This document shows positions 1-56,363 of a stretch of DNA of 56,363 nt, piece by piece. The stretch comes from an uncultured bacterium (GTDB taxonomy: Bacteria > CSSED10-310 > CAZUFC01): assembly GCA_964619725.1 (NCBI GenBank), contig CAZUFC010000049.1, forward strand, positions 1 to 56,363, read 5' to 3'. A program made the translations under genes and the position numbers. The notes below the pieces were generated by a model. It ran no database searches. It was not told the origin of the DNA and saw nothing but the letters and a program-made list of their open reading frames with translations. Position 1 is the first letter of the stretch; every line of letters starts with the position of its first letter.

Positions 1-53
1 ACACAAATTGTCAAAAGTTTTGAAAGAATTGTAACCCCGGCTTGATCAGTCCC
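1..53 (+). mobile_element. MITE-like family A, right end (cut by window start)
   Basis: ACACAAATTGTCAAAAGTTTTGAAAGAATTGTAACCCCGGCTTGATCAGTCCC is nearly identical to the right end of the 7956-8157 copy. Confidence 0.8.
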
Positions 54-101
54 AGAATTTTTTTTCGTCGGGAGAAGAGAAGCAAAGTATTAACCTTTGA
101 G

Positions 102-133
102 CTCCTGTTATGGGGAGTTCCCCATAACAGGAG
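102..133. repeat. Perfect 15-bp inverted repeat (family C palindrome)
   Basis: CTCCTGTTATGGGGA-GT-TCCCCATAACAGGAG. A related truncated palindrome begins GCTCCTGTAATAGTGACA at ~4984. Confidence 0.8.
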
Positions 134-584
134 TTTTGAATCTTACATCTTGTGATATTGACTGATAACAAAATGTGACATATTCGGCGAAAAAACAAGA
201 GCCGATCGAAAAAATCCAAGTAAAACAGAGTTACCCATTTGCGGGTCCATTGATTCAATAGACGGTTACGGCGGTATTTGTAGGTTTTCCGTTCACACGT
301 AGAGGAGAATTGGAGCAGCCGAATCCGTATTATAAGGTTTATGTAAGCTGGATCAGCATAAGCGGCCCAGCGGGTGATCCGAAAACGAATCATACAAGCT
401 GGATTACGGCAAGGGAACGTATTTTGAAAAAAAATGATTATTGAAGGAATGGAGCGTTTTTTTCTTCTTGCATAGGCTGTTTTGTTCTGATAAGTAGATG
501 GCCGGCTTTCGGCCGGGGACGCGGCGAAAGGTGACGGCTGTTTTAACGGCGAGATGAAATACTTTATTTTGAAAGGATAACGGG

Positions 585-1928
585 ATGGCACAAAAAAAGA
601 ACAACGGCGCATTGACGCCGCAGATGCTGAAGTCTTTTGAGAAGGAATTCAACAAGCGTCCGGAGAATCAGGTCATGATGAACGCAGTAACGCGAGGCAG
701 TTTGCAGAACATTGCGTTAAACCGAAAGCGGATCAACGAGTTGAGTTTTACATTTTCGCATGAAGTGGAAGCGGTCGGACCCATTACGGACCAGATGAAT
801 GCCGGAACCTGCTGGCTTTTCGCTCAGTTGAACTGGTTCCGATGGTTTGCCGCCAAAAAAATGAAAGTTGAGAGTTTTGAATTTTCGGAGAACCAGGTAA
901 TTTTCTGGAACAAGCTGGAGCGGAGCAATTATTTTCTGGAAAAGGTGATAGAGCTGCGAGACAAACCGTGGGACGACCGGAGGCTTTTGAGTCTTCTGGA
1001 GAACCCAGTTCCTGACGGAGGCGACTGTCATATGCTGGCGGACATTATAGACCGTTACGGTTTAATGCCCAAAGACGCCATGCCTGACACGTTCAACAGG
1101 GAAAAGTCACGCTTCCTGAACATGATGCTGAACCATAAATTGCGCCAGGGCGCTTCGACCCTCCGGAAAATCCACGCGGACGGGATGTCCGTCGAGGAAT
1201 TGCGCAAGAAAAAACTGGAGATAATGAAAGAAGTCTATCGAATAAACGCGGTCATGCTCGGCGAACCTCCGAAAAAGTTCGATTTCGTTTATCGTGATAA
1301 GGATAAAAAGACTCATGTGGAGCGAGGGATGACGCCTAAACAGTTTTATAAAAAATACGTAGGCATTCCCACGAAAGATATTTACTCCGTTCTGAGCTCC
1401 CCGCTGCCTGAAACTCCATACAACAGGACATTCACAGCGGAATTCATGTCCAACACATATGAAGGCCGCGATTCCTTCTTCCTGAATGTTCCCAAGGAAG
1501 AGGTAAAAAAGCTGGCGATAAAAGTCCTAAAAAGCAACGAACCATGCCTTTTCGTCGCCGACGTTGTTCAGAGCTCGCACAGCAAGGAAGGCATACTCGA
1601 TTCCAGGCTTTACGATTACGATCTCATTTTTGATACTTCTTTTGATATGGACGAAGTAGAAAAACTCCACATGCAGCAGTCCTGTTTGACTCATCTGATG
1701 GTTTTCCTGGGAGTTGACCTGGATGATGAGGACAAACCGATCAAGTGGAAAGTGGAAAACAGTTGGGGAGAAGCGGTAGGCAAAAAAGGCATTTTCGTTA
1801 TGAGCGACGAATGGTTCGACGACAATGTCTACGGCGTGATCGTCAAAAAGAAATATCTGACGGAAAAGATGCTCGAACTGTTCGATCAGAAACCGATACA
1901 ATTGCCTTCGTGGCATCCTATGGCTTGA
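585..1928 (+). CDS. pepC: Aminopeptidase C / bleomycin hydrolase (peptidase C1B)
   Basis: 447 aa; catalytic motifs TDQxxAGTCWLFA (Gln/Cys), LTHLMVFLG (His) and KWKVENSWG (Asn); family-typical C-terminus LPSWHPMA. Confidence 0.93.
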   Translation: MAQKKNNGALTPQMLKSFEKEFNKRPENQVMMNAVTRGSLQNIALNRKRINELSFTFSHEVEAVGPITDQMNAGTCWLFAQLNWFRWFAAKKMKVESFEFSENQVIFWNKLERSNYFLEKVIELRDKPWDDRRLLSLLENPVPDGGDCHMLADIIDRYGLMPKDAMPDTFNREKSRFLNMMLNHKLRQGASTLRKIHADGMSVEELRKKKLEIMKEVYRINAVMLGEPPKKFDFVYRDKDKKTHVERGMTPKQFYKKYVGIPTKDIYSVLSSPLPETPYNRTFTAEFMSNTYEGRDSFFLNVPKEEVKKLAIKVLKSNEPCLFVADVVQSSHSKEGILDSRLYDYDLIFDTSFDMDEVEKLHMQQSCLTHLMVFLGVDLDDEDKPIKWKVENSWGEAVGKKGIFVMSDEWFDDNVYGVIVKKKYLTEKMLELFDQKPIQLPSWHPMA

Positions 1929-2093
1929 GTTGGATTAATGAAAAGAGCGCTGCCCGATAAGGCGAGGACAAGGTGAAACCAGCAGTAGACTTTTAGGGCA
2001 AGGCTGGGAGATTCTTTAGAATTTCGAATATCGATCAATCGAGCGCCCTTCGTAGACAGGATTTGATTGAATTCGGGTAAAGGCCTTGACACG

Positions 2094-2161
2094 AAAGGAC
2101 AAAAGGACAAAGGGACCTAAGGGACCTAAGGGACCTAAGGGTCTTAAGGGACGGAAGGGAC
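2094..2161 (+). repeat. Degenerate 9-bp tandem array (AAGGGACCT-like), ~8 units
   Basis: AAAGGACAAAAGGACAAAGGGACCTAAGGGACCTAAGGGACCTAAGGGTCTTAAGGGACGGAAGGGAC. Confidence 0.85.
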
Positions 2162-2238
2162 TCCTGGAATATTAAATCATTTCATAAGAAAAAACCGGCA
2201 TCGGAGAATTTACTGTCTGCAAAAAGAGACGGAATTTT

Positions 2239-2327
2239 AGGACTGATCATACCGGGGTAAAGTTTATTTCAAAACATTTGACAGTTTGTTTCATTAATCG
2301 GTATCGGTATCGCAATCGAAACAAATG
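2239..2327 (-). mobile_element. MITE-like family A, partial copy
   Basis: AGGACTGATCATACCGGGGTAA...TTTGTTTCATTAATCGGTATCGGTATCGCAATCGAAACAAATG; one terminus plus 4 hexamer units. Confidence 0.75.
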
Positions 2328-2431
2328 TCTACCGGGAGCTATCCTCAAAAATATTTTCATTACGAAGCATTACCTCCGTCAATTTAAACGGCATCCAGAA
2401 ATATAAACAGCGCTTCGTCTCTTTTTCCTCT

Positions 2432-2564
2432 TCTCTTTTCGCGTAAATTCGCGTGATTTCGCGGACGGCAAATTTTCGAAAAACACTATAATTACTTACC
2501 GATGCGGGGTTGATTAATTTATATATCCTCCGCGAAATTTCACGAATTCACGCGAAAAAGAGAG
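2432..2564. repeat. Long imperfect inverted repeat built from ~9-bp TTCGCG units
   Basis: TCTCTTTTCGCGTAAATTCGCGTGATTTCGCGGA (2432-2465) pairs with TCCGCGAAATTTCACGAATTCACGCGAAAAAGAGAG (2529-2564). Confidence 0.75.
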
Positions 2565-2578
2565 GTCGTGGTAGAGGT

Positions 2579-2631
2579 GTGACTGTCCTGCATTAAATTT
2601 TAAATCGAAATTCAAGTTTGTGGACAGACAC
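2579..2631 (-). mobile_element. MITE-like family B, B1 module only
   Basis: Reverse complement GTGTCTGTCCACAAACTTGAATTTCGATTTAAAATTTAATGCAGGACAGTCAC matches the starts of the 15062, 49521 and 56217 copies. Confidence 0.8.
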
Positions 2632-2822
2632 TAACGAGTTTCTGTTCAGGTTTTTGTTTGATAGCAGCTTTGAAATATTATAGAATTAGAATGCGAGAGC
2701 ATTGAGTATTCGACAAAGACCTAATGCGTGTATAATCATCAGCTCAGTTCAATTAAAAATTTTTCGTCGGTTGCGTCGGAAAACATCTTCGATTTTGGAT
2801 AAACAAATGAGGAACTGCAAAC

Positions 2823-3815
2823 GTGGCGATACGCAATGAAATCAGGGCGTTGGCCGTGAAGTATGCCTATGAACTCAAGGCTAGAGTAGAAGAGCGAGTA
2901 GCCGATATGAAATCAGATGACACGTCTCATTACCTCATCTACAAAGTTCTCGGCATTACAGATCAGGAAGGCGAATTCATAGATGTCTACTCGAAGGGCG
3001 TTGATTTCAAGTTCAACACGATACTTACTGACTACTCACCAACGACTAATGTTGATCAGATTCTTCAGCGTCGAAGTCGTGACAAATCGAACAAGTCAGT
3101 TTACCAACGTGACGAAAACGGAGAAGTAGTCTATGGGGGAAAGAAGCCTGACGTGCCGTTAAGCGATGTGTGGGAAATCCCCTTTCTAAACCCGAAGGCT
3201 AAAGAGAAAACGGGTTACCCTACGCAGAAACCCATCATGCTTCTGGAGCAAATTATTAGTCTCTCGACCGATGAGGGTGATACTGTGCTTGACCCATTCT
3301 GCGGCAGTGGTACTACACTGGTAGCTGCTCACCTAATGAAAAGATATTCAGTTGGTATTGACATATCAAAGGAAGCAGTTGATCTCACTCGTAACCGATT
3401 GGCAGAACCTGTGAAGACCGAGTCAAAGCTAGTGAAGAACGGATTAGATTCATACAAGAATGCGAACAATGATGCGCTCGCTCTTCTACGTGGTGTTCGA
3501 TATATTCCGGTTCAACGAAATAATGGAATTGATGCATTCTTGAACGAAACATATTATGGGGTACCAATTCCCGTACGTGTACAGCGCCAGGGCGAGACTG
3601 TTGCTGATGCCGCTTATGCTTTACACAGAGCTGCCAGAACGAAGAAAGCCAGGCGAATGATTTTGATTGCAACCCATGATCAACCGTTGCTGTTTCCGAC
3701 GAAGATTCCAGAGCAAGTGACCGTTATTCCCGCAGTTGTTCTTAGTATATCCAGGTTCATCAAATCCCTCAGAGATGAAGAAAGGCGTTCCGTCAAAGCC
3801 ATGCACTCGGAGTAG
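2823..3815 (+). CDS. Site-specific DNA methyltransferase (N4/N6, beta class), N-terminally truncated and fused in frame to a restriction endonuclease N-terminus; probably inactive
   Basis: SDVWEIP...GYPTQKP...VLDPFCGSGTT...GIDIS are present but there is no DPPY-type motif IV. The first 56 aa (DDTSHYLIYKVLGI...EGEFIDVY) resemble, from recall, ApaLI-like endonucleases. Confidence 0.8.
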   Translation: MAIRNEIRALAVKYAYELKARVEERVADMKSDDTSHYLIYKVLGITDQEGEFIDVYSKGVDFKFNTILTDYSPTTNVDQILQRRSRDKSNKSVYQRDENGEVVYGGKKPDVPLSDVWEIPFLNPKAKEKTGYPTQKPIMLLEQIISLSTDEGDTVLDPFCGSGTTLVAAHLMKRYSVGIDISKEAVDLTRNRLAEPVKTESKLVKNGLDSYKNANNDALALLRGVRYIPVQRNNGIDAFLNETYYGVPIPVRVQRQGETVADAAYALHRAARTKKARRMILIATHDQPLLFPTKIPEQVTVIPAVVLSISRFIKSLRDEERRSVKAMHSE

Positions 3816-4114
3816 AATCTCACTACGCTGAATTCCAGCCGGTGATGGCCGTGTAGGCAAGCAAGAGACAGTTGTAAAATAAACCGTAATCTACTGGGGA
3901 GATGGTGAACTGTTTCTTTGGAACAGAAAGCAAAATTAAAACGAAAAATCAGCATCATCGTCGCTGACCCGCCGAAAGTTTTTTGGGGAGAATGTCAAAT
4001 CTGTTCGATTCTAACGATCAATCATCCTCGAATTTTCTCGTAATGCTTTTCGGTCTTAGAGGCCATATTACAATAGTCCGGCAGCGATCTCCCGTCGGTT
4101 GATCCTGATGATTT

Positions 4115-4848
4115 ATGAGCCAGGTCTTACTTTATCCGCTGATCAATCCCATTATGTCCGATCCCAATAGTATATTCATTTTGAAACTGTCGGCTGACGG
4201 CAGCATTCTGATGTTCAGTACATATTTTGGGGGTGAAGAAGGAGCCCGCCTGGGAGGGATGACGCTTGACGAAACGGGTAACGTCTATATTACCGGTACG
4301 ACCAGATCGACGAATCTTCCTACGACGACCGGAGCATTCCAGGAAGAGTTCGTCGGTGAGATACTGGGCTGCGAAGAAGGTTTTCCCCCTGTGGACGTCA
4401 ACAGTGAAGATGCTTTCCTGTTCAAGTTGGCGACGGACGGCAGCGGCATCACATACGGAACCTATCTCGGGGGGAGCCATATCGACAAGGGCAGCGACGT
4501 TGCCGTCGAACACGGCGGGAATGCCTATGTCGCAGGCTCTACGTCCTCTATGGATTATCTGAGCACCGGCAACGCTGGCGCTTCTATCTTTTTTGCAGGA
4601 TCAATGCAGAGGGCAGTATTCTGTTATCTGCACTGACGAAAACATCAGGTTCCGCCGGCGCCGGTCATGGCGTGATTCTGGACTCGTCAGGAGACGTTTA
4701 TTTCACCGGGGCGATCAACGTGCCCGCTGACGTTTACGCAGCAAAGGTCGAAGGCGTGCCTCCAATACAGGTTCCCGCCATATCCTTCTTGGGGATCGCG
4801 TTCCTTGTCATGCTGTCTTCACTGGCGGCAGGACGAGCTAAACGATAG
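4115..4848 (+). pseudogene. SBBP beta-propeller repeat protein remnant with IPTL-CTERM-like tail; 5'-truncated and frameshifted
   Basis: STYFGG / GNVYITGTTRS / GTYLGGS repeats and no signal peptide. A frame change at the T6 run 4589-4594 continues ...DSSGDVYFTG...QVPAISFLGIAFLVMLSSLAAGRAKR* to 4848. Confidence 0.75.
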
Positions 4849-5015
4849 GAGAAACGACTGGTGGAAAGCAGGTAAATATGGGCATTGCAGGATTTATTCC
4901 GGCATTTCGGAAGCTCATAATTATCCTTCGCACACTTTGAAAAATATTATTTTCTTTTGAGCATTCGGGACTTTGTTCTCTTCGCTCCTGTAATAGTGAC
5001 ATTTGTCACTATCTA

Positions 5016-5054
5016 GTGTCTGTCCACAAACTCGAATCTCGATTCAAAATTTAA
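5016..5054 (+). mobile_element. MITE-like family B, truncated B1 module
   Basis: GTGTCTGTCCACAAACTCGAATCTCGATTCAAAATTTAA preceded by TATCTA (TANNTA). Confidence 0.75.
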
Positions 5055-5065
5055 ACTCGAATCTC

Positions 5066-5242
5066 GGCGTTGATCAAAATGTGTTTTTTGAGGTTACAAT
5101 TTTTCCGAATATCCCATCATTTAGTTTCGATTGAGATTCTGCTCCCTTATTGCCCCCGATTTCGATTCCGATCCCGACCCCGATTACTGAAATAAATAAT
5201 CCAATGTTCTGTAAAAAGTGTAAGCCCAGTTTGATCAGTCCC
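5066..5242 (+). mobile_element. MITE-like family A, full-length diverged copy
   Basis: GGCGTTGATCAAAA...GAGGTTACAATT...hexamer core...TTTGATCAGTCCC; no recognisable target duplication. Confidence 0.8.
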
Positions 5243-5389
5243 AATTTTTGTAACGACCAAAAATTTTTTCATTTTCCATACAACCTTTTTCATGGAATTC
5301 GCCACCTATTATTGTGAACGAAACGCGTTTACGATGCTGAAAGTCAATTTCTCCGGAGAAGAGAACAAAACGGCATCCAGGAAAAAGAA

Positions 5390-6619
5390 ATGAAGACCAT
5401 GATGAAAGGAAATCGAATCATGAGGAAAAGGTTGAAGATTTGTACAATCATTGCATGTTTGACGGTAATTTACGTTTTGCAGGCGCAATCGGCAGCGTCG
5501 GAGGTATATTCATCGTTGAAAGAGGCGAAGATGAGCGCTTCTGAAAATGATCTTCCCATACTACTGGTGATCGGCGTTGACTGGAGCAAGCAATCGCAGA
5601 TGTTCGACAAAAAATTAAAGAAGAACACGGAGATAAGCAGTGCAGTTTTCGACAATGCTATTTTGTGTACTGTTAATGCGGATGAGGAAGAGGGGTCGGA
5701 AACGGCGCGGCTTTATCACGTAAGAAATTATCCTGCTTTCGTTCTCACCGGCGCTGACGGCGACATTATCGATCAATGGTACGGTTTCGGGTGCGATGAA
5801 TGTTTTATTAAAAGGCTTAATTCGTCATTGGAAGACCCCGTTACGATAAAAGAACGCATAACAAGATTTCGTTACGAACCTACTGAAGCCGATGCGCTGA
5901 AGTTGGGAGAAATCAGACACGCTCAGGGTTTTTTCGGAGAGGCCGTTTCCTATTACAGGCGAGCCCAGGAACTGGGTCCGGAATCTGAAATAAATTATGA
6001 CAGCATGATTTTCGGCGCCATGACCTATGGCAACTATGATCAGTTGTTCAGCAGTCTGGACGTCAAAAAACAGGCGGACCTGGTTATGCTTTCCGGCGAG
6101 AGCAAGCCGGAGGAGCTGCTTAAGCTTGCTTTCTCCATGGGAAAAATCGCTGAACGTGCAAAAGATATATCTTTATTTGAACCCTATCTGAAAGCGGCGG
6201 TTGAAAGAACAGCGGAGTTGGACGATAAGGGGTTGCTCGGCAAGCGAAAACATTTGTTGCCGGAATATGCATTACATATTGAGAATGACGTTGAAAAGGC
6301 CCTGGAATTGAAAAAAGAGATTCAACCCGAAGGATGGAAGAAAAGCGCTGACTTGTTGAATAATTTCGCCTGGTGGTGTTTTCAGAAGCAGATTAACCTG
6401 GAAGAGGCTGAAAAATACGCCAGGAAAGCCCTTGAAATGGCGCAACCGGGTATACAGAAAGCCAATATACTGGATACGCTGGCAGAAATAGTCAATTCGT
6501 CAGGCAATCATCAGGAGGCGCTGGAATACATCCGCCTGGCCGTCGCAGAGCAGCCCGAGAATGATTATTTTCAGAACCAGGAAAAACGTTTCGAATCACA
6601 GCTCATAACGAAAAAATAA
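5390..6619 (+). CDS. Exported thioredoxin-fold + TPR protein
   Basis: Signal peptide-like N-terminus; Trx-like segment (PILLVIGVDW...YHVRNYPAFVL); C-terminal TPR-like helices (LNNFAW, ILDTLAEI). Confidence 0.75.
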   Translation: MKTMMKGNRIMRKRLKICTIIACLTVIYVLQAQSAASEVYSSLKEAKMSASENDLPILLVIGVDWSKQSQMFDKKLKKNTEISSAVFDNAILCTVNADEEEGSETARLYHVRNYPAFVLTGADGDIIDQWYGFGCDECFIKRLNSSLEDPVTIKERITRFRYEPTEADALKLGEIRHAQGFFGEAVSYYRRAQELGPESEINYDSMIFGAMTYGNYDQLFSSLDVKKQADLVMLSGESKPEELLKLAFSMGKIAERAKDISLFEPYLKAAVERTAELDDKGLLGKRKHLLPEYALHIENDVEKALELKKEIQPEGWKKSADLLNNFAWWCFQKQINLEEAEKYARKALEMAQPGIQKANILDTLAEIVNSSGNHQEALEYIRLAVAEQPENDYFQNQEKRFESQLITKK

Positions 6620-6638
6620 TTTCCTGCCTCTAAACCCG

Positions 6639-6686
6639 CCGGCGTGACGTTCATAAAGGAGAACGTCACGCCGGAACTTTTCGTTT
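6639..6686 (+). terminator. Probable intrinsic terminator
   Basis: Perfect 14-bp stem CCGGCGTGACGTTC/GAACGTCACGCCGG, 8-nt loop, followed by AACTTTTCGTTT, 20 nt after the stop codon. Confidence 0.6.
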
Positions 6687-6740
6687 CATTTACCTGTAGA
6701 AATAGATGAGTGACGTTTAAAGCAGGATCGACGATAAAAA

Positions 6741-7313
6741 ATGCAAAAAACGGGAAAATACAATTTAAAGGACCGAACGATCGTCGCTGATTTCTTGGCA
6801 AACCGCGAAGAAAAAGATTTTCGTAGACTTTACCGGCGCTATTCTCCTCAGCTTAATCAACTGATCGTTCGATTGGCGGGTTCCGCAAACGGCGATGCTC
6901 AGGATATCATTCAAACGACCTGGATCAGGGCTATTGAAAAACTGCCCGGATTCCAATGGCGATCATCTTTAAAAACCTGGCTTACGGGCATTGCGATTAA
7001 TTGTTGCCGGGAGCATAACAGGAAAAACAGAAGAGTCAGATTCAGCGAATTTTCAGAATATTCAGAGCATCATCAAACCCGAAAACTCAATCATACGGTG
7101 CCATTGATGGATATAGAAAAAGCGATAAAAATCCTTCCTGACGGATATAGAGAAATCTTGATTCTGCACGACATCGAAGGTTATACTCATAGAGAGATAG
7201 CCGAATTTTTGGAGATTGAAATCGGCACGTCAAAAAGTCAACTGTTTCGAGCCAGGAATTTTATAAGAAAAACACTATCAGGAACGGACGGTGACGGCAA
7301 TGAACCGGAATAA
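6741..7313 (+). CDS. ECF RNA polymerase sigma factor
   Basis: Region 2 (DAQDIIQTTW...SSLKTWLTGIAIN) and region 4 (LPDGYREILILHDIEGYTHREIAEFLEIEIGTSKSQLFRAR); 190 aa. Confidence 0.93.
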   Translation: MQKTGKYNLKDRTIVADFLANREEKDFRRLYRRYSPQLNQLIVRLAGSANGDAQDIIQTTWIRAIEKLPGFQWRSSLKTWLTGIAINCCREHNRKNRRVRFSEFSEYSEHHQTRKLNHTVPLMDIEKAIKILPDGYREILILHDIEGYTHREIAEFLEIEIGTSKSQLFRARNFIRKTLSGTDGDGNEPE

Positions 7314-7719
7314 CGATCACCAAGATTTAACGAAAGAAGAGCGAAGGGCTTTCAGTTCATTGAGTAAGGTACGCTTTTATTCTACGGATTGTGAGGAATT
7401 CGTGATCGATTCCTTGCGATCCCGGGGATTAATCCGATATAAAAAGAAGAGTATTTTACAGTCGTTATCCTGGTTCGCTGCAGCAGCGGCAGCGTCAGTT
7501 TTTGCATTTCTGCTCGGCGTTCAATATGGGAGTAAGGCATCACGAAATACTGAGCATTACCAGCAGCCTGTCCCCATAAAGCATGTTCGCTCCCCTTCCG
7601 ACGACTTTCTGGCTTCTTATTACGAATCAGGAGAAAAGTATTCTCTGTTGGACTACAGGGATGAACCGGACAGACCGGGAAACGGTGATTTTCTCTTTTC
7701 AAAAGTGATCGAGCCTTAA
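7291..7719 (+). CDS. Single-TM protein, putative anti-sigma factor
   Basis: Overlaps the ECF gene end; one hydrophobic segment (WFAAAAAASVFAFLLGV). Confidence 0.6.
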   Translation: MTAMNRNNDHQDLTKEERRAFSSLSKVRFYSTDCEEFVIDSLRSRGLIRYKKKSILQSLSWFAAAAAASVFAFLLGVQYGSKASRNTEHYQQPVPIKHVRSPSDDFLASYYESGEKYSLLDYRDEPDRPGNGDFLFSKVIEP

Positions 7720-7955
7720 AACGCCAGGAGGGGAGTGCGTTACTGCCCGGTGAAGACCGGATTGGAGTCTTGTGGAGAAACTGCCGATTTTTGAGCATTG
7801 ATCAAACATTGATATTCTCAGAATGATCAACGGTGGGTTAGAATTTTGGGCATTGATCAGATGTCCATGTTTCGAGGTAACAATTGTCTCAGCCTTTAAT
7901 AGTTGAGGATCCGTGAAAATTTTATAAAGACAAAACACATCTTCTCGTAGTTATC

Positions 7956-8157
7956 GGCATTGAACAAAAAGTGGACTTTTGAGGTTACAATTTTACAGAA
8001 TATCCCATCATTTTGTTTCGATTGCGATTGCGATACCGACCCCGACTCCGATACCGACCTTGACCCCGATCTCGACCCCGATCCCGGAACCGATTGCGAT
8101 GTCGACACAAATTGTCAAAAGTTTTGAAAGAATTGTAACCCTGGCTTGATCAGTTCC
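7956..8157 (+). mobile_element. MITE-like family A, full-length, longest hexamer core (~15 units)
   Basis: GGCATTGAACAAAA...GAGGTTACAATT...(CGANNN)x15...CTTGATCAGTTCC. Degenerate left-end fragments also lie at ~7794-7885. Confidence 0.85.
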
Positions 8158-8208
8158 AAAAAATGCTAATTACTTTGCCGATACCGTGGGGGGGGAGCAG
8201 CATAGATG

Positions 8209-8237
8209 TTGACTCATCATCATTTTTCGATTATAAT
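8209..8237 (+). promoter_or_regulatory. Sigma70-type promoter
   Basis: TTGACT-17 nt-TATAAT, ~110 bp upstream of the ATG at 8348, which has a GAGGGG RBS. Confidence 0.65.
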
Positions 8238-8347
8238 GACCAAGACAAAAATATTTTTTTAATCACAATTGGAGTAGGGGCAGGTTGAATGCGAATCACA
8301 TTTTTTTTGTCGGCTGGATCGACCTGTCGCATTAAAGAGGGGAAGTC

Positions 8348-10012
8348 ATGAAACGGAAACTTTCCAGTAATATTGTATTGTCGGTCATTATCATTTTTGT
8401 TTATGCAGGAGGTGCGTCATGGAGCGTGAGGGCAACTGACGGCGAGATTGATTCGACGTTTGTACAGCCTGATGTTCTGACGTACGGCGGAGAGCATTTT
8501 GAGGAACTTACGGGGAGTCTTTCAATCACGCGTCAGTCGAACGGTAAGATCGTCGGAGCAGGTTCTTATATACCGGGAGGGGGAGCCGGCGGTGGAGGAG
8601 ACGGAATGGATTTTGCCGTATTCCGTTTCAATCCGGAAGACGGATCGTTGGATTCCAGTTTCGGCGACGGGGACGGCATTGTGCATTTTGGAAGGAACGA
8701 CGACAGTATTGATGCAGGAAATGAGGCTTGTGAAACGATAATTTTGCAGACGGTCGGCGGAGACCCTGATTATATCCTGGTCGGCGCAAGAGGTTTTGAG
8801 TTCGACGAGCCCTGGTTTGATTATCTGGTGGCCCGGGTGACGCCTGACGGAGAGCTGGATACGAGTTTCGGGGGCGGAGACGGGATGGTTTTAATCGGTT
8901 ACGATTATTCTTCTCCCGGCGAGGACAATATCACGGACCTGGCATGGGATGAGGCAACCGGTAAGATAGCGGTCGTCGGCAATACCATGGTAGATAGTGA
9001 TAAGGCAATAGGGGTGGCGCTTTTAGACCAGGACGGGAATCTTGACCCTTCTTTCGGCGACGAAGGCACGTTGACGATCAGTCTCGATGAAGCTTATGAT
9101 ATCGCTGCTTATGCTGTAGATTTCGATTCCGATCATAACATAATATTCGGCGGTTATACCCGTCCCAATTGGGAAAATAAATTCTTACTGGTGAAGCTCG
9201 ACCAGACGGGAGCGCCGGCGCTTTCTTTCGGCGATAACGGTTTGCTGATATTGGAGGATATTGAAGGAAAAATTATGGATATTAGGTGTGACGGGACAGA
9301 CATAATAGTTTTCGGGAGCAAGGACAACAAATTTAAATTCGCCAAGTTGGATGCTGATGGAAACCTGTACGACGGTGTAGCGGCATTTCCTGAATTCGGC
9401 AATGGAGGACGGAAAAAATTTAATTTCGGAATATCCGTCGAAGCGTCTGTAATGGAGATAGATTCATCAGGGAGAATCTGGGGGGCCGGGTGCGAGACCC
9501 AGAATGGCAATTATGCAGTCGCCAGGTTACTGTCGGACGGTTCAAGGGATTTGAGTTTCGGGCCTGCCGTACCGATTGATAATGAAACGGGAGGCAAGGT
9601 CATTGTTGCAGACACCGGGGAATATTCCAACAGTAATGAAGAACATTGCGTCGGGCTGTCAGTGGACCCTGAAGGTTCTGTTGTACTCAGCGGACGAAGC
9701 GTCGGTGACGAAAGCGGATATTCGCTGGCGCGCGTGCAACAAAACGGCGTGATAGATTCATCCCTCAGTCAACCTGGAGTTGCAGCAGATGATTACGACA
9801 GTGTTCATGCTCACTTCACAGTAATGGAGACGGGCAGGATGGCTGACGGAGGCGTCATATTTGCCGGCACGCAAGATAGTACGGGCTTACAGACGGTTTT
9901 AAGGATGAATCCTGACGGTCTGTTTGACGGAAGCTTCGGGTTCGGCGTCCTGACAGGAATACATTCGAATTTGACGGGAACGACGGGATTCAATTATCTG
10001 GGTCATGCGTAA
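8348..10012 (+). CDS. Secreted delta-60 repeat (beta-propeller) protein, N-terminal part of an interrupted gene
   Basis: Signal peptide; repeated DGSLDxSFG.DG motifs; ends in TAA in the same frame as the next ORF. Confidence 0.8.
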   Translation: MKRKLSSNIVLSVIIIFVYAGGASWSVRATDGEIDSTFVQPDVLTYGGEHFEELTGSLSITRQSNGKIVGAGSYIPGGGAGGGGDGMDFAVFRFNPEDGSLDSSFGDGDGIVHFGRNDDSIDAGNEACETIILQTVGGDPDYILVGARGFEFDEPWFDYLVARVTPDGELDTSFGGGDGMVLIGYDYSSPGEDNITDLAWDEATGKIAVVGNTMVDSDKAIGVALLDQDGNLDPSFGDEGTLTISLDEAYDIAAYAVDFDSDHNIIFGGYTRPNWENKFLLVKLDQTGAPALSFGDNGLLILEDIEGKIMDIRCDGTDIIVFGSKDNKFKFAKLDADGNLYDGVAAFPEFGNGGRKKFNFGISVEASVMEIDSSGRIWGAGCETQNGNYAVARLLSDGSRDLSFGPAVPIDNETGGKVIVADTGEYSNSNEEHCVGLSVDPEGSVVLSGRSVGDESGYSLARVQQNGVIDSSLSQPGVAADDYDSVHAHFTVMETGRMADGGVIFAGTQDSTGLQTVLRMNPDGLFDGSFGFGVLTGIHSNLTGTTGFNYLGHA

Positions 10013-12193
10013 TTGAAGCTTACAATGGAATCGCAGGCATATGCAGCGGCTGTAGACAGGAACGATAAGATTCTGCTTGCGGGAATCTACACCCACCCTG
10101 TTAAATTTCCGGACGCGTGTTACATAGCGCGGTTAAACGACGACGGCTCATTGGATGAGAGTTTCAGTGAGAATGACGGCGACGGTATTGACGGAGTTAA
10201 GATAATAACTACGGCGGAACAACCGAGCTATCCGGACTGGTTCTCGGACGTGTATGCGCTTCCGGACGGCGACATACTGGCGTGCGGCGTCGCCTGTTCT
10301 CTGGACTATCCCTGTTTTTATATGACTCTGGCCCGTTTTAACGAAGACGGCTCTCTGGACGAAGCTTTTGCGGCAGTGGACGACGGCATTGAGGATATAG
10401 AAGGCGTTTACTCCCTGGCGATCGGAGAAGGTGATGACATGCCTAGAAAAATACTCGTGGACGATCAAGGACGTATACTGCTTATCGGCAGTTCAGAGAG
10501 CGCCTGGGAACAGAATACCGAGGACCTGGTTGTCGTGCGGTTTACTCCAGACGGAGAACCGGATGCGAGTTTCGGCCAGGGGGACGGTATCGCGCTATAT
10601 GAAATTTCGGGTCTGGAAATGCAGGACGGCGGCGAAGACGCTGTTTTGATGCCGGACGGCCGCATCATAATTTCGGGCTTCGCGGAGATTGACGAATTAG
10701 ACTACTACTGCATGGCAGCGCGGATAGACGATACGGGGGCGCTGGACACGACTTTCGGAGGCGGCGCGGGATATACGATTACGAGCGAGGAAGGCAAGGG
10801 GTACGGCGTCATGCTGCAGCCTGACGGAAAGATCGCGGTTGCATGCGATTTGTCTAAGGTTATGCGTTTTACTGAAGATGGGGAACTCGATCCCGACTTC
10901 GGCATAAACGGAGTGATGGATTACCAGGGCGATTATACTATGAGGGACATTAGAATCCTGCCGGATTCGAAAATCCTGGTCTCAGGAGAAGGCCATATCA
11001 TCAGGTTGCTTAATACTGACCTGGGAGAGCCGGAAATAGACATTCAACGTCCTGAAGGAGTATCCATACCGGACGGCGGCACGGACGATCTCGGAACCAT
11101 GTCCGCAGGACCGGTCAACCTTGTTTACACAGTGGATAACTCCGCAGGTTACGACAGATTGTCCGTTACAGACCTTATCGCCTCGGAATTGAACAATATC
11201 GGCGATGTGTCTTTCCATGCAGAAACGCCCTTTGTTCTCGATTGGGGTGAAACCGGCGCCTTCGATGTTTCTTTTGTGATAGAAGGTGAAGGAAGTTTCG
11301 GTTTCAATATGGAAATAGTCAACAATGACGGAGACGAAGGCGCCTACGACATCACTGTAGCCGGGGCCGTACCCACAAGCATTCCCACTCCTTCCGCCAC
11401 ACCAACCGCTGTGCCCTCATCCACACCCACCGACACGCCGACAAACACGCCGACCGATACTCCCAGCCTTACTCCAACCAGAACGCCTACATTTATTCCA
11501 ACCAGAACGCCTACCCTTAGTCCTACCGATACGCCCACTGATTTTCCAACCTCCACATCATCGCCCACCCTGACGAGTGCGCCTACTGAAACGCCGACTT
11601 ATTCTCCTTCACCGTCGCAGACCATAACATCCACATATACGCCGACAAGCGCTCCGACAAACACGCCGACCGATACTCCCAGCGCCATTCCCACTCGCAC
11701 GCCGACGAATTCACCGACGAGGACAGCCACGCTTACAGCCACGCCGACGATTTATAATACTCTTACCCCTGTTCCGTCCTATTCGCCTACCCGTATCCCG
11801 AACATCAGTCCTACGGCTACGCACGTCTGCAACACGACAGGCGTTACCCTCTGGATGCCCGCTCACGAATTTCACGAAGGCGATCCCTGTTGCTGCATTA
11901 TGACTGTATGCAACGCAGAAGGTTATACCCTGACAGGATATCCGTTATGGCTCATTCTCGACGTTTACGGCGAGTACTTCTTCGGACCTTCATTTACAGG
12001 CATCCCGGATAATTATCTGGCCCTGTATCCGCAATTTGAACCTGGAGAAACCTTCATCGAAGCCCTCGGCGAATTCGAATGGCCTGCCGGTGCCGGCAGC
12101 GCTTCCGGTATTGTCTGGTGGGCCGCTATTACCGATCAGCAGGTTACAAGCCTTTTCGGACAGTTGGACTCCTGGGAGTTCGGGTGGAATTGA
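10013..12193 (+). CDS. Delta-60 repeat protein, C-terminal part: further repeats, Ig-like domain, P/T linker and conserved C-terminal domain
   Basis: Begins at the codon right after TAA; no RBS or signal peptide; DGSLDESF repeats continue; TPT-rich linker ~11370-11820. Confidence 0.8.
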   Translation: MKLTMESQAYAAAVDRNDKILLAGIYTHPVKFPDACYIARLNDDGSLDESFSENDGDGIDGVKIITTAEQPSYPDWFSDVYALPDGDILACGVACSLDYPCFYMTLARFNEDGSLDEAFAAVDDGIEDIEGVYSLAIGEGDDMPRKILVDDQGRILLIGSSESAWEQNTEDLVVVRFTPDGEPDASFGQGDGIALYEISGLEMQDGGEDAVLMPDGRIIISGFAEIDELDYYCMAARIDDTGALDTTFGGGAGYTITSEEGKGYGVMLQPDGKIAVACDLSKVMRFTEDGELDPDFGINGVMDYQGDYTMRDIRILPDSKILVSGEGHIIRLLNTDLGEPEIDIQRPEGVSIPDGGTDDLGTMSAGPVNLVYTVDNSAGYDRLSVTDLIASELNNIGDVSFHAETPFVLDWGETGAFDVSFVIEGEGSFGFNMEIVNNDGDEGAYDITVAGAVPTSIPTPSATPTAVPSSTPTDTPTNTPTDTPSLTPTRTPTFIPTRTPTLSPTDTPTDFPTSTSSPTLTSAPTETPTYSPSPSQTITSTYTPTSAPTNTPTDTPSAIPTRTPTNSPTRTATLTATPTIYNTLTPVPSYSPTRIPNISPTATHVCNTTGVTLWMPAHEFHEGDPCCCIMTVCNAEGYTLTGYPLWLILDVYGEYFFGPSFTGIPDNYLALYPQFEPGETFIEALGEFEWPAGAGSASGIVWWAAITDQQVTSLFGQLDSWEFGWN

Positions 12194-12366
12194 CGGTGAT
12201 GGCTGGAAAAAAGCATTGAAAAAAACTCAGGCATGAAAATTGCTTGATGTTTAAGGTATGCTTTTCCGAAGTAACATGCAAACGGCGGTCTGTGGGAAAC
12301 GTATTCAGTGGTATCAGAGAATTAAAAATGGAGTAAATAATTAAAAAACGATGAAAGGCGAAGCCA

Positions 12367-15048
12367 GTGAAAAATGAGAGATCGACGTTGCCGGTTCATG
12401 CTCAACGGATCGACGAAGTATTGAGGGGATTGGATGTGGACCCTGAGAAGGGGCTTGACAGCAGGAGCGTAAAGGCCCGCCGTAGCCGGTACGGCAAGAA
12501 CCGCTTACGCCGGGTTCAACGACGTTCGACCATAAAGATAGTAATCGATCAGTTCAAGAGCATGGTGGTAATATTGTTGAGCGCTGCAGCAGTTCTGGCG
12601 GCGATATTTCAAAGATGGACGGAGACCTTGGGCGTATTGGGGGTCATAGTAATCAATACGTTCATCGGTTTCATGTCGGAATGGCGTGCGGTTCGTTCGA
12701 TGGAAGCGCTCAAACGTATGGGAAAGCGACGCACCAGGGTTCGAAGAAACGGCAAAGAGCAGAAAAAGGATGTAGAGGATTTAACGCCGGGAGATATTGT
12801 TTTATTGGAAGGGGGCGATGTCGTGCCGGCAGATTTTCGCCTGATTGAATCGAATAAGCTCAGGGTGGACGAATCTGTGCTGACGGGTGAATCGGAGCCA
12901 GTGATAAAGCAGGAGGAGGCAGTGGAGGCGGATGCTGTTCTGGCTGAGCGCAGGGACATGCTTTACCGGGGAACGACGATAGTGGAGGGCAGCGGGACTG
13001 GAGCGGCAACATCAATAGGAATGGATACTGAACTGGGGCGCATTTCGAAGATGGCTGAGGAGGCGGAATCAGAGGAGACGCCGTTGGAGCAGCGATTGAA
13101 CCGTTTAGCGGGCCGTCTGGCCTGGATTACTGTGGGAACGGCCGGCATAGTAGCTGCAGCGGGTTTATCGACGGGAAAGCCTACGATACTGATGATTGAA
13201 ACAGCCATAGCATTGGGCGTTGCAGCTATCCCGGAAGGTTTGCCTATCGTATCCACCATTGCCCTGGCGAGGGGCATGAAGATCATGGCCAAGCGTCACG
13301 CGTTGATCAATCGCCTGACAGCCGTTGAGACGCTCGGCGCGGCCGGCGTCATTTTTACGGATAAAACTGGCACGCTTACCGAAAACAGAATGACCGTGAA
13401 TCGCATTTTGGCGAATGATGACGAACTGGTGATTGAGGGAGTGCATGACGAGGAGAAGAACGGCGATTCAAAGAGTCCCGGATTATCGCCGCTTGCCCGG
13501 AGGATACTGGAAACCGGTGTTTTATGCAGCAATGCTTCCCTGAATGAAGAAGGAGACGGTCAGGGGGACCCCACTGAGTTGGCATTGTTGCGGGCAGGCC
13601 TGCGTTTCGGATTCAAGCGCGGCGAATTGCTGAAGGAAAAACCGGAAGAGCGGGAAGAAGCCTTTGATCCGGAATTAATGTTGATGGCTACGTTTCATGA
13701 TGAAAATAACGGTTGGAGGGCGGCGGTCAAAGGGGCTCCGCAGGCTGTCCTGTCAGCTTCTGAGTCCATTGCCGGCGATAATGAAGGAGAGTCCCGTAAA
13801 TTGAATGATGAGGATCGTGAAAGGATTCAGGCGCGTGCCGATGAACTGGCAAACCAGGGATTCCGCATGCTGGCGATGGCTGATAAGCAGGTCGAACGAC
13901 TGGATGCTGAGCCGTATAGTGATCTCAGGCTTCTGGGTATGGTCGCGTTGTATGATCCTCCGCGCCGTGGAGTAAATAAATCGATTGAAGCCTGCAGGCG
14001 CGCTGATATTGCCGTCATCATGGTCACCGGCGATAAACCGGAAACCGCCAGGGCTATCGGCAGCGAACTGGGGCTGATCGCTGAAAAAAATGAAGTGATG
14101 CACGGCAGCGAACTGGAGAATCCGGAGGATATGGATAATGAGCAGAAGAAAGCCGTGCTGGGCGCCCGCATATTCGCGCGAGTCAGCCCGGAGCAGAAAC
14201 TGAATCTCGTCAGCATATTTCAGAACAACGGCCAGATCGTGGGCATGACCGGAGACGGCGTAAACGACGTCCCCGCGCTGAAAAAAGCCGATATCGGCAT
14301 AGCCATGGGGCAAAGGGGTTCTGATGCCGCCAGGCAAACAGGGGATATGGTCCTTAAGGACGATGCTTTTTCCAGCATTGTCAGCGCTTGCGAGCAGGGA
14401 CGAATAATATTCAATAATATCCGTAAATCCGTTATGTTTATGCTGTGCACCAATATCGCCGAGATACTGCTGGTTACCGCCGCCTCGCTCAGCGGCCTGC
14501 CCCTGCCGTTACTGCCCCTGCAGATACTCTATCTCAACATGCTGACCGACGTCTTTCCCGCATTAGCTTTGGGGGTCGGTAAAGGAGACCCGAATATAAT
14601 GGAACAACCGCCGCGCCCCGCGGACGAACCGGTCCTGACAAAACGACGCTGGACGGAAATAGCGATATGGAGCGTAATAATAGCATGCTGCGTGCTGGGC
14701 GCATTAATTCTGGCCAAATATATCTATAAAATGCCTCAATATCAGGCTGTTACTATCTCCTTTTTAACCCTGGCGTTCGCCAAACTATGGTTTGTATTTA
14801 ATTTGCGTAATCCTGCCGGCGGCATTACGCAAAACGATGTCGTCCGCAATCCCTGGATATGGGCGGCATTGCTTTTCTGCGCCGTACTGCTGGGTCTGGC
14901 CGTTTACCTTCCCGGTCTGTCGGATATCCTCAATACCAGAGCTCCCGGTTTGAACGGATGGGGGCTGGTTCTCGGCATGAGCATCATACCGCTGGTTCTG
15001 GGTCAGATTCGGCTGATTTTTACGGCGAAAGATGAAAGGGTAAACTGA
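12367..15048 (+). CDS. Cation-transporting P-type ATPase (P2A/Ca2+-type)
   Basis: LTGES, IPEGL, DKTGTLT, KGAP, TGD and GDGVND motifs; ~10 TM segments. Confidence 0.95.
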   Translation: MKNERSTLPVHAQRIDEVLRGLDVDPEKGLDSRSVKARRSRYGKNRLRRVQRRSTIKIVIDQFKSMVVILLSAAAVLAAIFQRWTETLGVLGVIVINTFIGFMSEWRAVRSMEALKRMGKRRTRVRRNGKEQKKDVEDLTPGDIVLLEGGDVVPADFRLIESNKLRVDESVLTGESEPVIKQEEAVEADAVLAERRDMLYRGTTIVEGSGTGAATSIGMDTELGRISKMAEEAESEETPLEQRLNRLAGRLAWITVGTAGIVAAAGLSTGKPTILMIETAIALGVAAIPEGLPIVSTIALARGMKIMAKRHALINRLTAVETLGAAGVIFTDKTGTLTENRMTVNRILANDDELVIEGVHDEEKNGDSKSPGLSPLARRILETGVLCSNASLNEEGDGQGDPTELALLRAGLRFGFKRGELLKEKPEEREEAFDPELMLMATFHDENNGWRAAVKGAPQAVLSASESIAGDNEGESRKLNDEDRERIQARADELANQGFRMLAMADKQVERLDAEPYSDLRLLGMVALYDPPRRGVNKSIEACRRADIAVIMVTGDKPETARAIGSELGLIAEKNEVMHGSELENPEDMDNEQKKAVLGARIFARVSPEQKLNLVSIFQNNGQIVGMTGDGVNDVPALKKADIGIAMGQRGSDAARQTGDMVLKDDAFSSIVSACEQGRIIFNNIRKSVMFMLCTNIAEILLVTAASLSGLPLPLLPLQILYLNMLTDVFPALALGVGKGDPNIMEQPPRPADEPVLTKRRWTEIAIWSVIIACCVLGALILAKYIYKMPQYQAVTISFLTLAFAKLWFVFNLRNPAGGITQNDVVRNPWIWAALLFCAVLLGLAVYLPGLSDILNTRAPGLNGWGLVLGMSIIPLVLGQIRLIFTAKDERVN

Positions 15049-15061
15049 ATAAGACTATATA

Positions 15062-15134
15062 GCGCCTGTCCATAAACTCTATTGTCGATTCAAAATTTAA
15101 TGCTGGACAGTCACTGCGGTTTTTGGACAAAAAC
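15062..15134 (+). mobile_element. MITE-like family B, internally deleted 73-bp copy
   Basis: GCGCCTGTCCATAAAC...GGTTTTTGGACAAAAAC flanked by TATATA on both sides. Confidence 0.8.
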
Positions 15135-15218
15135 TATATAACGACAGGGAGTCGAGGGTTGGACCGATGCCTGCTCTTTCGTTTACCTCCGACGAATATG
15201 CCATTATGGATGGAGCGC

Positions 15219-15388
15219 GCCATTGATCAAAAGTGCGTCTTTTGAGGTTACAATTCGACAGAATATCTCATCATTTCGTTTCGATTTCGATCCCGACTGC
15301 GATACCGACCCCCGATACCGATACCGATTACTGAAAAAAAACTGTCCAAAAGTTTTGAAAGAAGTGTAACCACGGTTTGTTCAGTCCC
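15219..15388 (+). mobile_element. MITE-like family A, full-length
   Basis: GCCATTGATCAAAA...TTTGTTCAGTCCC; flanks TGGAGCGC / GGGAGCGC (7/8 target duplication); ~8 hexamer units. Confidence 0.85.
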
Positions 15389-15591
15389 GGGAGCGCTGAT
15401 CGTTTAATCCCAATAGTCATATCCGATTCTATAATGTACATGAGAAGGAGTATGGCGGAGCCGTCTGTTTTTTTGAAGAAATTTAACGCCGGCGATTGAA
15501 TTATGAATTTTTTATGATATTACGAAAGTGAGGGTCTCAATTTTTTTAAATTGAGTGGGTAGAGGCATTCATTTCAAAGGAGCAATAAAAC

Positions 15592-18180
15592 ATGAAAAAT
15601 TCATTTTTGGTTGCGGTGGTTTTATTGTGCATATTTCAGGGTTTTGCGGGGACTGAGGGGAAAAACTTATTAAATACGAGGATTGAATATTTTATTGAAA
15701 ATGAAGCGCTGTACGCTGCTTCAGGCGATTTTGACGGCGACGGCGACCGGGATATAGCGGCATGCGAGGGAGGCAGGATAAATATGATGTTCAATGACGG
15801 GGAGGGAAATTTTGGAGAAGAGACGGTCATATTCATTCATTCGTATGCATATGAGATAATCAGTGCGGATGTGAATATGGATCAGAAGCCAGACCTCATC
15901 ACATGTCATTATCCTTCATGGCCGGGAATGACTGAGCGGGTGATTTCGGTATTGATGGGCAAGGGTGACGGGACGTTTGAGGATTCTGTAACCTATGAAG
16001 CGGAAGATAACCCCTATGATGCGACAAGTGCGGATTTCAACGGAGACGGCATGCCTGATCTGTGTGTAACGAACATAGACGGGGATTCTTTTTCTTTTTT
16101 TGCGAACAAGGGTGACGGCACGTTCGATACGCCGGTGCATTATCCTCTGGGAGACGGGCCGACCGTTATAGAGCACGGCGATTTTGACGGTGACGGAGCG
16201 ATTGACGTCGTTATATCGATAAGATTTTCCAACATGTTCATCGTCATGTTCAACGACGGCGCCGGCAATTTCAATCATACGGATTACTACGGCATGGACA
16301 CCCGGCCGGACGGGATAGCCGTAGCTGATTACGATCTTGACGGTCATCTTGACGTAGCAGTCGCGGGTTGGAGCAACGAGCGTTGTTTGGTTTATTTGAA
16401 CGACGGCTCCGGTTCTTTTGGCGAACCGGATTACTATTCTGCGGGAGACTGGTCAATGAGAATCGTGAGCGCTGACTTTGACGCTGACGGATATCCTGAC
16501 CTGGCGATAGCTAATTGTGAAAGCAACGATATTTCCTTGCTGATAAACGAACAGAACGGTTCTTTCGCTCAAACCGTAAGTTATATCGGCGGGGCTTCGC
16601 CCAAAGATATTCTGGCTGACGATTTCAACGGCGATGAAAAGCCCGATCTGGCGGTCGTCAATGATTTCTCCGGCACGGTTTCGGTGTACCTGAATCAGGG
16701 CGATGGGACTTTCCCCGAGCCGAAATCGTTATTCGCTCCACAAGCGCAGGATGTTGAAGCCGCGGACTTCGACCTGGACGGCATTGAGGACCTGGCCATC
16801 CTCAGCGGCCCTCACGATCAGATAACGATCCATTTCGGCTCCGGCGACTTCAGCTTCGGTCCTCCATTCTATTATGCCTCAAGTAATTATCCGAGCTTCA
16901 TGAAAATTGCGGATTTCAACCGGGATGATTATCCCGATATGGCTATGGTCAACATTTACATCGACAGCGTCACAATATACTTCAATGCGGGGGATGGAAC
17001 TTTTGAACCATATGATATGTATTACATCGGTCCGGAAACTCCGCAACTCGAACCGGCGGATTATAATAATGACGGTTTCCCGGATTTCGCATCGGTCTCG
17101 CATGCTGACGACGAACTGGTCGTTTTTCTGAACAAAACCGACGGGACTTTCGCCGAGAGAGAAAGACAGTTGGTGTATACCAGTCCGAGGACGCTGGCAT
17201 GTGGCGATTTTGACGGCAATGGGGTCATTGATTTAGCGTTGTCGCACACGGGACACGATATGCTGACGATTTACCGCAATGACGGTTCGGGCAGCTTCAC
17301 CTATGTCGGAGAAACCTTTGTCGATGTAACCGTTACGGATGTCGTCTCTGAGGATTTCAATGAAGACGGTCTTGATGATATTGCCGCGGGTCGTTCCACC
17401 GGCTTCTCAATGACGGGAGAAGCGTCGGTCATGATAAGTTCGGGTGATTTCACATTTTCCTCACTCGGGTGTTATACCGTCTCTCAGGTTCCTACCGAAC
17501 TGCTTGCCCGCGACCTCAACGACGACGGACACATCGACCTGATTACAGGTTCATACGCCAACGATTGCATCTCAGTTCTGTTGAATGACGGAACAGGAAT
17601 ATTTCAGGATTTCCACTTCGGCTACGGCACGCACTGGGACCCCTCTGGCCTGGCCGCAGCCGACTTCGATCGCGACGGTGATCTCGATATAGCCGCCTCT
17701 GCCTATGATGAAGGCGATAAAGTCCTGCTCTTCGAAAATAATACTTACTATCAGGAAACCGTTCCAACGCCGACGCCGAATCCCGATGTAACCGTCACGC
17801 CTACCATCGAACTGGGAGTCAGTCTCGAAATGCCCCAGTTGGCCTACTTCCCCGGCGATACTTTCTGGCTGCTCGCAGCATGTCATAATCACATGGGAGA
17901 GATTCTATACGATCTTAATCTCTTCGTCGCCCTCGATATCGGCGTCAGCGAATACTGGTTCTATCCCTCCTGGATAAAATATCCGCCCCACCTGGATGCC
18001 TGGAACCTCGACCTCATCCCCACTACGCTTCATCACATGATCGTCGATCCCTTCGAATGGCCCGAAGGAGCCGGAGACCTGGAAGACGTTGCTTTCTGGG
18101 CGCTGTTGACCGATCAGAGTATGACTTCGGTCGTGGGTGAGATGGATATGCTTACGTTTTCCTATTATGAATGTCGTTAA
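15592..18180 (+). CDS. Secreted FG-GAP/VCBS repeat protein with conserved C-terminal domain
   Basis: AAGGAG RBS; signal peptide; many DFxGDGxxDL repeats; PTPTP linker; C-terminal domain shared with the 10013 and 20039 ORFs. Confidence 0.88.
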   Translation: MKNSFLVAVVLLCIFQGFAGTEGKNLLNTRIEYFIENEALYAASGDFDGDGDRDIAACEGGRINMMFNDGEGNFGEETVIFIHSYAYEIISADVNMDQKPDLITCHYPSWPGMTERVISVLMGKGDGTFEDSVTYEAEDNPYDATSADFNGDGMPDLCVTNIDGDSFSFFANKGDGTFDTPVHYPLGDGPTVIEHGDFDGDGAIDVVISIRFSNMFIVMFNDGAGNFNHTDYYGMDTRPDGIAVADYDLDGHLDVAVAGWSNERCLVYLNDGSGSFGEPDYYSAGDWSMRIVSADFDADGYPDLAIANCESNDISLLINEQNGSFAQTVSYIGGASPKDILADDFNGDEKPDLAVVNDFSGTVSVYLNQGDGTFPEPKSLFAPQAQDVEAADFDLDGIEDLAILSGPHDQITIHFGSGDFSFGPPFYYASSNYPSFMKIADFNRDDYPDMAMVNIYIDSVTIYFNAGDGTFEPYDMYYIGPETPQLEPADYNNDGFPDFASVSHADDELVVFLNKTDGTFAERERQLVYTSPRTLACGDFDGNGVIDLALSHTGHDMLTIYRNDGSGSFTYVGETFVDVTVTDVVSEDFNEDGLDDIAAGRSTGFSMTGEASVMISSGDFTFSSLGCYTVSQVPTELLARDLNDDGHIDLITGSYANDCISVLLNDGTGIFQDFHFGYGTHWDPSGLAAADFDRDGDLDIAASAYDEGDKVLLFENNTYYQETVPTPTPNPDVTVTPTIELGVSLEMPQLAYFPGDTFWLLAACHNHMGEILYDLNLFVALDIGVSEYWFYPSWIKYPPHLDAWNLDLIPTTLHHMIVDPFEWPEGAGDLEDVAFWALLTDQSMTSVVGEMDMLTFSYYECR

Positions 18181-18303
18181 TGAATGAGGTTTTAATCAAT
18201 ATCCTGAAAGCTTGACATTTAGAAAAAAATACTTATTTAAATTGTGGAGGTTGAGTCAGAATCAGGATTTTTGTGCGAATCGACGACAGAAGGGAACGTA
18301 GGA

Positions 18304-19836
18304 ATGAAGCGAGTTAATGTTTTAGCGGTTTTGAGTTTTTGTTTGGGTTTGATCTGTGCGGAGGATTACGTGCGGGCCGGCAGCGGATTTGGAGACGGAG
18401 CGGACGGACCGTTGACGATTTCGGCTGCGGGTTCTGTCGTAAATGATTACACTTATTTGACAGGGAATGAGAACGCGGGCGATGATGTCATTACCGTCGC
18501 TGATGCTTCTGCTTTTTCTGCCGGGGACGAGATAATGATCATTCAGGTGCAGGACGGAGCGGGCACAGGAGTTGCCGGACAATATGAATTTGCAGACATT
18601 GAGGAGGTAACGGGCAATGATATTGTTCTGGAAACGGCTTTGACGAATGATTACGGTTCGGGAACATTCGATGCATCAGCATCGTCAGCGGCCCAGGCGA
18701 TACGGGTACCGAATTATACGACCGTTAATGTTCTTTCCGGGGGATCGATGACCTGTTCCGGCTGGAACGGGCGAACCGGCGGCGTTGTCGTATTTCGGGC
18801 AATGAGCTCTTTGACTTTTTCAGGCGATGCGACGATTGATGTTACAGGCAAGGGTTACCGCGGCGGAGAGATGAATTATGTGCATTTAAGTATCGGCCGG
18901 CAGGGTGAATCATACGAAGGGACCGGCGAAAAGAGCTCATCGAATAACAACGGCGGCGGAGGCGGCGGATACGGAATCAGCAACATGGAACAAAGCGGCG
19001 CGGGGGGCGGTTATGGAACCGTTGGAACATCACAGCCTTGCGGCGGATGGTGCTGCAGTCTGGGTCAGCCCACAGCCGTAGGCGGTGAAGCTTACGGCGA
19101 CGGTTTTCTTGCCTTGCTTTTTTTCGGTTCGGGAGGAGGCGCGGGCAGCCTGGATGAAGAGGGCGAAGGAGCCGGCGGCTCTGGGGGCGCCGGCGGCGGC
19201 ATTATATACGTCGCAGCCCCGGTAGTTTCCGGGGGAACATTTTCCGCTGCAGGGCAGGACGGAACTCCAGCCTTGGACCCTCCGCCGGGCTCGAATGAAG
19301 CCATGTCGGGCGGCGGCGGAGCCGGCGGCTCGGTATACGTCTTGTCGATGAATCAAGGCGCAGCCATAAACATATCAGGCGGCGCTGGAGGCGGTTACTG
19401 CCCGGGAGCATGCTATACCGCAGGCGACGGAGACGGCGGGCAAGGCCGTTATCTGACGTCTCAACCACCGACTCAAACGCCCACTGCTTCACCGACGGTC
19501 TCGCCGACTTACACGCCCACCTCATCGCATACCCGTTCACCGACTCAAACGCCCACCTTAACGCTAACATCCTCACCGACTCGAACTCCTACCGGAGTTC
19601 CCACCGATTCACCGACCTTTTCCCCGACTTTAACTCAAACATTTTCTCCCACATCGGTACCGACATCCTTGCCGACTCATACAATAACTCCAACACTCAC
19701 GGTCTCTCCGAATCACTCCACCCCCACGAATTCGCCTTCGCCAACCCAGGCCGTCATTCCCGCCGCCGGGTTTCCGGCCCTTTCTCTTATGATTTTTTTC
19801 ACTACCCTTTGCATAATATTCGGTCGACAACGTTGA
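18304..19836 (+). CDS. Secreted Gly-rich adhesin-like protein with P/T/S linker and IPTL-CTERM-like tail
   Basis: Likely start MKRVNVL at 18304 (ORF open from 18244); signal peptide; GGGGG-rich domain; ends VIPAAGFPALSLMIFFTTLCIIFGRQR. Confidence 0.8.
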   Translation: MKRVNVLAVLSFCLGLICAEDYVRAGSGFGDGADGPLTISAAGSVVNDYTYLTGNENAGDDVITVADASAFSAGDEIMIIQVQDGAGTGVAGQYEFADIEEVTGNDIVLETALTNDYGSGTFDASASSAAQAIRVPNYTTVNVLSGGSMTCSGWNGRTGGVVVFRAMSSLTFSGDATIDVTGKGYRGGEMNYVHLSIGRQGESYEGTGEKSSSNNNGGGGGGYGISNMEQSGAGGGYGTVGTSQPCGGWCCSLGQPTAVGGEAYGDGFLALLFFGSGGGAGSLDEEGEGAGGSGGAGGGIIYVAAPVVSGGTFSAAGQDGTPALDPPPGSNEAMSGGGGAGGSVYVLSMNQGAAINISGGAGGGYCPGACYTAGDGDGGQGRYLTSQPPTQTPTASPTVSPTYTPTSSHTRSPTQTPTLTLTSSPTRTPTGVPTDSPTFSPTLTQTFSPTSVPTSLPTHTITPTLTVSPNHSTPTNSPSPTQAVIPAAGFPALSLMIFFTTLCIIFGRQR

Positions 19837-19840
19837 ACCG

Positions 19841-19915
19841 GTCTCTGTCCATAAACGGTGAGTTTTCCCTAATGAGCGTAGGCCTGTCCTTTTACTCAGT
19901 CAACGTATAAGCAAT
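19841..19915 (-). mobile_element. MITE-like family B, diverged partial B2 module
   Basis: GTCTCTGTCCATAAACGGTGAGTTTTCCCTAAT...CTCAGTCAACGTATAAGCAAT matches the reverse complement of ~49645-49719. Confidence 0.7.
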
Positions 19916-19970
19916 CCGCACACGACATATCGTGGTGAACGGAAACCGACAATGTTTTCTTAAATACATA

Positions 19971-20006
19971 GAGGACTGAAAAATAAATTTCGTTTTTTCA
20001 GCCCTC
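19971..20006. terminator. Possible terminator hairpin between convergent genes
   Basis: GAGGACTGAAAAA...TTTTTCAGCCCTC imperfect stem. Confidence 0.45.
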
Positions 20007-20038
20007 AGTAAAAAGTCAAAAACAAATAATTTAGAAAC

Positions 20039-21118
20039 CTAGTCTGCCCAACTGAATTCCCATGAGTCGATATTGCCGATGACAGTTGTTACGGGTTGGT
20101 TCGTCAAGGCGGCGTACCAGGCTACATTGGAAGCGGCGCCGGCTCCGTACGGCCAGGTAAAAGACGAGAGTACTTGTATTTCAGTTTCGCCCGGTCCGAA
20201 AGATATTGCATAATTATCATGGTAATTGTTGAAGGACGGTGCGAAGTAATATTCGCCGAATACATCAAGAATTACAAACAGAGGATTATTTGTGAGGGAT
20301 TGGCCGCTTGAATTGTCGACGGTAACCAGACATAAACATTCATCGCCGGGATAGAACATATGGGACGGCATCCATAGACTGACGTCAACCGAACCAGTGT
20401 TTGAAGCAAATTCAAGAACAGTTTCTCCGTAATTATCCCACAGGCTGCTGGTTTCATCAGCAAAGAAGGCGAAGATGGAGCCGCCTTCGGCGTTAATGGT
20501 TATAGAGCTGTTATTGGGTACCGAAGTCATAACTATTGTGCCGTCCGGTTCAGGATAATAGAGAAACGTTCCGCTGTAAGCCTGATCGTTACCCTGATAG
20601 GCTGTACCTGTGGAGGAAACCGTATAGGTTCCGCTGCCGGAACTCAGCGTGATGTACGCTCCCTCCGAACGATCGACTGCATGCGTATCAGCATAAATAT
20701 CGAAACTTTCCGGACTATATCCGGATTTCTCAAAAGCAAGAGTAGTGTGACCTGAATTATCCCATGTGCTGCCCATTTCATCAGCAAAAAATGCATAAAG
20801 CGAACCGCCCTCAGCATATATTTCAATCGAACCATTGTTCGGTACAGACGTCAAAACAATTGTCCCATCGGGCTCCGGATAATACAGAAATGTTGCGCTG
20901 TATTCCTGTCCGCCACCCTGATACGCAGTTCCTGATGAAGTTACGGTGTAAATTCCTTCACCGGCTGCTAAATTTATTGCTTTGCCGTCTGATCTGTTCA
21001 CCACGTGCTCGTCTGCTCTGACGGTGAAGCTTTGAGAAGCATAAGCGTCCAAAGCGCCGATCATTAAAATGCATGCGAAAATTACTGAAATTTTCGATAA
21101 TCCCTTAATTAACGTCAT
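20039..21118 (-). CDS. Secreted protein with two tandem ~105-aa domains and the conserved C-terminal domain
   Basis: GGAGG RBS; signal peptide (AYA); GTAYQG...TFLYYPEPDGTIV.TSVPNN...AFFADE...WDN occurs twice. Confidence 0.85.
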   Translation of the reverse strand: MTLIKGLSKISVIFACILMIGALDAYASQSFTVRADEHVVNRSDGKAINLAAGEGIYTVTSSGTAYQGGGQEYSATFLYYPEPDGTIVLTSVPNNGSIEIYAEGGSLYAFFADEMGSTWDNSGHTTLAFEKSGYSPESFDIYADTHAVDRSEGAYITLSSGSGTYTVSSTGTAYQGNDQAYSGTFLYYPEPDGTIVMTSVPNNSSITINAEGGSIFAFFADETSSLWDNYGETVLEFASNTGSVDVSLWMPSHMFYPGDECLCLVTVDNSSGQSLTNNPLFVILDVFGEYYFAPSFNNYHDNYAISFGPGETEIQVLSSFTWPYGAGAASNVAWYAALTNQPVTTVIGNIDSWEFSWAD

Positions 21119-21242
21119 TCAAGACCTCCTTATTAATTTTCCGTCTTTTGAAAATCAGAATTTTTTTCCTGACAGGAAAAGCGTAAAGTTCATATTCGCG
21201 AAAAGAAAACAACGTTCAAGAACCGGTCCTGACTGTTTATCA

Positions 21243-21380
21243 ATCAATAATTATGCCAAATAGTCATTATTTATGGAATGATTGTTTTACAATAAATTGA
21301 AGACTTTTCATGAATCATCGGCACACTTGCGGTATAACCGAAAAGTAAAAATTGCCCAAACAGTCATTACCGAAAAGTAA
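21243..21380 (-). promoter_or_regulatory. Putative sigma54 promoter with two upstream activator sites
   Basis: Minus strand TGGCATAATTATTGAT (GG-N10-GA) at 21243-21258; T(A/T)ACCGAAAAGTAA at 21335-21348 and 21367-21380; adjacent to a sigma54 activator gene. Confidence 0.5.
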
Positions 21381-21393
21381 CTTTTTAATTCCT

Positions 21394-21415
21394 GGGAACT
21401 GATCAAACGGGAGGC
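21394..21415 (-). repeat. Isolated family A terminus
   Basis: GGGAACTGATCAAACGGGAGG resembles GGGACTGATCAAACCGGGG. Confidence 0.45.
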
Positions 21416-21577
21416 ACGATTTTTTCCTGTCTTTTTACTTTTATCCGTGATCGGTGTTGTCCGCGCCATCCTTGGTATACAGGTAATCCAATTTTGAATC
21501 GTCGTCAGCGTCGGCGACAGCGGGGGTTCAGGTCACTTCGGAAAAGCCAGGCAGACGGACATTCAACCAGGTTCGGT

Positions 21578-23527
21578 TTAATCTTTCAACCCGTATTTTT
21601 GCACTCTCGTTCGCGTTTCTTTTTCGCTCACACCCAGAAGGCGTGAAGCTTGTCGCACATTGCCCCCGGTTTGTTTTAACGCAGAGATAATACGTTTCCG
21701 TTCCAGGGTCTGGACTTCCTCTTTCAGTGAATAGCATTCCGTAAAATGAAAAACTTCGTCTGTCGGCAGGGAAGGTTTTGAAATTTTTCCGCCGACGGCG
21801 TCGAAAGCATCCATAACGTCTTTTGCAGCTACGAAAGAAGCTTTGCGAAGTCCGGCGAAACTGACTGCCACGCACAGCGTTTGTTCCAGTTCCCTGATGT
21901 TTCCGTCCCATTTTTTCTGCTGCAGCAGCTCTAATGCATCATTTTGGATATGATTTATCCCGTATGCGCTGCCGAAATTTTCGGTGAAGTTCCGGCCGAG
22001 TTTTGGAATGTCTTCGTGCCGCTCTTCCAAAGTGGGAATTTCCAGGCAGAAGCCTTTCAAGCGGTAGAACAGTTCTCTGCTTATAGGAGCATCATTGCTT
22101 TTCAGTTCTGCCAGCCTTTTTCCGGATGCTGAAATAACACGTGCGTTGAAAGGAAGCCGGTGGTTTTCGCCGCCGACCCGCTGGAAACTGCGTTCCTGGA
22201 GAACCCGCAACAGTTTACCCTGAAATTCCGGCTTCAGCTTATCGATTTCATCCAGGAACAGGGTTCCGTCCTGCGACAGCTCGAATATCCCTTGACGTTC
22301 AGCAACTCCGGTAGCGACGTTCTTTTCAATGCCGAACCAGTGAGAATCGATCAGGTCGTCTGTCCCGAGAGCGCAATTCCAGGCGATGAATTCGCCTGTT
22401 CGTCCTAAGTTGTTTCGGGAGGTATTGTGTATTTCACGGGCGACCAACTCTTTTCCCGTACCAGTATCGCCGATGATCATCACCGGGGTGATGTTGCGGT
22501 CTTTGCCTGCCGCCACGATGCGATGACGCAGGGCTCTCATCTCAGAACTGTCGCCGATAATGATCCTGGAAGAGGCGCCCGCAGCAGACAAAGAATTTCT
22601 GACGGTCAATTCATTTAGTTGAAGGATTAAATTGATCTGAGCGACTATGCTCTGGTAAAGCTCCGCAACTATCCGGTTTCTTCGATAAACCAAGGAACCT
22701 GACGGCGCTTCCAGATACAGATACCCCTGCTCTCGCTCGAACGCCGGCAACGTTTTCAAACTCATAATTAACCCCGATTTTCGCGTTCCGGCGCTCCCGT
22801 AATGAAAGAGCAAAGGCCCTTCGGCTTCACCAGTTTTCTTTTTCAGGCCTGATGGAATAGTTATTTTTTCCGCATATTTATAACCATAATGGAAAATATG
22901 GTCTTCTGGCGTAACCTGCGTGACGATTTCAGGGTTCAGATACAAAAATCCCCGGCCAGAATTCGGATGCATGAATCGGCAGAGTTGTCGAGCCAGAAAG
23001 GGAAAAGCCGCCTGCAAGGGATTCAGCAACCCGGATGAGAAAAGTTCATGCTGGAGGAAATTTAATTGCTCCGTGTCATCATGATCGCTATGCAGGATTG
23101 AGGGTCTCAAGGTTCTGAGTCCATCCGGCATGATTCCCTGTTCTGCTTTTCCTTTTTCGTAATCTTCTACGGTCAGCTCATCCGCACTTTTTTCACGAAT
23201 CCGCAGAGAAAGCGGTTTAAAATATAAAAAAGCCGGCGTGTCAGGACCCAGAAAAAAAGTCGAGTCCAGTCCTATCCTGGTTTCTTTATAGGGTTCCAGC
23301 GCCCGGCAGACATCCGTTTCCAAAAATGTGCCGTTCGTGCTGTTGAGATCGGTCAATGATATCGAATCGCCCGCTCCGTTTATCCTCAATCGGGCGTGTT
23401 TGGAACTGACCGTAAACCAGGGAATGGAGATATCGCATGAACCATCTCGACCGATTATTATCATATCCTTCCTTAAAGGAATAACCATCGCTTCATTAAA
23501 GGGAGTTTTGACTATCAAGCGTATCAT
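21578..23527 (-). CDS. FHA-domain sigma54-dependent transcriptional activator
   Basis: FHA (IGR...VSSKHA...DLNSTNGTF); Walker A GDTGTGKE; Walker B FLDEI; WDGNIREL; Fis-type HTH. Likely start MIRLIVK at 23527 (ORF open from 23602). Confidence 0.9.
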   Translation of the reverse strand: MIRLIVKTPFNEAMVIPLRKDMIIIGRDGSCDISIPWFTVSSKHARLRINGAGDSISLTDLNSTNGTFLETDVCRALEPYKETRIGLDSTFFLGPDTPAFLYFKPLSLRIREKSADELTVEDYEKGKAEQGIMPDGLRTLRPSILHSDHDDTEQLNFLQHELFSSGLLNPLQAAFPFLARQLCRFMHPNSGRGFLYLNPEIVTQVTPEDHIFHYGYKYAEKITIPSGLKKKTGEAEGPLLFHYGSAGTRKSGLIMSLKTLPAFEREQGYLYLEAPSGSLVYRRNRIVAELYQSIVAQINLILQLNELTVRNSLSAAGASSRIIIGDSSEMRALRHRIVAAGKDRNITPVMIIGDTGTGKELVAREIHNTSRNNLGRTGEFIAWNCALGTDDLIDSHWFGIEKNVATGVAERQGIFELSQDGTLFLDEIDKLKPEFQGKLLRVLQERSFQRVGGENHRLPFNARVISASGKRLAELKSNDAPISRELFYRLKGFCLEIPTLEERHEDIPKLGRNFTENFGSAYGINHIQNDALELLQQKKWDGNIRELEQTLCVAVSFAGLRKASFVAAKDVMDAFDAVGGKISKPSLPTDEVFHFTECYSLKEEVQTLERKRIISALKQTGGNVRQASRLLGVSEKETRTRVQKYGLKD

Positions 23528-23613
23528 GAAGGCAGCCTCGCTTTCAAAAGCTACAAGGATAAATACTTCACTCAGTCTAAATGCAACAGACCTGTTTTTC
23601 AACTGAAAAGTTG

Positions 23614-23709
23614 GGGAAGAGGAGGGGGGAAGAATGGAAGGCGGGAAGGTTGGATGGGTGGAAGATTGGAAGGTTGGTAGAATGGGGTTGGTAGAGGGGA
23701 AGATCGGAA
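23614..23709 (+). repeat. Degenerate purine-rich 8-bp tandem array (GGAAG.NT)
   Basis: GGAAGAAT GGAAGGCG GGAAGGTT GGATGGGT GGAAGATT GGAAGGTT GGTAGAAT... Confidence 0.75.
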
Positions 23710-23928
23710 CCGGCGGTTTTTTTTGTAATGATGCGCTCGGAATCTGGATTGGTGCAAATTTTAAAAGAGCATTCGTCTTGAGACATTAAAAGAGTTCAGC
23801 CGGTTACGGCAGAAATTGAGTATGGTCTTGCGGTGTTGGATATAAGATCAAAATAGTATCATATTCTGTCTTAGAGAAACGCGTTTGCCGGCATCGTATC
23901 TGATGTCTTCTGTGTTCAATGCATGTTC

Positions 23929-24077
23929 GGGACTGATCAAACCGGGGTTAAACTTCTTTGAAAACTTTGGACAGTTTGTTTCAGTAATCGGGGTCGGTAT
24001 CGCAATCGCAATCGAAACAAAATGATGGAATTTTCTGTCGAATTGTAACCTCAAAAGACGTATTTTTGATCAATGCG
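23929..24077 (-). mobile_element. MITE-like family A, full-length with perfect 8-bp target duplication
   Basis: GCATGTTC at 23921-23928 and 24078-24085; termini GGGACTGATCAAA / TTTGATCAATGCG; 5 hexamer units. Confidence 0.9.
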
Positions 24078-24202
24078 GCATGTTCATGATGCAATCGGCG
24101 CTTGTTCTGGATTCCGTTCCATCAACCAATTAAGACTATGCGCCGGAATCTGCCGTGATGTTTTCTTCTTTTACCCGCTTTATGCTCCGATTTGCGGCAA
24201 TT

Positions 24203-27079
24203 TCAGATGCTCTCTTTCGCTATGGTTTCCCTGCCTGAATCGATGAGTTTTTCTACAGTCCTGATGATTTGTTCGATGGTTGTCCTGGATGGGGCGGGAG
24301 CTTCTTCGGGGTCCTCATCCTGATCGGGCGGAGCGGTAAGGTTTCTGATTCGTTCTATTTCGGCGGCTGTTTCCCTGTCTATTATATTTTTAGCGGTCAG
24401 TTTGCTTTCAATGATTCTGGCTGAAGGAACTTTGTCTTTTGTTTCAGCATCTTCATGAACGGCGATCATGGAAGTGACTGACCATCCTAATGCCTGTCTT
24501 AAAGGATTCATCGTTTCTTCCGGGAATCCTCCTGACATGAGCACGCCGGCGAGTTTCAGTTTTTTCTCTGCTGCGTCGAAACCCTGTCCCGCTTTTTTCA
24601 GTCTTTTTTCCCTGGCTTTTCGTTCTTTGTCTTCTGCAGATTGAGGTATTGCCGGAGCCTGGTAGCCTGCTTCCTGCGGCTCGATTTTTTCCAGTAGTCC
24701 GCCTGTCATAGCGGATAGCGCGCGGTAACCTTCCTGTTCCATAAGCAACAGTCCCGGAACGTTGCCGTTCTGGTAGTGTTGGTTGAGAAGTTTTTCCACT
24801 TCGGGGCGCATTTGAGCGGGGTCTTTATCGACGACAACCAGGACGTTGTGTCCGTCGGGCGCTCCCGGCAACTGAGGGGCTTTTCTTATCAGCATGATGC
24901 GTCCGGGATAACGTCCGACAAGTAAATCAGAGAATTCATCCAAAGTTGGAGCGGTTTTCCGCGCTTTTTCCGGTTTTTCCTCTTTTTCAGAGGGCGCCAG
25001 TTCCAGCTCCGCAGCCCCTTTCATCTTATCCCCGAGTATGACTTCGAGTCTCTGCAGTACGCTCTGGCCGGCGTTTTCAAATGATAAATCGATCACATCA
25101 CTTTCTGTCTGAAATGCGGCATCGAAAATGGCCCGTTTGGCAGCCAGCGTATCCAGCAGTTTTTCCTCGATCGTGCCCTTTGCAATCAGATTAACCACAT
25201 TAACGGGATTCCGCTGACCGTGGCGGTGAGCCCTGGCTATTCTCTGGTCAAGAACAGCGGGGTTCCAGGGCAGGTCCACATTGATGACCATACTCGCGGC
25301 CTGGAGATTCAAACCTACTCCGCCTGCGTCCGTAGAAAGGAATACTTTACATTGAGGAGATTCAAAGAACCGGTTGATTAACGCTCCCCGTTTTTTAGTC
25401 GGCACGCTGCCCGTCAGTTTCACCCAACCGATTTTAAGCTTATCCAGGACAGGTATAATCAATTCCAGCATACGGCTCCATTGACTGAAAATGATCGTCT
25501 TGTGCCCGTTACAGGCGACTTCTTCATCCAGAATTTCTTTGAGCTCTTTGATTTTGGGCGCGGTCTTTTCAATATCCTGCGGTTTTACTTCGTTGTCATG
25601 CAGGGCCAGAGCATTACAAATCAATCTCATCTTGATGAGGCATCCCAGGAGGACGTTGTGTTCCTGCGGAGTCAAAGGGCGGCGCTGAGCTTTCGACATA
25701 AGCTGAGCTACCGTCGTTTGGAATTCTGAATATGCGTTCATCTGCGGTTTCGTCATTTCCACGAAAAAATTGCTGTCGATTCTATCCGGCAGGTCCAGGC
25801 GCACTTCATCCCGTAAACGTCTAAGCACGTATGGAGATATGCGGCGACGCAACTGATCGAGGTTTTTGTAGCCTTTAACCTTGAAAGTGCCGGATTCTCG
25901 TCGTTCGACGTCGAAAAAATTGCGGTTGAATTGCCATAAAGGACCCAAAATAGTCGGATCGATAAACTGAAAAATGGAGTAAAGCTCATCCAGTCGGTTC
26001 TCCAGGGGAGTTCCCGTCAATACGAAGGCATAAGGACTTTCCAAACGCTTCACGCAATCTGCCGTTTTCGTTCTCCAATTCTTGATCCGTTGCGCTTCAT
26101 CGAGGATAACGAGGTCGATCTCCTGCTTTTTGATCTCTTCCAGGTCGCGTCGAATCAATTCGTAGTTGACTACGTTGAAAAACTTTGAACGACGATACAG
26201 CGCGCGCCTCATCAACTGATTTCCCTCAAGCGCCTGGACCGATAAAGAGGTAAACCGCCTTATTTCGCGAGCCCATTGATGCTTCAGGGAGGCCGGCGTC
26301 ACGATGAGAACCCGCTTTATGTCCCTTAATTGCTTCAGCAGAACTGCCGCGGCTATGGCCTGAACGGTTTTTCCCAGGCCCATGTCGTCGGCGAGCATGG
26401 CGCGGCGTCCGAAGGCCAGGTGACTGACCCCTTCCTCCTGAAAACCGTACAGCGGCGTGGAAAGTAAATTCAATGATTGACGCCCGCTTTTCACCTGGTC
26501 CAGAAACCATACCTTCTGCCTTTCGATACGTTCTATATCCTGCTGATTCTTTAAATAACCCATCACTGCCGGTTCGACATGCACCTGATCCCGGTAATTT
26601 GCCTTCAAATCATCCAATTCCGACAACAATGCGGGCAGGCTCTGCGTAATCTTGCCCTGCAGTATGCCTTCAGGATCGAAATAACGACTTATCAGTTTAT
26701 TTAATACGGCCGCTTTCGGCAGAGGCAGAGTCACCCGGATGGTGGTTTCCTCCGCATGTCGAATATAAACTTGCGTTACCGGCGGCGCCTGTGAAATAAA
26801 AGAGTTCCATTTGCGGGTATATTTCTTTTTCAGTCCAGCCAGAACCCCTTCTATGTGTTTGCAGGTCCCCACTCCGCCCGCATGATAATCCGCACACGTG
26901 CATGAATTCAGCCGCTCGGTGAGTGACCGGATTCTTACCGTATAAATCCTGTCGGAATAAGATTTCGTTTCGAATACGCTGTAAACCGGATGCGAGCCCT
27001 TGTTGGTTATTTTCGCTATGTCTTCCTCGCCTCGCTTCCGGCGTCGTTCAATTTGAGTTTTCAACGCCAGGTCCATCAT
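24203..27079 (-). CDS. SWIM zinc-finger SNF2-family helicase with C-terminal extension
   Basis: CTC...CKH (SWIM); LADDMGLGKT, DEAQ, LTGTPLEN, GLNLQ and WNPAVLDQRIARAHR; GGGAGG RBS. Confidence 0.92.
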   Translation of the reverse strand: MMDLALKTQIERRRKRGEEDIAKITNKGSHPVYSVFETKSYSDRIYTVRIRSLTERLNSCTCADYHAGGVGTCKHIEGVLAGLKKKYTRKWNSFISQAPPVTQVYIRHAEETTIRVTLPLPKAAVLNKLISRYFDPEGILQGKITQSLPALLSELDDLKANYRDQVHVEPAVMGYLKNQQDIERIERQKVWFLDQVKSGRQSLNLLSTPLYGFQEEGVSHLAFGRRAMLADDMGLGKTVQAIAAAVLLKQLRDIKRVLIVTPASLKHQWAREIRRFTSLSVQALEGNQLMRRALYRRSKFFNVVNYELIRRDLEEIKKQEIDLVILDEAQRIKNWRTKTADCVKRLESPYAFVLTGTPLENRLDELYSIFQFIDPTILGPLWQFNRNFFDVERRESGTFKVKGYKNLDQLRRRISPYVLRRLRDEVRLDLPDRIDSNFFVEMTKPQMNAYSEFQTTVAQLMSKAQRRPLTPQEHNVLLGCLIKMRLICNALALHDNEVKPQDIEKTAPKIKELKEILDEEVACNGHKTIIFSQWSRMLELIIPVLDKLKIGWVKLTGSVPTKKRGALINRFFESPQCKVFLSTDAGGVGLNLQAASMVINVDLPWNPAVLDQRIARAHRHGQRNPVNVVNLIAKGTIEEKLLDTLAAKRAIFDAAFQTESDVIDLSFENAGQSVLQRLEVILGDKMKGAAELELAPSEKEEKPEKARKTAPTLDEFSDLLVGRYPGRIMLIRKAPQLPGAPDGHNVLVVVDKDPAQMRPEVEKLLNQHYQNGNVPGLLLMEQEGYRALSAMTGGLLEKIEPQEAGYQAPAIPQSAEDKERKAREKRLKKAGQGFDAAEKKLKLAGVLMSGGFPEETMNPLRQALGWSVTSMIAVHEDAETKDKVPSARIIESKLTAKNIIDRETAAEIERIRNLTAPPDQDEDPEEAPAPSRTTIEQIIRTVEKLIDSGRETIAKESI

Positions 27080-27170
27080 GACTTTTTCCCTCCCATAATG
27101 ATCAAGAATCCCACGTCTGGATTAGGGGGTCATTTTACGGGTTTTCTTGTTTTTGTAAATACATTTTTTC

Positions 27171-27328
27171 AGGACTGATCAAACCTGGGTTACTACTTTA
27201 AAAACTTTTGACAATTTGTTTCAGTAATCGGAGTCGTTATCGGGATCGAAATCGCAATCGAAATCGAAACAAAATATGGGATATTCTGTCGAATTGTAAC
27301 ATCAAAAGACGCTTTTTTGATCAATGCC
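27171..27328 (-). mobile_element. MITE-like family A, full-length
   Basis: AGGACTGATCAAA...TTTGATCAATGCC; flanks ATTTTTTC / ATTTTATG (6/8); 7 hexamer units. Confidence 0.85.
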
Positions 27329-27424
27329 ATTTTATGAATTGAGTTTGCCGACAAATACAGGTATATTCTAATATCCGTGAATGGAGGAAACTGAGTTTTC
27401 ATCAAGGCAGCAGGCAGTCATCAA

Positions 27425-28252
27425 ATGAGTCGGAAGAGATATTACGCCGTAGCCAGGGGACGACAGACTGGAGTATTCCGGGAATGGTTCGGACCGGGAG
27501 GTGCGGAAGACCAGATAAAATCATATCCCGATGCCCGTTACCAGGGTTTTACTACAAAAAGCGAAGCCAGAAAATGGCTGAAAGAATTCCGGGAATCCTC
27601 TCCTCAGGCCTCCGTGCTTAAGACAGAGCTCTTTTCTCCAGAGAAGAGCGCTGTTTCCTCGTCAGACAACTTCGAAGTGAATCAGGACGCGTGCAAAACT
27701 TCAGCAGAAATAAAAGAACCGGCAAAAGATAAAGCAGAATTAAAAAAGGTGACGATTTACACTGACGGCGGAGCGATAAGGAACCCCGGACCCGGCGGTT
27801 ACGGCACGGTAATGATGTATAAGGGCCGCAGAAGAGAACTTTCGGAAGGTTTCAGGAGAACGACAAACAACCGGATGGAGCTTCTGGCCTGCATCGAGGG
27901 ATTGGAAGCTCTGAAATACAGATGCAGAGTAACGATCCATTCAGACTCGAAATATGTCGTCAAAGGCATCATGAAAGGGTGGGCTAAACGGTGGCGAGCC
28001 AATAACTGGATGAGAAACCATATCGACCCGGCGGAAAATGCGGACTTATGGAACCGTCTTCTTGATCTGTGCGAGAAGCATGAGGTCAAATTCAGATGGG
28101 TCAAAGGACATGCCGGCAACAAGCATAATGAACGTTGCGATAAGCTCGCCCGAAAGGCTGCGATATCACCAGGCCTTTCGATAGATAAGGCTTATGAAAA
28201 AGGAAAGACGACTTTGAACGTCTCTGATCAGGGCGGCCCTTATAGGGAGTGA
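27425..28252 (+). CDS. rnhA: Ribonuclease HI with N-terminal hybrid-binding (caulimovirus viroplasmin-like) domain
   Basis: YYAVARGRQTGVF..W N-domain; IYTDGG...NPGPGG, TTNNRMEL, SDSKYV and WVKGHAG...NERCD. Confidence 0.95.
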   Translation: MSRKRYYAVARGRQTGVFREWFGPGGAEDQIKSYPDARYQGFTTKSEARKWLKEFRESSPQASVLKTELFSPEKSAVSSSDNFEVNQDACKTSAEIKEPAKDKAELKKVTIYTDGGAIRNPGPGGYGTVMMYKGRRRELSEGFRRTTNNRMELLACIEGLEALKYRCRVTIHSDSKYVVKGIMKGWAKRWRANNWMRNHIDPAENADLWNRLLDLCEKHEVKFRWVKGHAGNKHNERCDKLARKAAISPGLSIDKAYEKGKTTLNVSDQGGPYRE

Positions 28253-28323
28253 TCAGACCGGGGTAAAAGTTCGGGGTAACAATTTTTGCCGGCGTAAATT
28301 ATAACCCTCATTTGATCAGTCCC
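28245..28323. mobile_element. 79-bp family A derivative made of two right ends in inverted orientation
   Basis: GGGAGTGATCAGACCGGGGTAA...TTATAACCCTCATTTGATCAGTCCC; contains the rnhA TGA stop. Confidence 0.65.
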
Positions 28324-28535
28324 AATACAAGCCTGCGTATTCCTATCATCGTTTATTTTTGAAACACATCCGCTTATTTTGTAATAAGCTCATGGTCATT
28401 ATCTGTTTCGATGGCGATATCGGCCCCGATTACCTGAAAAAGCTTCTTTCGACCAAAAACAGCGCTGAGGTTGCCGAATATATATTTTAAAACGGCATGG
28501 CATGAAATGACGGCAGTCGTCAGATGAATATAACT

Positions 28536-29912
28536 TTACTGGCGTTCCTTGGATGGGTCAATTCCGTATTGTTTCATTTTTTTATATAAATTACTCCGCG
28601 GGGTATCGATATTTTCTGCTGCGGCCTTAATGTTCCAGTTGTTTTCATTCAGTTTTTTCAGGATATATTCCCGTTCTGCGGCATCTTTGAATTCCTGCAG
28701 GGTAGGTTTTGCCATTAAATTGTCCGTCTCATCTTCTTTATGTTTAAAGCTGTGGGTGTCGAAGCTGATGTCTTTCGGTTTTACGGTGTTCCGGGGACTC
28801 ATTATCAAAAGTCGCTCGATGAAATTTTTCAATTCCCGGATATTTCCCGGCCAGTCGTAATCCTGCAACATTTTCACGGCATCAGGAGCGATGGTCTTAG
28901 GTTTTATCCCGTTTTCCCTTGCGAATTGATTGACGAAATGGTTGACCAGCAGCGGTATATCCTCTTTTTTTCGTCTCAGGGGAGGGCAATGGATGGGGAC
29001 GACGTTCAGGCGGAAATAGAGGTCTTCCCTGAATGTGCCTTTTGATATTTCATCGGGCAGGTTTTTATTTGTAGCGGAGATGACCCTGACGTCCGTATGC
29101 AATATTTCATTGCCGCCGACGCGCTGGAACTCTTTTTCCTGCAGAGCGCGCAGCACTTTAGCCTGAACGGAAAGGGCCATATCGCCTATTTCATCGAGAA
29201 ATATTGTTCCTTTGTCGGCAGCTTCGAATTTTCCTATTTTACGCGTACCGGCTCCGGTATAGGCGCCTTTTTCATGGCCGAACAATTCATTTTCGATAAG
29301 GTCCCCGGGTATGGCGGCGCAATTGACCTGGATAAACGGTTTGTTCTTTCTCCGGCTTAAATTGTGAATGCGTCTTGCTACCAGTTCTTTTCCTACGCCG
29401 CTTTCTCCCGTAATGAGGACCGCTGCGTTTGTTCCTGCCACTTTTTGAACGGCATCCAGGATTTCCTTGTGCGCGGGGCTCTTTCCGATCATTTTGTATT
29501 TTTCGGATATTTGAGTTCGCAGGTATTTGACTTCCTGTTGCAGTTCCTGTTCTTTGAGGGCATTTTCTATAGTTTTGAGTATTCTATCGCGCTGTGGCGG
29601 TTTTTCCAGGAAATCGTATGCGCCCAGTTTAAGGGCATCGACAGCGGTTTGTATTGTGCCGTGACCGGAAAGAACGACCACCGGCAATTCAGCCCTTCTT
29701 TTTTTGATTTTTTCCAGTACTTCCAGACCGTCCATTTCGGGCATTTTGATATCCAGCAATACTATATCCGGGGATTCCCGTGATTCCATATCGAGGGCGT
29801 CGAAGCCGTTATCGGCAGTGAGGACTTTATATCCTGCGTATTCCAATATCATTTTTATAGCGCGAAGTATGTCTTGTTCGTCATCCACAACGAGAACAGC
29901 GGGTTGACTCAT
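28536..29912 (-). CDS. Sigma54-dependent response regulator (NtrX/NtrC-like)
   Basis: Receiver (VVDDE, LLDIKMP), GESGVGKE, GAYTGA, FLDEI and Fis HTH; ATGA overlap with the kinase gene. Confidence 0.93.
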   Translation of the reverse strand: MSQPAVLVVDDEQDILRAIKMILEYAGYKVLTADNGFDALDMESRESPDIVLLDIKMPEMDGLEVLEKIKKRRAELPVVVLSGHGTIQTAVDALKLGAYDFLEKPPQRDRILKTIENALKEQELQQEVKYLRTQISEKYKMIGKSPAHKEILDAVQKVAGTNAAVLITGESGVGKELVARRIHNLSRRKNKPFIQVNCAAIPGDLIENELFGHEKGAYTGAGTRKIGKFEAADKGTIFLDEIGDMALSVQAKVLRALQEKEFQRVGGNEILHTDVRVISATNKNLPDEISKGTFREDLYFRLNVVPIHCPPLRRKKEDIPLLVNHFVNQFARENGIKPKTIAPDAVKMLQDYDWPGNIRELKNFIERLLIMSPRNTVKPKDISFDTHSFKHKEDETDNLMAKPTLQEFKDAAEREYILKKLNENNWNIKAAAENIDTPRSNLYKKMKQYGIDPSKERQ

Positions 29913-32900
29913 GATGATTCTCCTTTTTCTGAAGGTGGAATGAGCGGAAGGTACACGGTAAATGTCGTACCTTGTCCTGGGGCGCTTTCCACGGTAATTT
30001 CCCCGGCGTGGTCTTCCACGGTTTTTTTAGTGATAGTCAGTCCCAGGCCGCTTCCCGCTTCCCTGGTCGAAAAGTAAGGCTCGAAAAGGCGGCTCAGCGT
30101 TTCGTCGTCAATGCCTTTGCCCGTATCTTCGACAGATACCCACACAATGGATGCGGTTTGATCGTGACCTGTCGTTATCGTAACCTTTCCCGGAGGCGTG
30201 ATGGATTGAACAGCGTTCTGCACCAGGTTCAGGAGCGCTCTTTGTATTTGATCGGGATCGAGCATGCATTCAGGCATATCAGGGGCCGAACGCCGCACGA
30301 GTTTCATGCTGTCCGGGAGAGAAGGAGTCGTCAGTTTGACCAGTTCTTCGACTATACCGTTCAGATTCGCCGGTTTCTTTTCTGGAGCCGGCAGCCGGGC
30401 GAAACGGGAGAACTCCTCAGCCATTCTGCGCAATCCCTCCGTCTGATCGAGTATCATCTTTGCCGCATCCTCGAAGACTTCACCAAAACGTTCCGAACCG
30501 TCTTTGTAGACTTGCATAAGGTGTTCGACCGTCAGACGGATAGGCGTGAGCGGGTTTTTCACTTCATGCGCAATACGCCTGGCCATCTGCCCCCAGGCCG
30601 CCATTTTATTATACCGGATAAGCTCAGTTAAATCCTCAAAAATAATCAGAGCTTCAGCCCTCGAACTTTCCTCGACCGGCAACGGAACCGCCACAGCCCG
30701 CAAAGTCAGTATGCGTCCTTTGACCGGCAGGGTTATCTGTTTTTCGATCTGATTGGTTTTACCCGCCGAGGGCGCAGGAACACGGTCCGTCATTTCCTGC
30801 ATTAATGATTTAATGCCGGGCGACAGTTCCGGGCGCATCTTTTGAGATGCATCTTCAAATTCTCCGCCGCTCAGAATTCGAATGGCCGCAGGATTTACGT
30901 AATTAACGTCCTCTTGGCCCGAAAACCGTATCACGCCGACGGGAATGTTGTTCAGGATAGCCTCCATAAAACGCCGGCGCGTTTTAAGGTCTTCCTGGTA
31001 AAGATTAATATCGGACGCCATTCTGTTCAGCGCCTCAGCCAGCAGCCTGAATTCTCCCGACAATGATGATTTAACCGGTTCATGAAGCTCCCCTGAAGAT
31101 ATCTGATGAGTTCCCTTGATCAGTTCTTTTATTGGCGATGAGACGGCTTTGCTGACGAGAAGACTGAAAAACGCCAGAATAATGATGATGCCGGAGGAAA
31201 GCACGAGAAAAAGGCCCTGCCTTCCGTAGAATTGCGGTCGATCCCGGGACTGAAGGGGGGAAATGGAGGCGAATATGATCGATCCTTCAGGTTGAGTAGC
31301 GAAATGGGGAGTGGAGTATACAAGCAGGTGATCCTGATTTTGTATGTTTAATTTTTCATCAACGAAGCGTCTTCCGTTCAGGATGAGTTCTGAATGAACT
31401 CGGCCAGGCAGCGCAATTGAAGCGTAACCTATTTGAAAAAGTTCATCCGAAGTGGATGCGTCAAGGCGGCCGTTTCGGAAAATATGCAGATTCTTGTTTC
31501 CGGGCAAACCGAAAAGAGTTAACTGCTCGCTGTCCAACGGAGTGCGGAAAACGAGAAAACCTTCCGGTATGAGAGGCTCGATGTAGGCTATTTCCAGGGG
31601 CAGAATGGGTTCTGCGCTAATGAGAATTAACGGAAACGCGTAGGAAGCATCCTCATTTATCAGCCCCAGGGCATCCAGGGATTCCGCATACTCCTTCCTG
31701 TAAACTATACCCTGATAGAATCCGTAGTTTGCATCCGGGTCTGTGTAAGGAAAGCTGCCGGCCCATTCTGAAATACGAGCGGAAATGAGAGTTTCCATAA
31801 CGTTAATGTCGGAATAGGCTTTTTGAGCGGTTTGTCTGTGCACGGAATTCCTGAAAAGCGAGTTAAATGAGTATGACAGAAGAGTCAGCGGGAGAATGGA
31901 TATAATCAGGAAAACGAAAAGGAACCGGCGACTGAAGGATAAACGGGAAGGGCGTATCATGAGCGAACGGAGTTCCTGGAGGTTTTTTTTATACTGGAAA
32001 CCGGATATATAGGGCAGGATATTAAGCATATATAACAGTAGAAAGAATAAGAATCCATGGAGGTAAGTATGAATTATATTAACGAGGTGATCAAGAGCAT
32101 TGTAGCGTCTGACGGCGAGAGAGATTATTGATTCCGGACGTTCGTCAGTTTTGCCGGTTTTAACGTATATCGTGTCGTAAAGCATTCCCGGCTCCGGTTC
32201 CCAGCGTCCTGTCCATACGTTTTCCCGCTCTGCATGATCTTCCGGGAAAGGTATCATGAAGGAATTACTTTCGCTCTCCTTGATTTGGTGAAATTCTTCG
32301 ACGATGAGCGCCGATCCGATTTCGTCCGCTTCAGACCTGTCGATGAAGGGATTCCAGAGAGATTCTCTGTCGATAAAACTGCGGAGGCTCAGCGGGGTCA
32401 TTACGATGAGCCATGCTCTATCCCGGTTTTCAAGTTCAATGGGGCGACCGGCAGCAAAAACATTTATCAGTTCATTATTCCAGCGTATTTCCATCGTCCG
32501 GTAGAGAACATCCTGCGTGCGATCCAGTTCTTCGATAAAGCTGTAAGGAGAAAGATCAGGCAATCCGAATCCAAAACTGCTGATAAGGGAAAAAGATGAA
32601 CTGTAAATGAAGATGGAGGCGCTGAATCCGAGGGCCGCCAGGTCGGAATTGCGCCAGAACAGATAAGCTGCGGAATGGAGATTCGATTCCTTCTGCAATG
32701 TTTCCCGGAGAACAGCCAGGGCCGATTCGTCTTCCAGGAGGTTCTGAGCGGCGAACGCATGCAGGTTGTTTTTTGCCTGGACCGATTGAAGAAAACGTTG
32801 TCGATAGTTTTCGATGCGCAATTGTCTGTCCTGGTACGCCAGCGGCGGATAAAGCGCCGTCAGGCTCATTCCTGCAGTAATAAAAACCCCGATAATACCT

Positions 32901-34723
32901 CTTACAGGTATCCGTGATTTTAAATATGTGTGCGTTTCAAGCATCAATCCGGGCAATATGACGGAACAAACGGTTATTATAGCCAGGAACGGACCGAAGG
33001 GACGTTCTTCGGGGGGATGGTTCAAAATAATGAGAAGGACGAACAGGCAAGCCGCCGTCAGTAAAAACCCTGCCGTTAAAATGCTTTTACGGGTGGAATG
33101 TGAACCGAAAACGCCTTTGAATATCCGATAAGTTCTGACGGTAATCCAGTTAAAAAGAATAATAACGGCCAGGCTGCCCATAAAGGCCGTGAAAAGCAGC
33201 GCTTCATCCGCCAGACTTGTGAACGCCAGTTCAGGATTCCACCATTCCGAAGCGGAATTAAACATCAGTTCGCCGGCCAGGTCCGCAAAGAAAACCAGCG
33301 CGGTCATAGCCGCAAACAAAATGGCGAATGCTGCCGGAATCATAAGCAACGGGTTTTTCCCACGGTTTTCATCTGTATGAGTTTCTGAAGCAGAATCAGC
33401 ATGCTCACCCTGTGCATAACCTCCTCGAATCGCCAGGGAATCCAGAAATCTAACGAGAAAAACCGTTTGAACAAGCATCCAGGCTGCAGTGGCGAAAACG
33501 GCCAGAGGACTGTCCGCCCACGGAGAGGTCATGGCGAAATAGGAGGGATCAAATACCGAACTTAATGCAGGAGGAAAATCCGATACGGCATAAGAAAAAA
33601 GTATGCGAACAGATGCTGCCGCAACAGAAATAACGGTAAATTGAGCCGTTTTTTCATATATTTTCTGTCGAGTCGTTTTATTCTGTAAAGGTTTTTTTAA
33701 ATGCTCATACGAAGCGGAAAACAGGGAAACCAGGAATAAAATATAAACCATCATCAGAAGAGCTGCTTGGAGCAACTGAAGGACACGAGCATACCACGTC
33801 CATACCTCCGTAGTATCTCCGTATGAAAAAGCATAATCGACAACGCTTCTGATCTCAGGTACATAAAGGGTCCCCTGTATGCCGTTTTCCGCAGCGGTTT
33901 CAACGCCTGCTTCGTTTATTTCCGGTCCGTTCGGACCTTCAGTCCGGGTGGAGAAATTCAGTTTTACGCTGAGGCCGGGAAATGCTTTTTCGATTATGCC
34001 GGGTTGTGATCTCCTCTCTTCCAGATCGGAAAATTCCGGCAAAAGAGGCAACGGTTCCACCCGGAGCGCTGCTTCGGCTATCACGAAATGATCTTTGAAT
34101 TGTGAGTTTGAGGGTGGTATCGCCCGGCAAATCTGTAAAAAGGTTACATCATTGAGGGAGACGGTTCTGATTTGCTCCGTCTCCAGGAAAACCTCATCAT
34201 AAATCGTATTAAATTCTCCCGTCCATACTTTGATCCGGCCGGAAGCATCCGCCAGTCCGAGTCCCGATAGACAGGAGGGAAGAGGGGAGGATTTCATTTT
34301 TTGCTGGAAATAATCGTATAAGACCTGCGGATCAGATGCCGGCATGCTTCTGGCCGTTTCATCCAGAAAACTCGTCAGAGATGCAGCAGTATTTTTTAGT
34401 ACGTTATCTAATTTTTCCGGCGCTGTTTGTCGTTCGATGGATTCTCCGGGCAGGGAAGATAAACGGAAAGCATCTCCGATCATTCGCAAACTGCCGCAGA
34501 AAAGAGAAAACAGCAGCAAAATGACGGCAATTTTCAACTTTTTGTTTGGACGCACGCTGTTGCGGTGGAGAAATCCGAAACCAAAAATCAGAAGAAAAGG
34601 GACCAATCCTGCAATCAGAGCATAAATGATGCCTGTTTGGATTTTCAATAGGAGGATGGCTGACAAAGTTACCAGTGCGAAAAACGATAAAATATAAATT
34701 TTTCGGATATTAACAGTTTTCAT
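29909..34723 (-). CDS. Very large multi-TM sensor histidine kinase (NtrY-like C-terminus)
   Basis: HAMP, PAS-like segment, MARRIAHEVKNPLTPI H-box, NLVQNA, DTGKG and GSGLGL; ~1150-aa membrane-rich N-terminus. Confidence 0.9.
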   Translation of the reverse strand: MKTVNIRKIYILSFFALVTLSAILLLKIQTGIIYALIAGLVPFLLIFGFGFLHRNSVRPNKKLKIAVILLLFSLFCGSLRMIGDAFRLSSLPGESIERQTAPEKLDNVLKNTAASLTSFLDETARSMPASDPQVLYDYFQQKMKSSPLPSCLSGLGLADASGRIKVWTGEFNTIYDEVFLETEQIRTVSLNDVTFLQICRAIPPSNSQFKDHFVIAEAALRVEPLPLLPEFSDLEERRSQPGIIEKAFPGLSVKLNFSTRTEGPNGPEINEAGVETAAENGIQGTLYVPEIRSVVDYAFSYGDTTEVWTWYARVLQLLQAALLMMVYILFLVSLFSASYEHLKKPLQNKTTRQKIYEKTAQFTVISVAAASVRILFSYAVSDFPPALSSVFDPSYFAMTSPWADSPLAVFATAAWMLVQTVFLVRFLDSLAIRGGYAQGEHADSASETHTDENRGKNPLLMIPAAFAILFAAMTALVFFADLAGELMFNSASEWWNPELAFTSLADEALLFTAFMGSLAVIILFNWITVRTYRIFKGVFGSHSTRKSILTAGFLLTAACLFVLLIILNHPPEERPFGPFLAIITVCSVILPGLMLETHTYLKSRIPVRGIIGVFITAGMSLTALYPPLAYQDRQLRIENYRQRFLQSVQAKNNLHAFAAQNLLEDESALAVLRETLQKESNLHSAAYLFWRNSDLAALGFSASIFIYSSSFSLISSFGFGLPDLSPYSFIEELDRTQDVLYRTMEIRWNNELINVFAAGRPIELENRDRAWLIVMTPLSLRSFIDRESLWNPFIDRSEADEIGSALIVEEFHQIKESESNSFMIPFPEDHAERENVWTGRWEPEPGMLYDTIYVKTGKTDERPESIISLAVRRYNALDHLVNIIHTYLHGFLFFLLLYMLNILPYISGFQYKKNLQELRSLMIRPSRLSFSRRFLFVFLIISILPLTLLSYSFNSLFRNSVHRQTAQKAYSDINVMETLISARISEWAGSFPYTDPDANYGFYQGIVYRKEYAESLDALGLINEDASYAFPLILISAEPILPLEIAYIEPLIPEGFLVFRTPLDSEQLTLFGLPGNKNLHIFRNGRLDASTSDELFQIGYASIALPGRVHSELILNGRRFVDEKLNIQNQDHLLVYSTPHFATQPEGSIIFASISPLQSRDRPQFYGRQGLFLVLSSGIIIILAFFSLLVSKAVSSPIKELIKGTHQISSGELHEPVKSSLSGEFRLLAEALNRMASDINLYQEDLKTRRRFMEAILNNIPVGVIRFSGQEDVNYVNPAAIRILSGGEFEDASQKMRPELSPGIKSLMQEMTDRVPAPSAGKTNQIEKQITLPVKGRILTLRAVAVPLPVEESSRAEALIIFEDLTELIRYNKMAAWGQMARRIAHEVKNPLTPIRLTVEHLMQVYKDGSERFGEVFEDAAKMILDQTEGLRRMAEEFSRFARLPAPEKKPANLNGIVEELVKLTTPSLPDSMKLVRRSAPDMPECMLDPDQIQRALLNLVQNAVQSITPPGKVTITTGHDQTASIVWVSVEDTGKGIDDETLSRLFEPYFSTREAGSGLGLTITKKTVEDHAGEITVESAPGQGTTFTVYLPLIPPSEKGESS

Positions 34724-34778
34724 GCTTTTTTATGGAGATTTCAATACGCCGGTTTTTTATAAAGACTATCTGGGCTGT

Positions 34779-34938
34779 TCATCCAGCCATCCCTCCTTTT
34801 AACTGTCCATTCTTCCAGTTTTTCTCTCATCCGATCTTCCAAACATCCATTCTTCTATTCTTCCGCTCTTCCAGCCATCCAAGCTTACTTTCTTCCTCTC
34901 TTCTCCTCGCTGGGCTTTACTCCATTTCGCCCATCTTC
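34779..34938 (-). repeat. Degenerate 8-bp tandem array (same type as 23614), reverse strand
   Basis: CATCCGAT CTTCCAAA CATCCATT CTTCTATT CTTCCGCT CTTCCAGC CATCCAAG... Confidence 0.7.
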
Positions 34939-34939
34939 A

Positions 34940-37606
34940 TTACTTCTCCTGCATGGCCGGGAGCGGGGCCGGCAATGATTCTGGTGAATTTTTCCAATCC
35001 AGGATTTTTGCAGCCGCTTCTGCGATTTTTTTCAAGGATTCCTCGTCGGTTATTCCTTTGAAGTCTTCCAGGCGGTTCGGTTCAAGTCCGTTCATCAGGT
35101 TCATGACGGCGAAGTGAGTCCGGTTAATGCTGCGTTGCATATAGCGTTGTTTGCGTCCGGTTATTTCACGGACGGCTCTTGCGGTTTCTTTTTCGTCTAA
35201 AGGCAGTCGGGTGAAGTCCTCAACTATTCGGTTGACGAGATCGACGGTTCTTTTTTCGTTTCCTTGTGAGGTATTGACTTTAATGACAAAGAGGGCATCA
35301 TCCGGATTCAGTTTGACGGAGGCTCCCAGACTGTAAGCAAGACCTTCTTTTTCCCTGATGGTCTCGATCAATTTATTGGAAAGCAGAGTCGCTATAAGGC
35401 GATAAACGTGGAATTCTTCGGCAGGGGCGTGAAAACGGCGTCCCCATACGAGTGAGACCTGTTTTCCCGGCAAGTTTATACGTTCTTTGACGGATCGGGA
35501 GTGAGCGACAGGCATTTTCGTCGGGGAGCGGTCCGATACGGCGTTCCAGTCATTCCAGTCCTTTTCCAATTTTCTGATGATGTGTTTTCGGTCCCAGGGA
35601 GCCGATACGGAGATGAAAGCGTCCTTTGGAGTAAAATATTCCGAGTAAAAAGCTTTGACGTCGGTTTGATCTATGGAATTTACGGATTCGACTGTTCCAG
35701 CTACCGGTTTTCCGTAGGACGATTCAGGATAAAGCGATTTCATAAGCTCTATTTCGGCTGTTTTACTGGCATTGCGATTGCGCATACGCAGGTGGGATAT
35801 ATGTTTCTGTTTGAGCGTTTCGAGTTCATTTTCCGGGAAAAGGGGAGAACGGATGATGTTGCGGAGCAGACTGAGGCCGTCGTCCAGATTCTCTGCAGGC
35901 AATTCGAGCCGTATGGTGAGATAATCGCGGGAATAATAGTAATCGTCAAAGGGCAGGAAAGGATTATCGGTGACTTGCAACCGTGCGCCGATAAGGTCCA
36001 GTTGAGCATCCAATTCCTGTTTATCATATGTTTGCGTTCCTGACAGGAGCGCTTTTGCCGTTAAATCGGCTATTCCCGGGAGGTCGCCGGGTTCAAGCGC
36101 AGAACGGCCTTTAATGATGAATGAGGCAGCGGCAACGGGAACGTCTCTGCCGGTTTCGGTTAATATGGTCAGTCCGTTTTTCAGGTGAGAAACATCGACG
36201 TTCCACACAGACTTCTTTACATTTTCTTCTTTCACGGGCGTAAAACATCGTCCGAAAGATTCAACTGCTGGAGTATCCGCAGGGTCCTTTTCAGCGGCCG
36301 GCAAAACGGACAGGACGAACATTCCGTGAGGATTAAAATATTTTGCAGCGATTGCTATGACTTCTTCGGGTTCGACGTTCAGGTACTCGTTTAGCAGGGC
36401 ATCCCTTTTCAAAATATTACCTGTCGCTGCAAAGGATGCGTAACTCCAGGCGCGATGATCGAAACGTTCTCCGGCGAGCAGCATATCGCTGCGCAATCGG
36501 CTTCCGATCTTTTTCATAGCCTGATGGTCCGGAGTGAAGTTGCTGATGCTTCTGAGGCATTCTTCTATAGTTTTTTTGACTGAATCGATGAGTTCCGGTT
36601 TAAGTTTTACGGTGATCTGGTGACAGGAGAGATTTTTGTGATGATTTGTCCAGCCGCTGAGACTGTAAACCTCTATATCCTGGTCTTTCAGGGAGGCTTG
36701 AAGGAGCGAGGCTTCGCCTCCGGATACCCATTGTGTTGCGTAATCGTAAGCTGCGGCATCGTCCGTGCCTGGGCCGGGCGCCGGAAAACCGAAGAACAGA
36801 TAGGCTTCCTGAACGGATTGATGCGTTTCGATTGCGGTTTTTTTTCCAGGCGAATACTTGTACTTAACGGAAGAGGTTTCTTTTTCGACCTTTTCAGCGT
36901 TTTGTTCGCGGCCGTAAGTCTCGTTTATCAGCGTGGTCATATCGTCGATATCGAAATCGCCTATGGCGATCAGAGTCATACTCTGCGGTACATAGTGGTT
37001 TCGATAATAGTCATATATCCGGTCCCTGGTGATGTTTTTCACCGCTGATTCCAGGCCCAGGACGGACATGGAATATGGCGTGCCGGCAAGAAACAGCGAG
37101 TCGAACAGCTCCTGAACCTTGAATGATTCCCTGCCGCGCGTGCTGACGATTTCTTCCAGCACGACTTTTTTTTCCTTTTCCAGTTGTTCCTCCGGGATGA
37201 TCGAATGAAAAAGCATGTCTCTTTGAATGTCGACGGCCTGGCGGATACTGTCAGAAGGAGATACTATCATGAAAAGAGTGTAATCTTTACGGGTAAAAGC
37301 ATTGAAATAGCCGCCCATGTCGTCGACTTCCTGCTGGAGTTCCTGTTGGGTTCGAGTTTTCGTCCCGTCGAAAAGTAGATGCTCCAGCAAATGAGTCGCG
37401 CCGTTCATCTCTTCAGTCTCATTGATCGAACCCGTTCGGATTAATGCTATAATCGCCGCTACGGAAGAGCTATGATCCTCGGACAGGAATACTTCCAATC
37501 CATTTGCCAAACGGTAATATGCCGGCGCCCCGGCGTGCGTCGCTGAATAACAAAAACAGGCCAGCATAAAAATACAGGATATAATTGATGATAACTTTTT
37601 TGACAT
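34940..37606 (-). CDS. M16 (pitrilysin/insulinase) zinc peptidase, two-domain, exported
   Basis: HLLEH inverted zincin motif and NAFT; second half lacks the motif. Signal peptide from MSKKL at 37606 (ORF open from 37666). Confidence 0.9.
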   Translation of the reverse strand: MSKKLSSIISCIFMLACFCYSATHAGAPAYYRLANGLEVFLSEDHSSSVAAIIALIRTGSINETEEMNGATHLLEHLLFDGTKTRTQQELQQEVDDMGGYFNAFTRKDYTLFMIVSPSDSIRQAVDIQRDMLFHSIIPEEQLEKEKKVVLEEIVSTRGRESFKVQELFDSLFLAGTPYSMSVLGLESAVKNITRDRIYDYYRNHYVPQSMTLIAIGDFDIDDMTTLINETYGREQNAEKVEKETSSVKYKYSPGKKTAIETHQSVQEAYLFFGFPAPGPGTDDAAAYDYATQWVSGGEASLLQASLKDQDIEVYSLSGWTNHHKNLSCHQITVKLKPELIDSVKKTIEECLRSISNFTPDHQAMKKIGSRLRSDMLLAGERFDHRAWSYASFAATGNILKRDALLNEYLNVEPEEVIAIAAKYFNPHGMFVLSVLPAAEKDPADTPAVESFGRCFTPVKEENVKKSVWNVDVSHLKNGLTILTETGRDVPVAAASFIIKGRSALEPGDLPGIADLTAKALLSGTQTYDKQELDAQLDLIGARLQVTDNPFLPFDDYYYSRDYLTIRLELPAENLDDGLSLLRNIIRSPLFPENELETLKQKHISHLRMRNRNASKTAEIELMKSLYPESSYGKPVAGTVESVNSIDQTDVKAFYSEYFTPKDAFISVSAPWDRKHIIRKLEKDWNDWNAVSDRSPTKMPVAHSRSVKERINLPGKQVSLVWGRRFHAPAEEFHVYRLIATLLSNKLIETIREKEGLAYSLGASVKLNPDDALFVIKVNTSQGNEKRTVDLVNRIVEDFTRLPLDEKETARAVREITGRKQRYMQRSINRTHFAVMNLMNGLEPNRLEDFKGITDEESLKKIAEAAAKILDWKNSPESLPAPLPAMQEK

Positions 37607-37751
37607 CTGATGCTCCCGGTGTTGTTTAAAACCTGACCCGACGGGACAGGGAAAAGGCCGATCCATAGTCTATGCTATTGGGAAAATCCGCGTCAGTCAA
37701 TATTGCGGGTCAGGTCAAAAGGGACGCTTTCACATCGGCATTTTGCCCTGT

Positions 37752-37815
37752 CTGGATGCAAGACGGGAAGAATGGAAAAATGGATGAGATGGATGGTTGA
37801 ATGGTTGGAAGGATG
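37752..37815 (+). repeat. Degenerate 8-bp purine-rich array
   Basis: GGAAGAAT GGAAAAAT GGATGAGAT GGATGGTT GAATGGTT GGAAGGAT. Confidence 0.65.
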
Positions 37816-37967
37816 TTTTCTGTCGTTGGATTTATATATAGGACTGTTCTTGAGTAATTCGTTTTAAGGAAAAAACGGGGGATATTGACACTTTTTTCCT
37901 AATGTATTAATACTCTGAATCGTTTGGATGATGAATGTTATCTTTTCCAACAGGATGGAGGCGAAAA

Positions 37968-38969
37968 ATGGATTTTTTAGAAAGTATGCGAGAGAGGGCT
38001 CAGGCCGGACCACGCAAAATAGTGTTTCCTGAAGGTGAGGAGCCTCGAGTTATAAGCGCTGTAAAGAGAATTTTAGAGTTAAAGACGGCCTATCCGATTT
38101 TGTTGGGTGATGTGGAAAGAATCAGCAAAATGTGCGAGAGGGAAGGTTTTGATCCATCAGGAGTTGAGCTGATTAATCCGGCGGATTCGGACCGTCTGCC
38201 TGACTTCAGCGAAACGTATTATGAGTTGAGAAAACATAAAGGGATAACGCGCGAAGAGGCTTCGGAAGCGATAAAGGACCCGGTTTTCTTCGGCGCCATG
38301 ATGCTGAAGAAGGACCTGGCGGACGGATATGTATGCGGATCAGCGACGACAACGGCCAAGACGGTGCAGGCAGGATTGAGGATAATCGGCATGCAGCCGG
38401 GAATTAGAGTATTATCCGGCGCGTTCGTTATGATTCATCCGGAACCGCGGTGGGGCAAGGACGGATTATTTTTATATGCGGATACGGCCGTAACGCCTAA
38501 TCCCAGCGCCGAAGGACTGGCGGAAATTGCGCTTACAACGGCAAAAACGGCCCGGAATCTGCTGAACACCGAACCTTATGTGGCCATGCTGTCTTTCTCG
38601 ACTAAAGGCAGCGCCAGACATGAAGACGTCGATAAGGTCGTTAGGGCGACAAAAATTGCAGCAGAACGGGAACCATCATTAAAAATCGACGGCGAAATGC
38701 AATTCGATGCCGCGGTCATTGAAAAGACAGGGCAGAAGAAGGCGCCGGGCAGTCCCGTACCCGGAAAAGCCAACGTCTTTATTTTCCCGGACCTGGATGC
38801 CGGCAACATCGCTTACAAGATTACCCAGTATCTGGGCGGGGCCCGTGCAATCGGACCCATCCTTCAGGGTATGGTCAAACCGGCCAACGACCTCTCCCGC
38901 GGCTGCAGCGTAGAAGATATAGTAAATCTGACCGCCATTACGGTCGTCCAGGCGCAGGACCCTGATTGA
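37968..38969 (+). CDS. pta: Phosphate acetyltransferase (short form)
   Basis: IVFPEG, AMLSFSTKGSA, IDGEMQFDAA, FPDLDAGNIAYK, GPILQG and NDLSRGC; GGAGG RBS before the ATG at 37968. Confidence 0.95.
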   Translation: MDFLESMRERAQAGPRKIVFPEGEEPRVISAVKRILELKTAYPILLGDVERISKMCEREGFDPSGVELINPADSDRLPDFSETYYELRKHKGITREEASEAIKDPVFFGAMMLKKDLADGYVCGSATTTAKTVQAGLRIIGMQPGIRVLSGAFVMIHPEPRWGKDGLFLYADTAVTPNPSAEGLAEIALTTAKTARNLLNTEPYVAMLSFSTKGSARHEDVDKVVRATKIAAEREPSLKIDGEMQFDAAVIEKTGQKKAPGSPVPGKANVFIFPDLDAGNIAYKITQYLGGARAIGPILQGMVKPANDLSRGCSVEDIVNLTAITVVQAQDPD

Positions 38970-39050
38970 CAGAAAGAAAGCGCACTTTTTGACGTTCAGG
39001 AAATGAAGCTTGCCGGGCGGGGGGTTCCTGCCGGAGAGCTTCATTTTTTT

Positions 39051-40745
39051 TTATTCGTTACCCATTACGCTTGCCGTATTTCTCGGAATGTCCCTGGATT
39101 CTGCGAAATCCTTATCTGCTTTATATATCAGCACACAGTCGGAGTTTTTCCATATTTTTTTCGGTAAAGGAAAGGATTTCCACAGTTTATAGGATTCGTT
39201 GAAGTCGTTTGACCGGAAAAGACTGGCAGCGGCGAAACAGTTTAAAGTGACTATCAGGTCCGGTTTGAGCGTCATAACGAAATTCGATGATATGGCGCTT
39301 AATCCGGGAGAAATCCTTTCATTTTCCGGTACGGGGATGAAAGGCAGAGCTTCCGGGGTAACCAGTCCGCATGAATCCAGAAGTTTTCCGCGAAAGGCAT
39401 ATCCGAGCGCTCCTATTTCAGGCGAAACTGCTGTTTTATCGTGAGCATTCAAGTTAAGCCAGTCCCCGGCCTGAAGATACACTTGCGTTCTAAGCCGCCG
39501 GGCGTCGTTTTGAAGCGCGGAAGCCAATCCCTCCGGATGACTTCTATATACCTTATATGTATTCCAGGAGAAAAATATTATAAGAACGGCGACGGCTGCA
39601 TTTTTCAATGGTCGTTTCCATTGCGATACCGATACGTGAGATACTCTGTCGGCAATATGACTAATCAAAGCAGGAATGCCCAGAAAGACGGTCAGAAACC
39701 AGAAGAGATACAGGGCCGGGTAATACCATCCGGCCAACAGAGGATTACCCAGGGAATAGGTTGCAAAGAGAGATATAAAGATACAGCAGGAAAGAGCCGG
39801 GACAGGCGATTTTTTAAAATCCGCCAGGCTGCCGGCAATGCCTGCTGAAAGCAGCGCAATGGTCAACGGCGAAACGATACGGTCCACCCGGGCATGGGAA
39901 GCTCTAAATGTCCAATATTCAATCAGCATAATCATTTGCCTGAAAGCTTTTCCGGCCGGCAAAGGATACAGCGGCTTCATCTTGGCGGTTATGGAGTGAG
40001 GTATGACGGTACCGTAATAGACGTAAGCGAATAAAGCCCAGACCGCAACAGGGACCCACATCGCCGCTATCATCTTCAAAAACGGCAGGGAAAAGTCGGG
40101 GTCTTTTCGAGTCCTGTATATTTTCATTAAAAACAACGCCATAGAACCGAGCGAACAGAAAATGACGCCTTCCGGACGAGCCAGGCAGGACATGCCCAGC
40201 AGAAAGGATGCCGACGTCCATCTTCTGACGGATACTGCAAATAGAAAAGCTGCAAGCAAGGCCGTAAAAAGCTGCGATTCCATACCCCCTGATGAATACA
40301 GCAGCATGTCCGGCTGCATGACAAAAACAGAGCCGGCAAGGAATGCCGGCAGGAAAGACAAACGGCGGCGAGTAAGCGCTGCAATTATGAAAACCGCAGT
40401 CAGAATATAAAATACCGCATTAATACGAATTGCAAGAACGCTTGTCGGCGAAGCAAACAAATATTTCAGGCCTATGAGAACAATCAGGTATAAAGATGAG
40501 GATACCCCGAATACTCTCTCATTCTTATTGTAAACCAGGCCGTTCCCCGAATGAAAATTATCCGCATACCTGAAGGTGATGTACGCGTCGTCGAAGGGTA
40601 TAACCGGACAATTCGCATGCCAGTGAACAGCATAAAAGATCGTCGAGAGAAAAATCGCCGACGATACTACGGTCAAAGTAAACTTAACGGGTTGAGTCTT
40701 CCATCTCATAGCCGCCTGGGAATGTCCCACCTCCCATGCATCCAT
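39051..40745 (-). CDS. Polytopic membrane protein, GT-C glycosyltransferase-like (AftB/ArnT-related)
   Basis: FDDAYITFRYA...GLVYN..ERVFG, GGMES, LARPEG and EIGALGY...DSCGLV motifs; many TM segments. Confidence 0.7.
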   Translation of the reverse strand: MDAWEVGHSQAAMRWKTQPVKFTLTVVSSAIFLSTIFYAVHWHANCPVIPFDDAYITFRYADNFHSGNGLVYNKNERVFGVSSSLYLIVLIGLKYLFASPTSVLAIRINAVFYILTAVFIIAALTRRRLSFLPAFLAGSVFVMQPDMLLYSSGGMESQLFTALLAAFLFAVSVRRWTSASFLLGMSCLARPEGVIFCSLGSMALFLMKIYRTRKDPDFSLPFLKMIAAMWVPVAVWALFAYVYYGTVIPHSITAKMKPLYPLPAGKAFRQMIMLIEYWTFRASHARVDRIVSPLTIALLSAGIAGSLADFKKSPVPALSCCIFISLFATYSLGNPLLAGWYYPALYLFWFLTVFLGIPALISHIADRVSHVSVSQWKRPLKNAAVAVLIIFFSWNTYKVYRSHPEGLASALQNDARRLRTQVYLQAGDWLNLNAHDKTAVSPEIGALGYAFRGKLLDSCGLVTPEALPFIPVPENERISPGLSAISSNFVMTLKPDLIVTLNCFAAASLFRSNDFNESYKLWKSFPLPKKIWKNSDCVLIYKADKDFAESRDIPRNTASVMGNE

Positions 40746-41121
40746 CCCCTCTAAGTTTTTCGTCGACTATTCGTTTCAACAGGCCCGTTTTATCGGAAGT
40801 GTGGTCAGCTCCTGTTCGTTATAACCATAATAGATGGAAAAGAGCAGAAAATCAATAGAATATTTGAATAAAAGCATTCCGACGTATCATTTTTTCAAGG
40901 CCGGCCGCTTCCCACTATCAAGCAAAGCCCATTACGAACGCAACGTACATATCCCCCAGAATACATGAACACCCCCTAAAGAACACACTCGTTATGGCGC
41001 GGCTGTACTTATGCCGCCCTCCAGTACGGATCGCCTGAACCTTCAGTAACCTGAATGCTGTTAATAAGATTCTATATGACAAATGCAGGGTTGAAGAGCA
41101 GGCGCAGAAAAAGGCGACTGA

Positions 41122-42513
41122 TCACCAGTCCATATTACTCATGGGACTCAAATCAACCTGCGTCCAGTCGTTGCCTGCAGAAAACCAGGTTTGACTTTGA
41201 TTAACGTTGTTCCAGAGAGCCTGCCCTCCGGAAGTCCTTTTGGCTTGTCCCCGCCCGTAGCCTCTTCCGGACGAAAGATTAGCCCAGGCGATGCGACTCC
41301 AGGCTTTCATTTTCAAAGCATTAATATACTTCTGTTGGGCTTTCGACAGATCAACGGATTCTGTATCGTTGCGTTGTAATATTTGTTTTTTAAAGTTTTC
41401 CCTTTCCTGTTCGCCGGCTTTTTCCCAGGCCAGCCTGAATCGTCCCCAGATAAGAGGATAGGCCCTCAGAGCTTTCCGTTCCTCTTTACCCATTTCTTTA
41501 TAGCGTTCTATCAGCGATTGTTTGAGGGTGTCCCGTTGTTGATTATTGAGTTTAATCGGCCGACCTTCGGAGAGACTGCCGTAGAATTCGAATAGCTCGA
41601 TCATGGCGGCGAAGGTTTGTTCAGCAAGGGGCAGATCGCCGGGTACGATTATCGATGCTTCGGGGTCGGCGAGTTCTCTTACGATTTGAAGCAGGACGGC
41701 CTCTTCGGGACCGTCCTGAGTTTCAGTTAAAAGCTGATTTTTTATTGATCTGAAGAATATTTTCTGCTCTTCCTCCGAGAGCTGTTCGATGCGCTTGAAA
41801 TTATGTCTTATTCTCAAGACGTCGTTCCGTCCTTCCGGGCTTTTTTCAAATTCAGTTTTAATGGCTGATCTAAGGCGTCTTTTCTGGTCCTGAGTAAGCG
41901 GCATGCCGAAACTGCATTCAAGAAGCTTGTAGTAAAGTACAACATCCTCGCCCAATAATGCCGGATCGCCTGGAACTATTATTTCGCTTCCTTTTGTAAC
42001 GATGAAGGATTGATTTAATATCTCATTATCGCTCTGATTCTGCGTTTTTTCATTTTTCTCCGGTTTGTTTAATTCTGCCGTTGCTCTGGAGGAAACGCGT
42101 GAAGCCGAAGCTGCAGGCTTATCATCAGGTTCCAGTTTTCCTATGCCGGAGTCGGCTCCTTCTGCAGAAGCGGGACTGCCGTTGAAATAGAGATTAAGAG
42201 TATATTCGCAGGGAGAAAAAAGTCCTGACAGTAAAATTCTGTATAGCCCCGGTTTGTCGACTTGATGTTGGAGAACCAGGGAATTTTGTCCGGACTGATG
42301 CATAGCTTCCGCCAGGTATCCCCAGTTTTCATCGGAAAGCATTATGGTCATATCATCTATTTTTCCCGTGGCTTCCGCTTTGATTTCACCGGCTTCCGTC
42401 ACCCTGATTATAAACTCGTCACGGTCATCACTGGGGATGTTTCCGGTCCAGGATTGCGCTGCAGTTACGGCCGGAATCAGGAATATGGCCATAAGAACCG
42501 TCGATAATTTCAT
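41122..42513 (-). CDS. Exported hypothetical protein (N-terminal PPC-like beta domain, helical C-terminal region)
   Basis: AGGAG RBS; signal peptide; PGLYRILL...YTLNL pattern; internal IIVPGD..L duplication. Confidence 0.65.
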   Translation of the reverse strand: MKLSTVLMAIFLIPAVTAAQSWTGNIPSDDRDEFIIRVTEAGEIKAEATGKIDDMTIMLSDENWGYLAEAMHQSGQNSLVLQHQVDKPGLYRILLSGLFSPCEYTLNLYFNGSPASAEGADSGIGKLEPDDKPAASASRVSSRATAELNKPEKNEKTQNQSDNEILNQSFIVTKGSEIIVPGDPALLGEDVVLYYKLLECSFGMPLTQDQKRRLRSAIKTEFEKSPEGRNDVLRIRHNFKRIEQLSEEEQKIFFRSIKNQLLTETQDGPEEAVLLQIVRELADPEASIIVPGDLPLAEQTFAAMIELFEFYGSLSEGRPIKLNNQQRDTLKQSLIERYKEMGKEERKALRAYPLIWGRFRLAWEKAGEQERENFKKQILQRNDTESVDLSKAQQKYINALKMKAWSRIAWANLSSGRGYGRGQAKRTSGGQALWNNVNQSQTWFSAGNDWTQVDLSPMSNMDW

Positions 42514-42701
42514 GGTTTTCTCCTTTCCGCTGCTGAGATATTTTTTTAATGAGCCCGGTCCCTCTCATACCAAAAGCTAAAAACCGGCGCTAAACCGGCT
42601 GCGGTTGAGTTAATCCGTGCGTTAACATTTTAAACCGCAACCTTACAATGGCATTTCGGAGCATATTATAACCCTTCGACAGGGAATTACAACTCAGTCA
42701 G

Positions 42702-44339
42702 CTACTTTTTCCTTTTTTTCAGAAATTCATCAATCAAACCGGCAGTGGAGGAATCATGCTCGCCAGTCTTGCCGCTTTTCAATTCCGGCAGGATAACGCC
42801 GGCCAGTTTTTTGCCCAGTTCTACTCCCCATTGATCGAAGCTGTTGATGTTCCATATTACGCCCTGAACGAATATTTTGTGTTCGTAAAGCGCTATCAGT
42901 CTTCCCAGCGTACGGGGGGACAATTCGTCAATAAGAAAGGTATTGGTGGGTTTATTTCCCGGGAATGTGCGATAAGGAGCCAATCGTCGTGCTTTTTCTT
43001 CGGAGAGACCTTCTTTTTTCATGTTTTCTATTGCTTCTTTCTCAGTCAGTCCGAAAGCCAGCGCTTCTGTTTGAGCGAAAAAATTGGCCATGAGTTTTTC
43101 ATGGTGATCGCCCGTGTTTTCGGGAGGATTGATGAAGCCGATGAAATCAGCCGGGATCATTTTTGTCCCCTGGTGCATCAACTGGTAAAAAGAATGCTGA
43201 CCGTTCGTGCCGGGTTCTCCCCAGATGATCGGTCCTGTCTGATAATCGATTTTACGCCCCTGTGAGTCGACCGATTTACCGTTGCTTTCCATGTCGCCTT
43301 GCTGAAAATAAGCGGGAAACCTCGACAGGTAATCGCTGTAAGGCAGCAAAACGTGCGTCTCCGCTCCGAAAAAATCTCCGTACCATATTCCCAGCAGCGC
43401 CATGATGACCGGAATATTTTTTTCATAAGGCGCGCCAAGAAAATGTTTGTCGACATCCTCAGCCCCCTGCAGCAATTCCGCGAACTTTTCATAACCGATT
43501 CGGCAAACGATGGGCATGCCGATAGCCGACCATAGCGAGTATCTTCCTCCAACGAAATCCCAGAATTCAAACATGTTATCGGGATCGATGCCGAATGCTT
43601 CCACTTTATCTCTCTCCGTCGATAACGCCGCAAAATGGTTTTTTACTGCGGCTTCGCCGAGTTTCTCAATCAGTGCGTTTCGAGCTGTATGAGCGTTCGT
43701 CAGCGTTTCCTGCGTCGTAAAAGATTTTGATGCCACAAGAAACAGCGTCGTCTCAATATCGACTCTTTTCAAAACCTGTAAAACGTCCGCTGCATCTACA
43801 TTGGATACAAAATGAACTTCCGGTCCGTCCGCGTAATGCTCCAAAGCCCGGCAAACCATTTCCGGGCCCAGGTAAGAACCCCCTATGCCGATATTTACGA
43901 CATGCTCGATCCTTTTTCCCGTATAACCGGTCCAGTCACCGTTTCTTACAGCATCAGAGAAGCGGTGCATTTTTTCACGAACTTTCCTGATATCGGGCAT
44001 GACCTCTTCGCCGTCTACAAAAACCGGGCGTGAAGAAAAATTCCGCAATGCCGTGTGCAGAACCGCACGGCCTTCAGTCCAGTTGATCTTTTCGCCGTTA
44101 ATCATCTTCTGCGTATATTCCGCAACGCCGCATGCCCGCGCAAGATCGATCAGTCGCTGCATGCACTCCTGATCAATAAGATTCTTGGAATAATCAAAAA
44201 GAATATTTAAAGAGGATTCATCAATGGAAAATTCGTTGAACCGTTGCGGGTCTGATTGAAATAATTCTTTCAGATGGACAGACTTTTTCTTTTCATAATG
44301 TTCCTCAAGTCGTTGCCATTCTCTCATTTCCTTAAGCAT
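42702..44339 (-). CDS. pgi: Glucose-6-phosphate isomerase
   Basis: [42 protein letters not shown] and [16 protein letters not shown] before the ATG at 44339. Confidence 0.97.
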
Positions 44340-44493
44340 AAAGGACTCCTTTCCCAAGCCGAATATTCTGTTCCCTCACTTTATATTATTGCAAAATAAA
44401 GCATTAAAGTCCACTCTGGCGTTTTATCTCATTAAACGGCTGAATAAGTATTAGTCCGGAAGAAATCATTATTGCAGTTTTGACGACAGGAGT

Positions 44494-46854
44494 TTAATTT
44501 TCTTCATAGCGCCGGAAAGGATTCATATATTCCAGTTCAGGAACCGCATATCCGTTCTGATCGGTTATTCTGCAGTGAAACCCCCAATCGCCGTTATATT
44601 GGGTGATCTTCAGGAGCAGTTTATTATTGCCTTTTTTCATTTCTACCGGGATTATGTCTTGATCCAGCAGGAGTTTTCTGTTCAGGTTTTTCGACCAGAC
44701 CGGTTCATCGTTAAACCATACCTTGATGCCGTCGTCGGAACCCAGGCGAATGTGGACTTTCCTGTCGACTGCAGATTTGACTATGGTTAACGCGTAAACC
44801 AGGACTTCCCGGTCGGGTTGAAATAGGGGGAGCAGGTTTCGGGTATCCATATTACTTATGGACTTCCATTTCATGGGTCCGCCTTTGCCGTCATAGACAG
44901 CCGTGAGATTGATTTCTTTTTCCGGCGGATAGGCCTGATCGAATCTCTTCCCGTCCGTATTGTCGAAAGGTCCGATTACAGCCCAGTTTTTCGCCCTGAT
45001 GCCCGTCAGAAGGGCCATGGCTGAAGCCGCGATTCTTTTCACTTTCGGGTTGGGGTCTCGTTTCACCATTCTCAACAGAGCCGCTTCCACCTCTTCATCG
45101 CCGATTTTACCCAGCAGTTCGGCTGCAGAAGCGCGGACAGTAGCTTCGGGATTGCTCAGGTCTTTAATCATGGCTGAAGCCGCCTGGTCAGCCGCATCGG
45201 GATTATCAAGGCGCAGTATGGCTTCCACTGCTGCAAAACGGACCGTCGGTTCATTGTCATGAAGCATTCTCGCAAGAGCCTCTGCAGTAGATTCATCAGC
45301 AATATTGCCCAATGCGAAAACCGCTGCCTGTCTGACCTCCCACCTTGGATCCTTCAGAACCGCAGTCAGCGCGGGAACAGCCTCTCTCCATCCTAATTTC
45401 CCCATCATGTCGGCTGCGGCCAGGCGCACGAAGGGGTCATCGTTTTCCAGGGCTTTCATTAGAGTACGAAAAGCCGCCCGGTTACTTTCCGGCATATTTA
45501 TCCTGAAAAGCGACCCGGCAGCCTCAATAAGCAATTCCGGACTCTCCAGCGCGTCAAGCAGCGCCGGTGCGGCCCGACCGTCCTGGATTCTTCCCAGGGC
45601 TTCAATGGCGTATTTTTTAACCGTCAAAGAATCGTTAACAGCGGCCTCTATCAGTCCGGTGACTGCAGCGGACCGTTTCATCTTGCCCAGCGCTTCAGCG
45701 GCATATTTCCTCACCGCTTCATCCTCGTCTTTCAGGCTGTCCAGTAATATTTCAAGCAGTTTTTCGCTGCCTTTTTCGTCAGCTTTGACATTGCCCAGAA
45801 TCTCCACGGCCGTGCGCCGGAAATGAACCTCAGCATTTTTTATGCCGCTTGTCAGCATTTCCGTCACATGAGCCGGATGCATGCGCATCAAAGCGCTCTT
45901 TGCCGCTGTACGAACATCTCGATTCTCATCGCTCAAATATCCGCCTATGATCCATACTATCCTCGGATTCTTGGAGAAACTCAAAGCCCCCAGAACGCGC
46001 CTGCGCACCCTTGCCTCATGAAATGAATCGCCGCCGGAGCTGTCCAAAACCGATATCAGACTCCCGGCGGCTTTTTCGCCGAAAGACCGGAAGAGAGCGC
46101 CGGCGGGAAAATTCTGCATATCAGGAGACTCTTTGACGGCGTTGATCAGAAACGGCAAATCTTTCATCTCCCCCAGATCAATCAGCGCCTTAATCGCAAT
46201 GGGCCTGGTTTCCGGATGATCCAGCGCATTAATGAATTTGTCCGCAAAAGTATCCTTATGTTCATGTATAACCGGCGAATCTCCTTTCATAAGCCTGATG
46301 ATATATCCGATACCGGCTTTGCGAACATCGGGGTCCGCATCCTGCAGGGCGCTCGTCAGAGGAATTATGTTTGCCTGTCTCCCCTTTTCCATTTTGGTCG
46401 TATGGCGGGATATCGCTTTAATTTTGTATTCTTTCGGTATCCGGAGCATCAGAGGTTCTTCGAAAGGAAACGGCAAGCACAAAAAGGCTGTCACGCCTAT
46501 GAGTAAATACGTCAAGCCTTTTAATGACCTTTCCGTACGCTTTTTTGTCGTTAACTCTTTCGAAATAAGCAGCATGACGGAAGCAGAGAGCGTTGCAGAA
46601 ATGATCGAAATCCAATTCAAAGTCATTAAAGACCTGAAACCTGCTGCAGCAAGAATAAATGCTGTTGGAGGAGCGAAATTCCGTTTTTTGAAAATCACGT
46701 AACTGATTGCTGCTCCTGTTAAAGCCTGAAGGATCCATAAGGACTGATGACCGAACAAAAGTCCCGGATTATATGTGCTGACGGCAACCCAGGAGATGGA
46801 AGCCAGAATCAGAAGCAATCCGACTGTCTGATGCCTGGTTAAACGGCGTTTCAA
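44494..46854 (-). CDS. Membrane-anchored HEAT-repeat protein with C-terminal PA14/jelly-roll-like domain
   Basis: N-terminal TM segments; repeated LxDxxxxVRxxAAxALG; C-terminal WAVIGPF...LGSDDGIKVWFN...NKLLLKI. Confidence 0.8.
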   Translation of the reverse strand: MKRRLTRHQTVGLLLILASISWVAVSTYNPGLLFGHQSLWILQALTGAAISYVIFKKRNFAPPTAFILAAAGFRSLMTLNWISIISATLSASVMLLISKELTTKKRTERSLKGLTYLLIGVTAFLCLPFPFEEPLMLRIPKEYKIKAISRHTTKMEKGRQANIIPLTSALQDADPDVRKAGIGYIIRLMKGDSPVIHEHKDTFADKFINALDHPETRPIAIKALIDLGEMKDLPFLINAVKESPDMQNFPAGALFRSFGEKAAGSLISVLDSSGGDSFHEARVRRRVLGALSFSKNPRIVWIIGGYLSDENRDVRTAAKSALMRMHPAHVTEMLTSGIKNAEVHFRRTAVEILGNVKADEKGSEKLLEILLDSLKDEDEAVRKYAAEALGKMKRSAAVTGLIEAAVNDSLTVKKYAIEALGRIQDGRAAPALLDALESPELLIEAAGSLFRINMPESNRAAFRTLMKALENDDPFVRLAAADMMGKLGWREAVPALTAVLKDPRWEVRQAAVFALGNIADESTAEALARMLHDNEPTVRFAAVEAILRLDNPDAADQAASAMIKDLSNPEATVRASAAELLGKIGDEEVEAALLRMVKRDPNPKVKRIAASAMALLTGIRAKNWAVIGPFDNTDGKRFDQAYPPEKEINLTAVYDGKGGPMKWKSISNMDTRNLLPLFQPDREVLVYALTIVKSAVDRKVHIRLGSDDGIKVWFNDEPVWSKNLNRKLLLDQDIIPVEMKKGNNKLLLKITQYNGDWGFHCRITDQNGYAVPELEYMNPFRRYEEN

Positions 46855-47029
46855 TCGCGAACATCCGAATGCGATTATTTGAGGGAAGACCAGGATAGAA
46901 AAAAGGCCAGAAAAAACAGGGGCAAGCGACCGGCATACAATGTCGCGGCAAACATAATTATTACGCTGATGAATCCCATTCGCAGACGAAAACCGTGATC
47001 GTTTTCAAATTGTGTATGCTCCGGTCGAT

Positions 47030-49210
47030 TCATGCCGTTCGCCCCCGCGATTTCAACAGAAAAGAGAGGGCGTACATCAATGCCGTAAAGATCAGAAGAT
47101 TACGTATGCCGAAAGATAACGCGGAATACTCGAAAAGTCCTCCCAGAATGGCTCCGAGTAAATTTGAAGCAAAGGCGCGTTCGATTCTCGGGGATTTTTT
47201 GAGAGAAGAGGCGAATATAATGCCGGCGAAGAACAGCGGCATACCGGTAATTGCTGCAGATGTTATTATTTTAATGACGGTTGGTTGCGCGAGCAGGAGA
47301 TCTGCAGGAATAGAATAAGAGAGGCATAATGACAAAAACAGCAGGAAATAATAAGCCTCATTCCGTTCAATTTTAATACGGCTTACATAAAGATTAGCCA
47401 GAAGAATAACCCCCAGGGCCGCTGAAATGACTATGGAATTCACTACCCAGGTGGACCCGAAGAGAAGAGCCAGTTGGGTGATGCTTTTTATTTGAAGCAG
47501 CAGAAAAGCGCTGCCCAGGAAAAAGAAGTGAAAATTGACGTTCAGGGCTTCAGGAAAAGCGGCTCTAATGACCAGTATCGACGTTGCGGTTATAAGGATG
47601 ATCATGATCCAGTATTCAATCGGAACCCGGCGTTTTTCCAGGTACAAAAAAGGCCAGTCGTCGGTAGCCTTAGCGACTTCGGGATCGTATGAATATTTAT
47701 TGGCGTGACGCAGCTTCAACAGGGGAAAATCCGGCATCTCATCCACGTTGAAATCATCGACGCCCGGTCCTGTGACGAACAGGACGCTGCCGTCGTAAAA
47801 AGTCGAAAAGACAAGGGGCTCTTCTGCGTAAACTTCAGTCAGCATATTGAATATTCTTTGTCCTATCCAGCGACGATTTACGCTGAAGGTTAAAGCGATC
47901 GTTCCGTTCTCCTTCAGGTGTTCGGTCGCATCTCTGAAGCTGTCCAGGGTATAAACGAAGTTATCGAGTCTGATGCTGGACCTGGCCGACAACATCGTAT
48001 GTGAGTCAAGCAATCCGTAAACGATCATGTCGTAATTTTCATCCGTTCTGTGCAGAAAAGACCGGGCATCATCCACGTATGTCGTTACTTTAGAAGAATG
48101 ATACGGTTTTTCCGGATGCAGCTTGAAGCCTAGCTGTAAAATATCCCGGTCGATTTCAACAGCGTGCACAACTTCAGCGCCGTGCCTTAATGCCGCCGCA
48201 GCATCATTCCCCGCTCCTGCTCCCAGAATCAGGACTTTTGTGCAGTCGCTCACGTAATATGGCAGATCATAAGCATAGGCGTATTTTGAAAGAAAAGGGG
48301 CAGTGAATCCCTGTTCACTTATATATTCCTCAGATAAATTCAATATCCTTTGATGATAATCCTGGTTAACCGTCAAATTGTAACCGTATTCTAAATCATT
48401 CTCTACCAAAGGATCAATGTCGATCTTGTAGTAAGGCGACCAGAGGGAATCTCCCTGGTTTGCGAATAATACCAGTAAACATAGCCCCGTTAAGACCGAT
48501 GATAGGAAAAGAAAACGCCGCTGTGATCGAAAAAGTATTGCAGTTCCAGTAAAGCCGAATGCAAACCAGTAAATCGGCGACAAGGAGAGAGAAGAAAGGA
48601 CCGAAAAAGCCCAGGTTCCTGCCAGGCTGCCCAATATGTTGATCGTGTAGGCTTTTATCGGACTGAACCTCTGCATCAGCTTGCCCGTATGTTGACCGAG
48701 CGGCACGAATACGAGCGTGTTGAATAAAAAAAACGCCAGGAATAAGGCATAGAAAATCAACGTCGTCGATAAATTGCCGGGTGCATAAGACCAGATGAAT
48801 TCAGTTTCCGCCGGAGAACCGGAAAGAAATTTGTCAGGCAAAAACATTATGACAAGGGAATAAATGGAAATAATTAACGGAAAAAAAGGAAAAAAACTGG
48901 TTTTACGATTCGATGCCGCAAACCCGACACCCAACCCCAGAAATGCAGATATCAGCGGCAGATTTTTGTAATATGCGAAAATCCTCAGCTCGGTCGACAA
49001 ATGCCGGATAAGAAGAATCTCAAAAAATAAACCTAGAAAACTGACCAGAAAAAGGTCTAAACTCTTGTTAAAGCCCCCAATGTGAACATAGTAATCCTTA
49101 AATGAACCAAAAAGAGCCGCCGTTCGCTGAAAAACATGATTCAGAGACGAAAACGATTTATGTGCCTTGTTTTTGATTGGTTCACCTTTTTTGATTAACC
49201 GGCTTTTCAT
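47030..49210 (-). CDS. Membrane-fused spermidine-synthase-like SAM-dependent transferase
   Basis: TM domains flank VLILGAGAGND...AVEID...DDARSFL; ATDDWPFLYL. Confidence 0.82.
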   Translation of the reverse strand: MKSRLIKKGEPIKNKAHKSFSSLNHVFQRTAALFGSFKDYYVHIGGFNKSLDLFLVSFLGLFFEILLIRHLSTELRIFAYYKNLPLISAFLGLGVGFAASNRKTSFFPFFPLIISIYSLVIMFLPDKFLSGSPAETEFIWSYAPGNLSTTLIFYALFLAFFLFNTLVFVPLGQHTGKLMQRFSPIKAYTINILGSLAGTWAFSVLSSLSLSPIYWFAFGFTGTAILFRSQRRFLFLSSVLTGLCLLVLFANQGDSLWSPYYKIDIDPLVENDLEYGYNLTVNQDYHQRILNLSEEYISEQGFTAPFLSKYAYAYDLPYYVSDCTKVLILGAGAGNDAAAALRHGAEVVHAVEIDRDILQLGFKLHPEKPYHSSKVTTYVDDARSFLHRTDENYDMIVYGLLDSHTMLSARSSIRLDNFVYTLDSFRDATEHLKENGTIALTFSVNRRWIGQRIFNMLTEVYAEEPLVFSTFYDGSVLFVTGPGVDDFNVDEMPDFPLLKLRHANKYSYDPEVAKATDDWPFLYLEKRRVPIEYWIMIILITATSILVIRAAFPEALNVNFHFFFLGSAFLLLQIKSITQLALLFGSTWVVNSIVISAALGVILLANLYVSRIKIERNEAYYFLLFLSLCLSYSIPADLLLAQPTVIKIITSAAITGMPLFFAGIIFASSLKKSPRIERAFASNLLGAILGGLFEYSALSFGIRNLLIFTALMYALSFLLKSRGRTA

Positions 49211-49312
49211 GTTATGTCATATGATATCCAACGTCGCGCAGAGGAGGCTCAACATGAACGGCAACGAATAGAGTATATAGTCATATCATGTTCGATTCAA
49301 CCAGAATGTACC

Positions 49313-49368
49313 ATGGTATGGGATGGAGGAATGGATGGATGGGGTAAGGATGGAATGATGGGTACTGG
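49313..49368 (+). repeat. Degenerate 8-bp purine-rich array
   Basis: GGGATGGAGGAATGGATGGATGGGGTAAGGATGGAATGATGGG. Confidence 0.55.
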
Positions 49369-49520
49369 GCAAACCGGGATGGCGCTATTTCGTAAAATAT
49401 TTGACTGATTTAATTCCCATTGAGAAACAAACCATGACCTACAACTCTCTTTTTGAAGAACTCACATATGTTTTTTAGATCAAGTTTAAAGTTCGATGTA
49501 TTCATCTTGATCGCTAAATA

Positions 49521-49719
49521 GTGCCTGTCCATAAACTCGAATCTTGATTCAAAATTTAATGCTGGACAGCCACTTGGGTTTTTGATCCATAAACGGGCGA
49601 ATTTTTCTTAAGGCAAGGAAGGCAATGATTTGCGAGGTAGGGGTATTGCTTATACGTTGACTGAGCAAATCCGCAGCCTGACGCAGTATTAGGGAAAATC
49701 GCCGTTTATGGACAAAAAC
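49521..49719 (+). mobile_element. MITE-like family B, full-length 199-bp copy (B1+B2)
   Basis: Termini GTGCCTGTCCATAAAC / GTTTATGGACAAAAAC flanked by TAAATA on both sides. Confidence 0.88.
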
Positions 49720-49730
49720 TAAATAATCAA

Positions 49731-51362
49731 TCAAATCCAGGTTTTTCTTTTTGTCCGGCATATCAACACCGAAAGGAACAACATGATGAGGGTCAGTTTG
49801 CCGATGTAGCCGAAAGCGGGTATGGGCGGAGGTGAAGGAAGAGGGGTCAATGTCGGAGAGGGAGATAGCGGCGTTAAAGTGGGGGAATTGGAGGGTGAGG
49901 CGGAAGGGCTTGCCGTTGCTGAAGGAGTAGATGAAGGGGTGGATGTCATGCTCGGCGTCAGGGTTGGTGATGTCGTTTCGGTAGGCGATGGAGTGGGAAT
50001 GATCGCTCGTTGAGCGCGGAAGTTATTGTGAAAGAGCCAGTGGTATGGTTCGGGCTGGGGAATGGAGCCGTCATCCATAATATTGGTTCCATGATAACCA
50101 TATTGGTTCCAGATGCTCCTGCAGTCGGACCAGGTTTCTCCGACAGGTTCGAACGCCCGGACGCCCGTTTTCGATCCGAAAGCATAGTTGTTGCATACCG
50201 CAACGATTTCCGCTTCGCCGTCATCGTCGATATCTGCCGTCAAAGGATATTCGATAAGCGTACCCGAAGGATTTTCTATTTCATGAAGAACTGAGCCTAT
50301 AGCGCCGTCATATACTCTCACATAATAATGGTCCTGTCCGACCAGTTCGAATATGCCGTCGCCGTTGAAGTCGAATGCCGTGCAACCGGTTCTTTGAGAT
50401 GACGTGTCCACGATTGGCTGCTGCCACAGTAATGCTCCCGAACCGTCGTACACGCCGATGTGATCCCGGCCGGATACCGCCGTCTCCGGATATCCGTCAC
50501 CGTTAAAGTCAGCTATGCATGGCGCCCCGTTCCCGCCGCCCTGATGAGAAACCGGACCCCATAGTTTTGTCCCCCCGGAATCGTAAAGATAAAGCGATCC
50601 CAGGAAGAAGAAAACCACTTCTGGATTTCCGTCAAGATCAAAATCCGCCGCCGCACAAGCTCCGAAAATATTATCAGGCGCCTGCCACAGTATAGTACTA
50701 TCGTAATTATAGACCGTGCGCCCTTCAATAATTTCCAGGAAACCGTCCAGGTCCAGATCGACTGCTGCAGCCTGCAGAAAACCCTGCTGTTCGGAACCTG
50801 TCCACAGCAGATTGCCGTTATTGTCCATAACGGTAGTTCCGCAGATAATCTCGGGTGTTCCGTCGCTCTCCAGATCGGCAATAGTGAGCGTTCTAATTGA
50901 CTGAGTCGCTGCTGGAAGGGCGCTGTACCACTTGAAAGAACCGTCATGCTCGAAAGCCAGGGTCCCGTTGCCGATGACCGGCGCTGCCGGCGCTACTATT
51001 TCCACATATCCGTCGCCGTCAATATCCGCTGCTGCTATACCCCCGCTGGGTTGAACATGATGACTCGGTGAAGAAACAGACCATAGTTCCGTTCCCGTTG
51101 CCGCATCCACAGCGCGTAAAACTCCATAATTCGAGTATCCTGTCGTTGTGCTCCACGTGCAAAAAATAACCGCAGGCTGCTGTCCGCCCGGCCCAAGCGG
51201 CGCTATTATCGCCGGTCCCATTACCTGCGTATGATCCGGAAAAACAGCGCTGGAATTCCAGTTCCATTTTTCCTGAAGATCAGCATGCACGCAACGAACT
51301 GATAAAAAATGTAAAAAAGCGACGGCGAAAAATAACCGCTTATTGATTGAAATTCTGGTCAT
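49731..51362 (-). CDS. Secreted FG-GAP/VCBS beta-propeller protein with P/T/S linker and IPTL-CTERM-like tail
   Basis: GGAGG RBS; signal peptide; ADIDGDGxxEI repeats; ends PIPAFGYIGKLTLIMLFLSVLICRTKRKTWI. Confidence 0.87.
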   Translation of the reverse strand: MTRISINKRLFFAVAFLHFLSVRCVHADLQEKWNWNSSAVFPDHTQVMGPAIIAPLGPGGQQPAVIFCTWSTTTGYSNYGVLRAVDAATGTELWSVSSPSHHVQPSGGIAAADIDGDGYVEIVAPAAPVIGNGTLAFEHDGSFKWYSALPAATQSIRTLTIADLESDGTPEIICGTTVMDNNGNLLWTGSEQQGFLQAAAVDLDLDGFLEIIEGRTVYNYDSTILWQAPDNIFGACAAADFDLDGNPEVVFFFLGSLYLYDSGGTKLWGPVSHQGGGNGAPCIADFNGDGYPETAVSGRDHIGVYDGSGALLWQQPIVDTSSQRTGCTAFDFNGDGIFELVGQDHYYVRVYDGAIGSVLHEIENPSGTLIEYPLTADIDDDGEAEIVAVCNNYAFGSKTGVRAFEPVGETWSDCRSIWNQYGYHGTNIMDDGSIPQPEPYHWLFHNNFRAQRAIIPTPSPTETTSPTLTPSMTSTPSSTPSATASPSASPSNSPTLTPLSPSPTLTPLPSPPPIPAFGYIGKLTLIMLFLSVLICRTKRKTWI

Positions 51363-51478
51363 TACTGCTTCCTCCTTCCGGTCAGCGCAATAAGATTAAC
51401 AGTTCCGGTCCGCTCAATATTTTACTGATTTATTAGCGAGATAACAAAATCAGGAACTTTTTTACCACAGCTTTTTTT

Positions 51479-51655
51479 GGGACTGATCAAGCCGGCATTA
51501 CGCTTTTTCAAAAGATCAATTGATTGAAATCCCCATTAAGAAATTAACCCTCACCCTCAACTGTCTGATTTAACCAAATCAGCGCTTTTTTTTCATTGAG
51601 GGCCTTTTGTTCCGGTATCAGGGCAGGTATCGCCATCGCTGTCGCAATCGTAATA
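51479..51655 (-). mobile_element. Degenerate family A copy
   Basis: GGGACTGATCAAGCCGGCATTAC terminus; eroded hexamer run GGTATCGCCATCGCTGTCGCAATCG at ~51626-51650. Confidence 0.5.
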
Positions 51656-51864
51656 AATAATTACGCGGATATGTGTATTGTCGTTATCAGATTCCCAGGG
51701 ATGCGATCCTGTGATTTGATTTTCGTTTTTTTTGATAGTAATAAAAAATGATCGGGAGGACTCTTGTCGAAACCTGGAGTTCGTTTTGAATTTAACTTGT
51801 TGAAAGGAATCGAATTTAATTTAAGGAAATGCTTGGAATTGTCTGATATCAAAGGAGAAATTTT

Positions 51865-54800
51865 ATGAAACATGTTGGAAGCAGAACTTTGCTGTTGATT
51901 ATGTTTATTTTCATGACCAGCGGGATTTTTTTGACTTCATCCGCGTGGTGTCGCTCCGACGGAGAAATTTACGGCGGTTTTGAAAGCAGCGACTGGTGGA
52001 CTGAAGTACGGCAATCAATCAAGGATTCCGAATATTGCATAACATTTTCGGACGAGGTTGTGCACAAGGATATCGGTTCAGCGTATCAGGCTCCGAACAG
52101 GCGTAATGATTTTCGAACGTATTTTCCGGGTTCTGGAGTCGTTTTTACGCCGAGGAAAAAAAGTCAGGAAGGCTGGTTATGTCGAATCGAACTTTCGGGA
52201 ATGGGACGCGGTGAGAGATTCGAGCAGGTATCGGCGCCCGACGTCAACGTAGTAAAGAACAGGCTGGAATATTGCCGGGAGGGCCTTGTAGAGTGGTATG
52301 CGAATGAGGAGAAGGGGCTGGAGCAGGGATTCACTCTTTTGAATCGTTCTTTTGAAAACGATGGTGAAGGCCGTTTTTATCTTGAACTGGCGGTAACGGG
52401 CGATTTAAGTCCGTCGGCGAGATGCGTTTCAGTAGAAGCGATAGAATTAAGGGACGGTTCGGGCAAATCGATATTGAGATATGGAGAACTGTACGTTGCT
52501 GATGCCGTCGGAAGAGAGCTGGAATCGAGTTTGTCCGTGACGGAAAATGGAGCGATAAGGTTATATGTAGACGATGCCGGCGCTGAGTATCCCATCTTCA
52601 TCGATCCTTATTTTACGGCAATGGTCCTGGAACCTTTATGGACTGCTGAAGGCGACCAGGATTACGAATGGTTCGGATATTCGACGGAATCAGCCGGCGA
52701 CGTTAACGGCGACGGATACGAGGACGTGATAGTGGGCGCCCCACGGTATGACTGCAGCACAGGTAGGGCGGTTCTCTTTCATGGTTCGGCTACCGGACCT
52801 TCTTCCACGCCGTCCTGGACCAAGATAGGAGAATCCAGCTCAAAATTCGGTTATTCCGTATCTCCGGCAGGCGACGTGAATTCCGACGGGTACGACGATG
52901 TGATCGTCGGGGCTCCCGGGTCCTCATGCGGGATTCCCGGCGGAGCGGCTTACGTATATCACGGTTCACCATCGGGATTGAATTCTTCGCACGCCTGGTC
53001 TCATATTTGCGATCAATGGACCTATCAGTATGGATATTCGGTAAACACAGCCGGGGATGTGGACAACGACGGTTACGACGACGTGATTGTCGGCGTAAAC
53101 TATTATGGTATGGATAATTCAGGGTATGCCTACGTATATCACGGTTCGGCCTCAGGCCTAAGCGCTGCAGCCGATTGGGAAGCCGGCGACTACAATGATT
53201 ATGAAGAGTTCGGAACCTCAGTAAGCACAGCCGGCGACATCAACAATGACGGATATGACGACGTTATCGTCGGCGCTCCCCGTTATACCTCCTGCGGCAA
53301 CGGTTCCCTGGAAGACGGTCGGGCCTATCTTTATCACGGAACTTCTTCAGGACTGGAAACGAATTATTCCTGGGCGGTTTCATGCGACGACAGTTGGTCT
53401 TATTTCGGTTCCAGCGTCAGTTCCGCCGGAGACGTCAACAACGACAGTTATGACGATGTGCTGGTGGGCGCACGAGACTACGGTCGCTACGGCAAAGTAT
53501 TCTGCTATCTGGGTTCCGATACGGGATTAAGCGGTACGCCGGACTGGAGCGTTGAAGGGCCGCCTTCCGATTACGGACAATTCGGCGCGGGTTTGGCTGC
53601 AGGCCGAATTAACGATGACGATTTCAATGATGTAATTATCGGCATGGAAGATTACGCTATGAATAACGGCGCAGCCTTCGTCTATTACGGAACGGCTGAC
53701 GGACCGGCTGATCTGCCCGCATGCAAAGCTTACGGCGGGTATGATGCAAAATTCGGTTGTTCCGTCGGTTCAGGCGATTTCGACGGCGACGGGCTGGACG
53801 ACATCATCGTCGGCGCCCTGAGATACGGAGATAATTCCGGTTTTGATCCGGGGAGAGTCGTCATGTTCAATTCATTGAACTTCACAACGCTGGAAATGAA
53901 TCCGTGGTGGAGTTATGAGGGCGAGCAGGAAGAGGAGCATCTTGGCTTTGCCGTGGCTTCTGCAGGCGATGTGGACAACGACGGTTACGATGACATTATC
54001 GTCGGCGCTCCCCATTATGATACCTGCTCGAACAATGTGGGCAGGGTTTTCGTGTTTCACGGTTCAGAAACCGGGCCCGGCACATCTCCGAACTGGACGC
54101 AATACGGCGATGACGATTCTCCGATGTTCGGTTATTCCGTCGCTTCGGCCGGAGACGTCGACAATGATGATTTTGCCGACGTCGTTATCGGGGCGATAGG
54201 CGCTACCTGCGCCAATCCCGGAGGAAGCGCATTCGTTTATCACGGGTCTTCTTCAGGCTTGAGCGGCGCTCCCAACTGGACCGATACGGTTTCCACCTAT
54301 TACGCCAATTTCGGCTGCTCGGTCAATTGCGCCGGCGACGTGAACGATGACGGATACGATGACGTGATCATCGGCGCAAGATACAGCGGTAATGATTGCG
54401 CCGGTCACGCCTACGTCTATCACGGTTCTCCCGCGGGATTGAATTCTTCTCCGGGCTGGCAGGCGGGTAATTACATCACTTACGAAGACTTCGGCGAAGC
54501 CGTGGCCGGCGCCGGCGACGTCAACGCAGACGGGTACGACGACGTCATCGTCGGCGCTCCCTATTACAGCTCATGCGGATGCGGCGGCTCAGAAAGCGGA
54601 CACGCCTACGTCTTCCACGGCTCCAGCTCAGGCGTCAGCCCGACATATACCTGGCTCGTCACTTCGGACTGGTACTGGAGCGAATTTGGGTACGCCGTTT
54701 CAGGGGCCGGCGATGTCGATAACGACGGATATGACGATGTTGTGGTCGGCGCCAGAAGCTATGGTTGCGAGGCAGAAGGTAAAGTTTATCTTTTCGGAGG

Positions 54801-55299
54801 CTCATCAGCAGGGCTGGAAACCGCGCCTTCTTGGGAAAAAATGGGCGATATGTACGGAGAATTCGGTTCAAGCCTGGCAGGCAATGCCGACATCAATAAC
54901 GATGAATATGCCGACGTCATTATCGGCATGAAAGCCTGGAACTACAATAACGGAGCTGTCTACGCATTCGCAGGCTCAGCAGAAGGACTGGAAAACGAAC
55001 CCGTTTGCGTCTCCTATGGTTACGATGAAGAACTCGGATGGGCTGTCGATACCGGCGACGTCGACGGGAACGGCATAGACGACATTATCGTAGGCTCGCG
55101 ACTCTACTCTAAACAAAATTCATCACAGATCGGAAAAGTCTCACTCTTCTCATGCATTCCCCCAGTTCCCACGCCAGTTCCCTCACCTACGACCATCCCA
55201 ACTCCTGCTCCAGTGCCTGCTATGGGCGGCGCCGGTATAGCCCTGCTCGCTGTCTTCTTCGGATCAGCGCTCTTCGTCTTAAGAAAAACCGTGGCGTGA
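51865..55299 (+). CDS. Secreted integrin-alpha-like FG-GAP protein (duplicated propeller) with IPTL-CTERM-like tail
   Basis: AAGGAG RBS; signal peptide; 14 FGxSV..AGDVNxDGYDDVIVGAP-type repeats; ends PVPAMGGAGIALLAVFFGSALFVLRKTVA. Confidence 0.9.
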   Translation: MKHVGSRTLLLIMFIFMTSGIFLTSSAWCRSDGEIYGGFESSDWWTEVRQSIKDSEYCITFSDEVVHKDIGSAYQAPNRRNDFRTYFPGSGVVFTPRKKSQEGWLCRIELSGMGRGERFEQVSAPDVNVVKNRLEYCREGLVEWYANEEKGLEQGFTLLNRSFENDGEGRFYLELAVTGDLSPSARCVSVEAIELRDGSGKSILRYGELYVADAVGRELESSLSVTENGAIRLYVDDAGAEYPIFIDPYFTAMVLEPLWTAEGDQDYEWFGYSTESAGDVNGDGYEDVIVGAPRYDCSTGRAVLFHGSATGPSSTPSWTKIGESSSKFGYSVSPAGDVNSDGYDDVIVGAPGSSCGIPGGAAYVYHGSPSGLNSSHAWSHICDQWTYQYGYSVNTAGDVDNDGYDDVIVGVNYYGMDNSGYAYVYHGSASGLSAAADWEAGDYNDYEEFGTSVSTAGDINNDGYDDVIVGAPRYTSCGNGSLEDGRAYLYHGTSSGLETNYSWAVSCDDSWSYFGSSVSSAGDVNNDSYDDVLVGARDYGRYGKVFCYLGSDTGLSGTPDWSVEGPPSDYGQFGAGLAAGRINDDDFNDVIIGMEDYAMNNGAAFVYYGTADGPADLPACKAYGGYDAKFGCSVGSGDFDGDGLDDIIVGALRYGDNSGFDPGRVVMFNSLNFTTLEMNPWWSYEGEQEEEHLGFAVASAGDVDNDGYDDIIVGAPHYDTCSNNVGRVFVFHGSETGPGTSPNWTQYGDDDSPMFGYSVASAGDVDNDDFADVVIGAIGATCANPGGSAFVYHGSSSGLSGAPNWTDTVSTYYANFGCSVNCAGDVNDDGYDDVIIGARYSGNDCAGHAYVYHGSPAGLNSSPGWQAGNYITYEDFGEAVAGAGDVNADGYDDVIVGAPYYSSCGCGGSESGHAYVFHGSSSGVSPTYTWLVTSDWYWSEFGYAVSGAGDVDNDGYDDVVVGARSYGCEAEGKVYLFGGSSAGLETAPSWEKMGDMYGEFGSSLAGNADINNDEYADVIIGMKAWNYNNGAVYAFAGSAEGLENEPVCVSYGYDEELGWAVDTGDVDGNGIDDIIVGSRLYSKQNSSQIGKVSLFSCIPPVPTPVPSPTTIPTPAPVPAMGGAGIALLAVFFGSALFVLRKTVA

Positions 55300-55559
55300 G
55301 GTGAAGCGAGTCAAAAAACTATTTTCATTTCTACAAAGACTCCGGGGTTACGAACTGTCGCTCCATCATCGCTATTTTCGCATGATCGCATCCCTTTTCG
55401 CCGCCTTGACATATTACGACAATACTATTAAATAAAACTATGCTCAACTTTGCTGCCGAATCCCTTTAAACGTGAAGCAAAGTAAACAGGATGCCGTCAG
55501 AAAAGTTGGAATACTGGAAACTCATATTGTTCACTTCTTCTCGAATCGTTTAATGACTT

Positions 55560-56255
55560 ATGAAACAAAAAAGTTTCTCATCGCGAATCGAAATAAGAAA
55601 ATTTCTGCTGAACGGTCATAAGTCGCGAAACATTCTCCTGTTATGCGCTCTAGTGACTTTCATCTTCGCCGTTGCGCTGGAGATCAGAGGTCATGATCCC
55701 CGCAGGTGGGAGCAGGAAAAGTTGTTCGCTGCACTTGAAAAACTTATTACTACTGATAAAACCGAAAGAATTAGCAAACTGGCCGACATCGGTTTGAAAA
55801 AATTCGACGAGGCGCCGGAAAACAAGGCCACACTTTATTTTTTTAAAGCGCATGCCTTGAAAAACGAGAAAAAATACGAACAGGCGCTGCAGCATTACAA
55901 TAAAGGCTTGGAAGTAAATATCCCGTTCGATCACGTCAGGGTTCCTTTATACCAGGGGAAGGCCGAAGTTTTAAGGTTGACGGAGCGGTATGATGAAACG
56001 ACTGATTTATACATCCGTTGTCTTGGAGAGATAAACAACAATACGTACAAAATGTGGGCGCTGCAGGAAGGATGGGTTCTGCTTCGGGATACCAAAAGAT
56101 ACGACGAGGCTGACCGGCTGATCGCCGCCGCCAGAGAAGCCTTCAGCGGAGACCCTGTTCGGATGGAGGAAGTATCGAGGATTGAATCAGAGCTACGTCG
56201 TTTAAAAAGCGAGTTAGTGACTGTCCACAAACTCGATTGTCGATTCAAAATTTAA
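55560..56255 (+). CDS. Membrane-anchored TPR protein
   Basis: N-terminal TM segment; TPR-like YFFKAHAL...YEQALQHYNKGL; last codons come from a family B repeat. Confidence 0.7.
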   Translation: MKQKSFSSRIEIRKFLLNGHKSRNILLLCALVTFIFAVALEIRGHDPRRWEQEKLFAALEKLITTDKTERISKLADIGLKKFDEAPENKATLYFFKAHALKNEKKYEQALQHYNKGLEVNIPFDHVRVPLYQGKAEVLRLTERYDETTDLYIRCLGEINNNTYKMWALQEGWVLLRDTKRYDEADRLIAAAREAFSGDPVRMEEVSRIESELRRLKSELVTVHKLDCRFKI

Positions 56256-56363
56256 TGCTGGACAGTCACTGCGGTTTTTGATCCATAAACGAGCGAATTT
56301 TTCTTAAAACAAGGATGGTAAGGATTTGCAAGGCAGGGGCGGCGCTTATACTTTGACTGAGCA
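56217..56363 (+). mobile_element. MITE-like family B copy (cut by window end)
   Basis: GTGACTGTCCACAAACTCG...GGACAGTCACTGCGGTTTTTGATCCATAAACGAGCGAA...TGACTGAGCA, colinear with 49521-49667. Confidence 0.85.

Follow-up and report, generated by a model that had tools for sequence, protein, structure and literature searches.

Several described families resemble the domain reported here. Among them are the C-terminal domains (CTDs) of the T9SS, which belongs to the FCB group. T9SS CTDs (type A, TIGR04183/Por_Secre_tail; type B, TIGR04131/CHU_C) fall in the general fold class of Ig-like sandwiches, are usually 70–100 aa long, and stand as single beta-sandwiches at the very C-terminal end of Sec-exported proteins as varied as proteases, glycosidases and adhesins; they are lineage-restricted, are present in many copies per genome, and in Bacteroidota are borne by C25 gingipain-family peptidases, PAD_porph, S8 and M28 proteins. 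Dockerins (PF00404), which are small Ca-binding helical modules, mostly follow a P/T-type linker at the C-terminus and assemble varied secreted enzymes on a common partner, the cohesin. PPC domains (PF04151) are beta-sandwiches at the C-terminus of secreted peptidases, where they act as removable pro-domains or chaperones, and the tripartite signals (PEP-CTERM/exosortase, GlyGly-CTERM/rhombosortase) place ~25–30 residues with a transmembrane helix behind a P/T tether. CARDB (PF07705; 2kl6/3idu, Pyrococcus PF1109) is an extracellular Ig-like sandwich, usually internal or tandem, with a strand-B signature, 'PGD ... V.V.N.G', that is its motif.

Three ORFs in the 56,363-nucleotide stretch of DNA analysed here (the window) have unrelated bodies and, at the places where the preliminary description had put them, alignable ends of ~116–122 residues, hereafter the tail (Table 1). 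A MAFFT alignment of the three tails gave 32% and 54% identity to copy 1 and 31 invariant columns, including MP, PGD, N..G..L, LD, EY.F.PS, F.WP.GAG, T and G..D...F, and all three matched the family profile (E = 2.6e-50, 1.4e-32 and 6.1e-50 for copies 1, 2 and 3). When 1.84 billion representative proteins were searched with a profile made from the three tails, as had been suggested earlier, 2052 cluster representatives passed E≤1e-3, of which 1220 also passed E≤1e-10 and 81 passed E≤1e-30. Because this three-tail profile alone pulls so many proteins, the likeness goes far beyond chance and, judged by sequence, the three tails are homologous copies of one unnamed domain. A six-frame scan found exactly three copies in the window, the next match having an E-value of 0.072.

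Table 1. Tail copies, tethers and carrier genes in the window.
Feature	Position	Strand	Content or basis
Delta-60 gene, upstream half	8348..10012	+	Signal peptide and delta-60/DUF5122 repeats; ends at in-frame TAA 10010–10012
Delta-60 gene, downstream half	10013..12193	+	Same frame, contiguous: repeats, tether, tail copy 1; own signal peptide absent
Pro/Thr/Ser-rich tether, ~155 aa, delta-60 body to tail copy 1	11360..11824	+	20-aa window with ≥60% P/T/S
Tail domain copy 1, delta-60 protein	11828..12190	+	ORF translation, MAFFT, family profile
FG-GAP repeat protein, signal peptide and tail copy 2	15592..18180	+	FG-GAP_3 E 1.6e-81
Short P/T tether TVPTPTPNPDVTVTPT, 16 aa, before tail copy 2	17758..17805	+	20-aa window with ≥60% P/T/S
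Tail domain copy 2, FG-GAP protein	17809..18177	+	ORF translation, MAFFT, family profile
359-aa protein: signal peptide, two tandem repeats, tail copy 3	20039..21118	-	ORF translation, Pfam-A
Tail domain copy 3, tandem-repeat protein	20042..20389	-	ORF translation, MAFFT, family profile; sequence used for AlphaFold2 model

Copy 1 runs from the junction Cys (HVC) to ...DSWEFGWN and is followed immediately by a TGA stop, with no residue after the domain. Where a junction Cys is present, as in the delta-60 gene, it marks the true start of the domain, a few residues earlier than first described. Copy 2 is the most divergent of the three: it lacks the Cys pair, ends in ...DMLTFSYYECR with three residues after the domain, and has a long branch (1.8) in the tail tree. 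The claim that each of the three genes has a signal peptide stands directly for the FG-GAP and 359-aa proteins and fails for the tail-bearing delta-60 ORF; an in-frame TAA splits the delta-60 gene, which leaves its signal peptide with the upstream half. Ten of the 25 ORFs in the window end in TAA, so that it serves there as a normal stop codon, and the database gene call for the tail-bearing half (P0001, 722 aa) starts at MESQAY. P/T linkers precede the tail in the delta-60 and FG-GAP proteins, whereas the tandem-repeat protein, whose two repeats (~100 aa each, 66% mutually identical) are of no known family, has none before its tail.

The position of the domain is strict. It ended no more than three residues from the C-terminus in 207 of 224 family proteins (92% single and terminal) and in 140 of the best 150 representatives, and 25 of 27 complete copies in fetched genomic DNA ended within three codons of the stop. 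More than ten residues followed the domain in 10 of the 224, so that non-terminal placement is rare rather than frequent. Each protein carries one domain, never a tandem, with P0006 (one complete and two partial copies) as the sole exception. Several copies per genome were found, as lower bounds: at least seven in one MAG, spread over three contigs, and at least eight proteins with one locus-tag prefix. The strict rule and the single copy per protein would suit a secretion signal for the outer membrane like the T9SS CTD; a translocon there would recognise the folded sandwich, and cleavage by a sortase-like peptidase at the linker junction would free the cargo or link it covalently to a surface glycolipid.

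The exceptions speak against that reading. L012:5482-7881 encodes a signal peptide, a genuine N-terminal tail, a linker and an FGE-sulfatase domain, in that order; internal copies are present in P0142 and, followed by FGE-sulfatase, in P0023, P0038, P0041/P0155 and P0104. The domain can therefore work without a free C-terminus, and a binding module is favoured over an obligatorily terminal export signal. CBMs, too, tolerate being N-terminal or internal and following a P/T linker, and the tail might bind substrates or particles in the manner of an adhesion or CBM-like Ig domain, tying secreted enzymes and adhesins to food particles, to other cells or to minerals and not to the cell's own envelope. 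CBM and adhesion Ig domains, however, are typically variable in position and tandem, whereas the tail is single and terminal in most carriers.

We compared the tail with known families and obtained no confident match to a characterised domain, as the preliminary description had supposed. The three tails matched no Pfam-A or NCBIfam family at E≤1, and PDB sequence profiles gave nothing below E=1.4 for the domain; when 67 members were searched at E≤0.5, seven at most had any one Pfam or NCBIfam family in common, and such matches fell in the bodies. The T9SS CTD models (TIGR04183, TIGR04131, Por_Secre_tail/CHU_C) had no tail match at E≤1, and no T9SS sorting model was among the families listed for the 67 members at E≤0.5 (best 25 of 36 Pfam, best 25 of 38 NCBIfam). 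CARDB likewise had no tail match at E≤1 and was absent among the families listed for those members at E≤0.5. Dockerin type I and the SLH domain (PF00395) were set aside because the tails are without a Pfam match, the model being in addition all-beta in the case of dockerin. PPC was also unmatched; its model was working, since real PPC domains were found with it in the related protein L010:10632-13469 (E 4.4e-27). A PEP-CTERM-type tripartite signal was rejected because the tails end in a beta-strand (...F.W and a few residues), with no hydrophobic helix.

AlphaFold2, run for copy 3 on a 67-row alignment, predicted a seven-strand Ig-like beta-sandwich (pLDDT 97.6, pTM 0.88) with all 116 residues at pLDDT ≥90. 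The alternating aromatic residues at the end form strand G (residues 103–114), a core strand of the predicted sandwich and not a free one, and the model thus contradicts the earlier proposal that this stretch docks by beta-strand addition. In Foldseek searches of the PDB, the best of the matches listed (CARDB, RhoGDI, Der p 2 and Spo0M) were at TM ≤0.61. CARDB came first, with 2kl6 (E 1.8e-4, TM 0.57/0.61, rmsd 4.1 Å, 17% identity) and 3idu_B (E 1.0e-3, TM 0.56/0.58), both weak; the list, weak and mixed, also had ML-domain lipid binders, the Wzt carbohydrate-binding domain and glycosidase domains. The language-model look-alikes (protein-atlas feature scores of 0.76–0.80, below the reliable range) were CARDB, SlaA-like and NPCBM-associated clusters. 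The Ig-like sandwich is a generic fold, equally suited to adhesion or carbohydrate binding.

These structural results bear on both alternatives. The predicted sandwich is of the class seen in T9SS CTDs, but no T9SS CTD was among the Foldseek PDB matches listed. For a substrate-binding module, the nearest solved fold is CARDB ('cell adhesion related'), carbohydrate-binding sandwiches are in the Foldseek list and the look-alike clusters point the same way; the tail also has a strand-B signature similar to that of CARDB. In contrast, structural-alignment identity to CARDB is only 17–19%, its Pfam model does not match, and the tail is single and terminal.

The carriers appear to be exported proteins. 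By a crude hydropathy rule, 152 of 199 full-looking carriers had a signal-peptide-like N-terminus, compared with 72 of 178 control ORFs; inspected by eye, most of the 47 without such a call had a gene call cut short or a signal peptide close to the threshold. None of the carriers was clearly cytoplasmic, in keeping with the link to exported proteins drawn earlier. A lipobox-like motif was found in at most eight of the 199. The 30 residues before the domain were at least 50% P/T/S in 123 of 217 proteins, with a median fraction of 0.57 as against 0.21 in the bodies. The tail is borne by peptidases (S8, M1, C25, C1, M28, trypsin-like), other enzyme-type bodies (PAD_porph, GH18, GH85, metallophosphoesterases) and a further set comprising beta-helix/PMP, FG-GAP, Kelch, BNR, Temptin_C and delta-60 proteins; the NCBIfam 'choice-of-anchor' domains V and Q were each found in one tail member. 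Most of the identified cargo consists of peptidases or repeat proteins that share no substrate, and we regard a substrate-binding module as unlikely.

The location of the tail at the C-terminus of many secreted peptidases, and the presence of PPC domains on a related protein, could also point to a PPC-like pro-domain or intramolecular chaperone that would help folding or impose latency during export and later be removed. Most carriers, however, are non-enzymes (beta-helix, FG-GAP, Kelch, delta-60), PF04151 does not match the tail, and the length and flexibility of the tether fit poorly with a chaperone or inhibitor in intimate contact with the body, making this explanation very improbable.

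Other endings found in the place of the tail are informative. In the window, two FG-GAP bodies (49731–51362 and 51865–55299) end instead in a P/T tether, [VI]PAxG, a hydrophobic helix and basic residues. This short signal is also present in related loci, and that of the neighbour genes matched no NCBIfam model at E≤0.01. Because FG-GAP bodies end in either the tail or this signal, the tail fills the slot of a classical anchor signal. The tripartite signals occupy the same slot, but the tail differs from them in being a soluble folded domain of 120 residues without a hydrophobic helix. A real dockerin occupies the equivalent slot of one related FGE-sulfatase protein (L017:21-629). The tail resembles dockerins in being a mostly C-terminal module after a P/T-type linker on varied secreted proteins; unlike them, it is predicted to be an all-beta sandwich, and no cohesin-like partner was found in the loci examined.

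All source-named members and titled loci belong to candidate division CSSED10-310, a rare phylum without cultured members, in agreement with the earlier mention of similar tails in candidate-phylum genomes. We assign the carriers as a whole, which include beta-helix and beta-propeller proteins of adhesin-like type, to this division and to uncultured bacteria related to it. These organisms were predicted to be Gram-negative in a genome announcement (PMC8248873), which also reported the host phylum as sister to Acidobacteriota. The phylum is outside the FCB group, to which the T9SS belongs. Related loci also carry outer-membrane efflux and LPS-core genes. A diderm needs an outer-membrane route for dozens of folded proteins, and this need, together with the C25, PAD_porph, S8 and M28 cargo, is a further argument for a T9SS-type signal. 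In the ~370 kb examined, on the other hand, only sub-threshold similarity to machinery of the T9SS kind was seen: FGE-sulfatase neighbours reached 33–147 bits on the PorK/GldK model (cutoff 350), and tail-bearing C25 peptidases matched the PorU sortase model only at E 0.003–0.008 (cutoff 420 bits). No recurrent secretion component was found around 19 related loci, where neighbouring genes were heterogeneous. The tail shares with T9SS CTDs the single terminal sandwich, the diversity of Sec-exported carriers, the many copies per genome and the restriction to a lineage, and differs in its greater length, its motifs, its occasional N-terminal and internal copies and the lack of a sequence-model match. 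On this evidence we doubt that the tail is a T9SS-type secretion signal.

Conservation within the domain is concentrated in particular loops. Across 217 tails, 28 alignment columns were at least 85% conserved; such positions made up 8 of 19 in the A-B, C-C' and E-F connections, compared with 4 of 33 in B-C, C'-E and F-G. Judged from the DSSP string, with the strand topology assumed to be up-and-down, and not from coordinates, the conserved face would adjoin the C-terminus, opposite the tether. Of the 217 tails, 161 have a Cys both at the junction and in the VCN motif, 40 have neither and 16 have only one; the two probably form a disulfide in most members.

In the tail tree, the N-terminal copy in L012 grouped with the C-terminal copies of adjacent genes of the same MAG (support 94/86). 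Local shuffling of this kind is compatible with a purely structural role as end-cap or spacer, free of any specific targeting and spread by domain shuffling in the lineage. The strict position and the strong conservation of the loop motifs stand against it, however; these are otherwise hard to explain and speak for a specific interaction, so that a mere end-cap seems most improbable. Tails were not clustered by genome (16 label changes, compared with a shuffled mean of 17.7), and nothing therefore points to co-evolution with a receptor particular to each genome.

Starting from the homology, family size, predicted fold, positional rule, cargo diversity and lineage observed here, we propose that the tail is a modular, tethered targeting or retention domain, a new family of a known functional kind; we put the chance that this is correct at about even. 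The carrier would be exported by Sec, after which the tail would fold in the periplasm and bind a common partner, either an envelope component or a receptor or scaffold protein, that brings the cargo to the cell surface or keeps it there. The conserved A-B loop (MP...PGD), C-C' turn (LDVxG) and E-F loop (WPxGAG) may form the binding face. The cargo is thus probably held at, or directed to, the cell surface by the tail, whose job would be like that of a T9SS CTD or a dockerin, with membership in neither family. Position, cargo and lineage all fit the 'address tag' idea of the preliminary description, but the loci examined yielded neither a partner or receptor nor a processing enzyme, and the secretion machine that the idea called for was not apparent in their heterogeneous neighbourhoods. 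A bolder version, in which the tail is the address tag of an undescribed, non-T9SS outer-membrane export-and-attachment pathway specific to CSSED10-310 and its relatives, marking most of their surface and secreted proteome in parallel to the second unnamed [VI]PAxG-helix-basic signal, is a speculative possibility. All of the evidence is computational, and the organisms are uncultured.

At a minimum, the tail defines a large family whose fold is predicted with confidence; it is not covered by the copies of Pfam-A and NCBIfam used and merits a family entry. If the proposed role is correct, a single profile would be enough to mark out the exported and surface proteins of a phylum represented only by metagenomes, its peptidases, glycosidases and adhesin-like proteins among them, and the family would offer a clean entry to the question of how a diderm outside the FCB group brings many folded proteins to the cell surface.

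Between 8.3 and 21.1 kb, the window carries three genes for exported proteins with homologous ends (table). In the alignment of these ends, tails 2 and 3 are 32% and 54% identical to tail 1 and 31 columns are invariant across the three, which bears out the alignable ends reported in the preliminary description, and a six-frame profile scan found exactly three tail copies in the 56 kb. A signal peptide had also been assigned to all three genes; this needs correcting for the delta-60 gene, which is split by a TAA so that the signal peptide lies on the upstream ORF and the tail-bearing ORF has none. Because TAA is an ordinary stop in the window, ending 10 of 25 ORFs, either the delta-60 gene is a pseudogene, or the assembly is wrong here, or two genes are present. 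The TAA parts a signal-peptide half from a tail half in the same frame, and programmed read-through could also be possible. When the whole 359-aa tandem-repeat protein was folded from its single sequence, the pLDDT was 33.6.

Coordinates of tail-bearing genes, second C-terminal signals and sulfatase genes near tails (window numbering, or local to a fetched locus where a locus name is given)
Feature	Coordinates	Strand	Remarks
Delta-60/DUF5122 repeat protein	8348-10012 and 10013-12193	+	contiguous same-frame ORFs, TAA at 10010-10012 between them
FG-GAP repeat protein	15592-18180	+	FG-GAP_3, E 1.6e-81
359-aa tandem-repeat protein	20039-21118	-	body of two ~100-aa repeats, 66% mutual identity, no known family
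Second C-terminal signal	19756-19833	+	end of exported protein 18244-19836
Second C-terminal signal	49734-49823	-	end of FG-GAP protein 49731-51362
Second C-terminal signal	55213-55296	+	end of FG-GAP protein 51865-55299
PF00884 sulfatases	L002:4410-6224, L004:6929-8854, L012:9253-11358, L013:6226-8532, L014:3-1793, L016:6328-8532		

A profile built from the three tails and searched against 1.84 billion protein representatives returned 2052 matches at E≤1e-3, of which 1220 reached E≤1e-10 and 81 reached E≤1e-30. None of the three tails matched a Pfam-A or NCBIfam family at E≤1, and neither a three-tail nor a 23-tail profile found anything below E=1.4 among PDB sequences. Full-length scans of 67 members at E≤0.5 gave no family common to more than seven of them, such matches being to body domains. 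A literature search found no report of the domain, which is weak evidence for its unpublished status since the motif is unsearchable as text. We conclude that the original observation holds and brings to light a large domain family without annotation.

The domain ended within three residues of the C-terminus in 140 of the best 150 representatives (4-10 residues in 3, farther in 7) and in 207 of 224 proteins assembled from the best profile matches and two word-index searches (4-10 residues in 7, more than 10 in 10). Of the 27 complete copies in genomic DNA fetched from a collection of species-representative genomes, 25 ended within three codons of the stop, one lay at five codons and one was N-terminal. 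The strict C-terminal placement for which the preliminary description proposed a test thus describes the great majority of members, with rare N-terminal or internal copies as exceptions. The tail is N-terminal in P0221, is flanked by two P/T linkers in P0142 and is followed by an FGE-sulfatase domain in P0023, P0038, P0041/P0155 and P0104; the gene at L012:5482-7881 (-), in one of the 19 loci fetched from related genomes, encodes a signal peptide, a tail, a P/T linker of ~75 aa and two FGE-sulfatase domains. In other FGE-sulfatase proteins of related loci, the same N-terminal slot holds a CarboxypepD_reg domain or a dockerin. These exceptions indicate that the tail is a self-contained, flexibly tethered module, for which the C-terminus is strongly preferred and not strictly needed. 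The tether itself is recognizable by composition: Pro, Thr and Ser made up half or more of the 30 residues upstream of the domain in 123 of 217 proteins, with a median share of 0.57 versus 0.21 in the bodies. No domain other than FGE-sulfatase (SUMF1-like) was found repeatedly on the C-terminal side of the tail, and FGE-sulfatase genes also recur beside tail genes, in five of the 19 loci (among them L001, L015, L016 and L017).

The bodies that carry the tail are highly diverse. They include beta-helix/PMP repeats, FG-GAP, Kelch, BNR, SBBP and Temptin_C domains, peptidases (S8, M1, C25, C1, M28 and trypsin-like), PAD_porph, GH18, GH85, metallophosphoesterases, an exo/endonuclease-phosphatase and a transglutaminase core. 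The NCBIfam 'choice-of-anchor' domains V and Q, whose name presumably denotes a body seen with different anchors, occurred on one member each. By a crude hydropathy test, a signal-peptide-like N-terminus was present in 152 of 199 carriers that had a Met start and over 60 residues ahead of the tail, compared with 72 of 178 other ORFs of the same loci; on inspection, most of the 47 negative carriers proved to be truncated gene calls or to have signal peptides close to the threshold. A lipobox-like motif was found in at most 8 of the 199. One member, P0006 (440 aa), has a complete C-terminal tail and, near its N-terminus, two partial tail segments, the second half of the domain preceding the first, and may stem from a chimeric assembly or from gene rearrangement.

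Three other exported proteins of the window end differently, with a P/T tether, a [VI]PAxG motif (or VPAE/VPLTG), a hydrophobic helix of ~20 residues and a basic cluster such as RKR. This second signal recurs in the fetched loci L001, L004, L005/L006 and L010/L011 (L001:37-1581, L001:16521-17669, L004:1215-2153, L005:5351-7540 and L010:10632-13469). It looks like exosortase- or rhombosortase-type sorting signals, but had no match to the NCBIfam sorting models at E≤0.01. FG-GAP bodies in the window end either in the tail or in this classical-looking anchor signal, which provides the best contextual argument that the tail is an anchor or sorting device. The second signal, behind a long P/T tether, also ends a Gly-rich protein encoded between two tail genes (18244-19836, +). 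This protein is similar to the N-terminal domain of AgmC, a gliding-motility protein (E 7.8e-31; 107 bits, below the 275-bit cutoff).

AlphaFold2 modelling of a 116-residue tail with a 67-row alignment gave a pLDDT of 97.6 and a pTM of 0.88, and predicted a sandwich of seven strands (residues 2-6, 17-26, 37-43, 46-49, 67-78, 86-96 and 103-114). Foldseek comparison with the PDB returned only weak Ig-like matches, the best being to CARDB in Pyrococcus PF1109 (E 1.8e-4, TM 0.57/0.61); RhoGDI, Der p 2 and Spo0M came next. Among language-model look-alikes in a protein atlas, the best was an unnamed cluster at 0.91; named clusters (CARDB, SlaA-like) scored at most 0.80. All these look-alikes fall below the reliable range and serve as leads only. 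The preliminary description had suggested that the terminal aromatic strand could dock by beta-strand addition, a proposal that the model contradicts, as this segment forms strand G of the predicted sandwich and is not free.

Most tails contain two cysteines, one at the junction five residues before the first strand and one in a VCN motif: of 217 tails, 161 had the pair, 40 had neither and 16 had only one of the two. This co-occurrence in the sequences suggests a disulfide that would staple the N-terminal extension to strand B, and hence folding outside the cytoplasm. The window copies obey the same rule, the delta-60 tail having both cysteines (junction codon 11828-11830) and the other two tails neither. 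Two further cysteines, in a GDxCxC motif, are common in tails and less tightly coupled. Conservation outside the strands was concentrated in the A-B, C-C' and E-F connections, where 8 of 19 positions were at least 85% conserved, as against 4 of 33 in the other three. Given a simple up-and-down strand topology, these loops and the C-terminus would lie on one end of the sandwich, opposite the tether, a placement that derives from the assumed topology and not from coordinates. A serious rival to a targeting or retention role is that the tail is a substrate-binding adhesion module, which we consider unlikely.

Another serious rival is a cleavable secretion signal of the T9SS type. The tail would work in the manner of a T9SS CTD or of a dockerin, but it failed the sequence-model tests of membership for either class, no such model matching any of the three tails at E≤1. 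To look for an associated machine, we clustered 271 ORFs from the 19 loci and the window by BLAST and annotated them with Pfam and NCBIfam; no recurrent secretion or processing gene near tails was found among them, the one T2SS-E ATPase fragment lying at a contig end. Tail-bearing C25 peptidases were not PorU by model search, and the FGE-sulfatase proteins scored 33-147 bits on the PorK/GldK model, under its 350-bit cutoff, as generic superfamily members. We regard a T9SS-like signal as improbable, on a par with the adhesion module.

The neighbour clusters that did recur were broad paralogue families, including signal transduction proteins, FGE-sulfatases and, in six loci, sulfatases (with or without TPR). 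The latter, of family PF00884 (table), lie within 10 kb of tail genes, those of L013 and L016 being orthologous, and some are extended by TPR repeats at the C-terminus or by a long region at the N-terminus; they may be just an expanded paralogue family. A sigma-54 activator with an FHA domain (21578-23602, -) adjoins a tail gene of the window, and others occur at 28536-29912 (-) and near tail genes elsewhere (L001:12053-13723, L013:11872-13290 and L016). Sigma-54 control of tail genes was rejected because -24/-12 sites (at most two mismatches, GG and GC fixed) were found upstream of none of 29 tail ORFs, nor of any of 242 other ORFs. Elsewhere in the window, an ORF at 2823-3815 (+) joins a match to the initial ~60 residues of a model for ApaLI-like restriction endonucleases (E 7.8e-18) to part of an N6/N4 DNA methylase (E 2.5e-31), in what looks like the remnant of a restriction-modification system, fused or rearranged.

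Among 106 tail matches of one search, all source-given names were 'candidate division CSSED10-310', eight of them with one locus-tag prefix. Descriptions of this phylum come from MAGs only; PMC11382960 lists it as Candidatus Getofiota. The 19 loci came from four CSSED10-310 MAGs and four other MAGs and are not 19 independent samples, since CAYYMM01 and CALFER01 are very close relatives, with near-identical orthologous loci at three pairs (L005/L006, L010/L011 and L013/L016) and tail branch lengths of 0-0.15. A genome scan found at least seven tail copies in PWNJ01, at least six complete and one partial in CAYYMM01 and at least four in CALFER01; true counts per MAG are certainly higher, because the two peptide patterns used, from the three-row alignment, reach close relatives only. 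Concerted evolution was set aside, as tails group by genome in one MAG only. The glucose-6-phosphate isomerase of the window (42702-44357, -) had no relative above 67% identity among its best 120 matches, the best (62-67%) coming from mixed phyla with Elusimicrobiota and Gammaproteobacteria among the named relatives; for this gene, the organism thus has no close sequenced relative, and the gene was uninformative about where the organism belongs.

Taken together, the mechanism with the best support is targeting or retention: the tail, as a module on a tether, would direct or hold exported proteins of the CSSED10-310 lineage, a reading to which we give about an even chance of being correct.
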